Source of the DNA: an uncultured Bacilli bacterium
GTDB lineage: Bacteria; Bacillota_I; Bacilli_A; RF39; UBA660
Direction of reading: 5' to 3'
Assembly: GCA_910587325.1 (NCBI GenBank)
Contig: CAJUKB010000004.1
Span: 16,988-80,987 of the forward strand
Length of the DNA: 64,000 nt
Part shown: positions 1-64,000 of the stretch, one piece after another
How the letters are laid out: the number at the start of each line of letters is the position of its first letter
Position numbering within the stretch: position 1 is the stretch's first letter
The notes under the pieces: generated by a model
Database searches by the model: none
What the model was told of the DNA's origin: nothing
What the model saw: only the letters and a program-made list of their open reading frames with translations
Program-made: the position numbers and the translations under genes

Positions 1-832
1 CTACATCCCCTTGTAATAAACGATTCATTTTCTTACTGCTTTTTAAATCATTTAAACAATCCTCCACTGCTGTTATTTGGTCTTCCGTTAAAGAAAAAGG
101 TAGATTCTTTATAAATGTATTCACTTTTTTTTCATCAAATGTTTTGGCAGTTCCAAGTACTTCTTTATTCTTGTTTTTTAAATAATTGATTTTTAACATA
201 AAAATAAAAAACTCTTCATAAATTAAACGTAGTTTGGCTTTCTTAACTTCTTCAATATTTTTAGGAGTATGTATGATTTTAATCGCCTCTTCTTTGCTTA
301 TAAATTGGTATTTATCTTTTAAGTATTCGGGGATAAAGTCTTCTATGTTAGAAATTTCTTCTAAAGCACTATTAATATAACTCCCAATTTGATTGTTCTT
401 AAGCCCCTTGATTGTATGATAAACTGGCTCTATTTTGGTTTCATAAAGTGATCCTAATTTGATTTCACTTGCTACAAAAGTATTTTTCTTTTTATCATAC
501 TTTCCTACTAACATAATGTTTTTGCCAACATCTAAATTTTTATAAAGGAAAGCACGATTAAAAATCGTAACATTGATAAGTAAATTGTTCGTTAGTGCTT
601 TAAAGGATAAACGATTAAAATTTCTTCTTATATAAGAAAGTCTCGGTGTAGATTCAATGGTGGCATTTATTGTTACATTTGTATTTTCTTCACAATTCTC
701 TAAATTAATTGGTTTATAAACATTGTAGCGATATGGATAAAATTCTAGTAAATCCTCAATCGTATAAATGTTTAGTTTATTCAAAAGTGTTATCGATTTT
801 GGTCCAATTCCTTTTACATCTGTTAGTTCCAT
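1..832 (-). CDS. recG: ATP-dependent DNA helicase RecG, N-terminal part. The gene starts at 832 and runs off the window start.
   Basis: Minus-strand translation from the ATG at 830-832 gives MELTDVKGIGPKSITLLNKLNIYTIEDLLEFYPYRY..., the typical RecG N-terminal/wedge region. The ORF stays open to position 1. Confidence 0.65.
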   Translation of the reverse strand, partial: MELTDVKGIGPKSITLLNKLNIYTIEDLLEFYPYRYNVYKPINLENCEENTNVTINATIESTPRLSYIRRNFNRLSFKALTNNLLINVTIFNRAFLYKNLDVGKNIMLVGKYDKKKNTFVASEIKLGSLYETKIEPVYHTIKGLKNNQIGSYINSALEEISNIEDFIPEYLKDKYQFISKEEAIKIIHTPKNIEEVKKAKLRLIYEEFFIFMLKINYLKNKNKEVLGTAKTFDEKKVNTFIKNLPFSLTEDQITAVEDCLNDLKSSKKMNRLLQGDV

Positions 833-893
833 ACATTATCACCTTATATAGTTTTATTATAGCGTATAGACAAACAAATGTATAGTTTTAAAA

Positions 894-1412
894 TTATAAG
901 ATATGCGTTTCATTAGTTTCATAAACATTTACTATATAAGAAACGAAATCTTTATACCCTACTAATATTTCTAAATAATTTTCTTCTTCCAAGCTTGAGA
1001 TTAACACTCTTCCTGAAGACGATTTCGCATGAATAAATTGATTGTCCCCTAAATAAAGAGCTACATGCCCTGGATACCAATTTTCTCTAGTCGGTTCAAA
1101 ATCGCTTAAAGATTGGGTATGAAAAAATAAGATATCTCCTATTTGTATATTAAAAATTTTTTCTTTTTTCTCTTTTATTGTTAAATTTCGAAAATTATAA
1201 AAATCACCTATAGAGCTTGTCATAACCTTTGTAGTACTACTCTTTCCATAACCATTTTGCCTAATAGAAAAATGAAATAAATCTCTATATATTGTATTTA
1301 TTAATTGCTCACAATCAAAGCAATCATATTCTTTATTAGGTACTTGCGCGATTTTATTTAAATGTTTTAAACTTTCTATTTTAATTTTTTCTCTAATTTG
1401 ATTTTCATTCAT
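894..1412 (-). CDS. NlpC/P60 (C40) family peptidoglycan peptidase
   Basis: 172 aa. Catalytic Cys context YDCFDCEQLI and His context GDILFF...GHVALYLGDNQFIHA are typical of NlpC/P60. Confidence 0.7.
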   Translation of the reverse strand: MNENQIREKIKIESLKHLNKIAQVPNKEYDCFDCEQLINTIYRDLFHFSIRQNGYGKSSTTKVMTSSIGDFYNFRNLTIKEKKEKIFNIQIGDILFFHTQSLSDFEPTRENWYPGHVALYLGDNQFIHAKSSSGRVLISSLEEENYLEILVGYKDFVSYIVNVYETNETHIL

Positions 1413-1592
1413 AAATAAGACATCCTCTTTTTTAGTATAATTTCTTATTCAAAAATACGCAATCTTTCTTTTTTCTACTTCTTACCAATAAGATTCCACT
1501 TACCTTTTCATTAAAAATTTCTTTATTTTTTACATATAGGAAACGTTTGAAAATAAAAGTGAAAAAAAGTTTAAAAAAAATGAAAAAAAGTG

Positions 1593-1621
1593 TTGACAAA
1601 ATAAGCCTTTTCGATTAGGAT
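1593..1621 (+). promoter_or_regulatory. Consensus sigma-A-like promoter (TTGACA-17-TAGGAT) pointing into the 3' end of the convergent PFOR gene
   Basis: TTGACA at 1593-1598, 17-nt spacer, TAGGAT at 1616-1621, A-rich UP-like region upstream. Downstream lie two hairpins, CACCAATTC...GAATTGGTG and GAAGCTG...CAGCTTC. Confidence 0.35.
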
Positions 1622-1749
1622 ATAAATCACCAATTCACTTGAGAAGGCGAATTGGTGCTAGTATCACACTAGTCAACCCCTTTTTATTCTTTTAGAAGCT
1701 GTCTTCAGGGGGCAGCTTCAAATTGGGAAATTAAAAAGCATTAACAAAC

Positions 1750-4700
1750 TTATTTGTTAGTGCTTTTTTCTTTGTATTCTTGGTAACGTTTTATGGCATT
1801 TTGTTTATTGATTTCTAATAGCTCGCTCGCTAATTTTTCATCTTTAATTTTTAAAGCATGGTATCTTGTTTCATTATCTAAAAAACTTTCATAAAGCTCA
1901 AAATTCGGTTCTTTAGAGTCCAAATACAATTTTTCTTCTTGTGGATGGTAACGCATTAAAAGTTGATAACCGACTTCTACTGCTAAAGCTTGCTCTTGAT
2001 TTGTACAAGATAGGCCTCCCTTTATACCATGTTCTACACATGGAGAATAAGCAATTACGATACTTGGGCCATCATGTGCTTCTGCTTCTTTTAAAGTTTT
2101 AATTGTATGAGCAAAATCTGCCCCTAGACAAATACTACCAACATAGCAATTTGGGTAACACATGGCAATTTTAAATAAATCTTTTTTGGCATTCTTTTTA
2201 CCAAAGTCAGCAAATTCTGCCACTTGTCCTACTTTAGATGATTTAGACATTTGGCCTCCGGTATTAGAGTATACCTCTGTATCAAGTACAAGTACTTTTA
2301 TTTTTTCATTGCTTGATAAAACATGGTCGATTCCTCCAAATCCAATATCATAAGCCCAACCATCCCCACCGATTGCCCAAACACTACGAGCCGGAATATA
2401 ATCTAGTAAATCTTTTAAATCATTTGGAATTGGTAAAGAGGCCAGTTCTTCTTTTAAAGTATACGTTATTTCAAAATCTTCTTTATTTTTTAGCCACAAT
2501 TCAAATTTTTCTTTTAATTCGTCCTCTACAGCAGGTAGAGATGTTTTCATAATGGATTCAATATGATTCCGTTTTTGTTTATAAGACATAAGCATTCCAA
2601 AGGAAAACTCAGCATTATCTTCAAATAAGGAATTTGCCCATGGAATCGTATACGGAGTAGAGGGAATACTTCCTCCATAAATACTAGAACACCCAGTAGC
2701 ATTCGCAATAACTAACTTTTTACCAACAAGTTGCGTAAGAAGCCTTATATAAGATGTTTCTCCACAACCGGCGCAAGCTCCTGAAAATTCAAAATAGGGA
2801 CGTACAAAACTTAAATCTTTTACTGTATCTTTTTTCTCGCTTTCTGGATTCTCATAATGGTTAAAATAGTAATCACTTATCTTTTGGTTCTCTTCCTCAT
2901 ATTCTCCAAAAGTAAGGGCTTTTTCTCCTTTTAATCCCGGGCAAATATTGATGCATAAGCCACAACTTGTACAATCAGCTTCACTAACGCTAACAAGATA
3001 GTTGTACTTTTCACTTCCAAGCATTGGTTTTCCAAACCTTTTATCTTCCGTTTTAAAAGAACGAATGACACTATGAGGGCAAACAAAGCTACAACGTCCA
3101 CATTCTATACAATTTTCGGGAATCCATTTTGCAACCTTATCCGCAATTTTACGCTTTTCTAATTTAGAAGTTCCACCAACAAACGAGCCGATGCAAACAC
3201 TTTCAAGTGCACTAACAGGAATATCGTAGCCTTCTCTTCTATTAATACATTCAAATAAGGTTTGGGGATTATTTTTAGTATAGCCATCTTCCTTTAAGGT
3301 GATTTCTATCACACTATCTATAGCACTTTCTATTGCTTTTTTATTATTTAAAATGACTTCTTCACCTTTGTTTTTAAAAAGTTCTTCAATCGTTTTACTT
3401 ACCAACTCTAATGAATTAGGAATACCTATAAGGTTTAAAATGACAACTTCCATAATTTTATTGATTTTGCCTTTGATTTTGTTTTCTAAAGCAATTTCAC
3501 TTGCATTAATGGTTAGGACTTTAATATGTTTCTTTTTAATAATCTCTTTATCTTCTTTACTAATTTTCTCTTCTAGTAAATGAGCATTTGAGGTATTAAC
3601 AAGTAAAATTCCATTTTCTTTTATCGTATTTAACATACTATATTTTTTAAAATATTCATCTTTTGTCACGACAACTAACATAGGATTCGTAACATAAAAA
3701 GGAGAATAAAATTCTTGATTCTTTATTCGTAAATTGCTAACGGTTACGCCGCCACTTTTTTTAGAATCGTATTCGAAGTAACCATCTCCAAACTTGTCAA
3801 GTTTCGAAAGAGCAAGGCTTAAAATATCTTTGCTTGCACTTACCATTCCATCGCTTCCAAAACCATAGATTAGGATTTCTTTTACATCTAAAGAAATAGA
3901 ATAGTCGTTTTTTTCTAAACTTAGATTGGTCACATCATCGGCAATACCAATTGTAAAGTTATCTTTTAGTTCGTTGTCAAGCATTTTAAATACGCTGTAA
4001 ATGTCACTTGGTGTTGTATTTTTGCTAGAAAGCCCGAATCTTCCTCCCACAATTTGAATATGTTCGTTTTTTAAAGCAGATAAAACATCCAAGTAAAGAG
4101 GTTCTCCTATACTGCCTGCTTCTTTCGTTCTATCTAAAACGGCAATTTTTTTAACGGTCTTTGGTAAAACTTTTTTTAGGTATTCCACACTAAAAGGACG
4201 ATACAAATGCACTTCTACAACCCCTATTTTAGCGCCTTTTTTGTTTTCTTCTTCTACTACTAGTTTAATGGTATCTACAACACTTCCCATGGCAATAATT
4301 ACGTTTTCGGCGTCCTCACTTCCATAGTAATTAAAAGGTTTAACTTGTGTACCACAAATTGCATTTACTTTTTCCATATACTGATTTACAATATTTGGCA
4401 TTGCGTTGTAATATTTATTTCTAGCTTCAACACTTTGAAAGTAAATATCTTCATTGGAAGCAAGTCCTTTTTCAATATTGTTGTCGACATTCAACATTTT
4501 ACGTTTGTATTCATTTATTTTGTCGTAATTGATTAACTTTAAAAATTCGGTATCTTCTATTTCTTCTACAGAATGAAGTTCATGACTTGTACGAAATCCA
4601 TCAAAGAAGTGAAGAAAAGGTAGACTTCCTTCGATACTAGAAAGATGAGCAACCGCTGCATTAGTGCGTACATCTTCTATATTTGTGCTTGCTAACATAC

Positions 4701-5106
4701 AAAAGCCAGTTCCCCTTGCTGCATAGATATCACTATGGTCTCCAAAAATAGATAAAGCGTGTGTTGCAATTGTACGACTTGCAACATGTATAACACCCGG
4801 TAAACATTCTCCTGCCATTTTATACATATTAGGAAGCATTAACAAAAGTCCTTGACTTGCAGTGAATGTTGTTGCAAGTGACCCAGTAATTAAAGCCCCA
4901 TGCATGGCACCTGATGCACCTGCTTCACTTTGCATTTCAATAAGTTCTACTTTGTTATTAAAAAGATTTCTTTTTCTAGTATGATTCAAATAATCGATAT
5001 TTGAAGCCATTGGACTTGAAGGCGTTATAGGGTAAATTGAAGCTACCTCACTAAATAGATAAGCTATATTAGAGCACATCTTATTGGCATCCATCACTTT
5101 TTTCAT
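1750..5106 (-). CDS. nifJ: Pyruvate:ferredoxin (flavodoxin) oxidoreductase (PFOR)
   Basis: 1118 aa. Two 4Fe-4S ferredoxin motifs (CIECGRCSFVCP and CTSCGLCINICP), TPP-binding GDGWAYDIGFGG, and typical PFOR domain order. Confidence 0.9.
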   Translation of the reverse strand: MKKVMDANKMCSNIAYLFSEVASIYPITPSSPMASNIDYLNHTRKRNLFNNKVELIEMQSEAGASGAMHGALITGSLATTFTASQGLLLMLPNMYKMAGECLPGVIHVASRTIATHALSIFGDHSDIYAARGTGFCMLASTNIEDVRTNAAVAHLSSIEGSLPFLHFFDGFRTSHELHSVEEIEDTEFLKLINYDKINEYKRKMLNVDNNIEKGLASNEDIYFQSVEARNKYYNAMPNIVNQYMEKVNAICGTQVKPFNYYGSEDAENVIIAMGSVVDTIKLVVEEENKKGAKIGVVEVHLYRPFSVEYLKKVLPKTVKKIAVLDRTKEAGSIGEPLYLDVLSALKNEHIQIVGGRFGLSSKNTTPSDIYSVFKMLDNELKDNFTIGIADDVTNLSLEKNDYSISLDVKEILIYGFGSDGMVSASKDILSLALSKLDKFGDGYFEYDSKKSGGVTVSNLRIKNQEFYSPFYVTNPMLVVVTKDEYFKKYSMLNTIKENGILLVNTSNAHLLEEKISKEDKEIIKKKHIKVLTINASEIALENKIKGKINKIMEVVILNLIGIPNSLELVSKTIEELFKNKGEEVILNNKKAIESAIDSVIEITLKEDGYTKNNPQTLFECINRREGYDIPVSALESVCIGSFVGGTSKLEKRKIADKVAKWIPENCIECGRCSFVCPHSVIRSFKTEDKRFGKPMLGSEKYNYLVSVSEADCTSCGLCINICPGLKGEKALTFGEYEEENQKISDYYFNHYENPESEKKDTVKDLSFVRPYFEFSGACAGCGETSYIRLLTQLVGKKLVIANATGCSSIYGGSIPSTPYTIPWANSLFEDNAEFSFGMLMSYKQKRNHIESIMKTSLPAVEDELKEKFELWLKNKEDFEITYTLKEELASLPIPNDLKDLLDYIPARSVWAIGGDGWAYDIGFGGIDHVLSSNEKIKVLVLDTEVYSNTGGQMSKSSKVGQVAEFADFGKKNAKKDLFKIAMCYPNCYVGSICLGADFAHTIKTLKEAEAHDGPSIVIAYSPCVEHGIKGGLSCTNQEQALAVEVGYQLLMRYHPQEEKLYLDSKEPNFELYESFLDNETRYHALKIKDEKLASELLEINKQNAIKRYQEYKEKSTNK

Positions 5107-5213
5107 TAAAACACTTCCTTTATTTTTTTATATTATATCACGATTTTTATAAATATACGTTGTTTTCATTTCTTTTGTACGCTATAATTTTCTTAAGAAG
5201 AAGGAAAACAAAT

Positions 5214-5562
5214 ATGAACGAAGAAATGCAAAAGTTATATGAAAACATGTGCTCTGTAGCTAGAAGTACAAATGACAAATTAGATTATTTAAAATGGATT
5301 TTAAATGGATAATGGCATTAAAATAGGAATGGATTACTTCTCCTTCTAGTTTAGAGTACCAAATCATCGAAACGCCCTATGGAAAACAAGAAATAAGCAA
5401 AGAAGAATTAAAAACATTGTTTTCTATTGTAAACTCTATTCACGAAGATGTGGAACAATTAACTAAGAAAACCAATCAAATTCAATTTGACAACGGTTTA
5501 TCTTCTTCCCTTCGTTCAAGTTTTTCATCTATACAAGAAGAACCGAATTTTTTAGCTAAATA
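5214..5562 (+). pseudogene. Small hypothetical gene (~110 aa if contiguous) disrupted by a 35-nt repeat-flanked insertion or frameshift
   Basis: ORF1 5214-5312 (MNEEMQKLYENMCSVARSTNDKLDYLKWILNG*) continues in the +2 frame (WITSPSSLEYQIIETPYGKQ...FLAK*) after a 35-nt segment at 5301-5335 flanked by 8-bp direct repeats AATGGATT. Promoter-like and RBS (AAGGAA) elements lie upstream. Confidence 0.3.
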
Positions 5563-5657
5563 ATTTGTAAGTCTAATTGTGTAAACTAGTGTCAAGAAAT
5601 GTTGTATAACTTTCTTTTTTTCCTTTATAATAAAATTAGGAAATAGAGGAGGAAAAT

Positions 5658-6017
5658 ATGTTAAAAGAGATATTAAATAATAAATTAGATAACTTATCAG
5701 CAGATTTAATTGAAGTTCAAAAAGATTTAGATGTTTGTTATAGGGGTTTTAAAAATATTAACTCAGATGATGAACGACATGAAATGATACAATTTTTATT
5801 AACAGTTCAAAATAATATGCTAAAAAATAGAGAAGAAATAGATAAAACTCTAAAACAACTTAAATTAGTGATAGAAGTTGAACAAGTTGAAAATGCTAAT
5901 GATTATGTAAAAGCTCTTTCAGAGGAAGATGTGCAATTATTAAGAGAAGCTTTTTATACCCCTTCACATCAAAATGATACACAATCGGAGGTTTTTGATA
6001 GTTCAATAACAAGATAA
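5658..6017 (+). CDS. Hypothetical coiled-coil protein
   Basis: 119 aa with strong RBS GGAGGAAAATATG. I recognise no conserved motif. Confidence 0.45.
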   Translation: MLKEILNNKLDNLSADLIEVQKDLDVCYRGFKNINSDDERHEMIQFLLTVQNNMLKNREEIDKTLKQLKLVIEVEQVENANDYVKALSEEDVQLLREAFYTPSHQNDTQSEVFDSSITR

Positions 6018-6035
6018 AAGTTATATTTAAGCATG

Positions 6036-6076
6036 AAAAAAGTATGTTCTTTTTATTTAGAAATCATACTTTTTTT
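6036..6076. terminator. Hairpin (11-bp stem AAAAAAGTATG/CATACTTTTTT) between convergent genes, putative bidirectional terminator
   Basis: Inverted repeat followed by a T-run, located between the stop of 5658-6017 (+) and the stop of 6075-7358 (-). Confidence 0.45.
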
Positions 6077-7358
6077 ATATATTCTTTTTCTTACTTACGA
6101 ATAAATAACCAATTCCTACAAGAGAGACAACAGCAAGTCCACTATGTAAGAAAACATTTAAGGTACCCGTTTGAGCATTATTGGTATTTTCTACTAAGAC
6201 ATATTCACTGCAATGTTCTAAAGCAAATTCTACAAAACCATTTTTTACTTCTAAGTTTTTAGCTGCTTCTTCTAACTTACCATTTTCATTATAATAATAT
6301 AATGTTAATTTTTTGCCGTTTTTAAATTGTTCTTCCACATTTACTTTTACTTTTGTTCCAGTTGGTAAAATTCCATGATAAGCAAATTCTAATACTACTG
6401 ATTTGCGATTTTTAGAAATTAAATTTTCAATTTTCTCTTTGTTAGTACTTTTACCAACATTTATATTTAAGTTTATGTTTAAATCGGTATTTTCTATTTT
6501 GCTACCATCAAAAGTCCAAGTATATAAAAGCTTATTTTCATCATTGTATGTAGAAATATTGGCTATATAACCACTTTGTTTAAACGCTTCTAAAGTATCT
6601 TTTGTTACTCCTGTTTCTCCTATGTATAATTCTACTTCATTGTTCTCAAAAACCGGTTTTACTTCTTCTAGCATTTCTTCAAGTGTTTTTTTATCCCAAT
6701 CCTTTATTGTAATAGTTTTAAAAATTTCAACTTCTTTAAAATTGATATTACGAAAACTCATAGAGAAGCCTTCTTCGTCTCCTCCGCCACCATAAGCTTG
6801 CCAATCAGGATATTTTTGAGGAATGACTTTATCAATTAATTCGTTAAGAACATCATGACCCTTTTCAATGCTTTCTACTTTGTTTTCTTTTGTATTATAA
6901 ATGATTGTTTCATAGTCATAATTCTTATCTTGTAAAAAGATTTCTACTAAAATGTCTGTAGTTGTAAAACTTTCATTTTGCATTTCATAAAATTGAGCAA
7001 TTGTCATACCAGAGGTTAACGCTGTATTTTCATCTACAATTGTTCCTTCTTCTTTATTTGCACTACATGTTGTGGAAGTAACAATTTTTAAACCATCTGT
7101 TTCACATTTGCCATCTGAACAACTTCCACCAAATTGTTCATTATTTACATTTCTAATTAGAAGATTAATTCTCTCTGTTTGATTATTTAAAGTCATATTT
7201 TTAAGTAATTTAAATTTAACTCCTAATTTATTATCTTCTTTCTTTACACATAAATTGTTTAAATCAATAAAGTTAGAAGTCTGTTCTTCTGCTTGGACAT
7301 TTGCAGAAATACTTAAAGTAAATAATGCAAGTAATATTCCTATTATTTTCTTTTTCAT
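6075..7358 (-). CDS. Sortase-anchored surface protein with C-terminal NAQTG sorting signal (paralog of 8415-9926)
   Basis: 427 aa. Signal peptide MKKKIIGILLALFTLSISANVQA. C-terminus is NAQTGTLNV followed by a hydrophobic stretch and a KKKNI tail. The C-terminal region is homologous to that of 8415-9926. Confidence 0.7.
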   Translation of the reverse strand: MKKKIIGILLALFTLSISANVQAEEQTSNFIDLNNLCVKKEDNKLGVKFKLLKNMTLNNQTERINLLIRNVNNEQFGGSCSDGKCETDGLKIVTSTTCSANKEEGTIVDENTALTSGMTIAQFYEMQNESFTTTDILVEIFLQDKNYDYETIIYNTKENKVESIEKGHDVLNELIDKVIPQKYPDWQAYGGGGDEEGFSMSFRNINFKEVEIFKTITIKDWDKKTLEEMLEEVKPVFENNEVELYIGETGVTKDTLEAFKQSGYIANISTYNDENKLLYTWTFDGSKIENTDLNINLNINVGKSTNKEKIENLISKNRKSVVLEFAYHGILPTGTKVKVNVEEQFKNGKKLTLYYYNENGKLEEAAKNLEVKNGFVEFALEHCSEYVLVENTNNAQTGTLNVFLHSGLAVVSLVGIGYLFVSKKKNI

Positions 7359-7386
7359 TTTTTCTTTCCTTTCCTATGATAAGCTC

Positions 7387-7415
7387 ATTATACCCCCACC
7401 CGAAGGCTTTGTCAA
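7387..7415 (-). promoter_or_regulatory. Consensus promoter TTGACA-N17-TATAAT with an interrupted G-tract (GGGGGTGGG) in the spacer
   Basis: Minus strand: -35 TTGACA at 7410-7415, -10 TATAAT at 7387-7392, RBS AGGAAAGGAAAG before the ATG at 7358. Paralogous to the G10 promoter at 9970-10000. Confidence 0.5.
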
Positions 7416-7433
7416 GGTTTTTCGAGTATAAAA

Positions 7434-8309
7434 TTAATCTATTCGTTTGGCATGAATTACCCGTCTTTTGGTCGTTCCTCTTGCACCAGCGCAAGTAGAA
7501 AGCGTAAGGATTTTATCATTCGTATTCACAGTTACATCTCTAAAGCCAAAACTTCTATTTTTTATGGTCGTTATAAATTCTTGAAAGGCATTTTTATTTT
7601 CAAAAGAAGTTGTAATATAGTATTCTTCCATTTCAATTGTATAATAACTAAAGATTTGGTATTTATGTAACGTATGTTCCAAATCAAATAAATAAATCAT
7701 ATCGGCATTTTCTTCTTCAAAGTAATTTTTTTTAAAGATATCACTTAAAGAACCAAACATTGTATTATTAGGAGTGTGATGACCAAATAAAACCACATTG
7801 TCATCTTCTAAAGAAGTATTTCGATAATCCATAAAGATACTTCCAATTGAATTTTCTTTTTTCTTAAAAGAATGATTTAGATAGTAAGTATTATCACTTG
7901 CTTGGACGATGGGATTATTAACGTATTTATGGTTTAATACTAACCATCCGACAATATCATTATTCGTTTGTTTTAATTTAGAAAAATCAATTTTCATTTC
8001 TTCCACGTTTTCTTTTTCCTCAATTCCTTCATAAACTTCTGGTGGTTCGATAAATTCATCTAAAAGTTCTTCGATTTCATTTTGATTTTCTTTTAACTCT
8101 TTTTTAAACGTAATTAATTGATACATAGAAAAAAGGAAAACACTAATAAAAAACAAAAGTAAAAGCAAACGAATTATTTTTTTATATTTCAATTTTAATT
8201 TTCTTTTTGATTTTTTTCCTTTCTTTTTTGATTTTATTTTTTGCTTATTTTTTGAAGTTTTTAAATTAGCATGAGCAATATCATTGTTTTTCTTTTTGTT
8301 TTTATTCAT
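7434..8309 (-). CDS. srtB: Class B sortase
   Basis: 291 aa. Lys-rich N-terminus plus TM. Motifs DIVGWL, LFGHH and catalytic LTLSTC, typical of SrtB-type sortases. Flanked by two proteins carrying an N-A-Q-T-G signal. Confidence 0.75.
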   Translation of the reverse strand: MNKNKKKNNDIAHANLKTSKNKQKIKSKKKGKKSKRKLKLKYKKIIRLLLLLFFISVFLFSMYQLITFKKELKENQNEIEELLDEFIEPPEVYEGIEEKENVEEMKIDFSKLKQTNNDIVGWLVLNHKYVNNPIVQASDNTYYLNHSFKKKENSIGSIFMDYRNTSLEDDNVVLFGHHTPNNTMFGSLSDIFKKNYFEEENADMIYLFDLEHTLHKYQIFSYYTIEMEEYYITTSFENKNAFQEFITTIKNRSFGFRDVTVNTNDKILTLSTCAGARGTTKRRVIHAKRID

Positions 8310-8336
8310 GTATTATCCTTCCATTCTTTATAAACC

Positions 8337-8366
8337 ATCTTACGATTAAAGCAAAAAGATTGTCAA
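8337..8366 (-). promoter_or_regulatory. Putative sortase promoter (TTGACA-18-TAAGAT)
   Basis: Minus strand: -35 TTGACA at 8361-8366, -10 TAAGAT at 8337-8342. An AT-rich hairpin GTTTTAAAA/TTTTAAAAC lies just upstream and may be a terminator for the preceding gene. Confidence 0.35.
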
Positions 8367-8414
8367 TAAAAAAGTTTTAAAACCAAATATTTCAATTTTA
8401 AAACTCTTTTTGTT

Positions 8415-9926
8415 TTATTGTTCTTTTTTCTTACTTATAATTAAGTACCCTATTCCTAACAAAGAAACAACAGCAAGTCCACTATACAAGACAACATTTA
8501 AAGTACCCGTCTGCGCATTGTTATTCTTTTTATGGTATCCATCACTTGGAACCAAAACATAGGTTGAGAAATGAGTAAATGTTAATTTTACATTGCCATC
8601 GGTTGCTTTTAAATTTTCTGCTACAACTTCCATTTGGTTTGTTTCAGGATTAAGGTATAATAGGGTTAAAGTTTTATTTTGTAGATAGTCCTTTACTTTT
8701 TCATTTACTTCTTTTTCTTGGACTGTCCAGCAAGCATTATATTTGTCTGGCTCTTTCTTATAATCGTATTGACTACATTGATATTTCTCATCTAATTTTT
8801 CCCAATATAAATTTCTAATATATTGTTCAATATTCACATTTAATTCATAATTCGTTGGTAAATTACCATGGTAGGTAAAATCAATATACAAAGCGTCATT
8901 TAAATCCATTAAATTGGCAATTTTGTCTTTGTTAATGCTTGTTTTCATTGAAATTTGATGTTCATAAGTAAAGCCTTTTTCCACCGTATTTTTTATATCT
9001 TTACCATTTAAATAGTAAGTCGAAGTTCCTACACTCGTGTCTTGAATAAACAAAACGGTTAAGTCTTTTCCTTTTAAAGCGTTAATTACTTCTGATATAT
9101 CTTCTTTAGAACTTCGAACTGAAAAATTATATTTTCCATAGCCATAAATACAGTCATGTGGAGAGTCTGGCATCACTTCTTGATACTTATCCAAATGGTT
9201 CAATATTTGAGTTAAACCTGCCGCACTTGAACCCATTTCACCGAAATCTCTTGCAGATATTGTCCAGTCAATTTTTATATCTTGTTTTCCAGTAGCACTT
9301 ACTGTTATACTAGATTTGCCTAAATCTTTTGCTTTGGTTACAACTTCTACTCCTGTAGGTTCACTGCTATATCCATAAGCTTCCCACCAAGTTTTCGGTT
9401 CACTTTTATAGTTACTAAACCCATATTCATTTGTATATTCCCACCAAGTTGGTTTTGAGGTGTAAGTAGATTTGCAATATTCACTATCCTTTGAGAAGTT
9501 ACCGTTTTCATCTTGACAATATTCATAATTTTTTAAGAACTCTTCAAAAGTGGCCTTGTTAAAATCTTCAACGTATCTTTCCCAATTTTGTTTTTCATTG
9601 GCATAATCATAAGGTTTTACTTCTACATCTAAAATGTTTGTGTTACTACTAACTGCAGAAACATTAGACACATTCTCAAAAAGAATATTTTCATTGTAAG
9701 GTTTGTTGTGAAAAGGCTTGTGAGGGTCCCAACTTCCTCGTCCTCCTTCATCATTATGCGCAATGCTATATTCCATTTGCATGTTTTCCCATTTTGTAGC
9801 ACCATAAGTTCTTGAAAGCGCTCTATCTTTAAAATACTCTTCCCAGTATCCATCCGCATAAACATTTGCACTTCCTAAAAATAAAAGTGTTGCAAATATC
9901 CCCAAGTAAGTAATTATTTTTTTCAT
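8415..9926 (-). CDS. Sortase-anchored surface protein with NAQTG sorting signal
   Basis: 503 aa. Signal peptide MKKIITYLGIFATLLFLGSANVYA. C-terminus NNAQTGTLNVVLYSGLAVVSLLGIGYLIISKKKEQ. Confidence 0.7.
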   Translation of the reverse strand: MKKIITYLGIFATLLFLGSANVYADGYWEEYFKDRALSRTYGATKWENMQMEYSIAHNDEGGRGSWDPHKPFHNKPYNENILFENVSNVSAVSSNTNILDVEVKPYDYANEKQNWERYVEDFNKATFEEFLKNYEYCQDENGNFSKDSEYCKSTYTSKPTWWEYTNEYGFSNYKSEPKTWWEAYGYSSEPTGVEVVTKAKDLGKSSITVSATGKQDIKIDWTISARDFGEMGSSAAGLTQILNHLDKYQEVMPDSPHDCIYGYGKYNFSVRSSKEDISEVINALKGKDLTVLFIQDTSVGTSTYYLNGKDIKNTVEKGFTYEHQISMKTSINKDKIANLMDLNDALYIDFTYHGNLPTNYELNVNIEQYIRNLYWEKLDEKYQCSQYDYKKEPDKYNACWTVQEKEVNEKVKDYLQNKTLTLLYLNPETNQMEVVAENLKATDGNVKLTFTHFSTYVLVPSDGYHKKNNNAQTGTLNVVLYSGLAVVSLLGIGYLIISKKKEQ

Positions 9927-9969
9927 AATTTTTCTTTCCCTTCCTTAGAATATCTCTATTCTTAAGGCT

Positions 9970-10000
9970 ATTATACCCCCCCCCCGAAAACGTTTGTCAA
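9970..10000 (-). promoter_or_regulatory. Consensus promoter TTGACA-N19-TATAAT with a G10 homopolymer in the spacer (candidate phase-variable promoter)
   Basis: Minus strand: TTGACA at 9995-10000, G10 at 9976-9985 within a 19-nt spacer, TATAAT at 9970-9975, RBS AAGGAAGGG before the ATG at 9926. Confidence 0.55.
9976..9985. repeat. C10/G10 homopolymeric tract
   Basis: Ten consecutive C on the plus strand in DNA of about 25-28 % GC. Confidence 0.9.
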
Positions 10001-10019
10001 TACCCAAACTGTTTTTATT

Positions 10020-10979
10020 CTAATTTTCTCTTTTTGTTCTTTCCTTATCCATTTCTTTAATAATATACACAGGTCTTTTCTTTGCTTCTAAATATGTTTT
10101 AGAAAGATATTCTCCAATGATTCCTAAACAAAACAATTGAATGCCACTAACCAAAAATAAAATGCAAATCATAGAAGGCCAACCACTGGTTGGGTCTCCA
10201 AATAAAATGGTTTTTAAAACAATCACTAAAATCATTATAAAAGAAATGACACAAAATAGAATACCTATAAACGCTGAAATTGTTAAAGGCATTGTTGAAA
10301 ACGAAACTATTCCCTCAATGGCATATTTAAAAAGACTAAAAAAAGACCAACTTGTTTCTCCAGCAATTCTTTCTTTGTTTTCATATTCGAGCCATTTCGT
10401 ATTAAAGCCTACAAATCCAAATAATCCTTTAGAAAAACGATTGTATTCTTTTAAACTTAAAATGGCATTTCTAACATTCTTTCGCATTAAACGATAATCT
10501 CTTGCTCCATCAACAACTTCAATGTTGCTAATTTTGTTTATCAATTTATAAAACATTCTGGCAAAAAAACTACGAATTTTTGGTTCTCCCATTCTGGTAA
10601 CTCTTCTAGTAGCAACGCAATCTACATCTTTTTCACTTTTTAAAATGGCAAACATTTCAAGGAGAAGTTCAGGAGGGTCTTGTAAGTCAGCATCCATTAA
10701 AGCAACATAATCTCCTTTGGCATATGTAAGACCTGCTAACATAGCCGCTTCTTTACCAAAATTTCTTGATAAAGAAAGATAGTGAATACTTGAATTACGT
10801 TTACATAAGTCTTTCATTATTTTTAAGGTATTGTCTTTGGAACCATCATTGACAAGAATAAGTTCAACGTCTGTTTTTTTGAGTTCTTTTTTGATTTTTA
10901 AGATTTCATGATAAAAGAGTGGCAATGCCTCTTCTTCGTTATAACAAGCAACTACAATACTTATGGTTTCCTTTTTCAT
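10020..10979 (-). CDS. GT2 polyprenyl-phosphate glycosyltransferase (GtrB/CsbB/ArnC-like)
   Basis: 319 aa. SIVVACYNEE, DGSKDNT and DADLQD motifs, with two C-terminal TM helices typical of GtrB-like enzymes. Confidence 0.8.
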   Translation of the reverse strand: MKKETISIVVACYNEEEALPLFYHEILKIKKELKKTDVELILVNDGSKDNTLKIMKDLCKRNSSIHYLSLSRNFGKEAAMLAGLTYAKGDYVALMDADLQDPPELLLEMFAILKSEKDVDCVATRRVTRMGEPKIRSFFARMFYKLINKISNIEVVDGARDYRLMRKNVRNAILSLKEYNRFSKGLFGFVGFNTKWLEYENKERIAGETSWSFFSLFKYAIEGIVSFSTMPLTISAFIGILFCVISFIMILVIVLKTILFGDPTSGWPSMICILFLVSGIQLFCLGIIGEYLSKTYLEAKKRPVYIIKEMDKERTKREN

Positions 10980-12634
10980 TTTGTTTTCTCCTTTTTAATG
11001 ATTAAATAGATTGCAAATAAACCTACAGTGAATAAACTTATTTTATTTCCTACTCTACCTAGTGTAGTATTTTCATAAGTTACTTCGATGATTGCTTCTT
11101 GATTGGCTTCCATTTCGATAAAGCCATACTGGTTTTCTTTATAGTTGAGAAAAGTACTTTCACCGTTATAACCCATCATTTTTATGGTATATCCCAAATA
11201 ATATAATCTAGGTAGTTCTAGCTTTGCATAGTTTGTATTGGTAATTTTAAATCTTAAATTAGGAGTACTGTCTTCTATAATGCTTATATCGGCGTTTCCA
11301 TCGACGACTAAAATTTCTGTACTTCGATTGTGAAAGTAATCGATATGGTTTTTTGCATTCATCGGCAGATACTCTTCTTGGTACCCCATACCAACCTGAC
11401 TTAAATCGTAATAGCTCAAATCTTCTTTATGATACGTTTGCATGAGTATCGGAAGAATGGCAAAAAGAAAACAAGAAAAAATACAAAGTGCGAGCACTTT
11501 TTTTGATTTTAATTCGTTTAGAGCATAGTAAGACAATATGCTTAATCCAAAACATGTAAGTACTCCTAAGCGATAAGGAAATTGAATCATCAGTAAAAAG
11601 TTTGGCATTAAAAACCACGGGAATAAATGGGAAGAAAACCATATTCCTAGACATGTACAAATAACGCCCAAACAAAATAAAAAATCATTCTGAAGTTTTT
11701 CTTTAAATTTGTGTCTCTTCTTTAATTCATAAAGCAAATAAATGACTAGACCAAGAGCTACCCAATTTAGCATGTGAAAACCTATTTTTTTGCCACCAAG
11801 CAAGAATTGAAATAAGAACAAAGCATTGCCATACACACCAAAACGATTAGACATTTCGCCCTTTGTAAAAGCAACGTAATTTCCATTTAACAGATGAGTA
11901 AATAGTGGAATTAGAAACGGAAGGCTGATTAAAATGACTAAAAAGGTTGCGCATAATAAACGAAGAATAGTTTTTTTATTCCAAACTTTTTTAAAATGAA
12001 AAATAAGAAATATGCTTAAGAAAAGAGTTACGTAAATACTCATTACTAAGTGGGAGTTCAGTAGTCCAACGTATCCTAAGACAAAATAAAAATAAAATTT
12101 TTTAGACTGATTGTGGAACAAATAATAAATACCTAAAAAAATGAGAGGTAAAAATACAAAAACAAAAGATTCCGCTAATGCATCACGATATAAATAATCG
12201 TAAATTTTATAAGGTGCCGTTATATAAAATAGTGTAGCAATAAAGGATAAGTTCTTATGTTTTGTAATGGTTTTCATAAAAGTATACATCGTAATACCCG
12301 ATAAAAAGTTCAGTAAAAAATCGGTTATTTTGATGGATGTAAAAATAGTTCCAGGGGTATATTTATAAATAAGTGCTGTTATAAAATGAGGAAGATTGGG
12401 ATAGAAAATATTGGTTCCATAGCCAAAGTTATTGGCAATGAACGGAAGAATTTTTAAGTTTGCTATATTGGACCATTGTAAATTTTTAATAAAAGAGAGA
12501 ACATTAGCTACATGAAAACCCGTATCATGGCCATAAAAATAGTTATTACTTAATAGTGGAAAAAGTAGAAAGATTGAAATTAAAAAAATAAAAAAATAAT
12601 ATTTATCTATTTTAATTGGTATTCTTTTGTGCAT
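10976..12634 (-). CDS. Polytopic membrane protein, putative GT-C type glycosyltransferase (GtrC/YfhO-like partner of GtrB)
   Basis: 552 aa with more than 10 predicted TM segments. Start overlaps the stop of the GtrB-like gene. RBS AAAGGAGAAA. Confidence 0.45.
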   Translation of the reverse strand: MHKRIPIKIDKYYFFIFLISIFLLFPLLSNNYFYGHDTGFHVANVLSFIKNLQWSNIANLKILPFIANNFGYGTNIFYPNLPHFITALIYKYTPGTIFTSIKITDFLLNFLSGITMYTFMKTITKHKNLSFIATLFYITAPYKIYDYLYRDALAESFVFVFLPLIFLGIYYLFHNQSKKFYFYFVLGYVGLLNSHLVMSIYVTLFLSIFLIFHFKKVWNKKTILRLLCATFLVILISLPFLIPLFTHLLNGNYVAFTKGEMSNRFGVYGNALFLFQFLLGGKKIGFHMLNWVALGLVIYLLYELKKRHKFKEKLQNDFLFCLGVICTCLGIWFSSHLFPWFLMPNFLLMIQFPYRLGVLTCFGLSILSYYALNELKSKKVLALCIFSCFLFAILPILMQTYHKEDLSYYDLSQVGMGYQEEYLPMNAKNHIDYFHNRSTEILVVDGNADISIIEDSTPNLRFKITNTNYAKLELPRLYYLGYTIKMMGYNGESTFLNYKENQYGFIEMEANQEAIIEVTYENTTLGRVGNKISLFTVGLFAIYLIIKKEKTK

Positions 12635-12655
12635 ATAATTTTCTCCTTTTTAATA

Positions 12656-12686
12656 ATTATAACCCCCCCCCCAATGAAAAAGACAA
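12656..12686 (-). promoter_or_regulatory. Promoter-like TTGTCT-N19-TATAAT with a G10 tract in the spacer
   Basis: Minus strand: TTGTCT at 12681-12686, G10 at 12663-12672, TATAAT at 12656-12661, RBS AAAGGAG before the ATG at 12634. Confidence 0.5.
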
Positions 12687-12805
12687 ATACAATCGAGTTC
12701 AATTTAGGGCTATGAATTCAAAAGAAAAATAACCTTTTTTAAATAAGAGTTATTTTTTCTAAATTATATGCTGTAAGATTTCTTTTAAGTATCATACTAT
12801 AAAAC

Positions 12806-14422
12806 TTATTTTTCATAAGAAAGTAAAGGAATTAAAAAATCAAAAGGAAGCATTAATACAAATATATAAACATACCTTAAACTAAAAGCAATGGGCACTC
12901 CTATCATAATGGGAATCCAAATAAATAATCCAGGTATATATAAAATTAAATATCTATATTTTTTAGTTAAAAACGTAATGGTTATGCTTAAGAAGAAGAG
13001 CCAAATAAAGAATGCAGATGAAATAATTGGAAATGAATCTATTGTTTTTCGTAAAGAAAAATGAAACAATTCCTGTAGCAAATCTCTTTGCTCTACTAAA
13101 TCCGTATGTGTAGGCCATGTATAGGTTTGGATATAGGCGACACTGCTATTTTTTTTAATATCCCAATAACCAAGTGTTTGTAAAAGATAAGCCTCTATAT
13201 AGTTGTTAAAATTTTTGGGTAACAATCTAAACCAAATGTTAAAAAACTCTATTTTGTGAGAATTCAAAAAATCTTTATTAAAATCGTTGTTCCATTTTGT
13301 TGTATCAAAATTAAGGGGTTTAGCAGCAGTTTTCAAAACCTCTATTGGAATAATTTGATTTAGAAATTCTTTATCTTTTTCTTCTAAAGAAGCATCTTTT
13401 TTAACAGAATAAGAAATTTGTTGGAAAGGAATAGAAACACTTTCAATGAAATTATCCCCTTTTAAATGCAAATAGGAATAAATAGGTCCTTGTATCGCAA
13501 CGACAATTAAAATTAAACTCAAAATCGATAGTAAGAATTGTTTATTTATACTTTTTTTACATCTATAGTGACAAATAATAAGTACAAGAGTTGTTCCTAA
13601 AACTACAAAAAAACCATTATTCCTTAAGAAACAAACAAATAAAGATAATATGCAATAGAAAATTATGTCTTTTTTATTTTTGAAATCTGCTCGTGAACTC
13701 GTAAAAATATCAAAAAGAAAAGCAATATAAATGATTAAAACAAAATTAAATGGAGTATCTTTCCATATAGAAATAACATATAAAGGTATAAGCGGAAATA
13801 GTGCAAAGAAAGCAAGTACTAAAAAAGTCACCCTTTTTGGCAAGTTTTTCTTATGAATCACATATATAACATAACTTAATGCTAAGGCACAACCGATATA
13901 TTGAAAGAACCCAAAAAGAAGAATTCCCCCTGTTAAACCACTGCCTAAAATAGAACTTCCTAATGAAGTAAAGATTTTTAATGTAATGGTATACAAAATT
14001 GGATTATTATTGGATAAAAGACCAATTCCATTTACTTTAAAATTGGAAAGTTGTACGATAGAAGCATAAGTATCCGAATAAATTCCTCCTGGAAAATAGG
14101 ATAAAAAATAAGGAAGCCACGTAAGTAGTAATACACCAAAAGCAATCCAAAACAGATGAGGTATTTTTTTCGTATTTGCTTTTTCCATTTTTTTATTTAT
14201 ATGTTCATATATCTTTTGAAAAAAAGTAATAAAAATATAAGTAATGAAAAAGAAAATAATTTCTTTTCCAAAATCCTTAACGTGAAAGGAAGCAAAGGAA
14301 ACATCTGAAAAAACATTTATTTCTTCATTGCATATTAATTTTGAATCAAGCACTAACATGAAAGAAAAGACAAAAGAAAAAATGCTTTTTATAAAAATTG
14401 GTTTTTTCCATAATTTTTTCAA
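12806..14422 (-). CDS. Polytopic membrane protein, putative GT-C family glycosyltransferase
   Basis: 538 aa, multiple TM helices. The start may be an internal Met (MEKANTKK). Confidence 0.4.
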   Translation of the reverse strand: MKKLWKKPIFIKSIFSFVFSFMLVLDSKLICNEEINVFSDVSFASFHVKDFGKEIIFFFITYIFITFFQKIYEHINKKMEKANTKKIPHLFWIAFGVLLLTWLPYFLSYFPGGIYSDTYASIVQLSNFKVNGIGLLSNNNPILYTITLKIFTSLGSSILGSGLTGGILLFGFFQYIGCALALSYVIYVIHKKNLPKRVTFLVLAFFALFPLIPLYVISIWKDTPFNFVLIIYIAFLFDIFTSSRADFKNKKDIIFYCILSLFVCFLRNNGFFVVLGTTLVLIICHYRCKKSINKQFLLSILSLILIVVAIQGPIYSYLHLKGDNFIESVSIPFQQISYSVKKDASLEEKDKEFLNQIIPIEVLKTAAKPLNFDTTKWNNDFNKDFLNSHKIEFFNIWFRLLPKNFNNYIEAYLLQTLGYWDIKKNSSVAYIQTYTWPTHTDLVEQRDLLQELFHFSLRKTIDSFPIISSAFFIWLFFLSITITFLTKKYRYLILYIPGLFIWIPIMIGVPIAFSLRYVYIFVLMLPFDFLIPLLSYEK

Positions 14423-14441
14423 TTTTATTCACTCCTTACTT

Positions 14442-15986
14442 TTAATATAAAAATGTTGTTATCATTTCGAGCATAACTATATAATTCAAAACTATAGTTA
14501 TATAGGCAAGAATATATTTATTGATTTTTATAGGATTTTTCACTTTAAAAAATAGTAAAGCACAAATTATTGGGAAAAAGTATCTACCCTGAATGCCTAT
14601 AATAGTTCTTGCTCCTTCATAAGTACATAAATATAAAGCAGTACAAATGAGCACAAATATGCTACCTAAAATTCCTACTATGAAAATCGTTTTTTTCCAA
14701 ACATTATCTCTATTTTTCTCTTCTGAAAGAAAAGCAAATAAATTAACCATAATAAATCCAAAATTTACAATAGGAAAAGGCCTTACTTGCCAATGACATA
14801 GAAATTCTCCAGCGAAAATATTTTCTAAATAATTATAACCATTTTGAGCAATTGTATTTAATACTACCATAAGATAGCGAATAGGCTGTTGCATAATCCA
14901 ATTATTTGGAGCTTCAGTATTACTAGCCATAGCAGCTTCAGATGTGGCAGTCCATTTTAATAGTTCTTGCCAACCTAAATTCATAGAAATTCCTATAGCT
15001 ATATATATAATCTTTACTATTATTTCTTGCTTTTTACTTTTAAAACATTCATGTGGTAATAGAAGAATTAGAAAGACAAATGGCAAATACACTACTTTGG
15101 CTAAAGATACACAAATTGTTAGTAAGAATAAAAGGAAATAGTCTTGCCATTTGAAACTTTTTTTCTCTTTTATTTTACTTAAAATATAGCTTATAAACAG
15201 GAAGGAATAAGCTATCGTTGTTCCATCTGCTGAAAAAGAAGCACTATAAGATAAAAAGGTAGGAGATAGCATTAAAATAAGAGCAAAAAACTTTCCATTT
15301 GGAAGCAATTTAATTCCAACAGATACCAAAGATACACAAAATAGTAAACTTAAAAAACGACCAATTATGCCACAAAAATATGGATTTAAATGAAATAATT
15401 TTCCAAGCAATATTCCTAAAACATGAGGAATATAGTTTACAATCGAATAATTTGCTGCACTGATTTTTAAATTTCCCTTTTCTCCTTGGTTTAGTTGAAT
15501 TTTAGATATCTTTAACATATCTTCGTATTTTTTATATTCGGCTTGCTTTTCATTATTATAAATACTATCAATAACACTTTTATCAAAGCTATTCTGTCGA
15601 CTATTCTCATAATAGGGAGTGGTAAAGTAGCCTTCACTTAATTCATATGCTCTTAAATAATGCGCAGGTTCATCGCTTTGTGTAAAAAGAGGCATTATAA
15701 ACAAATAACAAATTCCTAGTAGCATAGCAATAATGAAATATTGCTTATGTAATTTTTTCACTTTTGTTGTATCTATAAAAGAAGTGGCAATTAAAGTAAA
15801 AACAAGTGTAATTAACCCTAAAATGATATATCCGTTTAAATACTTTGTGTCTAGCGCATCTGCATATAAATCGGCTTGCAAATTTTTATAATAAAAAAGA
15901 AAAGCAGTCAATAAAATAATTGCTATAGCTACTAATCTAATTACTTTTCCTTTTTTTTCATGATTTAAAATTGTTTTTAGCTTCAA
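14442..15986 (-). CDS. Polytopic membrane protein (DUF2142-like), putative glycan-modifying GT-C
   Basis: 514 aa, many TM helices. The SDEPAHYLRAYE motif resembles the DUF2142 family. Confidence 0.4.
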   Translation of the reverse strand: MKLKTILNHEKKGKVIRLVAIAIILLTAFLFYYKNLQADLYADALDTKYLNGYIILGLITLVFTLIATSFIDTTKVKKLHKQYFIIAMLLGICYLFIMPLFTQSDEPAHYLRAYELSEGYFTTPYYENSRQNSFDKSVIDSIYNNEKQAEYKKYEDMLKISKIQLNQGEKGNLKISAANYSIVNYIPHVLGILLGKLFHLNPYFCGIIGRFLSLLFCVSLVSVGIKLLPNGKFFALILMLSPTFLSYSASFSADGTTIAYSFLFISYILSKIKEKKSFKWQDYFLLFLLTICVSLAKVVYLPFVFLILLLPHECFKSKKQEIIVKIIYIAIGISMNLGWQELLKWTATSEAAMASNTEAPNNWIMQQPIRYLMVVLNTIAQNGYNYLENIFAGEFLCHWQVRPFPIVNFGFIMVNLFAFLSEEKNRDNVWKKTIFIVGILGSIFVLICTALYLCTYEGARTIIGIQGRYFFPIICALLFFKVKNPIKINKYILAYITIVLNYIVMLEMITTFLY

Positions 15987-15999
15987 TTTTAACTACTCC

Positions 16000-17193
16000 T
16001 TACTCTTCCTCATATACTTCATAACATTTGACATAAAATTTCATTATTATTTTCACAAGAAAATTTGGCCAAAATTTACGAAACATAATCGTATCTTCAA
16101 TTTGTCTTGTACTATTTTTAATCCAAGAGGCTGTGGTTGCTTCTTCATGTATGCGAAATGAAATTAATTTCATAGGAATATATTTTACTTTTCCCTTTTT
16201 AGAATAAATTTTATGAAAAGTATCCCAATCAAGCGCAAACTTTAATTCACTCGTAAATATAGGCTCTCCAAGTAACTTTTTATTATACGTTACAGAAGGA
16301 CAATTTATGGTATTCCCAAAAGCAAGAGTTAATTTACGAATCCACCTTATATTTGCAAATCCAGGAACACGTAATGGAGATTTAATCAGTTTTTTAATAA
16401 TTAAATTCTTATCTGCAATGTTTTTTCCATCTTTCAGAAAATAATTTTCTGTTGAAATCATTAATTCTTTGCCAGTGTAATTATTTAATATATTTTCTAA
16501 ATAATAGGGATCATAAACATCATCTTGATGAGCAACAGTTACAAGTTCAGTATGAGACATTTCTACTCCATAATTCCAATCCTCTTGAATATCACTTTCT
16601 CCTTTACGATAATATACATCTAGTTTATGTTTCTTTGCTAAATTATCAATATGTTTATTCTTTGTAGAAGAAACTATAATAATATTAGATTTTAAACTTT
16701 GTGTTTTTAAAGATTTTATACATTCTTCTAAATAAGGCGATTCTTTATAGGCACAAATGGCAAAGGTATGATACTTTTTTGGATGTTTCAAATACTTATT
16801 CTCTTTCCCACTAAATACCCAAATTCTACTAAACAAAAAGTTATAAGGAACAGTAACGCAAAGAGTAAGAATAGGAGCCAACATTTCTGAAAATCCTAGA
16901 ACATCTACTAATAAATACATACATCCTAAATTGATAAAATAACTACTTCCATACACAACATAATATTTCATAATAGAACGATTATCATAAACATTTTTCT
17001 TAAATACCCATCCATTGTTTAAAAGAAAACCAAGAATAGAACTTAGGAAAAAAGCAATGGTAGTTGCAATTAAATAATTGATATTTAAAAACAAAAAACT
17101 ATAATAAAATATCCAAGAACTAAAGGTATTGATACACCCTACTATGCCAAATTTAACAAATTGTTTTACTAATTGTTCTACTTTTGTTTTCAT
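16000..17193 (-). CDS. GtrA-like flippase domain fused to a GT2 glycosyltransferase
   Basis: The N-terminal ~120 aa have GtrA-family 4-TM architecture (KFGIVGCINT...NNGWVF). The C-terminal GT2 domain contains TFAICAYKESPYLEECIKSLKTQS ... HQDD. Confidence 0.55.
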   Translation of the reverse strand: MKTKVEQLVKQFVKFGIVGCINTFSSWIFYYSFLFLNINYLIATTIAFFLSSILGFLLNNGWVFKKNVYDNRSIMKYYVVYGSSYFINLGCMYLLVDVLGFSEMLAPILTLCVTVPYNFLFSRIWVFSGKENKYLKHPKKYHTFAICAYKESPYLEECIKSLKTQSLKSNIIIVSSTKNKHIDNLAKKHKLDVYYRKGESDIQEDWNYGVEMSHTELVTVAHQDDVYDPYYLENILNNYTGKELMISTENYFLKDGKNIADKNLIIKKLIKSPLRVPGFANIRWIRKLTLAFGNTINCPSVTYNKKLLGEPIFTSELKFALDWDTFHKIYSKKGKVKYIPMKLISFRIHEEATTASWIKNSTRQIEDTIMFRKFWPNFLVKIIMKFYVKCYEVYEEE

Positions 17194-18782
17194 TTTCTAA
17201 CTTCCTCATATATATCAACCCAATTAAATTCTACATCTTGTGGTATATTAAAATATTCCAACATCCAATAATTTATAGAGGGCTCTTCATAGGCTCTTGA
17301 TACTCCAAAAGAAGTATCTTTGCTTTTGTATAAAGTAATTACTTTTTCGGTTGTTCCATTATGATTTTTTAAAATGTCATAGTTTAATCTCTCAATAGCA
17401 TAATTAGCTAGATAACCATTATAAACAATACTAAAATTATAAGCACTTTTAAGAGCAAAGGGACAGATGGTGAAAACAATCGCTAAGACAAAATACAATT
17501 TACTATCTTTTAATAACTCATTAATAAATATTGCTATTAGGGCAAAAATGAAGAAGATAAATGGTAAAGCCGTTCTTCCTCCTACCACAGGAGAAACCAC
17601 TAAGCAAAATATAGAGCCACAACCACTAATGGCAATAGGAATAATTTCCATTTTCTTTTTTTGGTAGCTATATATAATCATCCATATTCCTATATATAAA
17701 ATCCAAAGTATTCCATACACAACTCCAATGATTTTAAAATGCTTTTGTAGTAAGACACAAAGAACACTTAGGATTAAAAAAAGAATATTCGATAAATAAA
17801 TGGTTCTATTTTTTATAGTAAGATCCTGACGATATTTTATTAAACAAACTAAAAATACTAGCGTTAATATCATCATAAAAATTGTCATTTCCGAACGAAA
17901 TATTACCAATAGTAGAGAAGGTAAATTTTTCATTACTTTTCCGATAAGACTTAAGCTAGCAAATTCAACATTCGTATCCATTCGAGCAAAATTTCCCGGT
18001 GCTAACAAAAGCAAAGCTAAACTAATGATACAAACCAAAACATTGGGAATATTTAATAAATTAAATTTTTTGAAATTCTTTCCTTGTTTAAAGATTATAA
18101 ATAACGTTAAAAAAGCGAACATCGCAACACCAATTTGTTCTTGAGAAAATGTTGCAAAGAAATTTAATACTAGTAGTACTAGCAGATAAAGATAATAATT
18201 TACTTTTTCTTTGTTTTCTATTTTTTCTGTTAATTTCATATATAAATAAATAAAAATAAACATAGGAAGTAATGGCCATATATACAAAATGGAAGCTGAA
18301 GCCCAATAAATTCCATGTCTTAAAAATGTCATATGAATTAATCCATACAAAATAAATAAAACAATAGGAATTAATAAATGCTTCTGCTTTGTAATTTGTT
18401 CTACTATTTTATATATAAAATAAAATATAAAAGTAATCACAACGCTTTGAATAGCAAAATAAATACCTGCGCCAAATTTTAACAAAGGAATTAAAAATAC
18501 GGATGCCCATAGTATTCTTCCTCCCCAAGTCATATAAATCATCTTACACCATTCCCATAATTGGGTGAAATTATAGTTAGTCCCTATAATATCCTCTGAT
18601 GATTGTCCATAGCTTAAAGAAGCATTTCCAAAGTCATCAAAGTACATGGCTAGCAAATGGTGCATAGCAAATAAAATAACAAAAATGACAAAAAACACAA
18701 GAAAATAATGTAAGTTATCGTTAATTTTTTGTTTTTTACTTTGTAAAAAATTTTCTAACTTTTCAAAGCTATTTCTTATCAT
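17190..18782 (-). CDS. Polytopic membrane protein, putative GT-C family
   Basis: 530 aa, more than 10 TM helices. Translationally coupled to the upstream GtrB-like gene. Confidence 0.4.
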   Translation of the reverse strand: MIRNSFEKLENFLQSKKQKINDNLHYFLVFFVIFVILFAMHHLLAMYFDDFGNASLSYGQSSEDIIGTNYNFTQLWEWCKMIYMTWGGRILWASVFLIPLLKFGAGIYFAIQSVVITFIFYFIYKIVEQITKQKHLLIPIVLFILYGLIHMTFLRHGIYWASASILYIWPLLPMFIFIYLYMKLTEKIENKEKVNYYLYLLVLLVLNFFATFSQEQIGVAMFAFLTLFIIFKQGKNFKKFNLLNIPNVLVCIISLALLLLAPGNFARMDTNVEFASLSLIGKVMKNLPSLLLVIFRSEMTIFMMILTLVFLVCLIKYRQDLTIKNRTIYLSNILFLILSVLCVLLQKHFKIIGVVYGILWILYIGIWMIIYSYQKKKMEIIPIAISGCGSIFCLVVSPVVGGRTALPFIFFIFALIAIFINELLKDSKLYFVLAIVFTICPFALKSAYNFSIVYNGYLANYAIERLNYDILKNHNGTTEKVITLYKSKDTSFGVSRAYEEPSINYWMLEYFNIPQDVEFNWVDIYEEVRK

Positions 18783-19737
18783 TTATTAAAACCTCCTCAA
18801 TCGTATATCTTGGTCTTTGTTTTGTTTCACTATAAATTTTGCCAATATATTCTCCAATAATTCCAATACAAAAAATTTGAAACCCACCAAAGAAACTAAC
18901 TAAAGTAACAATGGTAGTCCATCCTTCTACGTTTCCTGTTATAAAATGACCAATTACTACATAAAGTAGAAATATAAAACTAATAAAAGATATAAATAGA
19001 CCAAACAATGTAATAATTCTTAAAGGTTTTACACTAAAGGATAAAATTCCTTCTATGGCAAAATTCAACATCTTTTTTAAAGGATATTTACTTTCTCCCG
19101 CAAATCTTTCTTGTCTTTCGTAATACACAGTAGAAGTTTTAAATCCAATTAAAGGGATAATTCCTCTTAAAAATAAGTTTACTTCTTTATAATTTGCTAG
19201 TTCTTCTAATGCTCTTTTACTCATAAGTCGATAATCAGCATGGTTATAAACAACATCTACTCCTAAAAACTTCATAAATTTATAAAACATTTGGGCTGTG
19301 TGTTTTTTAAAAAAACTATCTTTCTTACGGTTATTTCTAACACCATATACAATGGCAGAACCTTCTAGATATTCATTCACCATTTGATCCATAACCTCTA
19401 TGTCATCTTGTAAATCGGCGTCCATACTAATCACAATGTCAGCGTATTCTTTGGCTGTCATAAGTCCTGCTAAAAGAGCATTTTGGTGTCCCCTATTTTT
19501 TGATAAATTCACACCTGTGACTAAGTTATTTTCTTGGTTGAATTTTGTAATTAATTCCCAAGTGTTATCCTTTGAGCCATCATTTACATACATGATTTTG
19601 CTTTTTTTATCAATGCGTTTATCTTTAATCATTTGGGTTAGTTTTTCTGTTAATCGTTTGGTTGTTTCTTTTAGTACTTCACTTTCGTTGTAGCAAGGTA
19701 CTACAACATATAATATATTACTTTTTTTAGTTGCCAT
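18769..19737 (-). CDS. GT2 polyprenyl-phosphate glycosyltransferase (second GtrB/CsbB-like copy)
   Basis: 322 aa. VVVPCYNESE, DGSKDNT and DADLQD motifs, with C-terminal TM helices. Confidence 0.8.
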   Translation of the reverse strand: MATKKSNILYVVVPCYNESEVLKETTKRLTEKLTQMIKDKRIDKKSKIMYVNDGSKDNTWELITKFNQENNLVTGVNLSKNRGHQNALLAGLMTAKEYADIVISMDADLQDDIEVMDQMVNEYLEGSAIVYGVRNNRKKDSFFKKHTAQMFYKFMKFLGVDVVYNHADYRLMSKRALEELANYKEVNLFLRGIIPLIGFKTSTVYYERQERFAGESKYPLKKMLNFAIEGILSFSVKPLRIITLFGLFISFISFIFLLYVVIGHFITGNVEGWTTIVTLVSFFGGFQIFCIGIIGEYIGKIYSETKQRPRYTIEEVLINDKK

Positions 19738-19843
19738 GTAAATCCTCCACCCTATATATTTATTATAGCACGTATTTTGGGAATAATTGTAAATAAGTGG
19801 AAATTTGGATCAAAAGAAAAAGTTATATCGTTTCAAATAACTT

Positions 19844-21823
19844 TTATTTCTTTTCATAAATTTTTATATATTTGGCTACTTGTATTTTTTTATCATATTT
19901 TTGAAAATACTCTTCCATTTTGCTTTTCACTATTTTTTTATTTTCAAGTTTATGAATGGCTTCTAGATAATTTTCTAAAGTATCTCCTTTTAACACTATT
20001 CCATTTCCCGAATTTATTAGTTCCTTTACAGCACTTGTTCCTAATACAATTACTGGAGTTCCACAGGCTACCGACTCTAATGTAGTCAACGAAAAAGTTT
20101 CTTCTTTAGAAGGATTTATAAATACGCTTGCTTTTGTATAAAGAACTGCTAATTCATCTTGATTTTCAGTTCGTTGTATACCAATCATATTCGGTTTTAA
20201 CTTTTTTAATTGTATTTTATTTAATCCTACTAAAACTATTTTATATTCATCATCGATTTTTTCTGCTAGTTCTTTAAATACTTTTAATCCTTTTCTCTCA
20301 TCCCAGACACTTGCAACACCTAAGATTATTTTTTTGTTGTTTGGTATATTATATTTGAACAATACATTGGTATCTTCACTTGGCTTAAATAGTTCATAAT
20401 TTATCCAATTATGAACTGTAATAATTGGGTACTTTGAAAAAAAGGATTGTTCTACTAATTTTTTTAACCAATCAGATGGAGTTATAATCGTTAAATTTGA
20501 AATATTTGTGAATAATTCTTTTTTCTCCATATAATTCTTTTTAGAACGATCATAAAATAAACTAATGGGATATTGTTTTTTATTAGGACATTTAAAACAT
20601 TGTTCTTTCCATCTGTTACAATCTATTGCTACAAAATGAGGGCAATGTCCCGTAAAAGGATAACAATCATGGAAAGTCCAAAATAATTTTCCACTAAATT
20701 CATTTTTTAAATACGTAAATAAAACTTTATAGTTTAAATAATATCCATGAATATTATGAAGATGAATAATATCGGGATTTTCTTCTTTTAAAATTCGTAC
20801 TATTTTTTTTGTTTTGAAATAAGAGCCATGCCCATTCAAATCAAAAACAGTTGTAATAAAAACATGAAACCAAAAGGAAAAAAAACCTCCTACTTTAATA
20901 CACTTTAAATCTTTGTATCCTTTTCTTCTAGCATATATTACTAATGTTTCATAGCCTTCGCTATTGGCTTTTCTTCCAATATCTCCCATAATTTTACCAG
21001 TTGAACCATTGCATACTGAATTAATTTGAATTAGTTTTGGTTGCTTTTTTTTTACTTGTAATGCACGTTTAATTTCTTTTTTGTTATTGATAGCAAATCT
21101 TTGGTGATACATTCCAAAAGTTCTTTTTATATTTGTTAGAAACGGAAGTAATACTTTATTCTTTTTTAATACTTTATAGCTTTCTTTAAAATTATTATAG
21201 TATCCTTTTAAACCATTTGTACTGGCTCCTCCTGCACGCATGTAAACAAAATAATCATTTATGTATTTTAAATTCACATTATTTTTTATTAATCTTAACA
21301 TAAAGTCTAAATCCGCAGAAACTCTAAAATTTAAATCAAAGTTTCCATATTTCTCATACACTTCTTTTTTTAAATATAACGTTGGATGTGGCATATGCCA
21401 ACCAAATTTTTTAGATATTTTTTTTGACTTAAATAAACGATATGGTTTCTCTAATTTTTCATCTAGCATTAAAAGATTAGAATAAACACCATCTGTTTTT
21501 TTGATATTCTCTACTACGGATTGGAAAACGTTTGGGTGGGCTAAAATATCATCGGAATTAATAATTCCTATGATATTTCCATTTGCAAGTTTTATTCCCT
21601 TGTTCATAGCATCAAAAAGACCTTTGTCACTTTCTGAAACCCATTTTAATTTTCCATTAAATTTTTTTTCATATTCTTTTACTATGTTTAATGTACTGTC
21701 TTTACTTTTTCCATCTATAATCAAATATTCGTAATTGTCATAGTTTTGCGATAGCACACTTTCTAGAGTGTCTTTTATTGTTTTTTCAGCATTAAAGCAT
21801 ACAGTTATTATAGTTATTTTCAT
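19844..21823 (-). CDS. Bifunctional glycosyltransferase (N-terminal GT2 plus C-terminal GT4)
   Basis: 659 aa. GT2 signature ITVCFNAEKTI...DGKSKDST...NSDD, and a C-terminal GT4 EX7E-like region (SKEETFSLTTLESVACGTPVI). Confidence 0.7.
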   Translation of the reverse strand: MKITIITVCFNAEKTIKDTLESVLSQNYDNYEYLIIDGKSKDSTLNIVKEYEKKFNGKLKWVSESDKGLFDAMNKGIKLANGNIIGIINSDDILAHPNVFQSVVENIKKTDGVYSNLLMLDEKLEKPYRLFKSKKISKKFGWHMPHPTLYLKKEVYEKYGNFDLNFRVSADLDFMLRLIKNNVNLKYINDYFVYMRAGGASTNGLKGYYNNFKESYKVLKKNKVLLPFLTNIKRTFGMYHQRFAINNKKEIKRALQVKKKQPKLIQINSVCNGSTGKIMGDIGRKANSEGYETLVIYARRKGYKDLKCIKVGGFFSFWFHVFITTVFDLNGHGSYFKTKKIVRILKEENPDIIHLHNIHGYYLNYKVLFTYLKNEFSGKLFWTFHDCYPFTGHCPHFVAIDCNRWKEQCFKCPNKKQYPISLFYDRSKKNYMEKKELFTNISNLTIITPSDWLKKLVEQSFFSKYPIITVHNWINYELFKPSEDTNVLFKYNIPNNKKIILGVASVWDERKGLKVFKELAEKIDDEYKIVLVGLNKIQLKKLKPNMIGIQRTENQDELAVLYTKASVFINPSKEETFSLTTLESVACGTPVIVLGTSAVKELINSGNGIVLKGDTLENYLEAIHKLENKKIVKSKMEEYFQKYDKKIQVAKYIKIYEKK

Positions 21824-21883
21824 AATTTTACTCCATTTTTATTTTATATGCATTCATTATATCATAGTTTAATTTACTAGATA

Positions 21884-23020
21884 TTAATTTATTTTTGGGA
21901 TTTCTTTTAAAATTTTTTTCATTTGTTCATTAAAATCATAGTTTTGTGCAATGTCTCTATTTTTTGTAAAAATATCTTGATAAACATTGTTATATTTATT
22001 TATAGTTTCTTCTATTGTTTTTGCTAAATCTTCAGAAGTACTTTCACAGAAAAAAGCCGTATCTAAAAATTTCTCAAATCCTGCAAATTTTGTTGAAATA
22101 AGTACTCTTCCAGAGGCTAAATACTCCATATATTTTGATGGAAAATTATTTTGATTTTCTGGCATATTCATATTTCTTGGATTTATTAAAATATGAGCAG
22201 TTCCTAAAGTATCTAAATACTCCTCATAAGGCATACTACCTTTAAAAATAATTCTTTTGTCTTTTTTTGCTTGCTCTATTATTTCATTTTCGAGTACCCC
22301 CTTACCGCTAAAAATAAATTCTATATTTGGATTTTTTATCTTTTTTATGGCTTCTAACAATAAATCTACACCTGTGACATCTTTTAAGGCCCCTGAATAC
22401 ATTACTCTCAATTTTTCATTTTTAACAAGTGGTAATGCTTTGAATTTTTTTGTTAAGAAGTCCGTTAAATTGATACCACCTTCTATGCAGATAAATTTTT
22501 GTTTTTTTCTTAATTTATTTTTTATATTGCTTGATAAACCTACTACTAAATCATATTTTCTCATATCAAAAAGACATACCTTAGCAAATAATTTCATAAA
22601 TAAACTACTATAACTTTCTGTACCACTATAATCTGCTAAGATGACAATAGACTTACATTTTCTATGGCAAGCCATACATGGTAATAGTAACCAAGGATAA
22701 CAGACATTATAAGCGATAACTGCATCTGTTTCTTTTAATACTTTTTTTAATTTTTTTCTATATATAAACATGCTTTTTATAATATTACCATTTTTAAACA
22801 CATAATCTTTATCTTTTTCATAAGAAATCATTTTCTTTACTAATTCTGTTTTCTCATTCTCAATAGGATATCCTATATAATTCAAAGAAGTTATCTCTTC
22901 ATTATTCTTTTTTAGATATGTATATATATTGTTTTGAAAACGATTTCCAGATAGAGATAAATCATGTAATTCTAAATCTAAACTTTCAGGTAAATTGGTC
23001 CCGCAAAATATTATTTTCAT
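21884..23020 (-). CDS. GT4 (GT1-clan) glycosyltransferase
   Basis: 378 aa. C-terminal motif FPSKYMEYLASGRVLI. Confidence 0.65.
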   Translation of the reverse strand: MKIIFCGTNLPESLDLELHDLSLSGNRFQNNIYTYLKKNNEEITSLNYIGYPIENEKTELVKKMISYEKDKDYVFKNGNIIKSMFIYRKKLKKVLKETDAVIAYNVCYPWLLLPCMACHRKCKSIVILADYSGTESYSSLFMKLFAKVCLFDMRKYDLVVGLSSNIKNKLRKKQKFICIEGGINLTDFLTKKFKALPLVKNEKLRVMYSGALKDVTGVDLLLEAIKKIKNPNIEFIFSGKGVLENEIIEQAKKDKRIIFKGSMPYEEYLDTLGTAHILINPRNMNMPENQNNFPSKYMEYLASGRVLISTKFAGFEKFLDTAFFCESTSEDLAKTIEETINKYNNVYQDIFTKNRDIAQNYDFNEQMKKILKEIPKIN

Positions 23021-23022
23021 TT

Positions 23023-24003
23023 TTATTTTTCCTCTTTTCTTAAACCAAGTAGTATATAAAAAATACTAGGCAATTTTAATTTTTTTATTATTTTTTGATA
23101 GATGATAATTATCATAACTGTAATCCCTAAAGTAATAAATGGACGTATGAATAAAAAGAAACCATTGTTAAATAAGTTACATATTCTAGTGACTACTCCT
23201 GCGATTGGCATATGCATTAAGTAAATTGAAAATGAATTTTTTCCTATGAATTGAACCATTTTATTGTCTAATTTTTTATCATATAGTTTACTTACTAGAA
23301 TTAAGAAGGAAAGTAAGACTGTTATAAATCCAAAATAAGAAAAATAAGATAATTTTATATCAAAAACTAAATGAAGTAAAATAATAACAATAATGCTAAT
23401 ATAAGGAAGTTTTATTTTCTCTTTTATTCTAGGTAATAGTTTGTATTGATTAATATACATGCCAATCATAAAATATATAATCCAATTAAAAATATTGATA
23501 TAGGAAAAACTAGCCAATTTCTCATAAAATACAATAGTTAATATATTACTTATGAGAGATAATAATACCCCTACCACTTCGATTTTTGCATTCTTATGAA
23601 AAAATAATAAGTATAGTAAAAATAAAACAGTTAGGTAATATAAATAAGATCCGTATCCTAATAAAAATAGAAAATAATTTATTAAAGATAGATTTCCATT
23701 AAAATAAAAGACACTTACATATACAATTGTTCCAATAAACATCCAAGGAATACTTATATTTCGTAATTTTAATTTCCAAAATTCTTTAAAAGAATGCTTA
23801 TTATTATAAAAGAAATATCCTGATAAGATAAAAAATATACCTACTCCTAAGCAACCAAAATAATCATAAAATTTGGAAATTATGATACTTATCAAAGAAG
23901 CATTTTCTGTAATTGGTGTAATGTGGGCACAAATAACGCTAAATATAGCAAAGGCTTTTAAATAATAAAAAATGTTTTCTTTATTTTTGAGCATTTTTAT
24001 CAC
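23023..24003 (-). CDS. Acyltransferase family 3 membrane O-acyltransferase
   Basis: 326 aa, polytopic. The N-terminal AFAIFSVICAHIT motif is typical of acyltransferase_3. Confidence 0.55.
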   Translation of the reverse strand: MIKMLKNKENIFYYLKAFAIFSVICAHITPITENASLISIIISKFYDYFGCLGVGIFFILSGYFFYNNKHSFKEFWKLKLRNISIPWMFIGTIVYVSVFYFNGNLSLINYFLFLLGYGSYLYYLTVLFLLYLLFFHKNAKIEVVGVLLSLISNILTIVFYEKLASFSYINIFNWIIYFMIGMYINQYKLLPRIKEKIKLPYISIIVIILLHLVFDIKLSYFSYFGFITVLLSFLILVSKLYDKKLDNKMVQFIGKNSFSIYLMHMPIAGVVTRICNLFNNGFFLFIRPFITLGITVMIIIIYQKIIKKLKLPSIFYILLGLRKEEK

Positions 24004-24007
24004 CTAC

Positions 24008-25531
24008 TCACGCTTTTCTTATCTTTTTTATTATTTTTTTTACTTCTTCCTTAAGATATTGAAATTCTTTTGTTTTAAAATTGAATATTACAAATAATAT
24101 ACTGTAGGTAATTGCAATAATTATACCTTTTGTAATTAGATTAAAGATGTTATTTTCAATATAAATCTTTGAAAGAAAAAGTGTTAATAAAAATCCTGTA
24201 CCAATCAAAAATAATAATTTCATTATGTATTTTATATAATAAGAACTAACAGAACTTTTAAAAATATTTTTATAAATTATTAAAGGGCGAATCCATATGG
24301 TACTTACAAGGTAACTAATCATGGTTCCAAGTAACACCCCTAAAAGGCCAATGTTTTTTACTAAAGCAATTGAAATCATTAAGTTAATAATGGCTTGAAT
24401 TAGTGGAATATATTTGTCTTTTTCATAAATACCTGCTGCACTTTTTACTGTATCTAAAGGAAGTAACATACTCGCAAGATAGAAATTCATACATATGACT
24501 ACAATACAATAGTTATCTATCATATAATTTTCACCAAAACACATGGCAATGAATGGATTTAAAAGAAAATACAATTCTACTACCATAAAAGCCGTTATGC
24601 CAAATACAATAAAATTCATAATGTTAAAAACATTTTCTTGTGTTTTATTGTCTCCTTTAGCGATTAGATTTCCAAAACTGGCTGTAATTCCACTTGTAAT
24701 ACTATTTACAATACTTTTTAAAATTGTGGTTATAGATAGAAAATTAGAGTAAATCCCTACTACACCTATTCCTACAAATTTAGAGATTATAATACTATCT
24801 GTTCCATTTAACAAATAGTTGCCTATTTTTTGGGTGAACATACTTTTTACATTTTTTTTAATCACGTTCAATTCTTTTGTTTCTAATTTTTCTTTTGAGT
24901 TAAAATCTATATCCTTATAAACTTTACTTATATATCTATTAATTATAATTCTTTGGATTGATTGTACTAAGATTTTGATTAAAATATATATCATAAAATT
25001 TTTGGTTAAATATAAGAATATTATTTGTAGTACATTGGTACTAAAAATGGCTATGATATTGTATTTATTTATTTTATAATTTTTTTGGTCTGCAATAATT
25101 AAGACTTCCTTATATGTAATAAGATAAGTCATTGCAGAATCAATTAAGTATAATATATAAATAATATAAAAGTTGGCAATATTAGTATTATCAATAAAAT
25201 GGGTTAAAAATGGCATAATGAGAAAGCCTATTATTAATATAAAAATTCCAACTATTTGATAAATTTTTTTATATAGGGTCATCAAGGAACTTATTTTTTT
25301 TACATTATTTTCAGCAAGAGGTTTATATAAACTAAAACTTATTGATAAAGTAATACCTAACTCTGCTAAAGAAAACATTGAAATTAAATTGACAAAGACA
25401 CTTTCTACTCCAAGGTAGTCCTGTCCTAATATTTTTGTAAAGACAATTCGAACAACAAAAGATAAAATGGTTTGGATAACTAAAACCAATAAATTGGTTA
25501 TAATATTTAATGTTGAAAATTTTGTTCTCAT
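24008..25531 (-). CDS. wzx: Wzx-type oligosaccharide flippase (MOP superfamily polysaccharide biosynthesis protein)
   Basis: 507 aa, about 14 TM helices, typical PST-family N-terminus. Confidence 0.65.
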   Translation of the reverse strand: MRTKFSTLNIITNLLVLVIQTILSFVVRIVFTKILGQDYLGVESVFVNLISMFSLAELGITLSISFSLYKPLAENNVKKISSLMTLYKKIYQIVGIFILIIGFLIMPFLTHFIDNTNIANFYIIYILYLIDSAMTYLITYKEVLIIADQKNYKINKYNIIAIFSTNVLQIIFLYLTKNFMIYILIKILVQSIQRIIINRYISKVYKDIDFNSKEKLETKELNVIKKNVKSMFTQKIGNYLLNGTDSIIISKFVGIGVVGIYSNFLSITTILKSIVNSITSGITASFGNLIAKGDNKTQENVFNIMNFIVFGITAFMVVELYFLLNPFIAMCFGENYMIDNYCIVVICMNFYLASMLLPLDTVKSAAGIYEKDKYIPLIQAIINLMISIALVKNIGLLGVLLGTMISYLVSTIWIRPLIIYKNIFKSSVSSYYIKYIMKLLFLIGTGFLLTLFLSKIYIENNIFNLITKGIIIAITYSILFVIFNFKTKEFQYLKEEVKKIIKKIRKA

Positions 25532-26634
25532 TTCATCTTTTCCTTTTTTATAATGTCTTCAAATATAAGAATGTGGTCTTCTACCATTTGTTCAATATAA
25601 TAGTCTTTAATTTTATTCAGATTATTTTTTCCAATTTCATATAATTCTTTATCATTTAGTTTGTTAAATTTTTCTAATAGAGTTATAAATTGATTTTGAT
25701 TATTTATATCAAGTAAATATTCTTTTGGCAATAATTCTAGTGCAGCGAGTGCTTTGTCACTTGCTATTATAGGTAAACCGTTCGCCATGGCTTCGTTAAC
25801 AACAAGCCCCCAAATATCATAACGAGTGGGAAAGAAAAAAATATCAGACATTTTGTAAAGTTCTAGGATTTCTTTTTTATCTTTAAATCCAATTAAAAAA
25901 ACATTCTCTATTTTATTATGATCAATAAATTTTTGATATTCTACCATTTGATTTCCAATGCCTGCAATTAAAAATGCAGTATCTTTTAATTTTACATTCT
26001 TAATTGCTTCTAAAAAAATATCATATCCTTTTCGATATACTAATTGCCCAACACTAAAAAAAATTCTTTTGTAATTGTATCCTAGTTTTTTTCTTAACTG
26101 TAATTTTTTAGAATATGTTATGGGAGAAGCAAGAATATCTTGCTTATTTAAAGAAGTAAAATGAAACGTATAAATATTTTCTGCTTTTGCGCCATAGGCT
26201 TTTAAATACTCACTTGTCCCTTTTCCAGTTGAAAGCCAATAAGAAGCAGAACTCATAAAAAATGTTTTAATCCATTTGGTAAAGATGTATTTATCTTCAG
26301 CAAAACCGCCATCTGCAGATATAACGTATTTCTTTTTCTTCGACTTTAGAATAAAACGGGCTAAGGCAGAAACTTTAGAAGCATAGTTTCCCATTATTAT
26401 TACATCATAGTCCTCTTTTAAAAATTGATTTAATTCTTTAAAAAAATGTTTTTTTAAAACATAATATTTAAAGTGATAGATATTATCTTTATACCATTCT
26501 TCATTTCGAATGGAATTATTTCTTTCTTCAAATAAAACCGTTAAGTCGCATCTTTTGGCTAATAGGTTGAAAAAAGTAACTCTATATGGAGCCGGAATAT
26601 TGGTCATAAATAAAACTTTCATAGCATAACTCAT
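25528..26634 (-). CDS. GT4 glycosyltransferase
   Basis: 368 aa. FFFPTRYDIWGLVVNEAMANGLPII motif. Confidence 0.7.
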   Translation of the reverse strand: MSYAMKVLFMTNIPAPYRVTFFNLLAKRCDLTVLFEERNNSIRNEEWYKDNIYHFKYYVLKKHFFKELNQFLKEDYDVIIMGNYASKVSALARFILKSKKKKYVISADGGFAEDKYIFTKWIKTFFMSSASYWLSTGKGTSEYLKAYGAKAENIYTFHFTSLNKQDILASPITYSKKLQLRKKLGYNYKRIFFSVGQLVYRKGYDIFLEAIKNVKLKDTAFLIAGIGNQMVEYQKFIDHNKIENVFLIGFKDKKEILELYKMSDIFFFPTRYDIWGLVVNEAMANGLPIIASDKALAALELLPKEYLLDINNQNQFITLLEKFNKLNDKELYEIGKNNLNKIKDYYIEQMVEDHILIFEDIIKKEKMK

Positions 26635-26792
26635 TCCTTTATTTATTTTCTAATAATATTATACAATAGTCAATCTTTGAAATAAAGGAATTTGATACCA
26701 ATTCTTAAAAATTCACATGATCGCAATTATAAAATTTTTATCCTTTCTTTTTAAGAAGGATAATTCATTTTTATCTGTTCTACCATACATTT

Positions 26793-26825
26793 AGATGTTT
26801 TATAAAAAATCATACATTTCGTATG
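26793..26825 (-). terminator. Rho-independent terminator after the GT2/DUF2304 operon
   Basis: 10-bp stem AAAATCATAC/GTATGATTTT with a 5-nt loop, followed by a T-run on the minus strand, just downstream of the stop at 26833. Confidence 0.5.
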
Positions 26826-26832
26826 ATTTTGG

Positions 26833-27174
26833 CTAATTTTTTTGATTATTTTCTATCTTGCATTTTAACAAAGTTAAATTTTGCTCAAGTTCTATAATTT
26901 CTTCTTGTTGTTTGGTAATTCTTTTAGAATTTCTAAAATTCATCAATACCAAAAATAAAATACAGATAACGAATAGTAATGACGGCGGATACGTAACCCC
27001 TAAATAAGTGGCTAAAAAATCGATACATTGTGGAAATATAGCAAGTAGAAGCATTAAAAGAACCCCTAGTATCCAATAAAAACTTTCTTTGATAGAAAAT
27101 CTTTTCTTTCTTACTTCGTTTAGAATATAAAATCCTATTATTAAAGTCCCTACAATAAAATAGATTTTCTTCAT
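26833..27174 (-). CDS. DUF2304-family small membrane protein (partner of DPM1-like GT2)
   Basis: 113 aa with 3 TM helices. It immediately follows and overlaps a DPM1-like GT2 gene. Confidence 0.5.
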   Translation of the reverse strand: MKKIYFIVGTLIIGFYILNEVRKKRFSIKESFYWILGVLLMLLLAIFPQCIDFLATYLGVTYPPSLLFVICILFLVLMNFRNSKRITKQQEEIIELEQNLTLLKCKIENNQKN

Positions 27175-27914
27175 TATTTCACTTTCTTTCTTCCAATATT
27201 TTGTATGACAATTAGTACTATTGCATAAAACATATGCACCATATATTTAATTGGCTTAATAATACCACCATGCATACTTTCACCATTTTCGCGTATTCTC
27301 ATTTTAACAGGCACTTCTTCGATTTTGAATCCTTTATAGAGCATTTCAATTACGAGATTAGCATCTGGAAATTCGGGATATGCCCCTTTTTTAGCATATT
27401 CTTGGATTACTTTCTTATTTAAACATTGGAAGCCTGATAATGGATCGACTATTTTTTTATTACAAAAAATCCTTATCATCATTTCAAATATCTTTGTTCC
27501 AACTCTTCTAAAAAAAGGACAAGGATACCCTAAATCTTTTAAATATCTAGATCCAATCACAATATCACAATTCTTTTTTTTCATTGTTTCAAATAATTTG
27601 ACTGCTTCATTTGGAATATGTTGTCCATCTGCATCCATTTGAATTACGTAATCGTAATCATTTTCATATGCATACTTAATTCCCGTTTGAACTGACATAG
27701 CATATTTCATATTATAGATATTATTCAAATAATTTATTTTATTTTTTATTAATAATTCTTCTGTATTGTCTTTAGAACAATCATTAATCACTAATACATC
27801 AAAGTTTTTTGGAACATCCTTTTTTATTTCTTTGATGACTTTTAAAATATTTTCTGCTTCATTATAAGCAGGGATAACTATTAAAACTTTATCTTTACTC
27901 TTCATTTTCATCAC
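27174..27914 (-). CDS. GT2 glycosyltransferase, dolichol/polyprenyl-phosphate sugar transferase-like
   Basis: 246 aa. VIPAYNEAENI, DCSKDNT and DADGQH motifs. Confidence 0.75.
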   Translation of the reverse strand: MMKMKSKDKVLIVIPAYNEAENILKVIKEIKKDVPKNFDVLVINDCSKDNTEELLIKNKINYLNNIYNMKYAMSVQTGIKYAYENDYDYVIQMDADGQHIPNEAVKLFETMKKKNCDIVIGSRYLKDLGYPCPFFRRVGTKIFEMMIRIFCNKKIVDPLSGFQCLNKKVIQEYAKKGAYPEFPDANLVIEMLYKGFKIEEVPVKMRIRENGESMHGGIIKPIKYMVHMFYAIVLIVIQNIGRKKVK

Positions 27915-27954
27915 TTATATTCATTCTAACACAGAAGATTTTAGAAGTAAAATT

Positions 27955-30150
27955 TTACTTTCTTCTTAATTTTCTCAAAATTCTTTTTAATGGTCTTGGA
28001 AACTTCAGCCTAGATATAATTTTCCATTTTAAAGTCTGTAATATCCAAGAATAATCTGGATAATTTATGGCAGGAATTACAAACCTGCTATTTCTAAGCA
28101 TATTTTTTTCTATTTCATTTGATAGATTTCCTAAACTCTTCGAATTTTCTAAATATATTTTTTCATAATTTTTAGCCATATCTTTGGAAGTGATAATTTT
28201 ATATTTATTAATAGATTCTATTACTTTTTGATATTCGTCTTGGTTAGATAGTATTTTTTCGATTTCTTGGGCAACTATTTTAGTGTCATTTTTGCTATCA
28301 ATTACCCAACCTAGATTATATTTTTTTATTCTTTCAGCAATTGCTCCCACATCAAAAGAAACAACTGGGATTCCACAAGCAATGGCTTCTGTCATTGTAT
28401 AGGAATAAGTTTCAGGCCATATAGAAAATAAACAAATCAATTTAATTTTATTTTTTATTAATAACTCTTTTAATTCATCACGCTTGTAACTACCATGATT
28501 TTCAAAATGTCGATTACTTGTTATATTTGGATTATCGCTAATTCCAAATAAATGTACTTTGCAATTTTTAATCCTTTTCTTCTCTAGAAAATCATTTAAA
28601 TATTTACTTCCTTTATGTACACCAATAGCCCCTATAAAAGCAATGTCATTTTCATTATTATCTAATGATAAATTTGAAGTGGTCTTTTCAATGTCAATTC
28701 CATGTTCTATGACGTCTATTTGAAGACTATTAAATATTTCTAATGTTTCATTTTTGGTTGCTAAAGAAGGTGCAATTACTTTATCTGCACTTAATAATAA
28801 TTTTCCCCAACATTCTCTCCAAAATTCAATACTTCCTGCTCTTTCATAATATTTTAAAATACATTGGTTGCATTTTTCGTTATTTGGATTCCCACAGTAT
28901 TCTGTGCTATCAAATAATTTATTAATAAAAGGGCATTGAGAATAAAAATCATGTAGCGTAATCATATATTTTATATTATGGTTATTCAATACATCTACGA
29001 TGTCAAAAAAATGGCGTTTCATATGATGAATATGAACATAAGAGATTTTATAATTTTCTACTATTTCTGTTAACATTAATTTATAGTGACTATTGTAATA
29101 ATTAAGGTCTGTCATTTCTACTCTTAAAGTATCATAATTAATCACTATTTCAGAATCTTTAAAATAGGAATATACTTTAAAAACTCCATTTTCTGGCGCT
29201 AAAACATGAAAATTAAATTGATTACGTAAATTTTGAATTAAATCCCAAGCATGAAGAGATGTTCCACCTCTGTTTTCTTCAATATTTTGCCAATCATGTA
29301 TAACAAATAAAATATTAGGGTGATTTTCTCTATCGCCTAATGCAAAAGAGATATTTTGAGCAATATAATCGAGCGGTCTTTCTGCTAGCCATATATCCAA
29401 TTTTCTTCTATACTCTGGATATTTTTCTTCTAAAACTTTTAATCCTTCTTTTATTAATTCTTCTTTTGATTCTAAAAATGATTTTGATTCTTTATGAAGA
29501 ATATAAGTATTATCACATAATATATGTCTATATCCAAATTCATAACATCTAAAGCAAAAGTCATTTTCTTCTCCATAGCCTTTTCCAAAAGATTTTTCAT
29601 CAAAGTAACCAACTTTGTTTAACACATCTCTTTTAATATATAAACAAAAACCATGTCCAGTGGGAATTTCTGGATAATAATTATGTGAACACTCTTCTAC
29701 CAACGCAGCCATTTGTTCTAATGTATACCCATTTGGAATATCATTTGGTTCAAACGCTTTTGGAACACTTGCTAATGTTGCATTATTTGATAAAGGAGTT
29801 ACAGTGGCTATATTTTCAGACGAATACGCACACTCTTGTATTTTTTTTAACCAGCCTTCTGTAACCTCTGTATCAGAATTCAAAAGTAGTACATCATTAT
29901 CTTTAGATTGTCGCATTCCTTTATTTACAGTTTTTACAAATCCTAAATTTTCTTCATTACTTAAAAATAAAATACTTTTATTATTAGCATACTTTTTTAA
30001 TAAAGGCTGTATTCTTTCATCTGTACTTTTGTCATCAATTACAATTACTCTATTTTCTTTTAAATCTGTATTTTTAATTACACTCTCTATACATTCCTCT
30101 ACACATTCATAGGCATTATAAATAGGAATAATAATATCACAATTTTTCAT
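27955..30150 (-). CDS. Bifunctional glycosyltransferase (GT2 plus GT4)
   Basis: 731 aa. N-terminal IIIPIYNAYECV...DDKSTD...NSDT. C-terminal TMTEAIACGIPVV. Confidence 0.7.
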   Translation of the reverse strand: MKNCDIIIPIYNAYECVEECIESVIKNTDLKENRVIVIDDKSTDERIQPLLKKYANNKSILFLSNEENLGFVKTVNKGMRQSKDNDVLLLNSDTEVTEGWLKKIQECAYSSENIATVTPLSNNATLASVPKAFEPNDIPNGYTLEQMAALVEECSHNYYPEIPTGHGFCLYIKRDVLNKVGYFDEKSFGKGYGEENDFCFRCYEFGYRHILCDNTYILHKESKSFLESKEELIKEGLKVLEEKYPEYRRKLDIWLAERPLDYIAQNISFALGDRENHPNILFVIHDWQNIEENRGGTSLHAWDLIQNLRNQFNFHVLAPENGVFKVYSYFKDSEIVINYDTLRVEMTDLNYYNSHYKLMLTEIVENYKISYVHIHHMKRHFFDIVDVLNNHNIKYMITLHDFYSQCPFINKLFDSTEYCGNPNNEKCNQCILKYYERAGSIEFWRECWGKLLLSADKVIAPSLATKNETLEIFNSLQIDVIEHGIDIEKTTSNLSLDNNENDIAFIGAIGVHKGSKYLNDFLEKKRIKNCKVHLFGISDNPNITSNRHFENHGSYKRDELKELLIKNKIKLICLFSIWPETYSYTMTEAIACGIPVVSFDVGAIAERIKKYNLGWVIDSKNDTKIVAQEIEKILSNQDEYQKVIESINKYKIITSKDMAKNYEKIYLENSKSLGNLSNEIEKNMLRNSRFVIPAINYPDYSWILQTLKWKIISRLKFPRPLKRILRKLRRK

Positions 30151-30194
30151 TTTACACCGCGCTTTCTTAAGTCATAATACTTTAGTCAATCCCA

Positions 30195-31226
30195 TTATTT
30201 TTTCTTGTTTATCGTAAGTAAACTACATATCTTATTCATGATTCTCCACCTTTTACTGTTATATATTCCATTTAATTCTTCAGTTTTTACTTGTCCTTTC
30301 TTTTCTGATTTTTCTTTTTTAACACTCTCTTTTTTTATCTCTGTTATTTTATTGTTTAAATCTATATTCTCTTCTTTTATATTTTTAAAAGTAACTAACA
30401 TTTTATCAAAAAGATTTGTGTTAATCTCTTTTTTTCCTTTTATATGAACCTTTTCATCATTTGATTTTGTAAGTACAATTATATTCTGCATAATAAAATA
30501 TTCCTCAAGATAATTATTTAAATTATATAGATTATACTCCTCTGCATTGGTAACATAAGGTGGGATAGATAGAATTCTATCCTTACATTCAATATTATAA
30601 AAAATATTGACTGATGTTGCTATATTAGAAACCATATCGCAAAAAGATTTAAATGTAAAAAATCTTAAATGTGTTGTATCAAGTAAACCTAAACTATTAT
30701 AATTAAAGTTGCCATTAATTAATCCTTTTATAATGTCTATATGTGCAATATTAGGAAGAGAAATAATAATTTGACCATGATCTTTTAAAAGATCATGTAT
30801 ACTAATTAAAACATCCCAAGGATTTATTAGATGTTCTAAAATGTCTGCTAAAATTATATAATCATATTTATTTTTTTTTAATATTTCAAAGTTTTTGTTT
30901 TCTTTATCTGTTATGGAAAAATTGAATATATTCCTAAATAACTGACTTTTTTTACATATGTTAAATGCTTCTACATCATATTCAACACCATCTACTGTAC
31001 ATTGCTTTTCATTTACCAATATATTGGCAATTAGTCCTGTTGCACAGCCTATATCTAGAACTGTACTTCTTTCTTGTACAAGATTAATTATGGAAATATG
31101 AGAGTCATTTTTACGATTTTTATCAAATTTAAATTCTTCTAATTTATAATCATATTTATTTTGCTCTTTTATTAAAAACAACTTACTTTTTTCTGCATTT
31201 CCTAATTCATAATTTTTTATCTTCAT
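30195..31226 (-). CDS. Class I SAM-dependent methyltransferase
   Basis: 343 aa. SAM-binding motif VLDIGCATG, and DILEHLINP. Confidence 0.65.
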   Translation of the reverse strand: MKIKNYELGNAEKSKLFLIKEQNKYDYKLEEFKFDKNRKNDSHISIINLVQERSTVLDIGCATGLIANILVNEKQCTVDGVEYDVEAFNICKKSQLFRNIFNFSITDKENKNFEILKKNKYDYIILADILEHLINPWDVLISIHDLLKDHGQIIISLPNIAHIDIIKGLINGNFNYNSLGLLDTTHLRFFTFKSFCDMVSNIATSVNIFYNIECKDRILSIPPYVTNAEEYNLYNLNNYLEEYFIMQNIIVLTKSNDEKVHIKGKKEINTNLFDKMLVTFKNIKEENIDLNNKITEIKKESVKKEKSEKKGQVKTEELNGIYNSKRWRIMNKICSLLTINKKK

Positions 31227-31461
31227 TTTTTCACCTTTCTAGTTTCTTTATTATTTAGTTTGCGAAAAATTATAATCAATATTACTAGTTAATTGTATCA
31301 TGTAAACCTTTAGATGTAAATTCATGCAAAATAAAAAGCAGGATAAAATCATCCGAAAAGGCAAAAATGCCAAGAAGTGAAAATTAGTAGAAAATTAGTA
31401 GAAAATTAGTATATGGATTGTCAACATTTTTTTAGACAATTTTTATAGGGACATTTGCTGT

Positions 31462-32227
31462 CTGTAAACAACGGGAGTTTTATAATCTAAGGAACCATGA
31501 ATGCGAATGTTATTATACCAGTTTACATAATCAAATAACTCGCACTCTAACTCCTCAAATGAGGAAAATCTTCGGTTATAAGCAAACTCCGTTTTTATGA
31601 TTTTATATGTCGCTTCTGCTACCGCATTGTCATAGGGACAGCCTTTTTTAGATAGGGATCTCTTTATTCCAAATGTTTCTATTAATTCCTCTATGATTTT
31701 ATTTTTAAATTCATTTCCTCTGTCTGTATGAAATATATTTATCTTTCTTAAATCATAAGAAATTTTACTGAATGCTTTATAACTAGTTTTGCATCCTTAT
31801 GAATTCCTGCTGCATACCCTATAATTTCTCGATTCCATAAATCGAGTATTAAACAGATGTAATTCCATTTTCCTGCTACATTTACATACGTTAAATCACT
31901 TACGACTACATCTAATTGTTTTTCTCTTTCAAATTCTCGATTTAAGATATTTTCTCCTTCTTCCTCATTGCAAGATGCTTTATGTACTTTAAATTGTTTA
32001 ACTGTATAGTTACTTACTAAACCATTTAAGTCCATAATTTTTCTTATTCTTCTTAGACTTACTTGGTAGCCTAATTCTTGCAATTTTACTTTTATTTTTC
32101 TTGAGCCATAATTATTTCTACTTTCTTTAAATATCTTTATGATTAATTCTTCTAGTTCTTTATCTTCACGTTTGTTTTTTCTTTCGTAGTAGACAAGAGC
32201 TCTGGACACTTTTAGAGTTTTACACAT
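31462..32227 (-). pseudogene. IS3-family transposase OrfB (DDE integrase core), frameshifted
   Basis: The 159-aa ORF 31748-32227 carries the rve-domain N-terminal half. The remaining C-terminus (...HGSLDYKTPVVYRQQMSL*) lies in another frame between 31462 and about 31750. Confidence 0.55.
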
Positions 32228-32268
32228 TGCACTGATACTATACTTGTCTCGATTGGCTTTTATTATTT

Positions 32269-32559
32269 TTATTTTCGTCCCATTATCAGCGCTGCTTGCT
32301 TTAAAATATCATTCTCCATTCGCAACCGTTTATTTTCTTTCTCTAGTTCTATCAAACGATTCTCTTCTTCTGTTCGATTATCTTTTGCTTTAAAGGATCC
32401 TGTGGTGTTAAATTGTTTTATCCAATTGTTTAATGCTGATGGCGTTAATTCATATTCTCTTATTAATTCACATCGTTTTTTTCCGTTATTGTATAAGTTT
32501 ACTACTTGTTGTTTAAATTCTTCTGTATATTGTCTTTTTTCTCTTCGGTTACTTTCCAT
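32269..32559 (-). CDS. IS3-family transposase OrfA (HTH)
   Basis: 96 aa. MESNRREKRQYTEEFKQQVVNLY...LKQAALIMGRK is typical of IS3 OrfA. Confidence 0.75.
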   Translation of the reverse strand: MESNRREKRQYTEEFKQQVVNLYNNGKKRCELIREYELTPSALNNWIKQFNTTGSFKAKDNRTEEENRLIELEKENKRLRMENDILKQAALIMGRK

Positions 32560-32683
32560 TTTCTTTTCCTTCTTTCTTACTTCTCATATTATAATCTGTC
32601 CTTTTCTTTTTTGTCTAATTTATTGTAACCAATCCAATATGAAAATGTACTAATTTTTATTATGATAAAAGTGGTGATAAAAA

Positions 32684-33930
32684 GTGGCAAAAATTGCAAA
32701 AACATTGAAAGAATTAAAAGAAAATTTAGAAATAGAAGATTACATAGAAGAAACAGAAATAGAAAATTATGATTTGCATATTCTAACAAATGAGATAAAT
32801 GAAGAAGCATCTTATTTAATGGATAAACGAGAAGAAGAATATATAAAACACTCTTTAGAAGATATAGTAATCATAGTAATATTAGGATTATTTGCAAATA
32901 GTAACACCTTTGTAGAAATTGAAATATTTGCAAAAAAACATTATGAATGGCTTAGGAATTATCTAGAACTTTCTTATGGTTTGCCTTCTATTTGTACAAT
33001 TAAAAGAGTAATAGCAGCATTGAATCCGAAAGAATTAGAGGAAATGTGTAATCATGTTTTTTTAAACTTTGTAAAAGTAACTCAAAAACCAATATATGTA
33101 AAAAATGGATTAAAATTGATGGATATAAATAGTTTAGATGGAAAAACGGCAAATAATTCTAAAAGAAACACAATAGAAGGATATATAAAACCAACAAATG
33201 CGATGAGTGCCTATTCTGTTGTTAATGAAAAATGTTTAGCAACAGAATTTATAAGTGAAAAGACAAATGAAATACCAACATGTCCAAAATTATTAAAAAG
33301 GTTAAATATCAAAGATGTAGCAATCACATTTGATGCTTTAAACACCCAAAAAGATACAATAGATTACATAGTAAAAAATGAGGGATATTATGTTGCACCC
33401 ATAAAAGATAATCAAAGCATACTAAAGGAAGATTTGGAACTATATTTTCAAGATTTATATTTAATAAAAGTTGGAAATGCCAAAGTGTATGAAGAAATAG
33501 AAAAATCTCATAATCAAGCAGAAAAAAGAACATATATATTTACGAATGATATAGATTGGATATACTAAAAAGAAAAATGGTCAGATTTAAAAAGTATAGG
33601 TGTACTTATAAAAGAGATAAATGGAGAAGAAAAAGAAAGAAAATATTTCATAAGCAATATAAAGGCAAATCATATAGAAATATTATCTAAAATAATTAGA
33701 AATGAATGGAGCATAGAGAATAAGTTACATTGGTATTTAGACATGGTATTTTTAGAAGATAAGAATAAATGTTATATTGAGAATAGTCAAAAAAACTTAA
33801 ATATAATGAGAAAATTTTGTCTTGGAATATTAAAAATAGTGAAATCTCATTACAATATGAGCATGAATTCTATTCGTTTTCAATTGAGTATTGATTTTGA
33901 AAATGAAATAGAGCAACTTCTTAAATTGCT
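32684..33930 (+). pseudogene. ISAs1-family (H-repeat-associated) transposase with an internal TAA stop
   Basis: N-terminal DDE_Tnp_1_assoc-like region (DIVIIVILGLFANSNTFVEIEIFAKKHYEWLRNYLELSYGLPSICTIKRVIAAL). A single in-frame TAA at 33566-33568 (DWIY*KEKWSDLKSIG) is followed by the conserved C-terminus (WSIENKLHWYLDMVFLEDK...). Confidence 0.65.
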
Positions 33931-33990
33931 CTAATCCCTTATCGGATGATTTTATCCTGAATAAAAAGTGCGCATTTTTATAAGCGACAC

Positions 33991-35358
33991 CTAATTTTTT
34001 ATTTTACCTTTTTCTGAAGAAAATAAAGTAATAATTAACATAATAAATAAAACTCTCGTCATATATCTTAAATATGATGGTGCAATTATGGCTTCTGCTC
34101 CAAATTGTACCAAGTAACAAATAATTAAGAACAGTATCGTAAATAAAATACTTAAAACTCCAAAAACAATATATATTCTTTTGGTATCATCAAAAGAATT
34201 CCAGTTTAAAAATAAGGAAATAATGAGGATGGAAATTAAAATTGCCCAAGTCCAATCACAAAACTGCTGATTCCACATATTTACTAATAAAGGATTTAAC
34301 CATTGAATATTAAAAACAATGACAGACCCACCATCGCTCGAAGTATTCGGTATTGAACTAAATGTATTGGAATATAACTTCCAGATTATTCCTATAAAAA
34401 CTATTCCTAAACTATAGCACAAACATTTTTTCCAGTTGATATTTGTTTTTAACTTTAAATTAGTGAATTTTTTTATTATATAATATAAAATTAAAATTCC
34501 AAAATTAAATACTACCATTGGTAATCCATCAATTTTGGTCCAACAGGCTGCATTCATATATAGGATAGATAAAAACATATTTGTTTTACAATCATCATAT
34601 AAAATCCACTCAAATAAATAAAGAATTCCTAAAGTATAAAACGCAGCAAACGGTAAATCAGCATATGTTGAAAAAGTATAATCAGCAAAACTATTATAAG
34701 TGAGCATTATTAAAATTATGAAAAAAAGAAATTTAGTTTTATTTATTTTATGTTTTTGTAATAAACCTAGCAGATTTATAATAAAAAATAAAAATATAAT
34801 TCCTGGGATTATTCTTATTGCATTTTCAACTATTTTTCCAGAAAATAAGTAAAAAGAACTATATACTATAGGCAAAAAATCTGGATATTTCTCTATTCCT
34901 GTATTAAGAAATAGATTTAATTTTTGTTCTAAAAATATTCTTTTTGCATTTAAAGCCCATGCTGCAAATTCATCTGGGTATAATATATTATGAAAATAAG
35001 CATAAGTAATAAAATAGGTAAAAAGAAGAATAAAACTAATCAGTAGTAAGAGAAACTTATAATCCATTTTCTTTTTGGTGTTTATTTTTATTCTTATATT
35101 TTTTTTCTTGAAAAGAAAATGTACAACATACAAAATATCGCATAATATTATAAGATAAAAAAGCGAAAACGAAAGTTTTATATTTAACATTCCTATTATT
35201 AATACATACCAAGAAAAGCAAAGAAATCCTAATAATGAAGAAAAAGAAATTCGTTCTAGTTTATTTATTTTATATTTATTAATCAATCCTATTTTTTCCA
35301 AAATAGATTCAATAAAGAAACCAAAAATAATTAAAATAAATAAGTATACTATTATCAT
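33991..35358 (-). CDS. Polytopic membrane protein of unknown function (possible glycan polymerase/GT-C)
   Basis: 455 aa, more than 10 TM helices. Sits inside the glycosyltransferase cluster. Confidence 0.35.
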   Translation of the reverse strand: MIIVYLFILIIFGFFIESILEKIGLINKYKINKLERISFSSLLGFLCFSWYVLIIGMLNIKLSFSLFYLIILCDILYVVHFLFKKKNIRIKINTKKKMDYKFLLLLISFILLFTYFITYAYFHNILYPDEFAAWALNAKRIFLEQKLNLFLNTGIEKYPDFLPIVYSSFYLFSGKIVENAIRIIPGIIFLFFIINLLGLLQKHKINKTKFLFFIILIMLTYNSFADYTFSTYADLPFAAFYTLGILYLFEWILYDDCKTNMFLSILYMNAACWTKIDGLPMVVFNFGILILYYIIKKFTNLKLKTNINWKKCLCYSLGIVFIGIIWKLYSNTFSSIPNTSSDGGSVIVFNIQWLNPLLVNMWNQQFCDWTWAILISILIISLFLNWNSFDDTKRIYIVFGVLSILFTILFLIICYLVQFGAEAIIAPSYLRYMTRVLFIMLIITLFSSEKGKIKN

Positions 35359-36926
35359 TATTTAACCTCCTCAAGTAAATTTGAAATATCTTTTGCTTCA
35401 TAATTTATAGTGAAAATTTTTCCATTTTCTAGATCCAAGTCATATCCATATGTTATTAATTTTTCGTTATTTCTTACAATTATATAATCTGTTTCTTGTT
35501 TTTTTATAAAATCCATAAAAATTTCGTCTGTAACATAATTAATATATACATAAGTGTTAAAATATTTTGTGGTAAAAGGATACAAATAATATCTTAAATG
35601 ATTATAATATAAATAACCTGTATCTTCTGTATCCAAGTATATGTACTTACAAGAATCTTTTAAACACTTCATTTTATCTTTAACATTGTTAGCAATTTTA
35701 CATGCTCCTTGGCAATGATGAATATACTTCTCCCCATTTTCAACGTTTTTATAGATTTTTGGAATATAAGAAACAGATAAAATGAAAATTAACAATATGC
35801 TTACATAAACGGGAATTTTTTTTATTTTAGCCCAATCTTCTTTTATTAAATTATATACTTTCGTAAAGTTGATTTGATTAATAACCACATCAATGATATA
35901 AGAAATGATAATTAACATTACTATAAGAAAAAGATATCCTACCCAGTTTGAACTTTTGATTATGTTAGAAACTAGACTGCTGTTGTTCACAAGATTATTA
36001 AGAATTAAAAGATGCCATATTAATAATGCATAAGAATGTTCTGCCAAAAAAGATAGAACATTTGATACTCTTTTTGATTTAAAATTGATTTTATTTATAA
36101 AGAAAACAAATAAAGCCACCAATATATCTAAAATGTAAAAATAAAATAATCCTTTTTTAGACATACTATAGATTTGGGCACTCCAAAAATCAAAACTATT
36201 ACTTCCGACAAAAATAATAAAAACTATACCCATTAAAATTAAAGTCGATAAGAATATATTCCAACAATTATTTAATTTGTTTTTATGTTCATATTTAGAA
36301 ATCAGCATTCCCAAAATAAAAATATCTAGAGTTGTGAATAACTGTCTTCCATATATAAAATAGTAGGAAGTATCTAAATTATTTTGAGGCAAAATGACAA
36401 AATATAGTAACCATTTTAGCCCTAAAGATATAAATAATGAGAAAATATATGAGAGTATTGGAAATTTATCTACTGTTTTTTTTAAAATTGGGGCTAGCAA
36501 ATAAAATTGAAAAACTATCCCTATTATCCACAAAATACTATTTATAGAACTATGGCAAGTATAAAATAAGTTATGAAAAAAGAAAAAATGAGAAATTAGA
36601 TTCAAAAAATAGTCTTTACCTATATATATTGTAGCGGAAGTAAACAAAAGACAAATTATTAAAGAAATATAATAATGGGGGGCTAATTTTTTTAACTGCT
36701 TTTTTAAGTAATCTATATAATTATTTTCTTTTTTAGATAAACTTTTATAAATGGCATACCCACATGTAAAAAAGAAAATAGTAGTTCCTAATTCTTCTCC
36801 AAATTTAATAAAATTGGTCAAATATAAATTGCTAAAAACCATATGAGTTACTTTATATATATTGGAAACTGCTATCATCAAAACAGATATAGCCATTAAA
36901 TAATTTATATTTTTATTACTCTTCAC
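35358..36926 (-). CDS. Acyltransferase family 3 protein with a C-terminal extracytoplasmic domain (OatA-like O-acyltransferase)
   Basis: 522 aa. Polytopic N-terminal acyltransferase_3 region (FFFTCGYAIY) and a soluble C-terminal ~130-aa domain. Confidence 0.5.
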   Translation of the reverse strand: MKSNKNINYLMAISVLMIAVSNIYKVTHMVFSNLYLTNFIKFGEELGTTIFFFTCGYAIYKSLSKKENNYIDYLKKQLKKLAPHYYISLIICLLFTSATIYIGKDYFLNLISHFFFFHNLFYTCHSSINSILWIIGIVFQFYLLAPILKKTVDKFPILSYIFSLFISLGLKWLLYFVILPQNNLDTSYYFIYGRQLFTTLDIFILGMLISKYEHKNKLNNCWNIFLSTLILMGIVFIIFVGSNSFDFWSAQIYSMSKKGLFYFYILDILVALFVFFINKINFKSKRVSNVLSFLAEHSYALLIWHLLILNNLVNNSSLVSNIIKSSNWVGYLFLIVMLIIISYIIDVVINQINFTKVYNLIKEDWAKIKKIPVYVSILLIFILSVSYIPKIYKNVENGEKYIHHCQGACKIANNVKDKMKCLKDSCKYIYLDTEDTGYLYYNHLRYYLYPFTTKYFNTYVYINYVTDEIFMDFIKKQETDYIIVRNNEKLITYGYDLDLENGKIFTINYEAKDISNLLEEVK

Positions 36927-36964
36927 ACTACCACTTCCTTTATATTTATCATCTAATTATTTCC

Positions 36965-38845
36965 TCATTCTATATCCCACACTTTTTTTAGAAATTTATA
37001 TCTCTCTTGTATCAATTTCTTTTGGTGTTTGTCAAATTTTATCTTGCTATCTAAATATTCATGCATACTTTGAATTTCTTTTAAGTGTTGTTCTTTTTTT
37101 GTGGTTGACGTAACATTACTTCCATGCACTCGATAATAATTTAATTGTTTATAAGTATATTTAACACTACCATGAAACATTAAATTAGCATAAATGTACC
37201 AATCCCCTACTTGTTTGTATTGGCTTGCTTCTTTAAAGAAATCATAATCACCATTTCTTATAATACAAGAAGAAACATTGGCAATGGTAGTATTTAAAAA
37301 GGCATAATCTTCTAATTCTTTTACGCCATCATTTACAAAACTTTTATTGAAATGACCAGAATGCTGAATATCAATTTCTTTTACTACACTTCCTTGATAG
37401 ACTTTTCCATCTACATCTATAAAAGAAGTATCTGCATATGAAATTACAATGTCTTTTGTCAATCCTTTTTGTAAAAATTGAAGTAATTTTTTATTACAAT
37501 AATCGTCTGCTTCTGCAATCCAGACGTAATCTCCTGTTGCTTCTTTAAAACCTTTATACCATTGTTTAAAAGCAGATCCACTATTTTTCTCATTAAAAAC
37601 CGTTTTCATTTTTATATAAGGCGAAATTATTTTTTCTAGGATTTTAATTGTTTTTTCGCTATCATCTTTTGAACAATCATCGAGTAAAATAATTTCATGA
37701 ATTTTACAAGTTTGGTTTAATATACTGTACATTCTTTGAAATAAAAATTTACTATAATTATAGTTTGGAATGACAACACTTATTTTGAATTTAGAGTGTT
37801 TACTTGCATTTCTTTTGGCTAATTCTTCTATGTCTTTTTCTGTTATATTTTCCTTAATTACTTCTTTGGTAAAATGGTTTCTATAAAATTGATAAAAAGA
37901 AATCAAGAAGTTAGCAAAGAAGATAAAGCCACTACTTGTACTTTTTACTAAAGCCTTATAATAAAGTTGATGTTTGAATCCTTGTAGACTGATAAATTCT
38001 AAAAGGTATTTATTGTTTGCAATATCATATTGTTTTGCTAAGTGTGAATACTCTTTTAATAGTTTATAACGTTTTATTCTCTTTTTTTCTTTTGACAAAA
38101 CAAATAGTAATAGCAAAATAATCTGATTAAAAATGATAACTTCTCTAAATTCTTTCTTTTTTATTTTTTGGAAAGCTAGAGAAACGGTTTTAAAAATATC
38201 AAATCTTTTTCGTTCAATACTTGAATTCTGAATGGAACTTTCCCTTTGCATGTAATTATAATAAACTTCATCTGTGTATTTGACATTTTTTGCATTTGCA
38301 AGTAGTGGCAAAATTACGGCGACATCTTCATTAATAATATCTTTTGGATAACGCATATTTCCAAATAATTCTTTTTTAAATAATTTATTGCAAGCACTTG
38401 CCGCAAGCCCGTTGTTTATTATGTTGATAATTTGATTGTCTTTTGTTCCACATTTTACTAAATTGTTTCCTTTTTCATAAACTAAGTTGATATCACATAC
38501 AACTATATCTGATTCTTTTATATGAGTCGCTAGTACTTTATAATAATCTTTATCTATATAATCGTCACTATCAATAAATCCTATATAGTCTCCTGTTGCT
38601 AAATCTAGTGCTTTATTTCTAGAACTGGCAAGTCCAATGTTTTGGTCATTTTTTAAAACTATAATTCTTTTATCTTTTTTCGCATACTTTTCTATTACTT
38701 TTAATGAACCATCTTTAGAACAATCGTCTACTAAAATAATTTCTAGATTTTGGTAAGTTTGGTTTATTACAGAATCCAAACATTTTTCTAAATATTTTTC
38801 CGTATTGTAAACCGAAATGATAATTGAAATTTTATGACGTTCCAT
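36965..38845 (-). CDS. Tandem GT2-GT2 glycosyltransferase
   Basis: 626 aa. Two GT2 signatures: ISIIISVYNTEKYL...DDCSKDGS...DSDD and ISVVIPNYNYSKFL...DDCSKDDS...AEADD. Confidence 0.7.
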   Translation of the reverse strand: MERHKISIIISVYNTEKYLEKCLDSVINQTYQNLEIILVDDCSKDGSLKVIEKYAKKDKRIIVLKNDQNIGLASSRNKALDLATGDYIGFIDSDDYIDKDYYKVLATHIKESDIVVCDINLVYEKGNNLVKCGTKDNQIINIINNGLAASACNKLFKKELFGNMRYPKDIINEDVAVILPLLANAKNVKYTDEVYYNYMQRESSIQNSSIERKRFDIFKTVSLAFQKIKKKEFREVIIFNQIILLLLFVLSKEKKRIKRYKLLKEYSHLAKQYDIANNKYLLEFISLQGFKHQLYYKALVKSTSSGFIFFANFLISFYQFYRNHFTKEVIKENITEKDIEELAKRNASKHSKFKISVVIPNYNYSKFLFQRMYSILNQTCKIHEIILLDDCSKDDSEKTIKILEKIISPYIKMKTVFNEKNSGSAFKQWYKGFKEATGDYVWIAEADDYCNKKLLQFLQKGLTKDIVISYADTSFIDVDGKVYQGSVVKEIDIQHSGHFNKSFVNDGVKELEDYAFLNTTIANVSSCIIRNGDYDFFKEASQYKQVGDWYIYANLMFHGSVKYTYKQLNYYRVHGSNVTSTTKKEQHLKEIQSMHEYLDSKIKFDKHQKKLIQERYKFLKKVWDIE

Positions 38846-38846
38846 T

Positions 38847-39686
38847 CTATTCTCCTTCTCTCATGTATTTTTCTAATAGGATTAACGATTTTAGTCTTTC
38901 TTGTTCACGAAATAATTTTTTTTCACGTTTGCTTTTTAACGTTGCTTTTAGGGAAGCACCTTCTTTATGATAAACTTCTAAATTTGGATCATAAACGCTG
39001 ATTAAATTATCTTTTTTTATTCTCTCGTATAAAAAATCTTCTTCATGGTATAAGAAAGTTTCTTTATAAAAAGGCTCTTTGTATTTTTCTAAATATTTTT
39101 TTGAGAATATGAGAGCACAACCATGAAGAGGCACTTGTTCTTGTAAATATTTCCCATTTGTCATTTTCACTGGTTTTTTAATTACATGTTTTAGTGTAAT
39201 ATACATTTTTAAAAGAGAAGTTAATAAATCATTTTCATATATTTTGATTAGTTTTCTAGTGTAGGTGATTTCTTTTAAGACCACTTCTCTACTTTCTAGA
39301 GCAGGAAATGGATTGCAAGAATCTCCTGGAGAAATAATTTTTCCTCCTAACATATCAAATTGATATTTCTTGTAATCTTCTTTTATAATGTCAATAAAAT
39401 TTTCTTGGTTAATCACGATATCGTTGTTGATAACTACCACAAATTTGGCGTCATATTTTTCTTTAGCAAGAAGAATTCCTTGATTGTTTGCTTTGGCAAA
39501 ACCTAGATTTTCTTCTAGTAAAAGTAAATCATTGACTTCTTTTTCTAAATTTTTGGATTCTTCTTCATTTAAAGTATGGTTATCCACAACAATAATTTTT
39601 TTTCTTCCTTTTAATTTTTTAATGGAAGCAATACATTCTTTTGTATCGCTAAGATTGTTGTAATGTAAAATGACAAATGTTATCAA
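38847..39686 (-). CDS. GT2 glycosyltransferase
   Basis: 279 aa. ITFVILHYNNLSDT...VVDNHT...NND motifs. Confidence 0.65.
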   Translation of the reverse strand: MITFVILHYNNLSDTKECIASIKKLKGRKKIIVVDNHTLNEEESKNLEKEVNDLLLLEENLGFAKANNQGILLAKEKYDAKFVVVINNDIVINQENFIDIIKEDYKKYQFDMLGGKIISPGDSCNPFPALESREVVLKEITYTRKLIKIYENDLLTSLLKMYITLKHVIKKPVKMTNGKYLQEQVPLHGCALIFSKKYLEKYKEPFYKETFLYHEEDFLYERIKKDNLISVYDPNLEVYHKEGASLKATLKSKREKKLFREQERLKSLILLEKYMREGE

Positions 39687-39688
39687 AA

Positions 39689-40468
39689 TTAAACCTCCTC
39701 TGCAAACCCCTTCGATAACTTTTTAAATATGAAATACCCGATGACACAAAATAGAAGACAACCTCCTATTAAAACCGCTAGCGATATTATATCAGGCATT
39801 TGTTTATAAAAGAAGATATCTCGATAAGAATTTATAATCGTCCCCATCGGATTTAATTTAATTAAGGTAGCAATTGGTGTTCCTGCAAACATTTCAGGAG
39901 AATATAAAATGGGAGTTGCGTAAAATAGCATATTTACAACAAAGTTGATAATGTACTCTAAGTCTCTTATATAAATATCAATGGCACTTGTAATAAAAAC
40001 AATTCCTAAAGAAAATAAAAATTGAGCAAGAACAACTACAGGAAGTAATAGAATGTAAGGGCTAAAACCTATACCAGAGCAAATAAGAAAAATACCAATA
40101 ATTAAACAAGAAATTAAGAAATTAATCATTCCACTTGTTACTACCGAAATAGGTAGAATTTCTCTTGGAAAGTATACTTTTTTTATAATCCCCGCATTTC
40201 CTAAAACGGTTGTTGTTCCAAGGGCAATCGAATTTGTAAACCATGTCCAGGGAAGAATTCCAATAATAATAAATGTTACATAGTGTGGCTCTGTACTTTT
40301 TAAAATAAAGGGGAAAACAATTGCATAGACAAGTGTCATTAAAAGTGGGTTTACAAAAGACCATAAAATTCCTAAAAAGGAACCCTTGTATTTGCCACGA
40401 ATTTCTTTTTTCACGTTTGTTTTTAAAAGTTCTCGATAGTTATATAATTCTTTAATCATCTTAACCAC
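39689..40468 (-). CDS. ABC-2 type polysaccharide/teichoic-acid export permease (Wzm/TagG-like)
   Basis: 259 aa, 6 TM helices, ABC-2 signature region. Overlaps the upstream ATPase gene. Confidence 0.7.
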   Translation of the reverse strand: MVKMIKELYNYRELLKTNVKKEIRGKYKGSFLGILWSFVNPLLMTLVYAIVFPFILKSTEPHYVTFIIIGILPWTWFTNSIALGTTTVLGNAGIIKKVYFPREILPISVVTSGMINFLISCLIIGIFLICSGIGFSPYILLLPVVVLAQFLFSLGIVFITSAIDIYIRDLEYIINFVVNMLFYATPILYSPEMFAGTPIATLIKLNPMGTIINSYRDIFFYKQMPDIISLAVLIGGCLLFCVIGYFIFKKLSKGFAEEV

Positions 40469-41189
40469 ACACCTTCATGTATTCGTCAATCACGTTTTCA
40501 TTTCCATCCATTTTGATTTTTCCTTCATGAATCCATACAAAACGCGTACATAATTTTTTTATAGACTCTAAACTATGGCTTACGATTACAATTGTTTTGT
40601 TACTATTTTTTAGTTCTTCTAATTTAGAAAAACACTTTTCTTGAAAATGAGCATCTCCTACGGCTAGGATTTCGTCAATTAAAAGTATTTCTGCATCTAC
40701 ATTAATGGCAACAGAAAACGCAAGTCGCATGTACATTCCTGATGAATAAGTACGAATAGGACTATCAATAAATTCTTTAAGTTCTGAAAATTCGATAATA
40801 TCTTCTAAACGTTTGTCTATTTCTTGTTTCGTTAAGCCAAATATAGCAGCATTAAAGTAAATATTTTCACGACCTGTAAAATCTGGATGAAACCCTGCCC
40901 CTAATTCTAGTAAAGAGGTTAACTTTCCTTCTGTTGTTATTTTTCCTCTTGTAGGATAAATAATTTTCGTCATTAGTTTTAAAAGAGTTGATTTTCCACT
41001 ACCATTGACGCCAATTAAGGCTACTGTTTCTCCTTTTTTGATATCTAAAGAAACATTTTCTAATACCGTATGAACATCCGCTTTTTTCTTATTCCAAAAT
41101 ACAAGTCTTTCTTTTAATGTGCTTGGTTTGTCATAGTAAAGTTTAAAGTTTTTTGTTACATCTTTTACAACAATTGCATTTTTAGGCAT
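40461..41189 (-). CDS. ABC transporter ATP-binding protein (Wzt/TagH-like)
   Basis: 242 aa. Walker A GVNGSGKST, ABC signature LSSGMYMRLA, Walker B LLIDE. Confidence 0.8.
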   Translation of the reverse strand: MPKNAIVVKDVTKNFKLYYDKPSTLKERLVFWNKKKADVHTVLENVSLDIKKGETVALIGVNGSGKSTLLKLMTKIIYPTRGKITTEGKLTSLLELGAGFHPDFTGRENIYFNAAIFGLTKQEIDKRLEDIIEFSELKEFIDSPIRTYSSGMYMRLAFSVAINVDAEILLIDEILAVGDAHFQEKCFSKLEELKNSNKTIVIVSHSLESIKKLCTRFVWIHEGKIKMDGNENVIDEYMKVCG

Positions 41190-41238
41190 GTCCTTACCTC
41201 CTAACTCTTCTATATAAGAATACCATTAATTTTTTAAT

Positions 41239-42393
41239 TTACCAAATTTTTTTGTAACTCTCTACTACTAGTTTCCATGTATATTCTTTTTTTATTCTAT
41301 CTTTGGCAAGATTCTCATATTTTTTGATTGTTTTGTCATCAAATTTTTCTACTTTTTCAATCTGTCTTTTTAAGTCTCCTTTTTGTTTGCTGAAATAGAA
41401 AGAAGACATCATACCAACTTCTACATTGTAAATTGCATTAAATAAAATATTTAATTTTGTGCTTGCTAGTGCTTCTAAAAGAGAAGGATTTGTTCCTCCT
41501 GCACTATGTCCATGAATATAAGCATAAGCATTTCGTCTTATGTAAAGAAGCGTTGCATGATCGTAAACGGAACCAATAAATTTAATTCTTGCATCACTCG
41601 AAAAGCACGTTTTCTTTTCTAGTTCTTTATAAAACTTATTTTCTTCTACATTGGATACAATGACTAAATCCCTTTTAGTATCGCTACTCATGAACTCTTT
41701 TATCATAAGTTCATAGTTATTTTCTGGTACAAATCGCCCGACAATTAGATAATAGTTATTTTCACTTATTTGATATTTTTTATACAATTCTTTAACAATA
41801 TTTGTTTTACACTCTTTTTCATTTAAATAGGCCCCGTAAGGAATAAAATAAGATGGTTTATGAAACTTTTTATATTTTGTATCTATGTATTCTTTAATCG
41901 CTTTTGAATCACTTATTATTCCATCACTGTGCTTAACCATACAGTATTCACTTATTTTAAAACACTTTTTTATCCACCATGCCCATTTATCACGCATCCA
42001 TTCAAGTCCATCAGGATTTAAATAAATTTTGATTCCTTTCTTTTTTAATGGACGTACTAAAAAAGGATAAAACGGCCCCATACGACAACCCAGTACGTAA
42101 ACCATTGAATTTTCTAAATTATTTTTTTTAATGTATTTTTTCATTCGTTTTAATGCTACTATTGCATAGATAAACATGGTTACAAATCCAACTTTAGGGG
42201 AATAGACTTGCAAACAAGAAACCTGATCTTTTTCGATTATTTTTTTATTCTCTTTTTTATTGTGAGTCAGTTCTGGAACATGAAACTTGGTATTTTTATC
42301 ACAATAGTTTTCTATTAAATTGGTTACAAAGGTTTCCCAACCCCCGTAATTAGATTTGTATCCACGTGCTCCAATTATTATAATATTTTTCAT
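41239..42393 (-). CDS. GT4 glycosyltransferase with a DUF1972-type N-terminal domain
   Basis: IIIIGARGYKSNYGGWETFV N-terminus and a C-terminal GT4 region. I take the start at the Met preceded by RBS AAGAGGAAA (42393). The ORF track's upstream Met is at 42417. Confidence 0.6.
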   Translation of the reverse strand: MKNIIIIGARGYKSNYGGWETFVTNLIENYCDKNTKFHVPELTHNKKENKKIIEKDQVSCLQVYSPKVGFVTMFIYAIVALKRMKKYIKKNNLENSMVYVLGCRMGPFYPFLVRPLKKKGIKIYLNPDGLEWMRDKWAWWIKKCFKISEYCMVKHSDGIISDSKAIKEYIDTKYKKFHKPSYFIPYGAYLNEKECKTNIVKELYKKYQISENNYYLIVGRFVPENNYELMIKEFMSSDTKRDLVIVSNVEENKFYKELEKKTCFSSDARIKFIGSVYDHATLLYIRRNAYAYIHGHSAGGTNPSLLEALASTKLNILFNAIYNVEVGMMSSFYFSKQKGDLKRQIEKVEKFDDKTIKKYENLAKDRIKKEYTWKLVVESYKKIW

Positions 42394-42404
42394 AGTTTTC
42401 CTCT

Positions 42405-43328
42405 TTAATAATTCCATTTTATTTTATTAAAGCAATTTATACCCCCCCCCCGTTTGAATTTGTTATAGAGATTACGAATTTTACTAATGTATGTCCAACT
42501 TTTGCTATTTAATATTTGTTTTAAAGAATCATGAGATTTAGTCAATTCATTATTTAATTTTTTTATTATTGTTTCTTGTTTTTGATTTTGCATTTTCATA
42601 TTATTGAAATCTTTTTCTAGTGTCGTTATTTTTTCATTTAGTTCCTTTATGATAACTTCTTTGCTTTTATTATGTTCGTGGATAAAAAAGTAATCGTTGT
42701 TATACCATAAAACATTTATGAATTGTACTTTTTTGTATTTGTGTTTCCAAAGGGAGTACATAAAGGAAAGTTGATCTCTTCTACTGTATCGTTTTACCAT
42801 ATTCCACCAACAATTTTGTACTTTTTTAATTTTGCTATTATTAGTTTTAAATGCAAAAAAATTATTAGCAGTAAGTCCATAATGTTCGGGAAAATTTTCT
42901 TTTTTTAAAAATGTCATTTCTTCCTCAATAATCTTTTTATCGTCTTTTTTCCAATCAATACATACTATTGCCTCTTCATAAATACAATCTCTATCGGAAT
43001 GGATAAGAGAAAAAAAGTCGTAATTTTTAAGGTCACATTCTTTTTTAATAAACTCACTAACTGGTTTTCTTAATTCTATATTAGCGTCCATATAAATGGC
43101 CAAATCATAATTTTTAAAGATTTCTTCACAACCAAGAATTTTGATTTTTCTTTCTAATCTAATGAAATCTAAGAGTTCTGGATTATCTAAGGACATAATT
43201 TTCCAAGTTTTGCTTTTAATGTTTGGGTTATTTGTAAAACAATAATAATCTATTTCTTTATCTATATACTTTATTTCTTTTAAGGTATCATAATCTCCAG
43301 TTATTGCTGTATATACCATAGTTTTCAT
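42405..43328 (-). CDS. Putative glycosyltransferase-like protein (DUF616/TOD1-MUCI70-like) with a coiled-coil C-terminus
   Basis: 307 aa. N-terminal AITGDYD motif. The C-terminal Gly-Gly-Gly is encoded by the G10 tract. Confidence 0.4.
   Translation of the reverse strand: MKTMVYTAITGDYDTLKEIKYIDKEIDYYCFTNNPNIKSKTWKIMSLDNPELLDFIRLERKIKILGCEEIFKNYDLAIYMDANIELRKPVSEFIKKECDLKNYDFFSLIHSDRDCIYEEAIVCIDWKKDDKKIIEEEMTFLKKENFPEHYGLTANNFFAFKTNNSKIKKVQNCWWNMVKRYSRRDQLSFMYSLWKHKYKKVQFINVLWYNNDYFFIHEHNKSKEVIIKELNEKITTLEKDFNNMKMQNQKQETIIKKLNNELTKSHDSLKQILNSKSWTYISKIRNLYNKFKRGGGINCFNKIKWNY
42442..42451. repeat. C10/G10 homopolymeric tract inside the 3' end of CDS 42405-43328, followed on the minus strand by TATAAA
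   Basis: Encodes RGGGI 16 codons before the stop. On the minus strand G10-TATAAA lies 42-60 nt upstream of the ATG of 41239-42393. Confidence 0.9.
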
Positions 43329-43332
43329 ATTT

Positions 43333-44181
43333 TCACCTCTTAATCCATTTTTCTATTTCTAAACCAAGTAAATAAATATAGTAAAAAATTCTTAATATTA
43401 ATAGTTTGAAGATATTCATTTTATTTATATATTTTTCATAATAATATTGACTTTTTTTTAAAATTTTAAACTTTTCTATTCGATTAATATTTTTATCCAC
43501 ACAAGCACTTAAAGCGTGAATAACTGTCACATTGTTATCAACATAAGTCGCATATCCTTTTTCTTTTAATTTTTTTGCCATAATAATTTCTTCGTAATAT
43601 AAAAAGGTATTTTCATCAAAATAGCCGATATCTTCTAAAACCGTTTTCTTTATAATGAAGAAACATCCCTTTACTACATCTACTTTGGTTAAATCTTTTT
43701 TATATTCTTCATTTTTGTACGTTAATAAAGACAGTTCAAAACGTCTAAAAAATGGAATATTGGCTACAAGTTCTGATAGAAATGTGGGTAATTTCCAACC
43801 ACGAGAAACACCAGTTGGTTCTTTTATATTGGGAGCAATGACTGCTACGTTGTTTTTTTCTAAATTTTCAACTAAATTCTTTATTTCTTTTTCTGTTACT
43901 ATGATATCTGGATTGGAAATAATAATATTATCTACATCATGATTTTTTATTAAATATTGAATTCCTACATTATTTCCAGAAGCGTATCCTTTATTTTCTT
44001 TTGCTTCCACTATTTTAATTTTGTGATTTTCAAATTGTTTTAATTCTTTTAGTGAATTATCAGTGCTTTTATTATCTACTATAATAATAACATCTAGTAT
44101 TTTATAATTTTTGATTTCTTCTAACATTAATTTTGTATTTTCACTATCATTATAATTTAGTATAACTATTCCATTTTTCAT
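43333..44181 (-). CDS. GT2 glycosyltransferase
   Basis: 282 aa. GIVILNYNDSENT...VDNKSTDNS...NPD motifs. RBS AGAGGGTAA. Confidence 0.7.
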   Translation of the reverse strand: MKNGIVILNYNDSENTKLMLEEIKNYKILDVIIIVDNKSTDNSLKELKQFENHKIKIVEAKENKGYASGNNVGIQYLIKNHDVDNIIISNPDIIVTEKEIKNLVENLEKNNVAVIAPNIKEPTGVSRGWKLPTFLSELVANIPFFRRFELSLLTYKNEEYKKDLTKVDVVKGCFFIIKKTVLEDIGYFDENTFLYYEEIIMAKKLKEKGYATYVDNNVTVIHALSACVDKNINRIEKFKILKKSQYYYEKYINKMNIFKLLILRIFYYIYLLGLEIEKWIKR

Positions 44182-44234
44182 ATTTTGTTACCCTCTTTAT
44201 TATTTTATCAAAAGAAGAAAAATCTGTCTATTTG

Positions 44235-44262
44235 TTTCCTAGAAATATGAATTTCTAGGAAA
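44235..44262. promoter_or_regulatory. Perfect 12-bp-arm palindrome TTTCCTAGAAAT-ATGA-ATTTCTAGGAAA, candidate operator
   Basis: Inverted repeat with a 4-bp centre, 54-81 bp upstream of the ATG of the first gene (44181) of the minus-strand glycosyltransferase operon. Confidence 0.4.
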
Positions 44263-44334
44263 GTTTTGACAAAAGAGAATTGTTGTTTTAATACTTCAAA
44301 TAAAAAAAGCACTAGTAATTATATCTAAAAAATA

Positions 44335-44888
44335 TGGCTCTAGATAATTTAGTGGGAATCTAAAATTAAAGATTTCTAAGTAAATAAAAGGGAAAATAGG
44401 TATTTTTTAGATTAATTTCAAAACACCTGTTTTTTTATGGAGAATACGCTTTATTTTTTTGCTTTTCTATCTTTTTTAGTTATTCCACTTATTTTTCCAT
44501 TCAATATGTACATTACCCTTAGTCTAAAAAATCAAAATTTTGATATCCAACTCCAACTCTTTTGATTACTTTTATTTTGTTGTTTAATCCTTCTGCAAAT
44601 CCATTACTAAGTCTTTCATCTATAAATGAATTTACTATTTAAGGTAACCAATTTTCTATTGTTTTATTTGCTTCTATCATTTCCTCCATTTCATAAATTT
44701 TTACTATTTCTGCCCATTCTCTTCATTCTATTTCTACATACTCGTAATTTGTTGTATATGATACATTAAAAAAAAGAGATAACTTTATTCGTTATCTCCT
44801 CACCTAATTTTCTAGTTATCATACAAAAAGTCCCCACTAAAATTTCTTGATGCTGATTTTTTTATCCCCACTAAATTATCTAGAGCCA
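44335..44888. mobile_element. ISL3-family derived non-autonomous (MITE-like) element of about 550 bp
   Basis: 22-bp perfect terminal inverted repeats TGGCTCTAGATAATTTAGTGGG at 44335-44356 and reverse-complemented at 44867-44888. GGCTCT is the typical ISL3 terminus. Flanking 8-bp near-identical direct repeats AAAAAATA/AAAACATA. An internal minus-strand remnant SNGFAEGLNNKIKVIKRVGVGYQNFDF matches an ISL3 transposase C-terminus. Confidence 0.55.
44767..44798 (-). terminator. Rho-independent terminator (GAGATAAC-loop-GTTATCTC plus T8), probably terminating the lic operon
   Basis: 8-bp GC-containing stem with a 7-nt loop, followed by 8 T on the minus strand, downstream of the BCCT gene stop (44988) and inside the ISL3 remnant. 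Confidence 0.55.
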
Positions 44889-44987
44889 AAAACATAGAAA
44901 CGTAGCGTAAAAAGGTGAGCGTTATCTAACTCTCGATAACACATAACTTATGCAAATATTCTTTTTACAGATTTTTCAATAAAGAGT

Positions 44988-46517
44988 TTATTCTTTTTTG
45001 TTGTTTTTAGTAGGTTCTTCTAAATACCGTTTAGCGTCTTTAATAAAACTAATCACAATCATAATTATCACTATTCCTATTGGAAAAGCCGCGACTATGC
45101 TCACAGATTGTAAATTATTCATAGAACTTTGTGAAAATACCAAAGCGATTGGTAATAAAATTAATAAGATGCACCATATTAATTGCATCATTCTATGCGG
45201 TTTTTCATCTTTAGCAAGTTTGTGATAACTATAGCATGATGCCGTATAAGCAATGGAATCGAAAGAAGTTGCGTAAAATGCAATCATTGTAATTAATAAT
45301 AATATTAAAATAAACGGAAAACATGGAATGGTTTTAATTATAGAAATAATAATATTATAAATATCTCCACCATTTTGATACATTGCCACAAAATCAAATT
45401 GCCCACTCATTTGAAGGCCTAAAGAATGATTTCCTAATATTATAAAACTAATAATTGTAGACCCTACACCAAAGATATATCCCCCAATAATCGTTTGTTT
45501 AACAGTTCTTCCTTTTGATATATTACCAATAAAAAAGGGAGCAGCAACACACCAAACCATCCAATAAGCCCAATAATAAATTGTCCAATTTTGTGGAAAA
45601 CTTGTTTCTCTTAAAGGATCTGTTGTCGTCGATAATCCTATAAAATTTTCTATCATTCGTCCTAATGAAGAGAAACCATTTTCAATAATAAATCGCCCTT
45701 GTCCTCCAAAAAATAAAACAAATAATAAAATACCAAAAAATAAATAAATACAAATTTTTGCAAGTAAACTCATTCCTTTAAATCCATGTAAAAGCGTATA
45801 CGTATATACAATACAAGTTATTAAAAGAATAATTATGGTAATTACTGTCCTGCTTATGGTTATATGAAATACTTCTCCAATAATTGCAGCCATTAAAGGA
45901 GTAGCAACGCTAAATGTTGTAGCAGTTCCAGCAAGTAATGCAAATACTGCTAGCAAATCTACTATTCTTCCTGGTAATTTATCTGTAAATTTTCCAAGTA
46001 AAGGCCTACACGCTTCTGAATATTTTTGTTTTTCTCTTTTTCTTACATGTAACATAAAGCCAAAAGCAATTGCAAGAACTAAATAAAAACTCCACGGAAT
46101 AAAACTCCAATGAAATATTGGAAATACGCTTGCCCAATCTTCCATATTTCCTAAATGCGCAATATGACTTTCTCCTGCATACATAATCCATTCCGAAAAT
46201 GAATAGAATAAGATGTCTGCCGCAAGTCCACACGTAAACATCATAGCCCCCCAAGTAAAGAAGGAATATTTTGGTTTTTCATTTTTTTTGCCTAATACAA
46301 TATTTCCATACTTCGAAAACGCAATAATTAAGGACAAAATAAATATCCCTAAACCCATTATCAAATAATATACACCAAAAGTATCCCCAAAAATAAATCT
46401 AATTTTACTTAAAACTAGATTAGATTCTGTAGGTAGAAAAATAAATAGGACGCATAGAGCAATAATTAAAACAAGTGGCATTAAAGTGATTAGCCAATCA
46501 ATTTTCTTTGTTTTCAT
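44988..46517 (-). CDS. BCCT-family (betaine/carnitine/choline) transporter, probable choline importer
   Basis: BCCT signature WTIYYWAYWMVWCVAAPFFIGNISKGRT, about 12 TM helices. Start taken at the internal Met MKTKKIDWL. The ORF track starts at 46565. Confidence 0.7.
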   Translation of the reverse strand: MKTKKIDWLITLMPLVLIIALCVLFIFLPTESNLVLSKIRFIFGDTFGVYYLIMGLGIFILSLIIAFSKYGNIVLGKKNEKPKYSFFTWGAMMFTCGLAADILFYSFSEWIMYAGESHIAHLGNMEDWASVFPIFHWSFIPWSFYLVLAIAFGFMLHVRKREKQKYSEACRPLLGKFTDKLPGRIVDLLAVFALLAGTATTFSVATPLMAAIIGEVFHITISRTVITIIILLITCIVYTYTLLHGFKGMSLLAKICIYLFFGILLFVLFFGGQGRFIIENGFSSLGRMIENFIGLSTTTDPLRETSFPQNWTIYYWAYWMVWCVAAPFFIGNISKGRTVKQTIIGGYIFGVGSTIISFIILGNHSLGLQMSGQFDFVAMYQNGGDIYNIIISIIKTIPCFPFILILLLITMIAFYATSFDSIAYTASCYSYHKLAKDEKPHRMMQLIWCILLILLPIALVFSQSSMNNLQSVSIVAAFPIGIVIIMIVISFIKDAKRYLEEPTKNNKKE

Positions 46518-47244
46518 TTTTTTCGCCTGCTTTCTTAAAATTAGCGTAACTGTTATCAATTGCAATTAATTCTTGATAATTATCTATTTCTACTATATCT
46601 TCCTTTTCTATTTCATAAACGTGTAAATCAAATTCTTCAGGATAACAAAACATTGCAATATTATCCCAATAAATGGTAGTATTGTTTTTATTTATGAACT
46701 CTTCTTCCACATATTTTTTTAATTTTTTTCCATCTTCTTTTGTCCATCTTGAAATGCTCCACAAACGGTATCCATCTTTTCCACCCTCAATACTACAATT
46801 TGTAATTTTTCCACAGTTATCAGTTTGCAAAAACCACTCATTTGTATATTCTTTGCACCACGAACAACTATATCCAGATTTTTCAAAGTATGGATTTAAT
46901 ATGCTTGGATTTTTAATTATTAAGTCGGCGTCTGTAATAATAATTTCTTCTAAAAATTCTCTAGCAACATACAAAGAAGAAATATTGTTGGTTTCTTCAT
47001 AATATTTATTTTCAATTAATTTTATATTCGGATAGTCTTCTAACAAAATATTAAATTTATCTTTTAGGTATCCAACAACAATATATATTTCTTGTATTCC
47101 ATTTTGGTATAAACCCTTTATAATAGTATCAATCATTCTTACGCCATTTACTCTTATTAATGGTTTTGGCGTTTCAATTGTAACAGGGTTTAATCTGCTT
47201 CCCTTGCCCGCTGCTAAAATAAGGGCTCTTTTTATTTTATTCAT
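46498..47244 (-). CDS. licC: CTP:phosphocholine cytidylyltransferase (LicC-like nucleotidyltransferase)
   Basis: 248 aa. ALILAAGKGSRL nucleotidyltransferase motif, in the same operon as a choline kinase and LicD. Confidence 0.65.
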   Translation of the reverse strand: MNKIKRALILAAGKGSRLNPVTIETPKPLIRVNGVRMIDTIIKGLYQNGIQEIYIVVGYLKDKFNILLEDYPNIKLIENKYYEETNNISSLYVAREFLEEIIITDADLIIKNPSILNPYFEKSGYSCSWCKEYTNEWFLQTDNCGKITNCSIEGGKDGYRLWSISRWTKEDGKKLKKYVEEEFINKNNTTIYWDNIAMFCYPEEFDLHVYEIEKEDIVEIDNYQELIAIDNSYANFKKAGEKNENKEN

Positions 47245-49024
47245 TTATTTCTTCCTCCAATTCTTTGGCAACTATTTTATAAAAATCTTTTGCATACCTA
47301 TATTGTTTTATAGAGTATTCTCCAAATTCTATACCTAAGTTTCTTTTGAATTCACACCAATTACTCCAGAGCAAACCGCAAGCCGAAATATAGGCATAGA
47401 TTTTTAGACGAGTTATTTTTTTACATTTGTTTTTGAAATAGATAGAAATTAAATTATCAATTTCTTCCTTATCATATAATGAATATATACAAAACATAGC
47501 AATATCAACATGTGGATCTTGCATACCTGCATATTCCCAGTCAATTAATTTTATTTCATTTTTTGTAATCAAAAAATTATCTGGTACTGCATCAATATGA
47601 GTCAAACTTCTACTTTCTACATTTTTTTCAATAAAAGGTTTTAATTTTCTTACATTTTTTTTAGTTGTTTCATAATCTTCATAAACAGAGGCGTTTCCAT
47701 TCCATAGCAACTCAAAATAATCGATTTGTTTAAAAATATCAAATTTATGTTCCACTTTTAATTTTAAATTATGAAAATCTCTTAGTTTTTTCATACATTT
47801 TTTTATGTCCTCTTGATTATGTGGATTGCATACTTTTGCTCCTTCTATAAATTTTGTAATTTTATAACCATTCTCAGGATTTATATAATAAATGTCATCA
47901 CAAATGTTTTGATTTTTTATTTTTAAGTAAGTTGCTGCTTCTTGTTTTCTATTTATCAGTTGGTCTGTTCCTTCTCCTGGAATACGCATAATGTATTTTT
48001 GATTTTGGCATTCAAATATAAAAGATTTATTGGTCATACCTTTTTTCAATATTTGTATATTTACAATTTCTTTCGTATCTACTTTAAAGACTTCTTTTAT
48101 AATTTCTATTGCATCATTATTTAAACTATTAGAATTAAAATCAAAATCTCTTAATTCTTCATAGGTATTTATTTCTATATAATCTTCATTATTAACAAGA
48201 TTCGGTTTAAAATATTTAGTATTCTCTTGTAATAAAATATCTTCCCAATATGAATTCTTGTATTTTTTCAAATTGTTACATTCTTCTAGGGTTTTTACAA
48301 AAAGTTTTTTATCTTTTTCGCTAATATAGGCAATTCCTATCATTTTATTTCCATATTCTTTTGTATTCACTTTTGTTAATTCAAATTTTTTGTTAATTCT
48401 TAGAATACTATCCTCATCTTTCTCATTATTTAGCATATACCAAGAATACAATTCAACAGTATGAAAGGGATTTTCCTTACAATAAATGTCACAAGGTATA
48501 ATGTAAGAGTTTCCTATATTCTTTTTTGCTAAGTTAAGGGAATACAAATTGTTTCTTTCACTATATTTTGGATTTATTATTAACTCAACATTATATTTGT
48601 CTATTAAGTATTCGTATTTTTCTTTCATAAAGCCTACTATAATTTGGATATTCGTAATGCCAACTTCTTGTAGTTGTTTTATAATACGTTCAATTAGAAC
48701 CTCATTTTTTACTTCTAAAAGTCCTTTTGGTATTTCTGTATTTATAGGAACCATTCGCATTCCGTATCCCGCTGCCAGAATAATGGCATTTCTAGTTTTT
48801 GAAGAATGGATTTCTTTTATCGCTTTTTCTGTTAATTCTTTATTATTTGTTAAATAGCCATATTCTATTAACTTTTTTAAACTTACATTTATTACCCCCA
48901 AAGATGTTTTGGTTATTTTTGATAGTTCTCTTTGAGTTAACTCCCTTTTATTATTAAAAATCGTTATTATAATATCATACATAATTTTGTTCATGAAAAT
49001 CAAATACTCTTTTCTTATGAACAT
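47237..49024 (-). CDS. Fusion protein: HTH, LicC-like nucleotidyltransferase and LicA-like choline kinase
   Basis: 595 aa. N-terminal HTH (RELTQRELSKITKTS), AIILAAGYGMRM nucleotidyltransferase motif, and a C-terminal choline/ethanolamine kinase motif LIDWEYAGMQDPHVDIAMF. Confidence 0.65.
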   Translation of the reverse strand: MFIRKEYLIFMNKIMYDIIITIFNNKRELTQRELSKITKTSLGVINVSLKKLIEYGYLTNNKELTEKAIKEIHSSKTRNAIILAAGYGMRMVPINTEIPKGLLEVKNEVLIERIIKQLQEVGITNIQIIVGFMKEKYEYLIDKYNVELIINPKYSERNNLYSLNLAKKNIGNSYIIPCDIYCKENPFHTVELYSWYMLNNEKDEDSILRINKKFELTKVNTKEYGNKMIGIAYISEKDKKLFVKTLEECNNLKKYKNSYWEDILLQENTKYFKPNLVNNEDYIEINTYEELRDFDFNSNSLNNDAIEIIKEVFKVDTKEIVNIQILKKGMTNKSFIFECQNQKYIMRIPGEGTDQLINRKQEAATYLKIKNQNICDDIYYINPENGYKITKFIEGAKVCNPHNQEDIKKCMKKLRDFHNLKLKVEHKFDIFKQIDYFELLWNGNASVYEDYETTKKNVRKLKPFIEKNVESRSLTHIDAVPDNFLITKNEIKLIDWEYAGMQDPHVDIAMFCIYSLYDKEEIDNLISIYFKNKCKKITRLKIYAYISACGLLWSNWCEFKRNLGIEFGEYSIKQYRYAKDFYKIVAKELEEEINE

Positions 49025-49119
49025 AATATCATATTATCTTTTAAATGGGAAGTAAAAAGCATATTTTTTTCTCTATATAAAATATTTTCCTTATGCTATA
49101 ATTTTAGTAGGTGATAGTA

Positions 49120-49929
49120 ATGAATAAAGCACAAAAACATCAATTAGAAATGGCTTTGGAAGTAGACCGTATCTGTAAGAAATACAATTTAAAGTATAAC
49201 ATTGATGGTGGTACTCTTCTTGGTGCTATTCGTCATAAAGGTTTTATTCCTTGGGATGATGATTTAGATATTGATATGCCAAGACATGATTATGAAAAGT
49301 TTTGTGAAGTAGCACAAAAAGAATTAGGAGACAAATATTTTTTACAAACTTGGGATACAGAACCTAATTATGCTATGACTTTTGCAAAAATAAGAGAAAA
49401 TAATACTATTTATTTAGAAAACGTTGCAAAAAATGTGGATGTTCATCAAGGAATATGGATAGATATATTTCCTCATGATGTGATTACAGATAATGTATTT
49501 TTACAAAAAATATTGGTAAAAAAGGCCGTGCTTTATCGTTTGATGTTGCAAATAAAAAAAGGATATATTATAGAAACACCTTCGTTTAGCAAAAGAGTTA
49601 TTTTAGCCTTCTTAAAGTTTCTTGCTATCTTCACTTCCGCAAAATCTTTAAAGAAAAAGTTACAAAAAATGCAATTGCGTTATCAAAATACGAAAACAAA
49701 CAGTCTAGTAGATTATTCTAGTGTGCTTTTTAATAAAATGATTTACGATAAAAAGGTAATGAATGAATATGCTCCTGTTTCTTTTGAAGGAAAAACACTA
49801 ATGGGGCTTAAAGATTATGATACTTATCTTACCTATCTTTATGGTGATTATATGACGCCTCCTCCAGAGGGACAAAGAGAAAATCGGCATGGTATAATTC
49901 AAATTGACTTTAATGCAAAGCAAAAGTAA
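49120..49929 (+). CDS. licD: LicD-family phosphocholine transferase
   Basis: DGGTLLGAIRHKGFIPWDDDLDIDM and IDIFP motifs. Start taken at the ATG with RBS AGGTGA. The ORF track starts at the GTG at 49111. Confidence 0.75.
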   Translation: MNKAQKHQLEMALEVDRICKKYNLKYNIDGGTLLGAIRHKGFIPWDDDLDIDMPRHDYEKFCEVAQKELGDKYFLQTWDTEPNYAMTFAKIRENNTIYLENVAKNVDVHQGIWIDIFPHDVITDNVFLQKILVKKAVLYRLMLQIKKGYIIETPSFSKRVILAFLKFLAIFTSAKSLKKKLQKMQLRYQNTKTNSLVDYSSVLFNKMIYDKKVMNEYAPVSFEGKTLMGLKDYDTYLTYLYGDYMTPPPEGQRENRHGIIQIDFNAKQK

Positions 49930-49964
49930 ATATCTGTTTATTGAAAATGGATATTTTTTTGTTA

Positions 49965-50012
49965 AAAAAGACAGTTTCTTTTTTTATTTTGATACTGTCT
50001 TTCTTATTTTTT
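49965..50012. terminator. Hairpin AAAGACAGT-N19-ACTGTCTTT plus T-run between convergent genes
   Basis: 9-bp stem followed by CTTATTTTTT, between the licD stop (49929) and the stop of the minus-strand gene at 50018. Confidence 0.5.
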
Positions 50013-50017
50013 CGTTT

Positions 50018-52195
50018 TCAATTTTTAAACACATCTAAAATCACTTTTTTGGTATTTTCACTACTATACTCTTCACTTTTTTTACGTGCATTTTTGATAA
50101 GTTTATTTTTTTTCGTTGTTTTTAGATTTAAAAACGTATCCATTTTATTTGCTAATTCTTTATCATCACTCGGATTAAACGTTAAACTATTTTCACCATC
50201 TATTAGATAGTCACTTGGACCATATTTGTTGCTACCAATTACGAATGTTTCACAGGCCATGGCTTCTAGTCCCGTTAGCCCCAATGACTCACTTTTCATT
50301 CTAGTCGGATAAATAAAAGCGTCTATGGCATTATAAATACTTACAAGTTCTTCTTGGCTTACTAATGGTTTTCTTATGATCACTTTTTCTAATTTATATT
50401 TCTGTATCCACTTTTTTAGTTGAGGTTCTTCACTTCCACTACCAACGAGCAAGAATTTCACATCTTCTTTTTTGTTTATTTTACGGAATTCATGAATGGC
50501 TTTTACATATACATCATATCCTTTGTCTTTTTCAATTCGTGCAATAAAGGCAAAATATGTATATTTACTATCTAATTCTACATTTTTTAATGCCGTCTTT
50601 TTATTCATTTTTTTAAATTTTGCTAAATCGACCCCACCCGATGGGAAAATTACTATTTTTTCTTTTGCAACCTTATAATTTTTAATCAATACTTTTTTAA
50701 AATAGTTAGAGGGAGAAATTACAATATCCGATCCTTTTAGGAAAAGTCTAGTGAGTCCTAAATACCCTTTGTCCACATTTGTATCTGCTACAATATCATT
50801 TCCATGGGTATTTAACACTAGTTTGGTATTTTTTGCGCATAAGGCTGGAATAAATACTCCTGCTGTTGTATGGGAAACAAAATGAACATAGATATAATCG
50901 TAATTATTAAAAACTGCTTTTAATAAAGAGAGACCACACATTTTTATATAAGAAAATAATTTTTTTATTTTTCCTGTTGTTTTATACATTACAACTAAAT
51001 CTATTGTATGATTTGCTTCTACTAATAAATCATATGTATTTTTCACAAATATTCCATAATGAGGATATTCTTTACTTGGATACATATTGCTTACAAATAA
51101 GATATCCTTTTTCATTTTACCATTATCATTTTTTGAAATTAAGAACAATAAACTTAGAAAAGGAATTAAATATGGGTTTATTAAAACATTTCCCAAATTG
51201 GATAAAATAAGTAGAAAGACAAATATAATTGTATAGTTCTTTTTTAAATGACTAAATTTAAATACATACGCAAAGTAGAAAAAATAAAAGAATAGCCCTA
51301 AGATTCCAATGCTATAAAATAAATCAAAAATATCACTTTCTACATAATGAATGGAATTTAGTTTTTCGTATCCTATACCTAATACTTTTTCCATACCACT
51401 ACTTTCTTTAAAACTTTTTTGAACATTTTTTAATAAATCGATTCTTTCATTAATGAAAATCTCTTTCGTACTATATGGTTCTAAAGATGTTTTATCTTTT
51501 GTTAAATCCATCTTAGGTATATAAACGGCAAGCCCTATACATAATGTTAAAACAAGAAGAAGAGATTTTAGTTGGTTCTTTTTTATTGTTTTTGCTATTT
51601 TTCTTAGGTTACCAAAAAGGTAAAAGAGAACTAACATAAGAATACTAATAAAGAAAATTTCATTGTTTATGAATAGAGTTAAAAGGCAAAATGCTATTAA
51701 AAATAATCCTTTTAATAAATAACTATTGCTTTCTATTATATATAATAGTGATACACCAAAAAGAAGAAGAAATAGATTTAAGATTTCATTATTTATGGTA
51801 AAGCCAAATAAAGAGAAAATGAGTAATACTATAATATATAGTAAAGATAAAATAGTAATTGTTTTTTTAGTCATAGTTTCTTTTTGATATTGAGTAAAGA
51901 ATAGAATGAAGGTTGGTAAAGAAAAAATAGTAAGTAGATTGGTAATTTCAAACCAAGGGTTTAGATGGTTTGTAAATACATGGAGAAGATAAATAAAAAA
52001 ATATATTCCTAAAAGGGCAAAAATTTTTTTATGTTTCGTATTTTTTACTAAATAATAAACACTATACAATAGAAATAATCCTTTTAAAGTCAAAGTTATT
52101 AAAAAGGTAGTAGTGTTTATCAAAGATATACCATCTAAAAAAGGTAATAAAAATATAAGTAGGTATAGTCCATCTATTTTTTTTAATTTTGTCAT
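50018..52195 (-). CDS. Fusion of an O-antigen ligase/polymerase-like polytopic membrane domain with a C-terminal GT4 glycosyltransferase
   Basis: 725 aa. About 10 N-terminal TM helices, then a GT4 domain (VGSGSEEPQL...ESLGLTGLEAMACETFVIGS). Confidence 0.55.
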   Translation of the reverse strand: MTKLKKIDGLYLLIFLLPFLDGISLINTTTFLITLTLKGLFLLYSVYYLVKNTKHKKIFALLGIYFFIYLLHVFTNHLNPWFEITNLLTIFSLPTFILFFTQYQKETMTKKTITILSLLYIIVLLIFSLFGFTINNEILNLFLLLFGVSLLYIIESNSYLLKGLFLIAFCLLTLFINNEIFFISILMLVLFYLFGNLRKIAKTIKKNQLKSLLLVLTLCIGLAVYIPKMDLTKDKTSLEPYSTKEIFINERIDLLKNVQKSFKESSGMEKVLGIGYEKLNSIHYVESDIFDLFYSIGILGLFFYFFYFAYVFKFSHLKKNYTIIFVFLLILSNLGNVLINPYLIPFLSLLFLISKNDNGKMKKDILFVSNMYPSKEYPHYGIFVKNTYDLLVEANHTIDLVVMYKTTGKIKKLFSYIKMCGLSLLKAVFNNYDYIYVHFVSHTTAGVFIPALCAKNTKLVLNTHGNDIVADTNVDKGYLGLTRLFLKGSDIVISPSNYFKKVLIKNYKVAKEKIVIFPSGGVDLAKFKKMNKKTALKNVELDSKYTYFAFIARIEKDKGYDVYVKAIHEFRKINKKEDVKFLLVGSGSEEPQLKKWIQKYKLEKVIIRKPLVSQEELVSIYNAIDAFIYPTRMKSESLGLTGLEAMACETFVIGSNKYGPSDYLIDGENSLTFNPSDDKELANKMDTFLNLKTTKKNKLIKNARKKSEEYSSENTKKVILDVFKN

Positions 52196-52338
52196 AGTTT
52201 TTCTTCTCCTTTTTTAATATTATATCAAAAAAAGTATTCTTTTCATTAAATTCTTATAAAAGTGTTTGGTGATAAAACATTTATAATTAAAAAAAATACC
52301 TTCTTTTAAAGAGAAAGTATTTGCTTTCCATATTTTTC

Positions 52339-53424
52339 TTATTTCTTTTTCTTCCCTTTTTTTGTTTCTTTCTTATTTTTCTTCTTTTCATTATTATGTT
52401 TAAATAAAATATCTGTTTTTAAGACAATGAATAGGAAGATAATCATTAATCCTACATAAATGAAAATAACGTAGTAGGTATCTCCTAAAGCGTAAAAGAT
52501 GGATAACGCTGCAAATAAAATATCAATGGCATAAATAATAAGCAAGGAAGTACGTGTAGAAAACTCCATTTTTAATAATTGGTGATGGATATGACCTTTA
52601 TCGGGAGTACTAAATGGATTTTGTTTTTTTAAAACTCTTCTAAAAATCGAGAATACAACATCAATAATTGGAGTGGCTAGTATAATTAAAGGGATGATTA
52701 AAGAAGTAAATGTTGCTGTTTTATATCCAAGTAATGTTGTCACCGCAATAATAAATCCTAAGAAATTGCTTCCAGTATCTCCAAGATAAATTCTTGCGGG
52801 TGGAAAATTATAAACCAAGAATCCTAAAATAGAACCTAACATAATTAAAGCAAGTGTTGTATCAAGGCCTTGTTGTGCATTCATAATAAAAGCAATAATC
52901 GAAATGGTAAGAAAGTAAATGGAACTGATTCCCGAGCATAAACCATCTAAACCATCCGAAAGATTAATAGCATTGATAATAGAAACGATGAGTACTATTG
53001 TAATCATATAATTCCAAGGATAGGAAAATGTAAAATTCATTCCTAGGACACTTATATAATCTAACGTAATTTGTCCATAAAACACAACAATCGACGCCGC
53101 AATAACTTGGACAAGTAACTGATATCTTGTTCTTAAAGGATTAATATCATCCATCATTCCCATGAAAATAAGTAAAAAGCTACCCATTAAAATAGATAAC
53201 ATTTGTACACTACTTCTTGCATACAACATATATCCTAACATAAAGGAGAAGAATATAGCTAGTCCACCAAGCGTTGGCATAGGGACTTTATTCAAGCGCC
53301 TTTCATTCGGATAATCAAGTGCTTTTACATGTCTTGCAATTTTTTCTACAATAGGCGTTACAATTAAACTGCATAAAAAAGTAACAAAGACGATTACAAA
53401 TACGTCATGACCATTTACATACAT
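52339..53424 (-). CDS. tagO: Undecaprenyl-phosphate N-acetylhexosamine-1-phosphate transferase (TagO/WecA/MraY family)
   Basis: NAINLSDGLDGL hallmark, DDxxP-like MGMMDDINPL, and polytopic topology. I prefer the start at the internal ATG (MYVNGHD) preceded by GGAAG. The ORF track begins at a TTG at 53460. Confidence 0.8.
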   Translation of the reverse strand: MYVNGHDVFVIVFVTFLCSLIVTPIVEKIARHVKALDYPNERRLNKVPMPTLGGLAIFFSFMLGYMLYARSSVQMLSILMGSFLLIFMGMMDDINPLRTRYQLLVQVIAASIVVFYGQITLDYISVLGMNFTFSYPWNYMITIVLIVSIINAINLSDGLDGLCSGISSIYFLTISIIAFIMNAQQGLDTTLALIMLGSILGFLVYNFPPARIYLGDTGSNFLGFIIAVTTLLGYKTATFTSLIIPLIILATPIIDVVFSIFRRVLKKQNPFSTPDKGHIHHQLLKMEFSTRTSLLIIYAIDILFAALSIFYALGDTYYVIFIYVGLMIIFLFIVLKTDILFKHNNEKKKNKKETKKGKKKK

Positions 53425-53484
53425 AATTTCACTTCCATCTTTATTATAACGTAATACCAAAAAAAAATGAAGAAAAATGCATAC

Positions 53485-54897
53485 TCACTTTTTTCTTCTT
53501 TTTTCATCTTCCCAAAAATCAAAATTATCAAATTTATCTAATTTTTCTTTTAAGGAAGTGTCTTGGGTTTCTTTTGTTTCTTTCTCTGTATTTTGTTCTA
53601 TTTTTATTTCTTGCACAAGTTCTTCTTTTTCTAGTTTTTTAACATCCGCTTTTGAATTTCTATTTATTTTTTTCTTATGTTTGTTCTTTTTCTTTAATAG
53701 ACATAAAATCAATAAGAAGGCAAATACTAAACCAACTCCAAAAGCAATACAAATATACATATAAGTATTTAAATCTTTAGTTAAACTTTCCACTTCCTCT
53801 TGATTCCATACTTGGAAAGTTCCTTCTTCTGTATCATAACTATAATAATCGTATTTTCCTGTTTCAATGTTCATACCATAGCAAATGACAAAACGACTAT
53901 TTTCACTTAAACGATATATAGGAACTTCTACTTCGTTAATGCTTATTGTTCCATTAGTATAATTTTTAAGTTCGTTAGGAAAATCCGTCAAGTATAGAGT
54001 CAAAGCATTCGCATTTAATTCGTTATAAATAGTGTAAGTATTATTCTCTTCATTGTAGATAGCTAGTATCACTTTGCCTGTTGTATCCTTAAGTCCCACT
54101 AAAGTAAATCCAGTTGTTTCACTATAAAAAGCTGGAATGGTAAATCCATTTATTTCTATTGTTTTTTCTTCATACATATTGAGCTGTGGTAAACTTTTGC
54201 CATTTTTAATAATCGTGTAAGATTTTTCTCCTATCTTGACTTCAATTGGATTCGTATCTTCTACGTTCACATTGATAACATATGTTTTCGTAGCTCCACT
54301 TTCTGCTGTTACCACTACATTAAAGGTATTGATACCTTCTGATACTTCTACTTCTCCTGTTCCTGAAACACTTGCATGTGATTCATTTGCTTTGGCGGCG
54401 ATTTTAACAGAATTGACAGTAGATGGAACTGTTACAGAGTATTCTAAGGTATCTTTGTTGAATGATGGAGTAAGTTCATATCCTTCAATAGATAAAGAGG
54501 CTAGATTTGCATCCGTTGCTTTTTCTCTTACAGGAACCACTGTTACTCTTTTAGAAGCAGATACGTTTGTGGTTGCTCCATCTTTACTAGTAATATCTCC
54601 AGTAGCAGTAAAGGAAATCATTCCTAAACTCGTAGCTTTACATGTCACAGTTAGTGTTTTAGTTGTATTATTTCCGTTACTTGTAGAATCTGCAAAGCTT
54701 TGGGTACACCCACTTGTGGAACCGGCAGAAACAATTTTTACATTCCAAGCTGCCGTTCCTTTTAATGTTAATGTTGCTTTTACAGTACTTCCTAATTCTA
54801 CGCTTGTTGGAGCGCTTAAAGAATAAGTTGCTGCTGCATGCACCATATAGGGGCACAAACTAAACAAACATAACAAACGAATTAACTTTCTTTTCAT
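53485..54897 (-). CDS. Secreted, membrane-anchored surface protein with a cadherin-like beta-sandwich domain
   Basis: 470 aa. Signal peptide, an ANLASLSIEGYELTPSFNKDTLEYSVTVPSTVNSVKIAAKA region typical of the clostridial cadherin-like domain, a C-terminal TM helix and a charged K/E-rich tail. Confidence 0.5.
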   Translation of the reverse strand: MKRKLIRLLCLFSLCPYMVHAAATYSLSAPTSVELGSTVKATLTLKGTAAWNVKIVSAGSTSGCTQSFADSTSNGNNTTKTLTVTCKATSLGMISFTATGDITSKDGATTNVSASKRVTVVPVREKATDANLASLSIEGYELTPSFNKDTLEYSVTVPSTVNSVKIAAKANESHASVSGTGEVEVSEGINTFNVVVTAESGATKTYVINVNVEDTNPIEVKIGEKSYTIIKNGKSLPQLNMYEEKTIEINGFTIPAFYSETTGFTLVGLKDTTGKVILAIYNEENNTYTIYNELNANALTLYLTDFPNELKNYTNGTISINEVEVPIYRLSENSRFVICYGMNIETGKYDYYSYDTEEGTFQVWNQEEVESLTKDLNTYMYICIAFGVGLVFAFLLILCLLKKKNKHKKKINRNSKADVKKLEKEELVQEIKIEQNTEKETKETQDTSLKEKLDKFDNFDFWEDEKRRKK

Positions 54898-54911
54898 TTC
54901 ATCCCTCTATT

Positions 54912-56666
54912 CTATCTTTGTGAAATATTTTGTGTTCCTAAAAGATATTGTCTAAGTCTCAATAAATCTGCGGAATTTATATTACTATTTACAAGTTTTG
55001 CAGCTTCTAAATAAACACCGCTTAATTTCGATGATCCAATCAAGTGTTGACGCATTTTAAGTAAATCTGCGGAGTTGATTGTTCCATCTCCGTTTAAATC
55101 GCCATAAACAACAGCTGTATAGGTTTCGCCGTTATAAGTGAATGTGGTACCTGTTCCAATTTTGTCGGCTTTACTAGTAATTGTTACTTGATTTTGTAAT
55201 TTAGATTTCAAAGTAGAAATACTTTCTCCAACAGTAAATCCTTTCACCAAACCAGAACCTACTTTTAGTCCAACAGAAGCTAGCTTCGTTGTAAGTGTTA
55301 CAGGTATACTCGGACTACTTCCATTACTACTATTTGAACAAATCGTACAAGCACTACCACTTGCAAATACTAATCCCGCTTTATAAGGAGATTCTGCTCC
55401 ACTTGATGCACCTAAATTGTAAAAATTATAAAGTCCGCTATAATTGATTCCCTTATATTCAAAAGCATTTCCTGTTGTAGCTGCACCTCCGCCCATTCCT
55501 GATTCTTGTAAAGCTAAAGCAGCAAGATAAACGGCACTAACTCCTGATGTTTTTCCCGCTTCTATAAAGATAGAAGCATAACTTTGATTGTCAAGAATCG
55601 AAATTCCATCCATAAAACTTCCCTTTATAATACTCCCTATCATTGCTTCTGTATGGCTAGAGTTGTAGCGTAAACTTTCAAATTGAAAGATATATTCTTC
55701 GTTTAAAAAATTTCTTGGGTCCATGTAGTAAGCAAGTGTTTCTCTATTTGGAACGTACCATCCTTTATCATTTCCTGCTTGCACATAACTTCCGTTTTCT
55801 ATTAGATAATATGCTGTACTTCCATTAATAGCAGATACCCCATTTTCATAAGTTAATGCAGTATCAAAATTTTCATTTGTCTGTAATGCTTCAAAAGTCC
55901 AACTTGGATGTTTCGTATGTAAAGCACGTAAATAAGGCTTATAAGAATCAGGAAATCCTGCTTGGCTTAATTTTGTTTCAAATGCCGCATCGGTAATGGT
56001 ATCTTGTCTTGGAACCGTTGTTTTATTTCCTCCTGGTCGATTATAAACATTTGCCATATTATTATAAACCGGAATGGTAAATGTAAATGGTAAATCTAAA
56101 AAATTACTATTTGCATAGGCTTTATACGTTTTAGAAGATTCATTAGAAGGTGCCGCAATATTGGTTTGGTATTGGTGTGAATACATACTATAGTTGCTGT
56201 TTGGATTGACATTGAATTTTTTTAAATAAATCGTATATTGTCCTTGCGCAATGTAAGAACCATTAATATAAATAGCTCCCCCTATAATGGCTTTTTTAGG
56301 TGAAGTCCAAGGCCTTAAGTAAACATCGCTACCATCAATGACAACTCCTGCTGCACATACATACCCGGTGTACTCTCCATAAGTAGCTTTATAAAACCCA
56401 GTAGAACAACCAGATGTTGGAGCAGTTTTGGTAAGACCATGAAGAAATACAATATCATCAGTACTTAAATTCACTAAAATTTGATTATTTTTAGTATCTG
56501 TCGTTGGTTTTACTCTGATTTTTTGCGTATCGTTTTTAATCTTTCCTGGTATTAATTCTTCTGCTTCTACCTGAATAGGAAAAGAAAAGATAGAAGAAAA
56601 AGTAATACTAAAAATAAGGGTTATTGAAAATACTTTTGCAAAAAACTTTTTTACCTTTTTAGGCAT
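54912..56666 (-). CDS. Secreted GH73-like N-acetylglucosaminidase (putative peptidoglycan hydrolase) with C-terminal dockerin type I repeats
   Basis: 584 aa. Signal peptide, a YLAALALQESGMGGG motif resembling the GH73 catalytic region, and C-terminal repeats GDLNGDGTINSADLLKMRQHLIG / INSADLLRLRQYLLG. Confidence 0.5.
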   Translation of the reverse strand: MPKKVKKFFAKVFSITLIFSITFSSIFSFPIQVEAEELIPGKIKNDTQKIRVKPTTDTKNNQILVNLSTDDIVFLHGLTKTAPTSGCSTGFYKATYGEYTGYVCAAGVVIDGSDVYLRPWTSPKKAIIGGAIYINGSYIAQGQYTIYLKKFNVNPNSNYSMYSHQYQTNIAAPSNESSKTYKAYANSNFLDLPFTFTIPVYNNMANVYNRPGGNKTTVPRQDTITDAAFETKLSQAGFPDSYKPYLRALHTKHPSWTFEALQTNENFDTALTYENGVSAINGSTAYYLIENGSYVQAGNDKGWYVPNRETLAYYMDPRNFLNEEYIFQFESLRYNSSHTEAMIGSIIKGSFMDGISILDNQSYASIFIEAGKTSGVSAVYLAALALQESGMGGGAATTGNAFEYKGINYSGLYNFYNLGASSGAESPYKAGLVFASGSACTICSNSSNGSSPSIPVTLTTKLASVGLKVGSGLVKGFTVGESISTLKSKLQNQVTITSKADKIGTGTTFTYNGETYTAVVYGDLNGDGTINSADLLKMRQHLIGSSKLSGVYLEAAKLVNSNINSADLLRLRQYLLGTQNISQR

Positions 56667-56820
56667 AGCTTTCCCTCCTTTTTCTAATACTATTTTAACA
56701 TTTTACATTCTTTTTTTAAAGATTTCGAAGTCTAGATTTGTAAGCATAGTGTCAAGTAAGTGATTATTGTAAATGATAAGCATTTTGGGGTATAATTATA
56801 AAATACGAGAGGATTTGAAT

Positions 56821-58872
56821 ATGAAAGTACTTTGTAAAAAAATTAAGCGTGCCAACAAGATAGCACTCGCTATTTATATTTTATCTATAGGAATGTTTAT
56901 TGCAAGTTATATTTACTTTGCAATTTCCTTATTTAAATTAGAAGGAATTGAAACCGTTATTCGTGCTTCCTTACTTGTTTTCTTTGTGATTTGGTTTTTA
57001 ATTTATTTCTTATTTGGACTATCCACATTAGTCACAAAAAAGCTAAAAAAATTTTTAGTTCTGACCTTTATCCAGCTTTTATTTTTAGGTATTATGCTAT
57101 TTGCATCCTTAGTGATTCATCGTCTTTATGGTAAATTAGAAATGATTAGTAACCAAGACTATACTTTGTATACCACAAACTTAATTGCTCTTAAAGATAC
57201 CGAGTTAAATGGTAGTAGCAAAATCGGAATGATTAGCAACAATGAAGACATAGAAGGTTATATATTAGCCAATACATTAATCAATAAAGAAAATTTGAGT
57301 CATGAAGTAGAATACTTTGATGATTACTATTCCATGTTGAATGCTTTATATAATAAAGAAATTGCTGCAGCATTTGTATCTAGTAACTATATTATTTTAT
57401 TTAGTAGTGAAGAAGTTTATGAACATATAGGGGAAGAAACCAAAGTTTTATACGAATATAGTGAACAAATGAAATCCAAAACCATTACCAATACCAATAA
57501 AAAACTAACTGAACCTTTTACCGTACTTTTAATGGGTGTAGATTCAGAGAAAGATGGTTTAAATGCCAATGCTGCGTTTAATGGAGATACCTTAATGCTC
57601 ATTACGTTTAATCCTAATACTTTAAATGCAACAATGTTAAGTATTCCAAGAGATACATACGTTCCTATTGCTTGTAACAATAACAGAAATCATAAAATAA
57701 ATTCCTCTGCTGCTTACGGAACAGAATGTGTTATTAATACCGTTAAAAATTTAGTGGATGTCGATATTGATTATTATGCTAAAATAAATTTTAATGGAGT
57801 TATTGACTTAGTAAATGCTTTAGGTGGAATTGATGTAGAAGTAGAACAACCGGATTATAAAGTCTATGTCAAACGTTATGGAGAAGGAAAGTTATGCGAA
57901 AGTAATTCCTTACGTAATATGAATGATTTAGTATGTATGGATACCGGAATGCAACATTTAAATGGAGAGCAAGCTCTTGCGTATGCAAGAAATAGACATG
58001 GATTCTTAGAAAGTGATTTAGCAAGAAATAGACACCAACAACAAATTGTAGAAGCGTTATCGAAAAAGCTATTAAGTGTGAGTAGTTTTAGTGATTTTGA
58101 AAACTTACTTGATGTCGTTGGAAAAAATATTGCAACGAACCTTTCTACTTCCCAAATGTTATCTTTTTATCAAACATTAAAAAATATGTTAATGCAAAGT
58201 TTAAAAGGGAATGACTTTATTACGATTCAAAAAACTTATTTAGAAGTTTATAACTTACCTGTCATGGTAGGTGGTATGCAATTGTCTGCTCTTGGTTATT
58301 ATGAAAATAGTTTAGAAAAAATAAAAGAGGCTATGAATGTTAATTTAGGATTAAAGGAAGAAGAAATGATTAAAACCTTCTCCTATGATTATAATGAAGA
58401 GTACGAATCTCCTGTAATTGGAAAAGGAGTACGAAGTGGTACCAAAGAAGCAACAGTGCCAAACTTAATTGGCAGTACCTTAAGAACTGCCGAAGATTGG
58501 GGAAGAAATAATAATGTTACTATCCATACTGAATTTGTTTGTAGTGATGGTATTCCTGGAATTATAGGAAATCAAAGCGTTCGAATTGGGACATCTGTTA
58601 AGAGTATTTCAAGTATGACTATTTATATTAATCAAGCTTGTAATGGAACCACTACTCCAAGTGATGGCAATACAACAGACAATAATAACAATAATAACAA
58701 TAATAACAATAACGACACGCCTAGTTTAATTGACCCTATTCCGGGAGTTCCAACAGAGCCAAATCCTGATGGGGATAATCCAAGTGGTGGAGATAATAAC
58801 GAAGGAGACAATAACCAAACGCCTGACCCAACCATTCCAGGGCTTCCTACAGAAGGAGAAGAAGAAAACTAA
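56821..58872 (+). CDS. LytR-CpsA-Psr (LCP) family glycopolymer ligase with an Asn/Pro/Asp-rich low-complexity C-terminal tail
   Basis: LCP motifs LSIPRDTYV and GEQALAYARNRH, N-terminal TM helices. Start taken at MKVLCKK with RBS GAGAGGA. The ORF track starts at 56773. Confidence 0.75.
   Translation: MKVLCKKIKRANKIALAIYILSIGMFIASYIYFAISLFKLEGIETVIRASLLVFFVIWFLIYFLFGLSTLVTKKLKKFLVLTFIQLLFLGIMLFASLVIHRLYGKLEMISNQDYTLYTTNLIALKDTELNGSSKIGMISNNEDIEGYILANTLINKENLSHEVEYFDDYYSMLNALYNKEIAAAFVSSNYIILFSSEEVYEHIGEETKVLYEYSEQMKSKTITNTNKKLTEPFTVLLMGVDSEKDGLNANAAFNGDTLMLITFNPNTLNATMLSIPRDTYVPIACNNNRNHKINSSAAYGTECVINTVKNLVDVDIDYYAKINFNGVIDLVNALGGIDVEVEQPDYKVYVKRYGEGKLCESNSLRNMNDLVCMDTGMQHLNGEQALAYARNRHGFLESDLARNRHQQQIVEALSKKLLSVSSFSDFENLLDVVGKNIATNLSTSQMLSFYQTLKNMLMQSLKGNDFITIQKTYLEVYNLPVMVGGMQLSALGYYENSLEKIKEAMNVNLGLKEEEMIKTFSYDYNEEYESPVIGKGVRSGTKEATVPNLIGSTLRTAEDWGRNNNVTIHTEFVCSDGIPGIIGNQSVRIGTSVKSISSMTIYINQACNGTTTPSDGNTTDNNNNNNNNNNNDTPSLIDPIPGVPTEPNPDGDNPSGGDNNEGDNNQTPDPTIPGLPTEGEEEN
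58678..58716 (+). repeat. (AATAAC/AAT)n trinucleotide-type repeat encoding a poly-Asn run inside the LCP gene
   Basis: gacaataataacaataataacaataataacaataacgac encodes an 11-residue Asn run (DNNNNNNNNNNND). Confidence 0.8.
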
Positions 58873-58905
58873 CCTTCTTTTTTCATGGTAAAAAACCAAA
58901 AAAGA

Positions 58906-59030
58906 GTTGTATCGAAACACAATATTGTGTACAATATAAATGTAAGTGCTACTAAGTAGATAACGCCTTACAATTTTGGTTGAAAGACGCTATACCATTC
59001 GTCGTATAATTTATGCAAGTTTTGGTTAGC
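58906..59030 (+). ncRNA. Candidate small RNA: strong promoter plus terminator-like hairpin with no ORF
   Basis: TTGTAT-17-TACAAT with extended TG at 58906-58937. Downstream, AGACGCTA...TAGCGTCT (8-bp stem, long loop) is followed by ATTTTTT. Only an 11-codon ORF is possible. Confidence 0.3.
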
Positions 59031-59312
59031 GTCTATTTTTTATATTAAACGTAGTATAACTACTATTAACATAATTATAATGATTAAAAGTACAAATACT
59101 AATAAAAGCATTGAATCTTTTTTCATAACTACTCGCCCCTACTCTACAACTCCCCTTGATTATAAAAAATCTTGATGTTTGTATATGTAAGAAAAAAGTA
59201 GTAAGGCGCCACTTTTTGCTAACACGAATTTGTATTATAATTTATTTACAATAGTTTCGACAAAATAGGACAAAAGTTTTTTTAATCAATAGAAAATAAG
59301 GAAGAATGAAAT

Positions 59313-59846
59313 ATGAAAGATTGGACAAAACATCAGTTACATCGTTTACGTATTGCCCTAATACTGAATAGCGATAAAAGAAATCGTTATATTATTAAAC
59401 ATAATATATTTAGGAGTGTGGGAGAAAACTTTTTCTTTCAACCAAGAATTATTCCACCAGAGCCAAAACTAATCAAATTCCATAATAATGACATTGTCAC
59501 AAGCAACGTTACATTTGTAAATCATGACGTTTTTCATTTAGGACTTAATAAATTAGGAAAAGGGGAATTTTATTATAAAACCGGTTGTATTGAAGTTATG
59601 GATAATGTGTTTATTGGATGTAATAGTATCATTCTTTATAACGTTCGCATAGGACCAAATGCAATTATTGCAGCAGGAAGTGTTGTTACTAAAGATGTGC
59701 CTCCTAATAGTGTTGTGGCAGGAGTACCAGCTAGAGTGATTGGTACATTTGATGATTATGTGAATAAAAGATTAAAAAGTAATCGTATGTATCCTATTGA
59801 TATACTATGGGAAAACTTTGAAAAAGAAAAAAATAACGGGAGTTAA
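59313..59846 (+). CDS. Hexapeptide-repeat (left-handed beta-helix) sugar O-acetyltransferase
   Basis: 177 aa. Hexapeptide repeats IGCNSIILYNVRIGPNAIIAAGSVVTKDVPPNSVVAGVPARVIG, typical of the Mac/WbbJ family. Confidence 0.7.
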   Translation: MKDWTKHQLHRLRIALILNSDKRNRYIIKHNIFRSVGENFFFQPRIIPPEPKLIKFHNNDIVTSNVTFVNHDVFHLGLNKLGKGEFYYKTGCIEVMDNVFIGCNSIILYNVRIGPNAIIAAGSVVTKDVPPNSVVAGVPARVIGTFDDYVNKRLKSNRMYPIDILWENFEKEKNNGS

Positions 59847-59883
59847 ATCTCGTTATTTTTATTTGTATTTTAAATAGGAAAAT

Positions 59884-60726
59884 TTATTGTAGCTTTCTCG
59901 TTAAGCCTACATTTATTTCAGGTTGAATTATATTTATCTTCTCTTCTAAAGTTTTACTTCCATCTTTTAAAGTCACATATACAAATTCATCCATATTTTC
60001 TATTGTAGCATTATCCATTTTGGGAATTTCTGCACTAATTACATATTCTTTATTATTTCCTTTTAAAGAAGTTTTTTCACCTAAAATGACGTAAGTAGGG
60101 TTGTTTTCTTTCAGTACTAAATAGGCACTATTAACACTTCCATCTGAATTTTTAAAATTTCCAAAATAGACAGGTTCTCTATACGTTTTCATAGGTAAAT
60201 CTAAAATGCCAAAATTCGTATAATGATTTTTTATTGCTTCTATCCATTCTTCTTTTTCTCTATTTTTTTCTTGATAATCAACATTTATTTCAGACTGAAT
60301 TATATTTACTTTTTCTTCTAAATTTTTACTCTTGTCTCTTAATGTCATGTATACAAATTGGTCCATATTCTCTATTGTAGCATTATCCATTTTAGGAATT
60401 TCTGCACTAATTACATGTTCTACATGATGAATAGTTACAAATCCTAATTCAGTTTTTGGATATTCTTCAATAGGTTTTTTTGTCCCTACAATTACATAAG
60501 TAGGGATATCTTCTTTCAATGTTAAATAAATTTCATTTATACTTCCATCTAGATTTTCTATAAGTCCAAAGTAAATCGGATTGCAATAAGTTTCCTTATC
60601 TAATCCTGCTACATTAAAATTAGTATAATTTTTTTTATTTTCCTTTTGGTCTTTTCTTACTTCTGCTTTTTCTTCATAAGACATACCATTTTTCTTTTGG
60701 TAGACATGTTTCCAACTTTTTGCCAT
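59884..60726 (-). CDS. Hypothetical protein with an internal tandem duplication of a ~130-aa domain
   Basis: Two repeats (...NFNVAGLDKETYCNPIYFG...VISAEIPKMDNATIENMDQFVYMTL... and ...NFGILDLPMKTYREPVYFG...VISAEIPKMDNATIENMDEFVYVTL...). Start taken at MAKSW with perfect RBS AGGGAGG. The ORF track's longer start would overlap tsaD. Confidence 0.5.
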   Translation of the reverse strand: MAKSWKHVYQKKNGMSYEEKAEVRKDQKENKKNYTNFNVAGLDKETYCNPIYFGLIENLDGSINEIYLTLKEDIPTYVIVGTKKPIEEYPKTELGFVTIHHVEHVISAEIPKMDNATIENMDQFVYMTLRDKSKNLEEKVNIIQSEINVDYQEKNREKEEWIEAIKNHYTNFGILDLPMKTYREPVYFGNFKNSDGSVNSAYLVLKENNPTYVILGEKTSLKGNNKEYVISAEIPKMDNATIENMDEFVYVTLKDGSKTLEEKINIIQPEINVGLTRKLQ

Positions 60727-60757
60727 AAAAACCTCCCTTACTTCCATACTAACATAA

Positions 60758-61771
60758 TTATTGATACTCCACAATAGAAGATTGACTACTTGCATTAAGA
60801 GTAAAATCAGCAAATTTATTTTGTTTAAATAAAGGATACGCAGCTGCTCCTATCATAGCGGCATTATCAGTACAATATTTTTTATCCGGAATACTTAAAT
60901 GTACTTGGTACTTATCAGCAACCTTTTTGATTTTTTCACGTAAATAACCACTAGAAGCGACTCCTCCTGCAATGATTAACTCTTTTACATCCATATTTTT
61001 TAAAGCAAGTTCTACTTTTCTTGTGACTTCCTCTATAGCAGTCGTTTGGAAACTACAAGCCAAATCCTCTTTTCTTATTTCGTTTCCTCTTTGGGTTTCG
61101 TTATGCACTAGATTAATCACAGCACTTTTTAAGCCACTAAAACTAAAGCGATAAGAACCATCTTGTACAGGTTTAGGCATTGGATAACTTGGTGTTCCTA
61201 GGGTAGCTAGTTTTTCCACATTAGGTCCTCCCGGATATTTAAGTCCTAGAACGCGTGCTACTTTATCATAACTTTCTCCAATGGCATCATCTAGAGTACT
61301 TCCTAAAATTTTAAACTTGTAATCATCTTCCATTAAAATTAAATCCGTATGTCCTCCGCTTACTACTAGGGCAAGAAGGGGAAATGTAAGTTTATTATCA
61401 AGTGCATTTGCATAAATATGACCAATCGTATGATGAACTGCAATTAAAGGCTTTTTATAAACAAGAGATAAAGTTTTAGCAAATTCAACGCCAACAAGTA
61501 AACTTCCTAAAAGTCCGGGAGCATATGTTACAGCTATGGCATCAATTTCCTCTATCTTGATACTACTTTTTTTTAATGTTTCTTCTAAAACAAGAGTAAT
61601 ATTCTCTGTGTGCATACGAGAAGCAATTTCGGGAACAACTCCTCCATACTCTGCATGGGTATCCATTTGAGTAAGTACTACAAAAGATTCTACTACTGAA
61701 CCATTTTTAACAATCGCCATACTTGTTTCATCACATGAAGATTCAATACCCAAAATATATACATCTTTCAT
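60758..61771 (-). CDS. tsaD: tRNA N6-adenosine threonylcarbamoyltransferase TsaD (Kae1/Gcp)
   Basis: 337 aa. MKDVYILGIESSCDETSMAIV and HHTIGHIYA metal-binding motifs. Confidence 0.9.
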   Translation of the reverse strand: MKDVYILGIESSCDETSMAIVKNGSVVESFVVLTQMDTHAEYGGVVPEIASRMHTENITLVLEETLKKSSIKIEEIDAIAVTYAPGLLGSLLVGVEFAKTLSLVYKKPLIAVHHTIGHIYANALDNKLTFPLLALVVSGGHTDLILMEDDYKFKILGSTLDDAIGESYDKVARVLGLKYPGGPNVEKLATLGTPSYPMPKPVQDGSYRFSFSGLKSAVINLVHNETQRGNEIRKEDLACSFQTTAIEEVTRKVELALKNMDVKELIIAGGVASSGYLREKIKKVADKYQVHLSIPDKKYCTDNAAMIGAAAYPLFKQNKFADFTLNASSQSSIVEYQ

Positions 61772-62199
61772 CCTCTTAGTCTCCTTCCCATCAAATAAGC
61801 ATCTTCACCATCCAGATAATACTTTTTTCTAATATAGACAACTTCAAAACCAAATTTTTTGTATAGTTGAATCGCCGGAGTATTGCTTTTTCGAACTTCT
61901 AATGTTAATAACTTCACACTTTCCTTAATATCGCTTAACATATAATCCATTAAACAACTAGCAATTCCTTTATTTCGTTCTTCTTCTTTTACAATAATAT
62001 CTCCAATATCAACGGTTTCCTCTAATTCAGTATACATTAAAAATCCTTTAATACTCCCTTCTGCTTCATAGACCAATATTTTTATAAGTTTATTATTTTC
62101 CATTTCTTTCAAGTTGTTGGTTTTGGAAAAATTAGGTGATAAACGATTACCTAGTTCTTCTACTTGCTCTATATCTTCTATTTTTAATTTACGAATCAT
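61768..62199 (-). CDS. rimI: Ribosomal-protein-alanine N-acetyltransferase (GNAT)
   Basis: 143 aa GNAT fold, positioned between tsaB and tsaD as in the canonical operon. Confidence 0.7.
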   Translation of the reverse strand: MIRKLKIEDIEQVEELGNRLSPNFSKTNNLKEMENNKLIKILVYEAEGSIKGFLMYTELEETVDIGDIIVKEEERNKGIASCLMDYMLSDIKESVKLLTLEVRKSNTPAIQLYKKFGFEVVYIRKKYYLDGEDAYLMGRRLRG

Positions 62200-62753
62200 T
62201 TTTGTACCTCAATTAATTTGACATAAAGTGGTTTTACAGAATGTGGATTTATTGCTTCTAAAGATTTAGAAAATTCTATAATTTTTTCATAATCTATTTC
62301 TATATCTTCTACATCATTTTCGTCAGTTTCATACTCTTTATTACTTACATAAGAGTAGTTATCCACTAAGTTATTCTCTTTATCAAACGTTCCTAGAAAA
62401 ACTCCATTTTTTTCTCTTTCCACAATTCTTACCTTTTCATGAGAAAAAGAAACAGCTTTTATAAGAAGGCTTGATAACGTTTTAATCGGAATTTGTAAAG
62501 TATAAGCAAGGGTTTTAGCAATGGTAACTCCAATTCTTACTCCAGTAAAAGAACCAGGTCCATTCACAATTAGTATTTCATTTAATTCTTCTACTTCTAT
62601 TCCTTCTTTCTTTAAAACCTCTATCAAAACAGGCATCGTCGTAATACTTTGATTTTGTAAAGTTTCAACTTCCTTTTTTATTATTACTTTATTTTCTTTA
62701 TATAATACAATGGTAATTTTATTACTATGCGTATCTATAAACAATGTATACAT
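62196..62753 (-). CDS. tsaB: tRNA threonylcarbamoyladenosine biosynthesis protein TsaB (YeaZ)
   Basis: MYTLFIDTHSN...ILIVNGPGSFTGVRIGV. Start taken at the Met with RBS GGAGAGGAAG. The ORF track starts at 62777. Confidence 0.8.
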   Translation of the reverse strand: MYTLFIDTHSNKITIVLYKENKVIIKKEVETLQNQSITTMPVLIEVLKKEGIEVEELNEILIVNGPGSFTGVRIGVTIAKTLAYTLQIPIKTLSSLLIKAVSFSHEKVRIVEREKNGVFLGTFDKENNLVDNYSYVSNKEYETDENDVEDIEIDYEKIIEFSKSLEAINPHSVKPLYVKLIEVQK

Positions 62754-62801
62754 AAACTTACTTCCTCTCCAAAGCACAAAAAAACTCGTACACGAGCCCT
62801 A

Positions 62802-63263
62802 TTATAACACACTATGGCATAAATCTTCATACATATTGCCATGTGGTTCAACAACTAATACTCTTGTATTTTCATCAATGACTTTAAATTTAATATCTAG
62901 TCTTTCTTCGGGTAGACAATCACGAATTAAATCTGACCATTCAATAATGGTTACCCCACCTTTAGAAAAGTAGTCATCTAGTCCCACATTTTCGCGACTT
63001 CCCTCTAAGCGATATACGTCCATATGATATAAAGGAAGTTCTCCATTTGGATATTCTTTTACTAAATTAAACGTTGGAGAAGTGACATTTTCTTCTATTC
63101 CTAAAGCTCCAGCAAACCCTTTTACAAAAACGGTTTTCCCACTTCCTAGTTCTCCTTCTAAGCAAATGACCATATTAGGAAACTTTTCACTTTCTAAATT
63201 TTGTGCTAGTTCTAAAGTATCTTTTTCGTTTCTTGAAGTATATTTGTAATCCATTATTATCAC
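62802..63263 (-). CDS. tsaE: tRNA threonylcarbamoyladenosine biosynthesis ATPase TsaE (YjeE)
   Basis: 153 aa. Walker A LEGELGSGKT, typical TsaE size. Confidence 0.8.
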   Translation of the reverse strand: MIIMDYKYTSRNEKDTLELAQNLESEKFPNMVICLEGELGSGKTVFVKGFAGALGIEENVTSPTFNLVKEYPNGELPLYHMDVYRLEGSRENVGLDDYFSKGGVTIIEWSDLIRDCLPEERLDIKFKVIDENTRVLVVEPHGNMYEDLCHSVL

Positions 63264-63327
63264 CTATTCCTATTATAACAAAAGAAATTTATTTAATTCA
63301 ATTCCTTTGCACGTTAATTGACATTGC

Positions 63328-64000
63328 TTAACTTCTTTTTTTACTCATTATTCTTATCCCATGCAATATTGTTTTACGATTAAAGTTTCTATTTGCTTCT
63401 TTCATAAGTTCTTTTATGGTATCAATTACAATTTTACGGGTTTCTTCTTCTAGTTTTGTAAAACTTTTAAGAATGCTTGGTATCGTTCTCAATTTTAACT
63501 TTGTAAGTTCTTCTACTGTTTCAATATGACTTTTTTCTAATACCTGATACAACGTATTAATGAATATTTCTCTTTCTTTTTTATCAATTTTTTCTAACCA
63601 ACTTGATACCGTTGTTCTTAACTTATTACTTGTTTCATCTACTTCTTTTAAAGTAATAAATTTGGTCCCTTCTACTTGCCAAGTTAAAGCATCATGTTGC
63701 CAAATGCCAATCGAGTCACTTTTGATTACTTTATATTCACTTTTTTGAGTTAAAAGCATTCCAATGATAGAAGTCTCAGGAAGAAACGTTTTTATTTTAG
63801 GAAGCGTATTTAAATAAGATTGAGACATTACAAAGTCTTCTGTAAACCCCGGACCATCATTATTAAAAATGAACTTAATTCTTTTTTGTATTTTCTTCTT
63901 ACATTTTACTCCTGCATAGACAGCTAAATTTCCACCTTTAGAATGTCCTCCTAGATAAATATGACATTTGTTCCAAGAAACCACTTTATTCACGTAATTT
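63328..64000 (-). CDS. Lipase-like alpha/beta hydrolase (DUF2974/Mbeg1-like). The 5' end runs off the window.
   Basis: GGHSKGG lipase-type nucleophile motif. The ORF remains open to the window end. Confidence 0.5.
   Translation of the reverse strand, partial: NYVNKVVSWNKCHIYLGGHSKGGNLAVYAGVKCKKKIQKRIKFIFNNDGPGFTEDFVMSQSYLNTLPKIKTFLPETSIIGMLLTQKSEYKVIKSDSIGIWQHDALTWQVEGTKFITLKEVDETSNKLRTTVSSWLEKIDKKEREIFINTLYQVLEKSHIETVEELTKLKLRTIPSILKSFTKLEEETRKIVIDTIKELMKEANRNFNRKTILHGIRIMSKKRS

Follow-up and report, generated by a model that had tools for sequence, protein, structure and literature searches.

Does the run of ten G residues in the promoter spacer of a two-gene membrane glycosylation operon make transcription of that operon phase variable? 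The question was raised by a sequence-only reading of a 64,000-nt stretch of an uncultured Bacilli bacterium (hereafter the window), which had described a third G10 tract, set in a minus-strand promoter with TTGTCT and TATAAT 19 nt apart and followed by a ribosome-binding site and an ATG at 12634. We found the sequence to be exactly so, and the window to contain three G10 tracts, each adjoining a -10 hexamer (TATAAT or TATAAA). The promoter, which we call T2, and the elements on either side of it are as follows.

12719..12758, minus strand: AT-rich hairpin (AAAAAAUAAC...GGUUAUUUUU) followed by a U-run, terminator-like, 5' of the T2 promoter, recognised by folding and by sister-lineage comparison
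12681..12686, minus strand: -35-like hexamer TTGTCT of the poly-G promoter T2, matching TTGACA at 4/6 positions
12663..12672, minus strand: G10 homopolymer T2 within the promoter spacer, hypermutable, with G9, G10 or G11 in other samples
12656..12661, minus strand: -10 hexamer TATAAT of T2, matching at 6/6 positions
12643..12648, minus strand: ribosome-binding site AAGGAG of the GT-C gene, 8 nt 5' of the ATG at 12634 (12634-12632)
10976..12634, minus strand: GT-C-fold polytopic membrane glycosyltransferase, 552 aa, placed by fold matches
10020..10979, minus strand: GtrB/CsbB-type GT2, 319 aa, placed by matches to PF00535 and 5EKP

The T2 spacer reads ttttcatt, G10 and t on the minus strand, 19 nt in total. 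With a tract of at least about 8 nt between the -35 and -10 elements and a ribosome-binding site and gene on its 3' side, it has the structure that defines a promoter-spacer homopolymer. No second -35 candidate lies 17 or 18 nt from TATAAT (GTCTTT and TGTCTT match at 1/6 positions each), and the 172-nt gap upstream of the operon, 12635-12806, contains no further good promoter besides T2. An Rfam scan of the whole window gave no match that reached the gathering score, which leaves no riboswitch or leader to account for the region.

The hairpin at 12719-12758 probably insulates the operon against transcription from upstream, and in the sister lineages L110 and L116 its stem is kept while its loop varies. 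Its fold of -6.4 kcal/mol (z -1.2) is not significant against shuffled sequences, and a consensus terminator scan found nothing close to T2. Because the hairpin is weak, any switch at T2 could be blunted by transcripts running through from the glycosylation genes upstream. This weakness is one of the points in favor of a rival reading that treats the tract as a mutational hot spot without a regulatory role and its length as neutral, with the operon mRNA coming mainly from such read-through or from another promoter. We regard that as unlikely, and the 172-nt gap without another good promoter is the first of several observations against it.

The others begin with the rarity and placement of the tracts. 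The G10 runs lie at 9976-9985 (T1), 12663-12672 (T2), and 42442-42451 (T3), with the G residues on the minus strand in every case, in a window of 27% GC. A search for G8 returned nine overlapping matches, all of them within the three G10 tracts, where shuffled sequences gave an expectation of 0.09. On the plus strand, C runs numbered 41 of length four, eight of length five, one of length six, none of lengths seven to nine, and three of length ten, where about 0.0004 would be expected under an iid model. The G10 tracts are thus not due to chance, and at 27% GC, with G/C runs of 7-9 absent, a G10 would be unlikely to persist neutrally. No additional tracts were found in the sequence beyond the window ends. 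There is, however, a fourth and interrupted tract within the window, T4, and the three sister promoters are these.

9970..10000, minus strand: T1, made up of TTGACA, aacgttttc, G10, and TATAAT (19 nt), driving a 503-aa secreted protein with a NAQTG sorting signal
7387..7415, minus strand: T4, made up of TTGACA, aagccttc, GGGTGGGGG, and TATAAT (17 nt), with an interrupted tract, driving a 427-aa NAQTG surface protein
42436..42451, minus strand: T3, G10 followed by TATAAA, located 42 nt 5' of the start codon (ATG at 42393) of a DUF1972/GT1 (RgpA-like) gene

All four tracts fall within 36 kb and precede surface-related genes. That each sits exactly between -35 and -10 elements, two of them with perfect hexamers, and that surface-related genes lie behind every one, both argue against a neutral hot spot. 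T3 has a second location, in the last approximately 15 codons of the preceding 307-aa TOD1/MUCI70-like glycosyltransferase ORF (42405-43328), and its length changes therefore rewrite the C terminus of that protein: the alleles G9, G10, and G11 give called ORFs of 296, 307, and 300 aa, respectively. The same changes may also alter the downstream promoter, whose -35 element is poor.

T1 begins about 20 nt past the stop of the GT2 gene. As this short gap contains no clear terminator before the T1 -35 element, transcripts started at T2 may run on into the 503-aa gene, which itself closes with a strong hairpin and U-run. T4 serves the 427-aa gene, which has a terminator of its own. The two proteins (6075-9926) carry signal peptides, are paralogous in their C-terminal halves, and end in NAQTG, a hydrophobic helix, and KKK; neither had a match in Pfam or NCBIfam. 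The sortase encoded between them is of class B (TIGR03064, 189 bits), its gene has its own TTGACA-18-TAAGAT promoter, and the NAQTG motif resembles the sortase B signals of the Clostridioides type.

To follow the tracts across samples, we gathered contigs of the same species by exact-protein look-ups, obtaining about 25 independent samples that are 98.5-99.9% identical to the window. Lengths were called from the consensus of Illumina-based Logan and metagenome-assembled genome (MAG) assemblies, short-read data in which poly-G is error-prone. Among 14 samples, T2 was G9 in one (SRR33137223), G10 in ten, and G11 in three (SRR27190649 and SRR31203367, with a run of at least 11 in SRR31203350). 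T1 was G12 in SRR35979018 and G10 in other samples, and T4, interrupted in the window, was uninterrupted in other strains, at G9, G10, or G11. In a 181-kb alignment of the approximately 25 samples, the frameshift-type indels were all within the four G tracts, T1-T4; the remaining differences were accounted for by runs of N, paired shifts of the alignment, and one codon indel. Across these aligned intervals, all eight A8/T8 runs kept a constant length.

The sequence-only reading had named a lack of length polymorphism as the outcome that would speak against a switch. We found G9, G10, and G11 on identical flanks, including identical SNP haplotypes. Contigs L001 and L005 agree at 53/53 SNP sites and differ at T2 (10/11), T1 (12/10), and T4 (11/10), and among four contigs that form one SNP haplotype, T2 is 10 in three (L002, L004, and L006) and 11 in the fourth (L096). 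Taken together, the T2 alleles, the identical haplotypes, and the distribution of indels show that the tracts change length far more often than their flanks mutate, and T2 is hypermutable. Within the same interval, 25 of the 53 SNP sites of 7400-14000 fall in 9243-9797, the N-terminal half of the 503-aa gene, which also contains the codon indel at 9750-9760; the cluster suggests diversifying selection or recombination.

A sequencing or assembly artefact at a homopolymer whose true length is fixed might produce a superficially similar picture, given that the calls come from Illumina-based Logan and MAG assemblies, that contigs often stop at the tracts, and that the differences amount to only +/-1 to 2 nt. 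We consider it highly improbable: the consensus varies by sample on identical flanks, and independently at the four tracts of a single 61.8-kb contig, which read 10, 12, 11, and 10; the called ORF lengths at T3 (307, 300, and 296 aa) follow the tract; no 8-nt A/T run varies; and T4 has a genuine substitution allele. By hand count from the contig tables of these short-read assemblies, 8/30 visible contig ends were within 31 nt of a tract, against approximately 0.4 expected. Such ends could reflect mixed lengths branching the k=31 assembly graph or poor sequencing of poly-G.

Given that the length varies, we consider it likely that slipped-strand changes at the tract alter the spacing between the -35 and -10 elements and would thereby make transcription of the operon phase variable. 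In this mechanism, the G10 would be a hypermutable simple-sequence repeat in the spacer of a sigma-A-type promoter ahead of two genes, and slipped-strand mispairing at replication would add or remove G residues. Each residue would change the -35/-10 distance by 1 bp and turn the hexamers by about 34 degrees, and as spacing and rotation change, promoter strength would shift heritably yet, presumably, reversibly. Under a 17-nt rule, T2 would be ON at G8, partly ON or low at G9 (18 nt), and weak or OFF at G10-G11 (19-20 nt); the window's own state of 19 nt is predicted to be weak or OFF, not ON.

Spacer tracts of this kind have precedents. In T. pallidum, tp0126 has a poly-G between the -35 and -10 elements with an optimum of 17 nt, and tprL is active at G8, close to background at G10, and most commonly G9 in vivo; in N. 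meningitidis, the poly-G of porA lies within the -35/-10 spacer (PMC7864442). Like these, the tracts described here are G runs of approximately 8-11 nt between or beside the two hexamers of a sigma-70-type promoter, and their targets are at the surface. In the known cases, length differs both among isolates and within them and determines the level of transcription (PMC7864442), while here the variation in length is observed and its effect on transcription is predicted. The hosts differ also, being Gram-negative and spirochaete pathogens with porins or outer-membrane proteins as targets in the known systems, in contrast to a low-GC gut Bacilli with a glycosylation module here.

Further precedents come from repeats of other composition. 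In the vlp genes of Mycoplasma hyorhinis (poly-A) and the hif genes of Haemophilus influenzae (TA repeats), spacer repeats switch surface genes, several switches per genome act combinatorially, and the targets are lipoproteins or fimbriae. Mycoplasmas are phylogenetic neighbors of low-GC Bacilli/'Tenericutes' MAG lineages such as the present host.

Within the window, the 17-nt rule can be compared with T4. The allele present there (GGGTGGGGG with a perfect TTGACA-17-TATAAT) looks like a natural locked-ON variant derived from the G9 state, and we infer that an interrupted 17-nt allele with perfect hexamers supports the rule in this organism. That the interruption left exactly 17 nt speaks against a neutral hot spot. 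Among the points that stand against phase-variable transcription through spacing are that the -35 element of T2 matches at only 4/6 positions and that the 17-nt state (G8) was absent from T2 in every sampled consensus. The second of these also favors a neutral tract, as does the finding that G10 is the commonest state at all four tracts despite their differing non-G spacer parts, whether it gives a spacer of 18 or 19 nt. The shared mode could reflect a mutational equilibrium instead of selection.

The G10 mode can also be read as the mark of a length-sensitive site for regulator binding, or of a structural one (a G.C helix), at which 18-19 nt could be the active length. The poly-C of Neisseria opc, which overlaps the -35 element and is thought to work through a regulator (PMC7864442), offers a parallel. 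We consider this reading very unlikely for T2, as the tested promoters with poly-G spacers, tp0126 and porA, are optimal at 17 nt (PMC7864442) and the locked allele of T4 is at 17 nt.

A survey of metagenomes added evidence on spacing. We scanned for the pattern TTGACA-N(6-10)-G(at least 9)-TATAAT with a spacer of at most 19 nt and recovered at least 124 sites (loci L123-L242) from at least 90 distinct unrelated families, on contigs of 25-66% GC, many of them from the human gut. Among the matches listed, tract length varied in every family sampled at least three times. Counting one site per family among the matches listed, with at least nine G residues and at most 19 nt required, spacers of 15, 16, and 17 nt were found in 11 families each, 18 nt in 31, and 19 nt in 26. 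Spacers of 18-19 nt were thus about three times as common as those of 15, 16, or 17 nt among the matches listed, which is only a lead. The predominance of 18-19 nt among the matches listed would suit a binding or structural site; that the pattern itself demanded at least nine G residues and no more than 19 nt weakens the argument.

The same excess could have another cause, namely that 18-19-nt poly-G spacers are the working optimum of a distinct geometry, owing to under-twisted G.C runs of shorter rise, and that the promoters act as a rheostat centered on G10. We think this improbable. It would account both for the G10 mode at the four tracts and for the excess of 18-19 nt in at least 90 metagenome families, and if true, a widespread class of switch promoters in nature would break the 17-nt rule. 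Phase variation in gut commensals is mostly discussed through invertible promoters, and the survey suggests that poly-G spacer promoters are common and largely unannotated. The genes behind the sites were, among the matches listed, in many cases for lipoproteins or for secreted, surface, or LPXTG proteins and also included a PucR-like regulator and a DcuC transporter.

What phase-variable transcription from T2 would control depends on the two products. The ORFs at 10976-12634 and 10020-10979, which had been taken for a GT-C membrane protein and a GtrB-like GT2, are indeed 552 and 319 aa long, and both assignments held up. The 319-aa protein matches PF00535 (E 8e-35) and, in a phmmer search of the PDB, Synechocystis GtrB (5EKP, E 5e-75) over essentially its full length, residues 6-310, and ArnC (E 4e-38). 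Its best NCBIfam model, PgfS, scores 314 bits, under the 500-bit cut-off. By these similarities, it is a polyprenyl-phosphate sugar synthase of the GtrB/CsbB type, a type defined by a C-terminal membrane anchor. The stop of the GT-C gene and the start of the GT2 gene overlap by ATGA, an arrangement that couples the GT2 translationally to the GT-C gene, and the GT2 gene has its own internal ribosome-binding site.

The 552-aa protein was more difficult to place. Membership of YfhO was rejected (PF09586; 22.3 bits against the 28.5 of the Pfam gathering threshold), DUF6541 scored 21.9 bits against a cut-off of 29, NCBIfam gave no match, and no sequence relative emerged when a profile of the GT-C alignment was run against the PDB. 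To place the protein, a fold search was needed. An AlphaFold (AF2) model built from 33 homologues reached a pLDDT of 92 and a pTM of 0.91, and its Foldseek matches in the PDB (probability approximately 1.0, TM 0.4-0.5) were GT-C enzymes only, among them PglB, STT3, ArnT, EmbA/B, AftD, PMT, ALG, and DPY19. A GHDTG motif follows the first helix, near the first loop, with D37 nearly invariant and H41 invariant. One apparent split of the gene, into 403 + 137 aa in the NCBI MAG GCA_948716395.1, was due to runs of N and involved no frameshift.

On the evidence of sequence and model, the pair thus combines a GtrB-type lipid-sugar synthase with a GT-C transferase, two of the three parts of an extracytoplasmic glycosylation system of the Gtr or CsbB-YfhO type (PMC5836110, PMC8035078). 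The two-gene operon is without a GtrA-type flippase. The nearest candidate for the third component lies upstream, outside the poly-G promoter.

16000..17193, minus strand: GtrA-family domain (GtrA_DPMS_TM, E 5e-23) at the N terminus, fused to a GT2, 397 aa in total

In the proposed pathway, the GtrB-like enzyme would load a sugar on undecaprenyl phosphate at the cytoplasmic face, and the GT-C enzyme would move it onto an acceptor outside the membrane, most likely the product of the surrounding locus of about 40 kb, a wall polysaccharide or a teichoic acid. Switching would then yield subpopulations that carry one surface sugar decoration and others that lack it, which may be useful against phages and host antibody.

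The approximately 40 kb around the operon is a wall-glycan locus. It encodes three more GT-C-like proteins (DUF6020, DUF2142, and DUF6056/GT_STM0557_N), a second GtrB-like GT2, an ABC-2 exporter, the RgpA-like DUF1972 glycosyltransferase, acyltransferases, and genes for choline uptake and activation. The row 5' of the switch (14442-19737) consists of four more candidate components of lipid-linked glycosylation modules, namely a GtrB-like GT2 (322 aa), the DUF6056/GT_STM0557_N protein (530 aa), the GtrA-GT2 fusion (397 aa), and the DUF2142 protein (514 aa), and then the DUF6020 protein (538 aa). None of these five genes has a poly-G promoter, and of the modules in the row only the last has one. 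Immediately before the hairpin, 40 nt (12760-12800) match the 3' end of an ORF6N-domain gene, which in the sister lineage L116 stands ahead of the GT-C gene. In the window, this remnant is all that follows the DUF6020 gene, and it marks a past rearrangement of the junction. Elsewhere in the window, 44988-49024 encodes a BCCT transporter, a LicC-like nucleotidyltransferase, and a choline-kinase fusion protein beside the glycan genes, which suggests phosphocholine decoration of a wall polymer. Pneumococcal teichoic acids carry this decoration.

A close parallel in outcome is the bactoprenol-linked three-component pathway of the gtrABC operons of Salmonella enterica and phage P22, which gives phase-variable O-antigen glucosylation and comprises a flippase, a GtrB-type GT2, and a polytopic membrane transferase that decorates a surface glycan. 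The GT2 and the transferase have counterparts in the operon described here, and both systems appear to be subject to stochastic ON/OFF control (PMC2909390, PMC3688519). The switch in Salmonella is epigenetic, through Dam methylation of GATC and OxyR (PMC2909390). The regulatory region 12635-12806 contains no GATC in its 172 nt, and a switch of the Dam/OxyR type was rejected; the view that the mechanism differs from that of Salmonella gtr was thus borne out. Unlike gtrABC, the present system appears to have a DNA-length switch, lacks gtrA in the operon, and has a transferase that resembles YfhO/DUF6541 and not GtrC. A protein matching Pfam GT_STM0557_N (DUF6056) is encoded near the operon in the window. 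We know of no work establishing the gtr genes of Shigella as phase variable.

Among Gram-positive bacteria, the CsbB/GtcA/YfhO systems of B. subtilis and Listeria, and related multi-component systems that glycosylate teichoic acids and wall polysaccharides, are similar in having a GtrB-like GT2 and a GT-C transferase, a GtrA-family flippase encoded apart, and a wall-glycan setting (PMC5836110, PMC7389260, PMC8035078). They differ in that the YfhO match here is below threshold and in that repeat-based phase variation is not known for them. In the literature, we found nothing specific on gut Firmicutes with phase variation driven by repeats, nor on such variation in three-component glycosylation systems, and no account of a module of this kind under a repeat-driven switch in a Gram-positive bacterium or in the host lineage. 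The type of switch is known; the organism and the target are new.

Using public assemblies only, the analysis documents repeat-length variation at promoters in a low-GC lineage of uncultured Bacilli. The set comprises at least four putative switches on surface genes, one of them on a Gtr-like sugar-decoration module in a Gram-positive envelope. The alleles G9-G12 and the interrupted, apparently locked allele provide material for testing how such bacteria diversify surface glycans and sortase-anchored proteins against phages and IgA.

The switch appears to be of limited phylogenetic depth. Across 79 loci of GTDB species representatives (890 kb; GT-C proteins 31-58% identical), there was one G run of at least eight, and it lies outside any promoter spacer: a G10 in a rabbit-gut Bacilli MAG (L042, 4223-4232), just 5' of a TTGACA. 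In the sister lineages L110-L117, whose GT-C proteins are 70-73% identical, no G run of six or more was found, and compared with their GT-C/GT2 pairs, the window has about 50 extra nt that comprise the -35 element, the tract, and the -10 element. As this segment and its tract are missing in the relatives, the switch is lineage specific and recently acquired.

The sister lineages (Logan contigs, e.g., SRR29272114_18673) are otherwise close to the window: their 172-aa NlpC/P60 protein is identical, and their PFOR falls within the same 90%-identity cluster. They have no poly-G promoter and no sortase/NAQTG cassette, and a cation-efflux gene takes the place of the cassette. By this comparison, the surface cassette and its switches are variable genome content.

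Follow-up and report, generated by a model that had tools for sequence, protein, structure and literature searches.

Genes and features of the locus

The 64-kb stretch of DNA analyzed here (the window; 27% GC) is for the most part one long cell-envelope region of an uncultured member of the Bacilli, and the minus strand codes for essentially all genes near the G10 tract at 42442-42451. Its envelope genes specify an MraY-like initiating transferase, an LCP-PASTA ligase, a choline module (LicD, choline-kinase, cytidylyltransferase and BCCT), many GT2 and GT4 enzymes, GT-C-like membrane proteins (DUF2142, DUF6020, DUF6056 and YfhO-like), a flippase, acyltransferases, an ABC-2 exporter, a sortase and an NlpC/P60 hydrolase. 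As its sortase, LCP and PASTA genes show, the host bacterium is walled; its relatives come from mouse (MGBC) and rabbit (Lapin) gut MAGs. An Rfam gathering scan of the whole window matched no family, and no tRNA genes were found in it. The features that concern us are the following:

42442-42451, minus strand: G10 homopolymer, a probable hypermutable repeat, read from the sequence, with G9, G10 and G11 alleles on SNP-free backgrounds
42436-42441, minus strand: -10-like hexamer TATAAA, directly 3' of G10 (alternative TAAATT at 42434-42439)
42461-42466, minus strand: -35-like hexamer ATAACA (4/6 match), 19 nt from TATAAA at G10
42396-42405, minus strand: Shine-Dalgarno sequence AAGAGGAAAA of the GT4 gene, overlapping the TAA stop at 42405-42407
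42405-43328, minus strand: DUF616/TOD1_MUCI70-like glycosyltransferase, 307 aa; its last 15 codons hold the tract and span the putative promoter and 5'UTR
41239-42393, minus strand: DUF1972 + Glycos_transf_1 (GT4) glycosyltransferase, 384 aa (Pfam), the first gene downstream of the tract
40461-41189, minus strand: ABC transporter ATPase (Pfam), in the transcription unit of the GT4 gene
39689-40468, minus strand: ABC-2 permease (Pfam), in the same transcription unit
43333-44181, minus strand: GT2 gene, first of the unit, upstream of the DUF616 gene
44202-44230, minus strand: candidate main operon promoter TAGACA-17-TGaTAAAAT, upstream of the GT2 gene at 43333-44181
9970-10000, minus strand: sister site 1, intergenic; TTGACA, 9 nt, G10 (9976-9985), TATAAT
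8415-9926, minus strand: target of site 1, a 503-aa secreted protein with an NAQTG / hydrophobic / KKK sorting signal
7434-8309: sortase gene, after that of the 503-aa secreted protein
12656-12686, minus strand: sister site 2, intergenic; TTGTCT, 8 nt, G10 (12663-12672), T, TATAAT
10976-12634, minus strand: target of site 2, a YfhO-like GT-C membrane protein with 8 predicted TM segments
10020-10979: GT2 gene overlapping the YfhO-like GT-C gene, downstream of it

The unit that contains the tract at 42442-42451 runs in the order GT2, DUF616/TOD1-like GT, DUF1972-GT4, ABC ATPase, ABC-2 permease, GT2, double-GT2 and acyltransferase, and the gaps separating its first four genes (GT2, DUF616, GT4 and ABC ATPase) are 4, 11 and 49 nt. 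Among related contigs, the order GT4, ABC ATPase, ABC-2 permease is conserved, and the exact 384-aa GT4 product is called in 23 public contigs. In the case of sister site 2, the YfhO-like GT-C and GT2 pair is presumably a lipid-linked sugar decoration system of Gram-positive wall polymers. The genes behind the three tracts, namely a surface protein with its sortase, a GT-C/GT2 pair and a GT4/ABC segment, are typical contingency targets.

On the plus strand, 42442-42451 reads C10; on the minus strand, the coding strand of all neighboring genes, it reads G10. In the latter direction the site is ...CTCT ATAACA AATTCAAAC GGGGGGGGGG TATAAA TTGCTTTAATAAAATAAAATGGAATTAT TAA AGAGGAAAACT ATG..., in agreement with the original prediction of a minus-strand G10 with TATAAA (42436-42441) right after it. 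This hexamer matches the -10 consensus at 5/6 positions and is without the final T. The final T of the -10 hexamer is highly conserved, and the A at its second position is critical. The same prediction placed a ribosome-binding site (RBS) and a start codon about 40 nt past TATAAA, and these we read as the Shine-Dalgarno sequence at 42396-42405, which is strong and properly spaced, and the ATG of the DUF1972-GT4 gene at 42393, 42 nt beyond the hexamer. The TAA at 42405-42407 is the stop of the upstream ORF in the G10 frame. Folding of the region from the tract to the ATG found no significant RNA structure (MFE -10.2 kcal/mol, z = +0.69 vs shuffles), and models invoking an attenuator, a riboswitch or occlusion of the RBS were therefore dropped. 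A G-quadruplex at 42442-42451 was likewise rejected because only a single G run is present.

Three G10 tracts with a shared geometry

G/C runs of at least 8 nt occur at three loci in the window (9976-9985, 12663-12672 and 42442-42451), against an expectation of 0.12, and those of at least 10 nt number three as against about 0.003 expected. The lengths of C runs extend from 1 to 6 and then jump to the three of exactly 10, with none of 7-9, and no A/T run in the window reaches 10 despite the GC content of 27%. Thus, the G10 tracts are much longer than base composition predicts, as is characteristic of SSR contingency loci, and the tract considered here is far beyond chance. The tract at 42442-42451 had been described as the fourth of its kind, with a context matching three other sites; this count was too high by one, as only two others exist.

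All three tracts share an arrangement on the coding strand. Site 1 has TTGACA-AACGTTTTC-G10-TATAAT with the ATG 43 nt further on, site 2 has TTGTCT-TTTTCATT-G10-T-TATAAT with the ATG 21 nt further on, and site 3, at 42442-42451, has ATAACA-AATTCAAAC-G10-TATAAA with the ATG 42 nt further on. Common to them are a -35-like hexamer, 19 nt that include the G10, a (T)TATAA(T/A) element and a distance of 21-43 nt to an ATG with its RBS, the latter being strong at sites 1 and 2. Of the positions after a G, 0.56% have TATAA(A/T) at an offset of 0 or 1; the probability for the three tracts together is about 2e-7, and chance does not explain this geometry. A -35-like hexamer lies exactly 19 nt 5' of the -10 at 3/3 tracts; matches of at least 4/6 have a background of 5.3% of positions, and the perfect TTGACA of site 1 has a frequency of 2.3e-4. 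Site 1, as TTGACA-19-TATAAT, is fully a repeat placed between recognizable -35 and -10 hexamers, and from their sequences both sites 1 and 2 are plainly intergenic predicted promoters. By the same measure, site 3 offers ATAACA (4/6), 19 nt and TATAAA (5/6), with TCTAAA in the related species L048 and L016. A generic promoter scan of this AT-rich window was uninformative (61 hits vs 63 in shuffles).

We also considered whether a single mobile "promoter cassette" had been copied to the three places. Local alignments of the three tract regions against shuffles found no similarity upstream, and downstream only the RBS region matched. The flanks being non-homologous, the cassette was rejected; as they are not copies of one another, the design is convergent.

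Tract length varies on identical haplotypes

We extracted the tract from public contigs on which the encoded GT4 or DUF616 protein is exactly that of the window. At 42442-42451, most of these have G10, L009 has G9, and L002, L010, L054 and L056 have G11; the last allele thus recurs in at least four samples from different projects, and no G8 allele was seen among the public contigs compared. On one haplotype (A), the 3.2 kb around the tract show 0 SNPs among L001, L004 and L008 (G10) and L009 (G9), and L010 (G11) is SNP-free across the 1.8 kb that it covers. A second haplotype (B) is made up of the window and L003 (G10) and of L002, L054 and L056 (G11), with 0-2 SNPs. In the 90%-identity cluster of DUF616 proteins, 24 contigs have the 307-aa forms and 4 have that of 300 aa.

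The sister tracts behave in the same way. At tract 2, G9 (L046) and G10 (L041) occur with 0 mismatches in 2009 nt, and a run of at least G11 (L044) and G10 (L040) with 0 mismatches in 4215 nt; at tract 1, G10 is the majority allele and L039 has G12. Hence, G10 is the majority allele at 3/3 tracts, and at each of the three the repeat length varies among otherwise identical genomes, as is expected of SSR contingency loci. Indels in the repeat thus arise at a rate far above that of substitutions. Contigs also end at or next to the tracts: L045 extends exactly from 12666 to 9976, the end of L042 is at 9977, and L044 and L006 begin at 12672 and 42447, respectively. A de Bruijn assembly would show such a pile-up if tract lengths were mixed or if reads were poor at the tract. 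Because G9, G10 and G11 lie on SNP-free haplotypes and contig breaks fall at the tracts, the run at 42442-42451 is most likely a hypermutable SSR contingency repeat. The slippage foreseen in the original prediction is thereby borne out by alleles on identical haplotypes, and the length fixed across isolates that would have spoken against it is not what the public assemblies compared contain. A scan of JGI metagenomes for the tract with a variable number of Gs gave 0 hits.

These alleles could in principle be artefacts of sequencing or assembly, through homopolymer errors or the poly-G of two-color Illumina chemistry: G homopolymers are error-prone, several contigs break at tracts, and L016 has a contig end with C-rich junk at the tract position. 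However, more than 25 independent assemblies, which stem from several projects, contain the tract and both its flanks, as do NCBI MAGs, and the consensus alleles have clean, integer lengths between identical flanks, G11 among them in at least four samples of different projects. Since clean integer alleles recur across many independent projects, an artefact is excluded as the whole explanation, and we give it next to no credence.

The coding overlap and the C-terminus of the DUF616 protein

The ORF at 42405-43328 on the minus strand ends in ...KFKRGGGINCFNKIKWNY*, with the tract at codons 293-296 of 307, i.e. in the last 5% of the ORF. The tract had been placed 16 codons before the stop; it does lie within the last 15 codons, and the figure itself was approximate, the glycines being residues 294-296 of 307. 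After the tract, all three frames reach a stop within 2-14 codons, leaving tails of about 3-14 residues: G10 gives the 307-aa protein, G9 gives ...KRGGV* (296 aa) and G11 gives ...KRGGGYKLL* (300 aa). The 296-, 300- and 307-aa forms are all called genes in public assemblies (L009 has that of 296 aa), as anticipated by the earlier claim that a slip of one nucleotide in either direction alters the C-terminus, with KRGGV-stop at G9. The stop of the upstream ORF also moves relative to the GT4 ATG, from 11 nt at G10 to 42 nt at G9 and 30 nt at G11.

The conserved part of the DUF616 protein ends at R293, where the tract starts. Homologs with 50-56% identity end in ...NRFRKKKK, ...NSIFHK, ...HKLKNR and ...NSFKRKKR, at or within 5 residues of this position; those with handles P0013-P0016 stop 0-5 residues past the equivalent of R293. 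Therefore, the tract and the tail form an extension past the conserved C-terminus of the family; the Pfam domain extends over residues 39-202 only. Compared with the ortholog in L048, which is 82% identical, the tail shows the replacements I>L, C>Y, K>L and W>S along with one synonymous change, which is not what a constrained peptide would show, and judging from the alignment the tail looks dispensable. Because the tails of 3-14 residues are not conserved, the change of the C-terminus upon slippage is probably incidental. The comparison of C-terminal variants that had been proposed thus finds that the variant forms exist, whereas the segment in which they differ is unconserved and looks dispensable.

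With regard to the known classes of switches, the tract lies in the last fifth of an ORF and generates alternative C-termini while the protein is kept, as in C-terminal phase variation; the switched segment is not the functional and conserved one expected of that class, the family ending at the tract. Nor is this a repeat near the 5' end that causes early termination, as in translational ON/OFF switching.

The tract in related strains and species

In L048, the run is kept as C+G9, with the total length and the stop as in the window. Both L048 and L016 have TCTAAA at the position of TATAAA and thus are without the A at the second -10 position; the -10 would be retained in them only if TAAATT/TAAACT, 2 nt downstream, is the real -10. 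In L016, a contig ends at the tract position with C-rich junk exactly there. L047 (96% identity) has an interrupted tract, GGGGGAGGGG, along with TACAAA, a 5-nt insertion and yet another DUF616 tail, its DUF616 stop being 26 nt upstream of the GT4 start; this looks like a locked or decaying allele. As none of 11 more distant species has a G tract upstream of the GT4 gene, the tract at this position is confined to the window species and its closest sister.

Elsewhere in the group the DUF616 gene itself carries a tract close to its 5' end. Seventeen codons into the gene, the ortholog in L017 has G11, which is out of frame, and that in L049 and L050 has G10, which is in frame and yields the protein P0016 (...FGENPLGGGYDDL...). 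We interpret this 5' poly-G as a classical translational ON/OFF switch.

A putative promoter-spacer switch

We propose that the G10 tract is a hotspot of slipped-strand mispairing within a large region for cell-envelope glycans and surface proteins, and that, at the very 3' end of the DUF616 ORF, it would lie in the spacer of an internal promoter of the sigma-A type (ATAACA, 9 nt plus G10, TATAAA). A slip that adds or removes a G would then alter the spacing and phasing of the -35 and -10 elements and thereby retune, stochastically and heritably, transcription that begins about 35 nt before the DUF1972-GT4 gene and continues into the ABC-transporter genes. Such internal initiation would come on top of transcripts that read through from the operon promoter at about 44202-44230. 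That the DUF616 protein also changes in its last 3-14 residues would be a by-product, the ORF simply running through the promoter and the 5'UTR to the next stop. The output of the tract would thus be promoter strength, as in the promoter-spacer switches of porA and T. pallidum tp0126, and this is the best reading at hand, one to which we give about an even chance. It had been left open whether slippage acts on the C-terminus, on an internal promoter or on translational coupling; of these options, the internal promoter appears the best supported because the three tracts share their geometry and two of them are plainly intergenic.

From this geometry we infer promoter activity, its dependence on tract length and the length that corresponds to the ON state. 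As the canonical spacing of 17 nt would be reached with G8, the modal G10 may correspond to low activity or to OFF, as in the tpr and tp0126 promoters of T. pallidum. Being the majority allele at all three sites, it could equally well be ON. Against the promoter reading stand the hexamers themselves, ATAACA matching at 4/6 and TATAAA being without its final T, the 19-nt spacer at the modal G10, and the TCTAAA of L048 and L016. Furthermore, the GT4 gene is probably transcribed anyway by read-through, as it starts 11 nt after the upstream stop and a good candidate promoter exists at 44202-44230, so that the internal promoter may add little. A variant of the proposal takes G10, with its 19-nt spacer, as ON, on the grounds that a rigid, A-like poly(dG) spacer is effectively shorter; in it a single slip would retune the promoter, rewrite the C-terminus and move the stop, and one repeat would coordinate two steps of wall-glycan synthesis. 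We regard this bifunctional variant as distinctly unlikely.

The promoter-spacer switch has to be weighed against accounts in which the tract varies to other ends or to none. It could be hypermutable but functionally near-neutral, perhaps a relic of a formerly intergenic phase-variable promoter, because operon read-through would drive the GT4 gene and the DUF616 tail seems dispensable. The hexamers are weak and 19 nt apart, a candidate operon promoter lies upstream with a gap of only 11 nt to the GT4 gene, the sister species has TCTAAA, and L047, with its interrupted tract, TACAAA and 5-nt insertion, is a case in which the element decays and the locus stays. However, unselected G runs should soon become interrupted, and this one persists at unchanged total length in the 82%-identity ortholog of L048. 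It also has a geometry identical to that of two clearly intergenic promoter tracts, and at 27% GC a G10 is expected only about 0.003 times in the window. On balance, we consider near-neutrality a possible but rather unlikely account.

The position of the tract in the last 5% of the DUF616 ORF raises instead the possibility of genuine C-terminal phase variation, with the 307-, 300- and 296-aa forms differing in activity, partner binding or localization. All three forms are encoded in public assemblies, the concept has been published for the 3'-end tracts of Helicobacter canadensis (PMC2823697), and the DUF616 family is itself under 5' poly-G ON/OFF control in sister species (L017 G11 vs L049/L050 G10). 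What makes this reading improbable is that the conserved protein ends at R293 and P0013-P0016 stop 0-5 residues later, with the Pfam domain confined to residues 39-202; that the tail differs from that of L048 mostly by non-synonymous changes (I>L, C>Y, K>L, W>S); and that the locked strain L047 has yet another tail. Alternatively, slippage might reposition the stop and so tune re-initiation at the GT4 gene or access to its RBS through translational coupling. The stop does shift between 11 nt (G10), 42 nt (G9) and 30 nt (G11) before the GT4 ATG, the G10 stop falls inside the RBS region, and the majority allele here (G10) and that of L048 (C+G9) both use the stop beside the RBS. Yet the GT4 gene has its own strong and properly spaced Shine-Dalgarno sequence, no occluding RNA structure is predicted (z = +0.69 at an MFE of -10.2 kcal/mol), the locked strain L047 stops 26 nt upstream, and coupling leaves the G10-TATAAT design of the two intergenic sister tracts unexplained. 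Hence, we deem it very unlikely.

Significance and comparison with known systems

SSR phase variation of surface-glycan genes, homopolymers in promoter spacers and tracts at the 3' ends of genes have all been described, and the mechanism itself is not new. New here are the host, an uncultured gut lineage of the Bacilli, and the occurrence of a promoter-type tract within the tail of the preceding ORF; a literature search on the host lineage found nothing. Accordingly, this bacterium, with relatives among mouse and rabbit gut MAGs, probably has poly-G contingency loci like those of Campylobacter, Neisseria and Treponema. Through these tracts it would diversify its surface by way of a sortase-anchored protein, a GT-C/GT2 glycan-decoration pair and a wall-polysaccharide GT/ABC module. 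In terms of gut ecology, this points to stochastic switching of surface glycans in commensal Firmicutes, with evasion of phages or of immunity as a possible outcome. Studies of surface switching in these organisms have so far focused on invertible promoters, not on repeats. For metagenomics, the implication is that such tracts fragment assemblies and that apparent frameshifts or "strain variants" may really be phase variants.

The closest parallels to the proposed switch are T. pallidum tp0126 and tprE/G/J/L and N. meningitidis porA, in which a poly-G of about 8-11 in or near the -35/-10 spacer varies in length within and between strains (PMC7864442). In such poly-G spacers, transcription is optimal at 17 nt, and at tprL 10 Gs are near-silent (PMC7864442). 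The G10 described here similarly lies between -35-like and -10-like hexamers, would give 17 nt at G8 and has alleles from G9 to G12 at the three tracts. It differs from tp0126 and porA in its host, a low-GC Gram-positive-type gut bacterium, in its target, a glycosyltransferase/ABC-transporter segment rather than an outer-membrane protein, and in that the predicted promoter, which would depend on length, sits inside the 3' end of the ORF before it. Among Gram-positive bacteria, a 1-nt indel in an intergenic homopolymer of S. pyogenes M28 is reported to alter Spy1336/R28-Spy1337 transcripts (PMC7098570). The shared elements are a Gram-positive organism and a homopolymer indel adjoining surface-protein genes, while the tract, the genes and the organism all differ.

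In Helicobacter canadensis, a slip in a 3'-end poly-G switches the C-terminus of a protein that is otherwise kept (Snyder et al. 2010; PMC2823697). The 296-, 300- and 307-aa forms encoded here likewise arise from a 3'-end poly-G. Unlike the H. canadensis case, the variable tail lies past the conserved end of its family and is itself unconserved, and the geometry around the tract is also that of a promoter for the next gene. In surface-glycan glycosyltransferases of the Campylobacter jejuni LOS/capsule loci and in Neisseria pgtA/lgt, in turn, poly-G tracts act as translational ON/OFF switches. These share with the present system a poly-G of 9-11, a low-GC genome and surface-glycan loci, and switches of this very type appear to be present in L017, L049 and L050; the tract at 42442-42451 differs from them in that it cannot turn its host ORF OFF, as only the last residues change. 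In L022, two tandem paralogous membrane-protein genes each have a G11 about 90 codons in, and both are out of frame.

Poly-G tracts upstream of genes

Both sister tracts, the two other G10 runs of the window, are intergenic and lie between promoter-like hexamers:

Window 9970-10000, minus strand: sister tract 1, TTGACA-N19(G10)-TATAAT
8415-9926: secreted protein of 503 aa whose cell-wall sorting signal is NAQTG, downstream of sister tract 1
7434-8309: sortase gene, also downstream of sister tract 1
Window 12656-12686, minus strand: sister tract 2, TTGTCT-N19 (including G10)-TATAAT
10976-12634: YfhO-like GT-C membrane protein, downstream of sister tract 2
10020-10979: GT2 gene overlapping the YfhO-like GT-C gene, downstream of sister tract 2

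By sequence, sister tract 1 lies within a textbook promoter, and a G12 allele of it occurs in a further public assembly (L039); the surface protein behind it is probably sortase-anchored and phase-variable. Sister tract 2 is found at G9, G10 and at least G11 on otherwise identical backgrounds, and the genes behind it probably constitute a phase-variable glycan-decoration pair.

In a strain with 96% protein identity (L047:3860-3940) the tract upstream of the DUF1972-GT4 gene is interrupted (GGGGGAGGGG), TACAAA replaces TATAAA and there is a 5-nt insertion, ATAAA; the allele of the putative switch carried here appears locked or in decay. In a 90%-identical species (L016:1-35) the contig end coincides with the tract position and consists of C-rich junk (CCCTCCCCCCACCCATCCCCCCCCCCGGCCC), which looks like a homopolymer-triggered assembly or sequencing artefact.

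Poly-G tracts within coding sequences of related species

In a sister species, the ortholog of the DUF616 glycosyltransferase carries its poly-G 17 codons into the gene. The run is G11 in a MAG (L017), placing the gene out of frame with a stop after GGGV, and G10 in two further assemblies (L049 and L050), where the frame is open and specifies a 283-aa protein (P0016). This poly-G is a classical translational ON/OFF switch. Another related contig (L022) encodes a polytopic membrane protein in two tandem copies, 95% identical, each with a G11 run about 90 codons past the ATG; in neither copy is the run in frame with the 391-aa ORF downstream.

L017:4262-4272, L049:2064-2073 and L050:1109-1118: poly-G in the DUF616 ortholog
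L022:608-618 and L022:2123-2133: G11 runs, one per gene copy

Organization of the glycan locus

The locus looks mosaic. Its glycan region is broken up by IS and transposase fragments:

Window 31748-33568: HTH_21 and DDE_Tnp_1_assoc ORFs
Window 44520-44700: short transposase-like remnant, flanked by the BCCT gene and the GT2 operon

Window 44988-49929 carries a complete choline-phosphate decoration module, comprising a BCCT transporter, a nucleotidyltransferase, a 595-aa HTH-nucleotidyltransferase-choline kinase fusion and a divergently oriented LicD. The fusion gene is split in some assemblies (116 + 463 aa in L012), as is the GT2 upstream of DUF616 in an NCBI MAG (146 + 82 aa, L013); these are further strain-level inactivations.

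Flanked by an initiating transferase and an LCP gene, two large secreted-looking proteins are encoded at window 53485-56666, one with a cadherin-like and the other with a dockerin-like domain. The window also holds two short tandem repeats, both perfect:

Window 58679-58712: ACAATAATA x3.8, 9-nt unit, in frame within the LCP-PASTA gene
Window 31379-31411: GAAAATTAGTA x3, intergenic, adjoining the IS fragments

Follow-up and report, generated by a model that had tools for sequence, protein, structure and literature searches.

Members of the ISL3 family of insertion sequences (ISL3, IS1181, IS1165 and IS1411 are examples) have terminal inverted repeats (IRs) of 15-39 bp that typically start GGCTCT, and an 8-bp target duplication is the norm for the family in ISfinder. 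MITEs are short elements that encode no protein, are bounded by terminal IRs and a target duplication, and are defined by the presence of several dispersed copies of the miniature form; MITEAba12 is reportedly a bacterial MITE derived from an IS via internal deletion. In invertons such as fimS of E. coli and those of Bacteroides capsule loci, which occur in both orientations and have a cognate recombinase, IRs bracket a few hundred base pairs upstream of a surface-structure operon. The element described here lies in a 64-kb stretch of DNA (the window) and resembles each of these systems in part. With the ISL3 family it shares IRs starting GGCTCT and an 8-bp AT-rich target duplication, and its full-length relatives encode one transposase only, in which a zinc ribbon at the N-terminus is combined with a DDE_Tnp_ISL3 domain; it differs in that three quarters of the transposase gene are missing. 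Like IS-derived MITEs such as MITEAba12, it is small, non-coding and intergenic, with parental IRs, a target duplication and an internal deletion, but it is known in one copy and still contains a 100-codon transposase remnant. The placement of its IRs is that of fimS and the Bacteroides invertons, whereas its single orientation, the absence of a nearby recombinase gene and its IS interior with a target duplication are not. The best explanation, to which a probability of roughly 0.9 was assigned, is that the element is a dead, internally deleted ISL3 insertion sequence, persisting as a solitary relic.

The element is situated in the 806-bp gap between two cell-wall sugar operons, a lic-type cluster and a glycosyltransferase operon; it begins 100 nt after the BCCT stop codon and ends 154 nt before the GT2 start codon, which bears out the placement given in the original prediction. 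All flanking genes are on the minus strand, and the transposase direction of the element is the same as that of both operons. Besides the BCCT transporter, the lic-type cluster contains a LicC-like nucleotidyltransferase, a choline-kinase/nucleotidyltransferase fusion and LicD, and the GT2 operon continues with TOD1/MUCI70, GT1, ABC-transporter and further GT2 genes. An exact search of the 64-kb window located TGGCTCTAGATAATTTAGTGGG at 44335-44356 and its reverse complement at 44867-44888, as predicted, and these were the only two matches in the window, with no third at up to 3 mismatches (expected number 0 in 100 shuffles); the IR arms reach 31 nt at 90% complementarity. The predicted element of about 550 bp with perfect 22-bp IRs is therefore real, although its boundaries required a small correction: the 22nd base was assigned to the target duplication because the base preceding GGCTCT differs among other copies and only a 21-bp register fits the empty sites described below. 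The functional IR is accordingly the perfect 21-bp repeat GGCTCTAGATAATTTAGTGGG, and the element runs from GGCTCT to AGAGCC over 552 bp (44336-44887). The same correction applies to the degraded 8-bp duplication that had been proposed: its existence is supported by the empty sites, but the sequences first given for it, AAAAAATA and AAAACATA, are one base off, the correct plus-strand copies being AAAAATAT and AAAAACAT, identical at 7 of 8 positions. At the left end, full-length copies have three TAGTGGGGA repeats, presumed to be putative transposase-binding sites, the third of which is degenerate in the window copy (about 44806-44816). The hairpin beyond the transposase stop has a folding energy of -8.4 kcal/mol (z=-2.2) on the minus strand and -11 kcal/mol (z=-1.6) on the plus strand. 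An Rfam search of the whole window yielded no RNA family at gathering score, and the element DNA had no blastn match in the plasmid collection. Please refer to Table 1 for the coordinates of all features.

Table 1. Coordinates of the element, its internal features and its neighbouring genes in the window.
Feature	Position	Strand	Evidence or remark
Whole defective ISL3-family element, 552 bp	44336..44887	-	Two-block alignment to L046; same site in 18 related assemblies
Left terminal inverted repeat IRL (transposase-proximal), GGCTCTAGATAATTTAGTGGG on minus strand	44867..44887	-	Same terminus in full-length copies and MAG contig ends
Right terminal inverted repeat IRR (downstream of transposase stop), GGCTCTAGATAATTTAGTGGG	44336..44356	+	
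Target-site duplication copy 1, AAAAATAT (minus strand ATATTTTT)	44328..44335	.	Identical to single copy at empty site
Target-site duplication copy 2, AAAAACAT (minus strand ATGTTTTT)	44888..44895	.	One substitution
Subterminal repeat of IR core, TCAAGAAATTTTAGTGGGGA on minus strand	44831..44850	-	Alignment with L012, L011 and L035
Intrinsic-terminator-like hairpin, 11-bp stem and U8	44765 (or 44773)-44801	-	Between IRL and transposase promoter
Deletion junction at imperfect microhomology TAT(A/G)T(N)ATAC	44756..44767	.	Two BLAST segments overlap there
Transposase C-terminal remnant, about residues 331-433 of 433	44451..44755	-	Recognisable, 100-codon
Nonsense codon TAA (TAT, Tyr, in intact L046)	44639..44641	-	
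Frameshift, run of 6 A versus 7 A in intact copies	44526..44531	-	
Weak hairpin 3' of transposase stop, T runs on both strands	44396..44432	.	Kept in full-length copies
BCCT transporter, last of lic-type cluster	44988-46565	-	Upstream of element
GT2 glycosyltransferase, first gene of operon	43333-44181	-	Downstream of element

Exact scans with the 21-bp terminus were carried out on 185,579 species genomes (one per species), the JGI metagenome collection and IMG/VR. The species genomes contained 27 stretches with the terminus, nearly all within ~50 nt of a contig end; 22 of these belong to a single MAG, MGBC108787 ('uncultured Bacilli'), and the other five to three MAGs, two of them rabbit-gut 'Lapin' and one 'Tenericutes', while the terminus was absent from the viral contigs of IMG/VR. 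Two kinds of MAG contig end were found, corresponding to the two ends of the window element. Such clustering at contig ends is what a multicopy IS leaves behind when short-read assemblies break at its copies, so the IS family is present in several copies and active elsewhere. A complete copy, L046:912-2496, was recovered from the metagenome collection; it is 1585 bp long and contains a gene for 433 aa (443 aa from an upstream TTG). In seven further copies (L065-L071) both the length, exactly 1585 bp, and the 21-bp termini are the same. The full-length transposase scores 283.5 bits (cut-off 180) against NCBIfam NF033550 'ISL3 family transposase' and covers positions 1-240 of the 240 of Pfam DDE_Tnp_ISL3 (PF01610), in addition to Zn_ribbon_ISL3. 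It belongs to a cluster of 34 near-identical 433-aa proteins on dozens of contigs, several of which are labelled mouse gut, and its closest named relatives in the plasmid collection, for example IS1181, show only ~30% protein identity to it. Judged against the elements of that collection, the 1585-bp type appears to be an unnamed, divergent ISL3 member; it is common in MAGs of uncultured Bacilli from mouse and rabbit gut and in 'Tenericutes' MAGs, whose assemblies it breaks.

Both flanks are visible for four of these full-length copies (L046, L065, L067 and L068); L069 extends only 2 nt past one end, and L066, L070 and L071 abut a contig end. Perfect 8-bp AT-rich duplications surround L065 (TTTAAAAA) and L068 (TATTTTTT), and the other two of the four, L046 and L067, have none, perhaps because copies have recombined with each other or because the metagenome contigs are chimeric. 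An 8-bp duplication has also been reported for another ISL3-family element or transposon (PMC9782665). Several related sequences were noted in passing. Contig L044, which comes from a related organism and is 86% identical to the Mbeg1-like/TsaE/TsaD region of the window (62145-63998), opens with the right end of a copy of this ISL3 family (L044:1-675), at 88% identity to L046; host relatives therefore do carry this IS. At a contig end of MGBC108787 (L021:21-72) the 31-nt left IS end GGCTCTAGATAATTTAGTGGGGAGAAAAAAA is tandemly duplicated, which is either an assembly artefact or a case of abutting IS ends. Another ISL3 copy, distinct from these and decayed, lies at 2400-3470 of L038-L043. It has 70-77% identity to L046, is broken up into three ORFs (107, 80 and 147 aa), is kept across many gut assemblies and adjoins a polysaccharide-synthesis locus (Polysacc_synt).

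Alignment of the window element to L046 gave two blocks, window 44336-44776 to L046:912-1361 (87% identity) and window 44756-44887 to L046:2367-2496 (85% identity), between which ~1.02 kb (L046 positions about 1346-2366) is absent. The absent sequence comprises the ribosome-binding site, the start codon and the first ~330 residues of the transposase. The two blocks overlap at a microhomology, represented by TATGTAATAC and ATATTATAC in L046 and by TATATGATAC in the window, where the junction reads TTGTTGTATATGATACATTAAAAAAAAGAG; this overlap points to an illegitimate, slippage-type deletion as the probable mechanism. Translation of the interior on the minus strand matches positions 173-236 of the 240 of Pfam DDE_Tnp_ISL3 (PF01610) with E=4.9e-16, in agreement with the ISL3 transposase C-terminal remnant noticed originally, and with both lesions repaired the remnant has 82% amino-acid identity to residues 343-433 of the L046 transposase. 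When the repaired remnant (90 aa) was used as a protein query it matched only fragments of 70-154 aa, which are pseudogene pieces (L038-L043) or contig-end fragments (L044), and missed the 433-aa cluster at 82% identity. No ORF of at least 30 aa was found on the transposase strand of the element, so the predicted lack of an intact ORF holds, and the opposite strand contains two short ORFs only, of 42 and 47 aa. A truncated transposase or inhibitor protein was considered as a product and ruled out, since the remnant has no start codon or ribosome-binding site and contains one nonsense codon and one frameshift. Because of the deletion, the nonsense codon and the frameshift, and with no intact transposase gene, the window copy is a defective, non-autonomous and non-coding ISL3 member. 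Both of its 21-bp termini are unchanged, while its interior differs from L046 by 13-15%; its parent was therefore a different lineage of the IS type from L046, with the termini kept by function, and this parent lineage was not found in the collections searched.

Empty sites were located via GT2 orthologues that are 97%, 89% and 79% identical in other assemblies. In L057 and L058 the flanks are 97-98% identical to the window and the element is absent, the L057 site reading ...ACGTTTCT ATATTTTT TAGATAT... where the minus strand of the window reads ...ACGTTTCT ATGTTTTT [GGCTCT...AGAGCC] ATATTTTT TAGATAT.... Likewise, L059 and L060, and also L063, have one TATATTTT (ATATTTT(T/C)) and no element, so that the empty sites of three related lineages each contain a single target copy. 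One target copy at the empty sites against two in the window establishes an 8-bp duplication with one substitution, of the length typical of ISL3, and fixes the ends of the element at GGCTCT and AGAGCC. Occupied sites were examined in 19 assemblies with an identical GT2 or BCCT protein; 18 of these span the element and the contig of the nineteenth stops inside it. All 18 spanning assemblies agree in the site, the orientation and the flanks of the element, which is fixed in this lineage. Divergence from the window amounted to 0-7 of 552 nt in the element versus 0-2 per 600 nt in the flanks, with the exception of L049 (NCBI MAG GCA_948716395.1), which has an indel in the GT2 gene. In that assembly (L049 5337-6189) the GT2 gene downstream of the element is broken into ORFs of 146 and 82 aa, either as a frameshift/indel pseudogene or through an assembly error.

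These observations are best explained by the following history. A 1585-bp ISL3 IS encoding the 433-aa transposase inserted into the AT-rich intergenic ATATTTTT between the lic (phosphocholine) cassette and the GT-ABC operon, with duplication of 8 bp. The copy lost ~1.02 kb, probably by deletion between two short similar sequences and either before or after insertion, which left it with only about a quarter of the transposase gene and no start codon or ribosome-binding site; the remnant afterwards gained a nonsense codon and a frameshift. As the termini are intact, a cognate transposase could in principle still mobilise the copy in trans. The locus offers a clean example of in-place IS decay, in which a microhomology deletion, a nonsense codon, a frameshift and matching empty sites are all found together.

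The strong minus-strand terminator that had been noticed inside the element was recovered as a hairpin of -14.7 kcal/mol (z=-4.4) with an 11-bp stem and U8. It is kept in L046, where the equivalent hairpin has -12.3 kcal/mol (z=-3.5), and in L012 and L011, and is therefore native to the left end of the IS, where, from its position, it would protect the transposase gene against transcription entering from beyond the IS; the left end also retains a -10-like box, TATCAT in the window and TATAAT in L046. The orientation of this terminator is that of both operons, so it may at most strengthen termination of lic read-through into the GT2 operon. A weak terminator-like hairpin (-9.9 kcal/mol, z=-0.9) is present 3' of BCCT before the element. 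The 154-nt interval between the element and GT2 is 98% identical to that of the IS-free L057, so the resident GT2 promoter region is intact. The physiological effect of the element is likely nil or small, and a neutral fixed relic is the most economical view. A more consequential reading would have the relic co-opted as an insulator, its terminator uncoupling the recently acquired lic cassette from the GT2/ABC-transporter operon and the element hence being fixed in every lic-positive strain of the lineage, or else would have it mobilisable in trans and seeding a MITE family in uncultured gut Bacilli; taken together, these proposals were considered unlikely. As a separate observation, a perfect 12-bp palindrome, TTTCCTAGAAAT-ATGA-ATTTCTAGGAAA, is located at 44235-44262 in the presumed GT2 promoter region and could be an operator-like site; in the IS-free L057 the same palindrome is imperfect (ATTTCCATGAAA).

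That the 552-bp form might instead be a non-autonomous MITE that spreads in its deleted state, with full-length ISL3 copies at other places in the genome providing the transposase in trans, was judged quite improbable. The element is short and non-coding and has terminal IRs and a target duplication, both of its 21-bp termini match those of active copies and are perfectly kept despite the 13-15% interior difference from L046, two of the three subterminal repeats are intact, and the host relative represented by L044 carries a copy of the IS family. However, a second pair of termini ~530 bp apart was found in none of the 185,579 species genomes, the JGI metagenomes or IMG/VR, and the 64-kb window, which is the part of the source genome covered for copy counts and for a working transposase, contained no further copy, no solo IR at up to 3 mismatches and no other IS homology, so that dispersed miniature copies were absent from the genome, metagenome and viral collections and from the window alike. 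Moreover, short-read contigs from 18 samples cross the element, which would be unusual for a multicopy repeat given the behaviour of assemblers, and its interior varies more than the flanks between strains, as expected of an unconstrained relic. A literature search for ISL3-derived MITEs returned nothing specific. The original description of the element as an ISL3-derived miniature therefore stands as regards its derivation, which is supported by the full-length alignment, the transposase family, the empty sites and the duplications around full-length copies, but not as regards a MITE family, since one copy was found.

The neighbouring lic cassette raises a further alternative, namely that the element is the edge of a composite or IS-mobilised unit that delivered this 5-kb block, and this was regarded as very improbable. 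The entire lic (phosphocholine) cassette (~44988-50017; LicD, a choline-kinase/NTP-transferase fusion, a LicC-like gene and the BCCT transporter) is a ~5-kb accessory block, and it is absent from the closest relatives, L057-L060, in which BLAST homology to the window restarts exactly at the outer edge of the element and high identity to L057 restarts only ~20 nt past its other end. Against such a unit, the lic cassette of L063 (93.6% identical) occupies the same place although the IS site there is cleanly empty, and the element is bordered by an 8-bp duplication of its own. Near 50018, where the cassette ends on its far side, there is no second IS copy or IR, and no second IS copy or end across passenger genes was detected in the 64-kb window (IR at up to 3 mismatches). 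Delivery of the cassette by the IS is ruled out because homology continues for a short stretch past the IS, which has a target duplication of its own, and because L063 is lic-positive but IS-free. In the lic-negative L057/L058 and L059/L060 a 725-aa glycosyltransferase gene directly adjoins the GT2 gene. Because the cassette of L063 is closer to the window (93.6%) than its adjacent GT2 operon (86%), comparison of the sequences suggests that the cassette may be exchanged between lineages by recombination, and among the variable features of the locus its presence or absence is probably the one of greater biological relevance.

The possibility, raised originally as an alternative, that site-specific inversion between the 22-bp IRs toggles the GT2 operon was given almost no credence, for although perfect IRs around ~500 bp just upstream of a surface-polysaccharide operon are a classic setting for phase variation and the segment contains 13 promoter-like hexamers (no excess over the 8.2 +/- 3.1 of shuffled sequence), the arms and interior are homologous to a transposable IS with an 8-bp target duplication and clean empty sites, the opposite orientation was sought and 18 of 18 spanning assemblies had the same one, and no tyrosine or serine recombinase was present among the neighbouring genes annotated by Pfam assignment from ~23 to 64 kb of the window.

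For annotation, the 806-bp lic-GT2 gap should be labelled as containing a defective IS and not a regulatory switch; beyond this the element has little significance, being an ordinary kind of object. Two other transposase-related ORFs sit between glycosyltransferase clusters of the window, one of 159 aa with an HTH_21 domain (31748-32227, minus strand; IS3-type N-terminal part) and one of 294 aa with a DDE_Tnp_1_assoc domain (32684-33568, plus strand), and the polysaccharide region thus holds debris of several IS families. Finally, two proteins encoded at 53485-56666, beside cell-wall polysaccharide genes, have a Cadherin-like and a Dockerin_1 domain, respectively, and such surface proteins are unusual for a low-GC (27.7% GC) gut bacterium.

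Follow-up and report, generated by a model that had tools for sequence, protein, structure and literature searches.

A predicted lic-type phosphocholine module with a BCCT importer and a trifunctional fusion protein in an uncultured Bacilli bacterium

Surface phosphocholine is a ligand of C-reactive protein, of natural anti-PC antibodies and of the PAF receptor. To our knowledge, work on bacterial phosphocholine has dealt almost exclusively with respiratory pathogens that have a LicB-type pathway; 26 species are named in a survey from 2023 (PMC10434233). Here we ask whether a locus of an uncultured Bacilli bacterium, situated in a stretch of 64,000 nucleotides (the window), would import choline and place phosphocholine on a wall polymer. 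A preliminary description had proposed this function, and its choline interpretation held up in every sequence-level check that it had suggested. We estimate at roughly 0.7 the probability that the locus serves phosphocholine decoration of the lic type and belongs to a wall-polysaccharide cluster with export by an ABC transporter; the presence of phosphocholine on the wall polymer is inferred.

Locus layout and distribution of the cassette

The locus comprises three genes on the minus strand and one on the plus strand. The first gene of the minus strand encodes a trifunctional fusion of a winged helix-turn-helix (wHTH), a LicC-like nucleotidyltransferase and a LicA-like choline kinase (ORF 47237-49024). 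It most likely starts at ATG 48994, which is M11 of the long ORF (MNKIM...) and matches the start of all homologues, giving a gene at 47237-48994 of 585 aa. It is followed by a stand-alone LicC orthologue, here called NT2 (46498-47244, minus strand, 248 aa; Pfam NTP_transferase, 8.4e-13, and NTP_transf_3, 6.5e-11), and by a BCCT transporter (ORF 44988-46565, minus strand; Pfam PF02028, 5.5e-119), whose gene spans 44988-46517 from ATG 46517 and encodes 509 aa. The divergently transcribed fourth gene encodes a LicD-family phosphotransferase (ORF 49111-49929, plus strand; PF04991 over the full model, 7e-45), with the gene at 49120-49929 (269 aa, from ATG 49120). All four ORFs of the preliminary description were recovered with exact boundaries, and the start codons of fusion, BCCT and LicD were revised as given here. 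The domains that it had assigned (BCCT, LicC, the HTH-LicC-LicA fusion and LicD) agree with both Pfam and the best PDB relatives, and the Pfam families that it had proposed to search for are present in the window ORFs.

The three genes of the minus strand run into one another, with overlaps of 8 nt and 20 nt, and therefore form one operon. A promoter-like site (TTCCCA-17-TG-TATTAT; 49023-49051, minus strand) was assigned to this operon by its position, in a consensus scan that overall gave no enrichment over shuffled sequences. The same type of scan places a terminator-like hairpin at 44919-44942 (minus strand), 46 nt past the BCCT stop codon. Directly downstream of the operon lies an internally deleted ISL3-family element (44336-44887, not assigned to a strand) with perfect terminal inverted repeats of 21 bp (chance expectation 0) and a remnant of the C-terminal part of the transposase (PF01610, 1e-9).

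Identical copies of the fusion protein are encoded on 24 or more public contigs, where the gene order is unchanged. The colinear cassette (wHTH-nucleotidyltransferase-kinase fusion, LicC, BCCT) is present in no fewer than 574 species genomes, Faecalibacterium, Dorea and Granulicatella among them; its carriers include hundreds of gut and oral species, and a Treponemataceae MAG has the same cassette at 54% identity. The BCCT importer and the fusion, presented in the preliminary description as distinctive, are indeed there; they are shared, though, by a very widespread cassette rather than being peculiar to this genome. The locus is thus real but not rare, a variant of the pneumococcal lic pathway, and the window holds an ordinary member of the cassette family. 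We found no paper that characterizes the cassette, and its annotations are generic (PGAP ‘phosphotransferase’ or ‘NTP transferase domain-containing protein’). Of 80 loci, only about 20 have a LicD gene at a distance of up to 10 kb; the cassette is therefore not always serving a neighboring LicD, which counts against the decoration reading.

A conserved inverted repeat in the operon leader

Comparison among loci revealed a conserved inverted repeat in the leader of the lic operon (48988-49023, minus strand), with arm A, TGTTCATAAGAAAA, at 49023-49010 and arm B, TTTTC-ATGAACA, at 48999-48988. The family consensus, located at the 5′ end of the cassette transcripts, reads TGTTCACGAAAA ... GT(T/A)C-ATGAAC-A. 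In the window, arm A is degenerate relative to this consensus, and arm B runs across the first two codons of the fusion, ATG and Asn2. In 55 of 75 loci, a GTTCA stands upstream of the ATG at a distance of precisely 28 or 29 nt (background 0.02 per 25 nt), and motif 8-mers occur in 33 of the 75 upstream regions versus 0.3-0.5 in shuffles. Where NT2-BCCT or BCCT form an operon apart from the fusion, that operon has a motif copy of its own; all three wHTH-less loci lack the motif. Additional matches to the position weight matrix inside genes mostly look like chance, and such matches are credible only upstream of NT2 or BCCT operons.

The repeat may be an operator to which the fused wHTH binds, or else a hairpin in the RNA. 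It is possible, if on balance unlikely, that it acts as a 5′-terminal hairpin that stabilizes the mRNA or occludes the start codon independently of the wHTH. In 36 of 36 leaders, the predicted fold pairs (U)GUUCA with UGAAC(A), at a mean ΔG of -4.9 versus -2.3 for shuffles (window leader, -8.1 kcal/mol); the arm spacing varies between 13 and 24 nt in NT2-first operons, and the loci with a GTG start pair perfectly (GUUCAC/GUGAAC). Against an RNA element, the arms are invariant across phyla, which suggests sequence-specific recognition rather than structure alone, and arm A directly adjoins the -10 box in two loci, the one in the window and L080, so that the transcript may miss part of the arm. 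A search of Rfam at gathering thresholds gave no match in the window, nor at the leader element of six related loci. Position 8 of arm A showed no consistent compensation with position -1, and the core arms never vary; since both arms are sequence-invariant, covariation cannot tell a DNA operator from an RNA hairpin.

Predicted choline uptake and activation

The BCCT transporter shows the features of choline-type members: the BCCT fold, a box of Trp and Tyr residues in TM8 and, at the position of BetP 153, an acidic residue. This residue, Asp101 (within CGLAADILFY), aligns with Gly101 of DddT and G153 of BetP, and it is invariant in all 65 cassette BCCTs; the aromatic box is kept and WTIYYWAYWMVW is conserved. 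According to two secondary sources, the G153D exchange at this TM3 hinge position turns BetP choline-specific (PMC6400524, PMC3578728). The Gly of DddT at the same position binds the substrate carboxylate (PMC13270143). Asp101 favors a carboxylate-free substrate, and we predict from these residues that the transporter takes up choline. Counting against choline, the closest solved relative is DddT, an importer of DMSP (2.8e-82), and characterized choline BCCTs are only distantly related (about 2e-47). The score against TIGR00842 (390.8) is slightly below the cutoff of 407.55.

Pfam divides the fusion into HTH_24 (aa 11-58; 4.1e-6, 26.7 bits versus a cutoff of 21.9), NTP_transf_3 (aa 80-181; 3.5e-10) and Choline_kinase (aa 324-520; 2.5e-19). 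In long-ORF numbering, we delimit the wHTH to aa 11-58, the LicC-like domain (NT1) to aa 79-291 and the LicA-like kinase to aa 316-578. The wHTH alone gave no meaningful match in a PDB sequence search. The best solved relative of the kinase domain is LicA of Streptococcus pneumoniae (4R77, 1.4e-30). Absence of choline-kinase residues had been named in the preliminary description as an argument that would overturn it. Instead, the LicA residues T29, D176, N181, D194, E196, Y197, W251, W254 and Y268 are invariant in all 79 kinase family members including that of the window, which thus retains the Brenner motif HxDxxxxN, the aromatic choline box (Y197, W251, W254, Y268), T29 and D176 (residue roles and choline-kinase motif from PMC4364537). 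The family departs from the published motif at three positions, N201Q, W205V and E213Y, a point against the decoration reading.

NT2 is most similar, among solved structures, to S. pneumoniae LicC (1JYK, 2.3e-33). LicC enzymes are recognized by GxG(T/S)Rx(4-8)PK, the metal ligands D107 and E216 and a choline pocket of D105, W136, Y190, W191 and D192 (PMC6697681). The nucleotide, Mg and choline-binding parts are all found in NT2: the window protein has GxGxR, K28, D105, D107, W136, Y190, W191, D192, E216 and D218, and so do no fewer than 60 of the 62 family members. By these residues, NT2 is almost certainly a CTP:phosphocholine cytidylyltransferase that makes CDP-choline.

NT1 also has LicC as its best solved relative (1JYK, 3.1e-26) and retains the nucleotide- and metal-binding part of LicC (GxGxR; K28 and D107 in 80/80, E216 in 78/80; LicC numbering) but not the choline pocket. 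Throughout the family, the head-group pocket is remodeled (D105P and D192E in 80/80, W136V/L/I, and also D218N in 74/80), and NT1 has an invariant aromatic block of its own (F187/Y193/W195/Y196). The need for two LicC paralogues is unaccounted for, and we counted this against the decoration reading.

A sensory role of NT1, in which CTP, phosphocholine or CDP-choline binding would set the activity of the wHTH while NT2 alone makes CDP-choline, seems doubtful to us. NT1 directly adjoins the wHTH, its choline pocket is remodeled whereas that of NT2 is canonical, an operator-like repeat is conserved, and NadR and BirA offer a precedent of enzyme-repressors. It nevertheless keeps the catalytic Lys and Arg as well as both metal ligands, and some cassettes have no NT2, with NT1 as sole nucleotidyltransferase (loci L053 and L076). 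In addition, recombinant LicCA of Treponema denticola, a LicC-LicA fusion, reportedly had both activities (Kent et al. 2004), with a nucleotidyltransferase that may be of another type than NT1.

The altered pocket could also mean that the cassette handles a non-choline onium compound, or two head groups, with NT1 for a second phospho-alcohol (phosphoethanolamine or a smaller analogue) and NT2 for phosphocholine; we regard this as improbable. The intact core next to D105P, W136V/L/I, D192E and D218N would fit such a role, as would the Glu at position 192 of the AEP-specific PntC (PMC6697681), the second kinase and third nucleotidyltransferase type carried by some loci, and DMSP import by the closest solved BCCT. 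The window, on the other hand, has a single kinase with an intact choline box and no Ppm gene among its ORFs of at least 150 aa. BCCTs carry quaternary ammonium or sulfonium compounds, a kinase would find no hydroxyl on DMSP, and Asp101 speaks for a carboxylate-free substrate. Moreover, the NT1-only cassettes suggest that NT1 is able to serve the same pathway, and its aromatic block could rebuild a cation-pi box.

LicD, the wall-polysaccharide cluster and known systems

In LicD, the stretch GGTLLGAIRH...WDDDLDID can be aligned to the catalytic part of FKRP (6KAJ), where WDYDVDLG stands opposite WDDDLDID; the acidic D-x-D and the WD-D-D motif are both present. We predict that LicD is a CDP-choline:glycan phosphocholine transferase. 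The preliminary description had placed the locus next to a glycan cluster; it actually lies inside, and polysaccharide genes flank LicD on both sides. On one side are a protein that joins a GT4 to an O-antigen-ligase-like membrane domain (50018-52195, minus strand; Pfam, NCBIfam) and a WecA/TagO-type priming phosphotransferase (52339-53460, minus strand; PF00953, with TIGR02380 at 150.8 bits, below its cutoff). On the other side are an exporter of ABC-2 permease and ATPase (39689-41189, minus strand; ABC2_membrane, ABC_tran) and, within 39689-44181 (minus strand; Pfam, NCBIfam), a Cps2T-like rhamnosyltransferase (458 bits versus a cutoff of 500), a TOD1-like protein and a GT2. A LytR-CpsA-Psr ligase with a PASTA domain (56773-58872, plus strand; Pfam LytR_cpsA_psr, 1.6e-42) would join the glycopolymer to peptidoglycan. 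With priming enzyme, ABC-2 permease and ATPase, and LCP ligase, the region has the components of an ABC-dependent wall glycopolymer cluster (Rgp/WTA-like). The window ORFs of at least 150 aa include no TarI, TarJ, TagD or Ppm, no EamA/DMT (LicB-type) choline permease and no protein with choline-binding repeats (CW_binding_1), the last of which counts against decoration; no other CDP-alcohol pathway is encoded within the window.

It is very unlikely that CDP-choline flows into a membrane lipid instead, be it phosphatidylcholine as in T. denticola, where LicCA feeds its synthesis (cited in PMC7368946), or a choline phosphoglycolipid, the product of the LicD-family enzyme Mf1 in Mycoplasma fermentans. 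For this reading, the diacylglycerol cholinephosphotransferase Mf1 is the sole NCBIfam match of LicD (4.8e-20), the nearest genome is labeled ‘uncultured Tenericutes’ and choline-binding proteins are lacking from the window. Against it, the match is weak (72.7 bits versus a cutoff of 225, hence no equivalog), LicD sits between the priming/GT4 genes and those of the glycan glycosyltransferases and ABC exporter, the window has no CDP-alcohol phosphatidyltransferase, and the same genes belong to polysaccharide clusters elsewhere. On the Lacticaseibacillus paracasei plasmid pE1-2, a set of LicD, fusion, NT2 and BCCT closes an EPS/rfbACBD cluster, and the CPS locus of Streptococcus anginosus J4206 has an indel of licD, licC, choline transporter and choline kinase (PMC5203781).

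In the decoration pathway that we propose, choline would be imported by the BCCT transporter and phosphorylated by the kinase domain of the trifunctional protein, and CDP-choline would be made by the LicC-type cytidylyltransferase, almost certainly NT2 and possibly NT1 too. On the cytoplasmic side, LicD would then move phosphocholine from CDP-choline to one of the sugars in the lipid-linked polysaccharide, after which the ABC-2 transporter would export the decorated polymer and the LCP enzyme ligate it to peptidoglycan. The inverted repeat at the transcript start probably controls the uptake and activation operon, the likeliest factor being the fused wHTH, as in NadR and BirA. Conserved active-site residues point to the steps up to CDP-choline, gene context to transfer, export and ligation, and comparative genomics only to the control step.

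If the BCCT cassette truly feeds LicD enzymes, decoration would be far commoner among commensals of the gut and mouth than published work suggests, and it could travel between polysaccharide loci on plasmids, beside IS elements. The leader element and the HTH-enzyme fusion would offer a handle on how decoration is coupled to choline supply. Tentatively, and with less than even confidence, we suggest that the fusion is a NadR-like enzyme-repressor binding the TGTTCACGAAAA/TGAACA repeat and coupling the level of choline or CDP-choline to the expression of uptake and activation genes, that NT1 has a role distinct from canonical LicC (sensor or second substrate), and that the cassette, together with LicD, marks a large unrecognized set of phosphocholine-displaying gut and oral commensals (Faecalibacterium, Dorea, Fusicatenibacter, Lachnospira).

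The proposed chemistry (import, kinase, cytidylyltransferase, glycan transfer) is that of the Lic-1 system of S. pneumoniae and Haemophilus influenzae (LicB, LicA, LicC, LicD). The importer of Lic-1, however, is LicB of the DMT family rather than a BCCT, and its polymer is flipped by TacF whereas that of the window would be exported by an ABC transporter. In the window, moreover, the kinase shares its chain with a wHTH and with a second, remodeled LicC-like domain, there are two LicC paralogues with a single LicD, and the leader carries a conserved inverted repeat. LicCA of T. denticola is alike in architecture, a single chain in which the LicC part precedes LicA, but its sink is a lipid, via a choline phosphotransferase, while the neighbor in the window is LicD in a glycan cluster. 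In S. anginosus J4206 (CPS) and on L. paracasei pE1-2 (EPS), known at annotation level only, the same gene set stands in a capsule or EPS locus beside IS elements. BetP G153D, BetT and DddT share the BCCT fold and aromatic box with the window transporter, which has Asp at the BetP-153 position where wild-type DddT has Gly. NadR and BirA are enzyme-repressors. NadR has an N-terminal HTH, then a nucleotidyltransferase and then a kinase, the order also seen in the fusion, which is moreover linked to a transporter gene and preceded by a promoter with a conserved operator-like site; NadR and BirA have no sequence relationship to the fusion, and the likeness would be one of working logic only.

Gene organization of the lic locus and its surroundings

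The preliminary description placed a lic locus of four open reading frames at 44988-49929, and we found all four there with the domains it had named: a BCCT choline-transporter-type gene (PF02028, 5.5e-119), a free LicC-type NTP-transferase of 248 aa (NT2), a 595-aa HTH-LicC-LicA fusion and a divergent LicD (PF04991, 7e-45). The fusion comprises HTH_24 (aa 11-58), NTP_transf_3 (aa 80-181; NT1) and Choline_kinase/APH (aa 324-529) domains. Among solved structures, its kinase domain is nearest to pneumococcal LicA (4R77, 1.4e-30), while NT1 and NT2 are both nearest to pneumococcal LicC (1JYK; 3.1e-26 versus 2.3e-33). Homologues and public gene calls move the start codons of the fusion, BCCT and LicD genes to 48994 (-), 46517 (-) and 49120 (+), giving proteins of 585, 509 and 269 aa, respectively. 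The three minus-strand genes are joined by overlaps of 8 nt and 20 nt and followed by a terminator-like hairpin at 44942-44919 (-). Therefore, they form one operon, divergent from licD. Directly 3' of the BCCT gene lies an internally deleted ISL3-family element of 552 bp (44336-44887), whose 21-bp terminal inverted repeats are perfect and which retains a C-terminal transposase remnant.

The locus does not adjoin a glycan cluster, as had been proposed, but lies within a wall-glycopolymer cluster, with glycan genes on both sides. Upstream are a WecA/TagO-type priming enzyme and, adjoining licD, a 725-aa protein (50018-52195 (-)) in which an O-antigen-ligase-like polytopic membrane domain is fused to a C-terminal GT4. 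Downstream are a GT2, a TOD1-like protein, a Cps2T-like rhamnosyltransferase (458 bits, under the cutoff of 500) and an ABC-2 permease with its ATPase, as well as additional glycosyltransferases and acyltransferases. At 56.8-58.9 kb is the gene for a PASTA-domain LCP ligase. The organism has a wall, because sortase, LCP and PASTA genes are present. The window ORFs of at least 150 aa include no TarI/TarJ, TagD, Ppm/PntC or other CDP-alcohol pathway gene, no LicB-type permease and no choline-binding protein.

This ABC-dependent glycan cluster (about 34-53 kb) is divided by IS fragments (rve/HTH_21, DDE_Tnp_1; 31748-33568) from a second one with a Wzx-type flippase (about 19.8-31.2 kb). Beside a GtrA-GT2 fusion, a series of large polytopic membrane proteins (YfhO-like, DUF6020, DUF2142, DUF6056; 10020-18782 (-)) is reminiscent of an extracytoplasmic system for glycan side-chain decoration. 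Between the priming glycosyltransferase and the LCP ligase lie two surface-protein genes (53485-56666 (-)). One product has a cadherin-like domain, a TM segment and a Lys-rich C-terminal tail, its homologue at another locus (L004) giving a weak cohesin match, and the other carries a dockerin type I repeat; they may be a cohesin-dockerin pair outside a cellulolytic setting. The window has a G+C content of about 27%, and among genomes of the species collection the closest is a MAG named 'uncultured Tenericutes bacterium' (96-97% identity over LicD and over fusion residues 1-339).

Active sites of the encoded proteins

For the kinase, residue roles follow the published LicA structure (PMC4364537). 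Invariant in the window and in 79/79 relatives are Thr29 of the P-loop, Asp176 and Asn181 of the Brenner motif, Asp194, Glu196 and the complete aromatic choline box (Tyr197, Trp251, Trp254, Tyr268). Since the catalytic and box residues are kept, the objection that the domain might lack choline-kinase residues does not hold. Three choline-kinase motif positions depart family-wide (N201Q, W205V and E213Y), the last exchanging a rim carboxylate for a further aromatic residue.

With the LicC numbering of Rice et al. (PMC6697681), at least 60 of 62 NT2 members keep GxGxR, Lys28, Asp105, Asp107, Trp136, Tyr190, Trp191, Asp192, Glu216 and Asp218. NT1 keeps the nucleotide/metal core (Lys28 80/80, Asp107 80/80, Glu216 78/80) and has a changed pocket, in which Pro105 and Glu192 are invariant, position 136 is Val/Leu/Ile and position 218 is Asn. 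NT2 is thus predicted to be a canonical CTP:phosphocholine cytidylyltransferase, and NT1, judged by its residues, looks catalytically competent with a remodelled head-group pocket. An invariant, NT1-specific aromatic block (F187/Y193/W195/Y196) might rebuild the cation-pi box. Given the kept core, we consider it unlikely that NT1 is a sensor and not an enzyme; that the remodelled pocket serves a second head group is more doubtful still.

The nearest solved relative of the BCCT protein is the DMSP importer DddT (2.8e-82), with a choline transporter behind (1.7e-47); the cassette BCCT is far closer to marine DddT than to any characterised choline transporter. Wild-type DddT binds the carboxylate of DMSP through the Gly101 backbone (PMC13270143). 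In the window protein this position is Asp (in CGLAADILFY), as in 65/65 cassette-linked BCCTs, so that the protein is naturally in the G101D state engineered in DddT structures. LicD shares GG(T/S)LLGA-RH...WD-D-D with the catalytic region of FKRP.

Distribution of the cassette and its leader repeat

At E <= 1e-10, database relatives of the fusion protein number at least 8,000, and the 120 best-scoring matches listed (an identical cluster set aside) share 52-66% identity and its architecture. In a scan of one genome per species it is present in at least 574 genomes, including Faecalibacterium prausnitzii ATCC 27768, Fusicatenibacter, Dorea, Streptococcus porci, Granulicatella, Anaerococcus, Parvimonas, Solobacterium, Coriobacteriales, Succiniclasticum and a Treponemataceae MAG. 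Among the best 80 loci, about 60 have the colinear order [wHTH-NT1-kinase], NT2, BCCT, identities are 46-60% for NT2 and 52-75% for BCCT, and only about 20 have LicD within 10 kb. Elsewhere NT2 forms the fourth domain of a fusion of 821-832 aa (wHTH-NT1-kinase-NT2; P0027, P0015, P0019, P0025 and others), and a few cassettes have no NT2 (L053, L076). One homologue (P0021, 960 aa) contains a second wHTH-NTase-kinase-like unit; another (P0002, 726 aa) has NT1 duplicated internally, which may be an assembly artefact. At seven loci (L012, L014, L025, L039, L055, L068, L080) a third NTase type, closer to NT1 (35-40% identity), replaces NT2, and an extra choline-kinase-like gene occurs at L020, L025, L039, L042 and L047, a hint that two head groups may have parallel pathways.

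Annotated parallels exist. On the L. paracasei plasmid pE1-2 (L087), LicD, a 'phosphotransferase', an 'NTP transferase domain-containing protein' and a 'BCCT family transporter' end an EPS/rfbACBD cluster and are followed by IS5, IS6 and IS30; IS elements thus border the module there too. The L. eligens megaplasmid carries the cassette with LicD not nearby. The CPS locus of S. anginosus J4206 has a strain-specific indel with licD, licC and genes for a choline transporter and a choline kinase (PMC5203781). Only LicB-type loci, in 26 species, were considered when ChoP pathways were surveyed in 2023 (PMC10434233), and our literature searches found no paper characterising this BCCT cassette.

At the 5' end of cassette transcripts from several phyla (L007-L088) we observed a conserved inverted repeat, TGTTCACGAAAA ... 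(GT[TA]C)ATGAACA, at 48988-49023 (-) in the window. The TGTTCACGAAAA 8-mers precede the fusion gene in 33 of 75 non-redundant loci (0.3-0.5 in shuffles), and in 55/75 wHTH-bearing loci GTTCA begins at exactly -28 or -29 relative to the start codon (background 0.02 per 25-nt window), 0-11 nt after a -10-like box and before the Shine-Dalgarno; the two annotated loci carry the element as well. The partner arm, GT(T/A)C-ATG-AAC-A, overlaps the start codon, and GTTCATGAAC is perfectly palindromic. The second codon reads AAC at 59 loci and AAT at 11, independent of genomic G+C. In the window, arm A (TGTTCATAAGAAAA, 49023-49010 (-)) is degenerate and abuts a TG-TATTAT box, and arm B (TTTTC-ATGAACA, 48999-48988 (-)) has a perfect core. 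Separate NT2-BCCT or BCCT operons have a copy of their own ahead of the SD, in the form of a true inverted repeat; examples are L046, L081, L055 and L043, the last with GTTCACGAAAT-N13-TTTTCGTGAAC.

The element is absent from all three loci with a wHTH-less fusion. The simplest reading, still tentative (probability roughly 0.45), is a site for autoregulation by the fused wHTH, a logic it would share with NadR and BirA. As RNA, the arms pair in 36/36 leaders (mean dG -4.9 kcal/mol versus -2.3 in shuffles; -8.1 kcal/mol in the window), and at gathering thresholds no Rfam family matches the window or the element at six related loci. Because both arms are sequence-invariant across loci, covariation is uninformative on DNA operator versus RNA hairpin; we rate a role at the RNA level as possible but less likely than autoregulation, and some other function takes the remaining probability. 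The strongest motif match in the window (TTGTTCACGAAATA, 38903-38914 (+), PWM 16.6) lies 58 nt upstream of a 626-aa GT2 gene (36965-38845 (-)), inside the preceding GT2 gene at its 3' end, and may be either fortuitous or a second promoter under regulation.

Proposed pathway and comparison with known lic systems

In the best-supported model, BCCT would import choline, the kinase domain of the fusion would form phosphocholine, and NT2, perhaps also NT1, would convert it to CDP-choline. LicD would then place phosphocholine on a lipid-linked wall polysaccharide in the cytoplasm, and the polymer would leave via the ABC-2 transporter and be joined to peptidoglycan by the LCP enzyme. The first three steps draw on conserved residues, the last two on gene context together with the parallels on the plasmid and in the CPS locus. 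Conserved active sites and gene context thus favour the original reading of choline uptake and phosphocholine transfer, with a polymer as predicted acceptor. Against the model stand the lack of choline-binding proteins in the window, the inconstant linkage of LicD to the cassette and the unaccounted-for second LicC paralogue. A lipid instead of wall polysaccharide as sink of CDP-choline, to which only a weak Mf1 match of LicD and a T. denticola precedent point, is improbable.

The locus is an ordinary member of a very common, uncharacterised lic pathway variant. More broadly, many gut commensals may decorate themselves with phosphocholine, under enzyme-repressor control, and this prospect is what would make the locus worth experimental follow-up. 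The variant differs from the known lic pathway in its BCCT transporter, its HTH-enzyme fusion, its two LicC paralogues and its conserved leader repeat.
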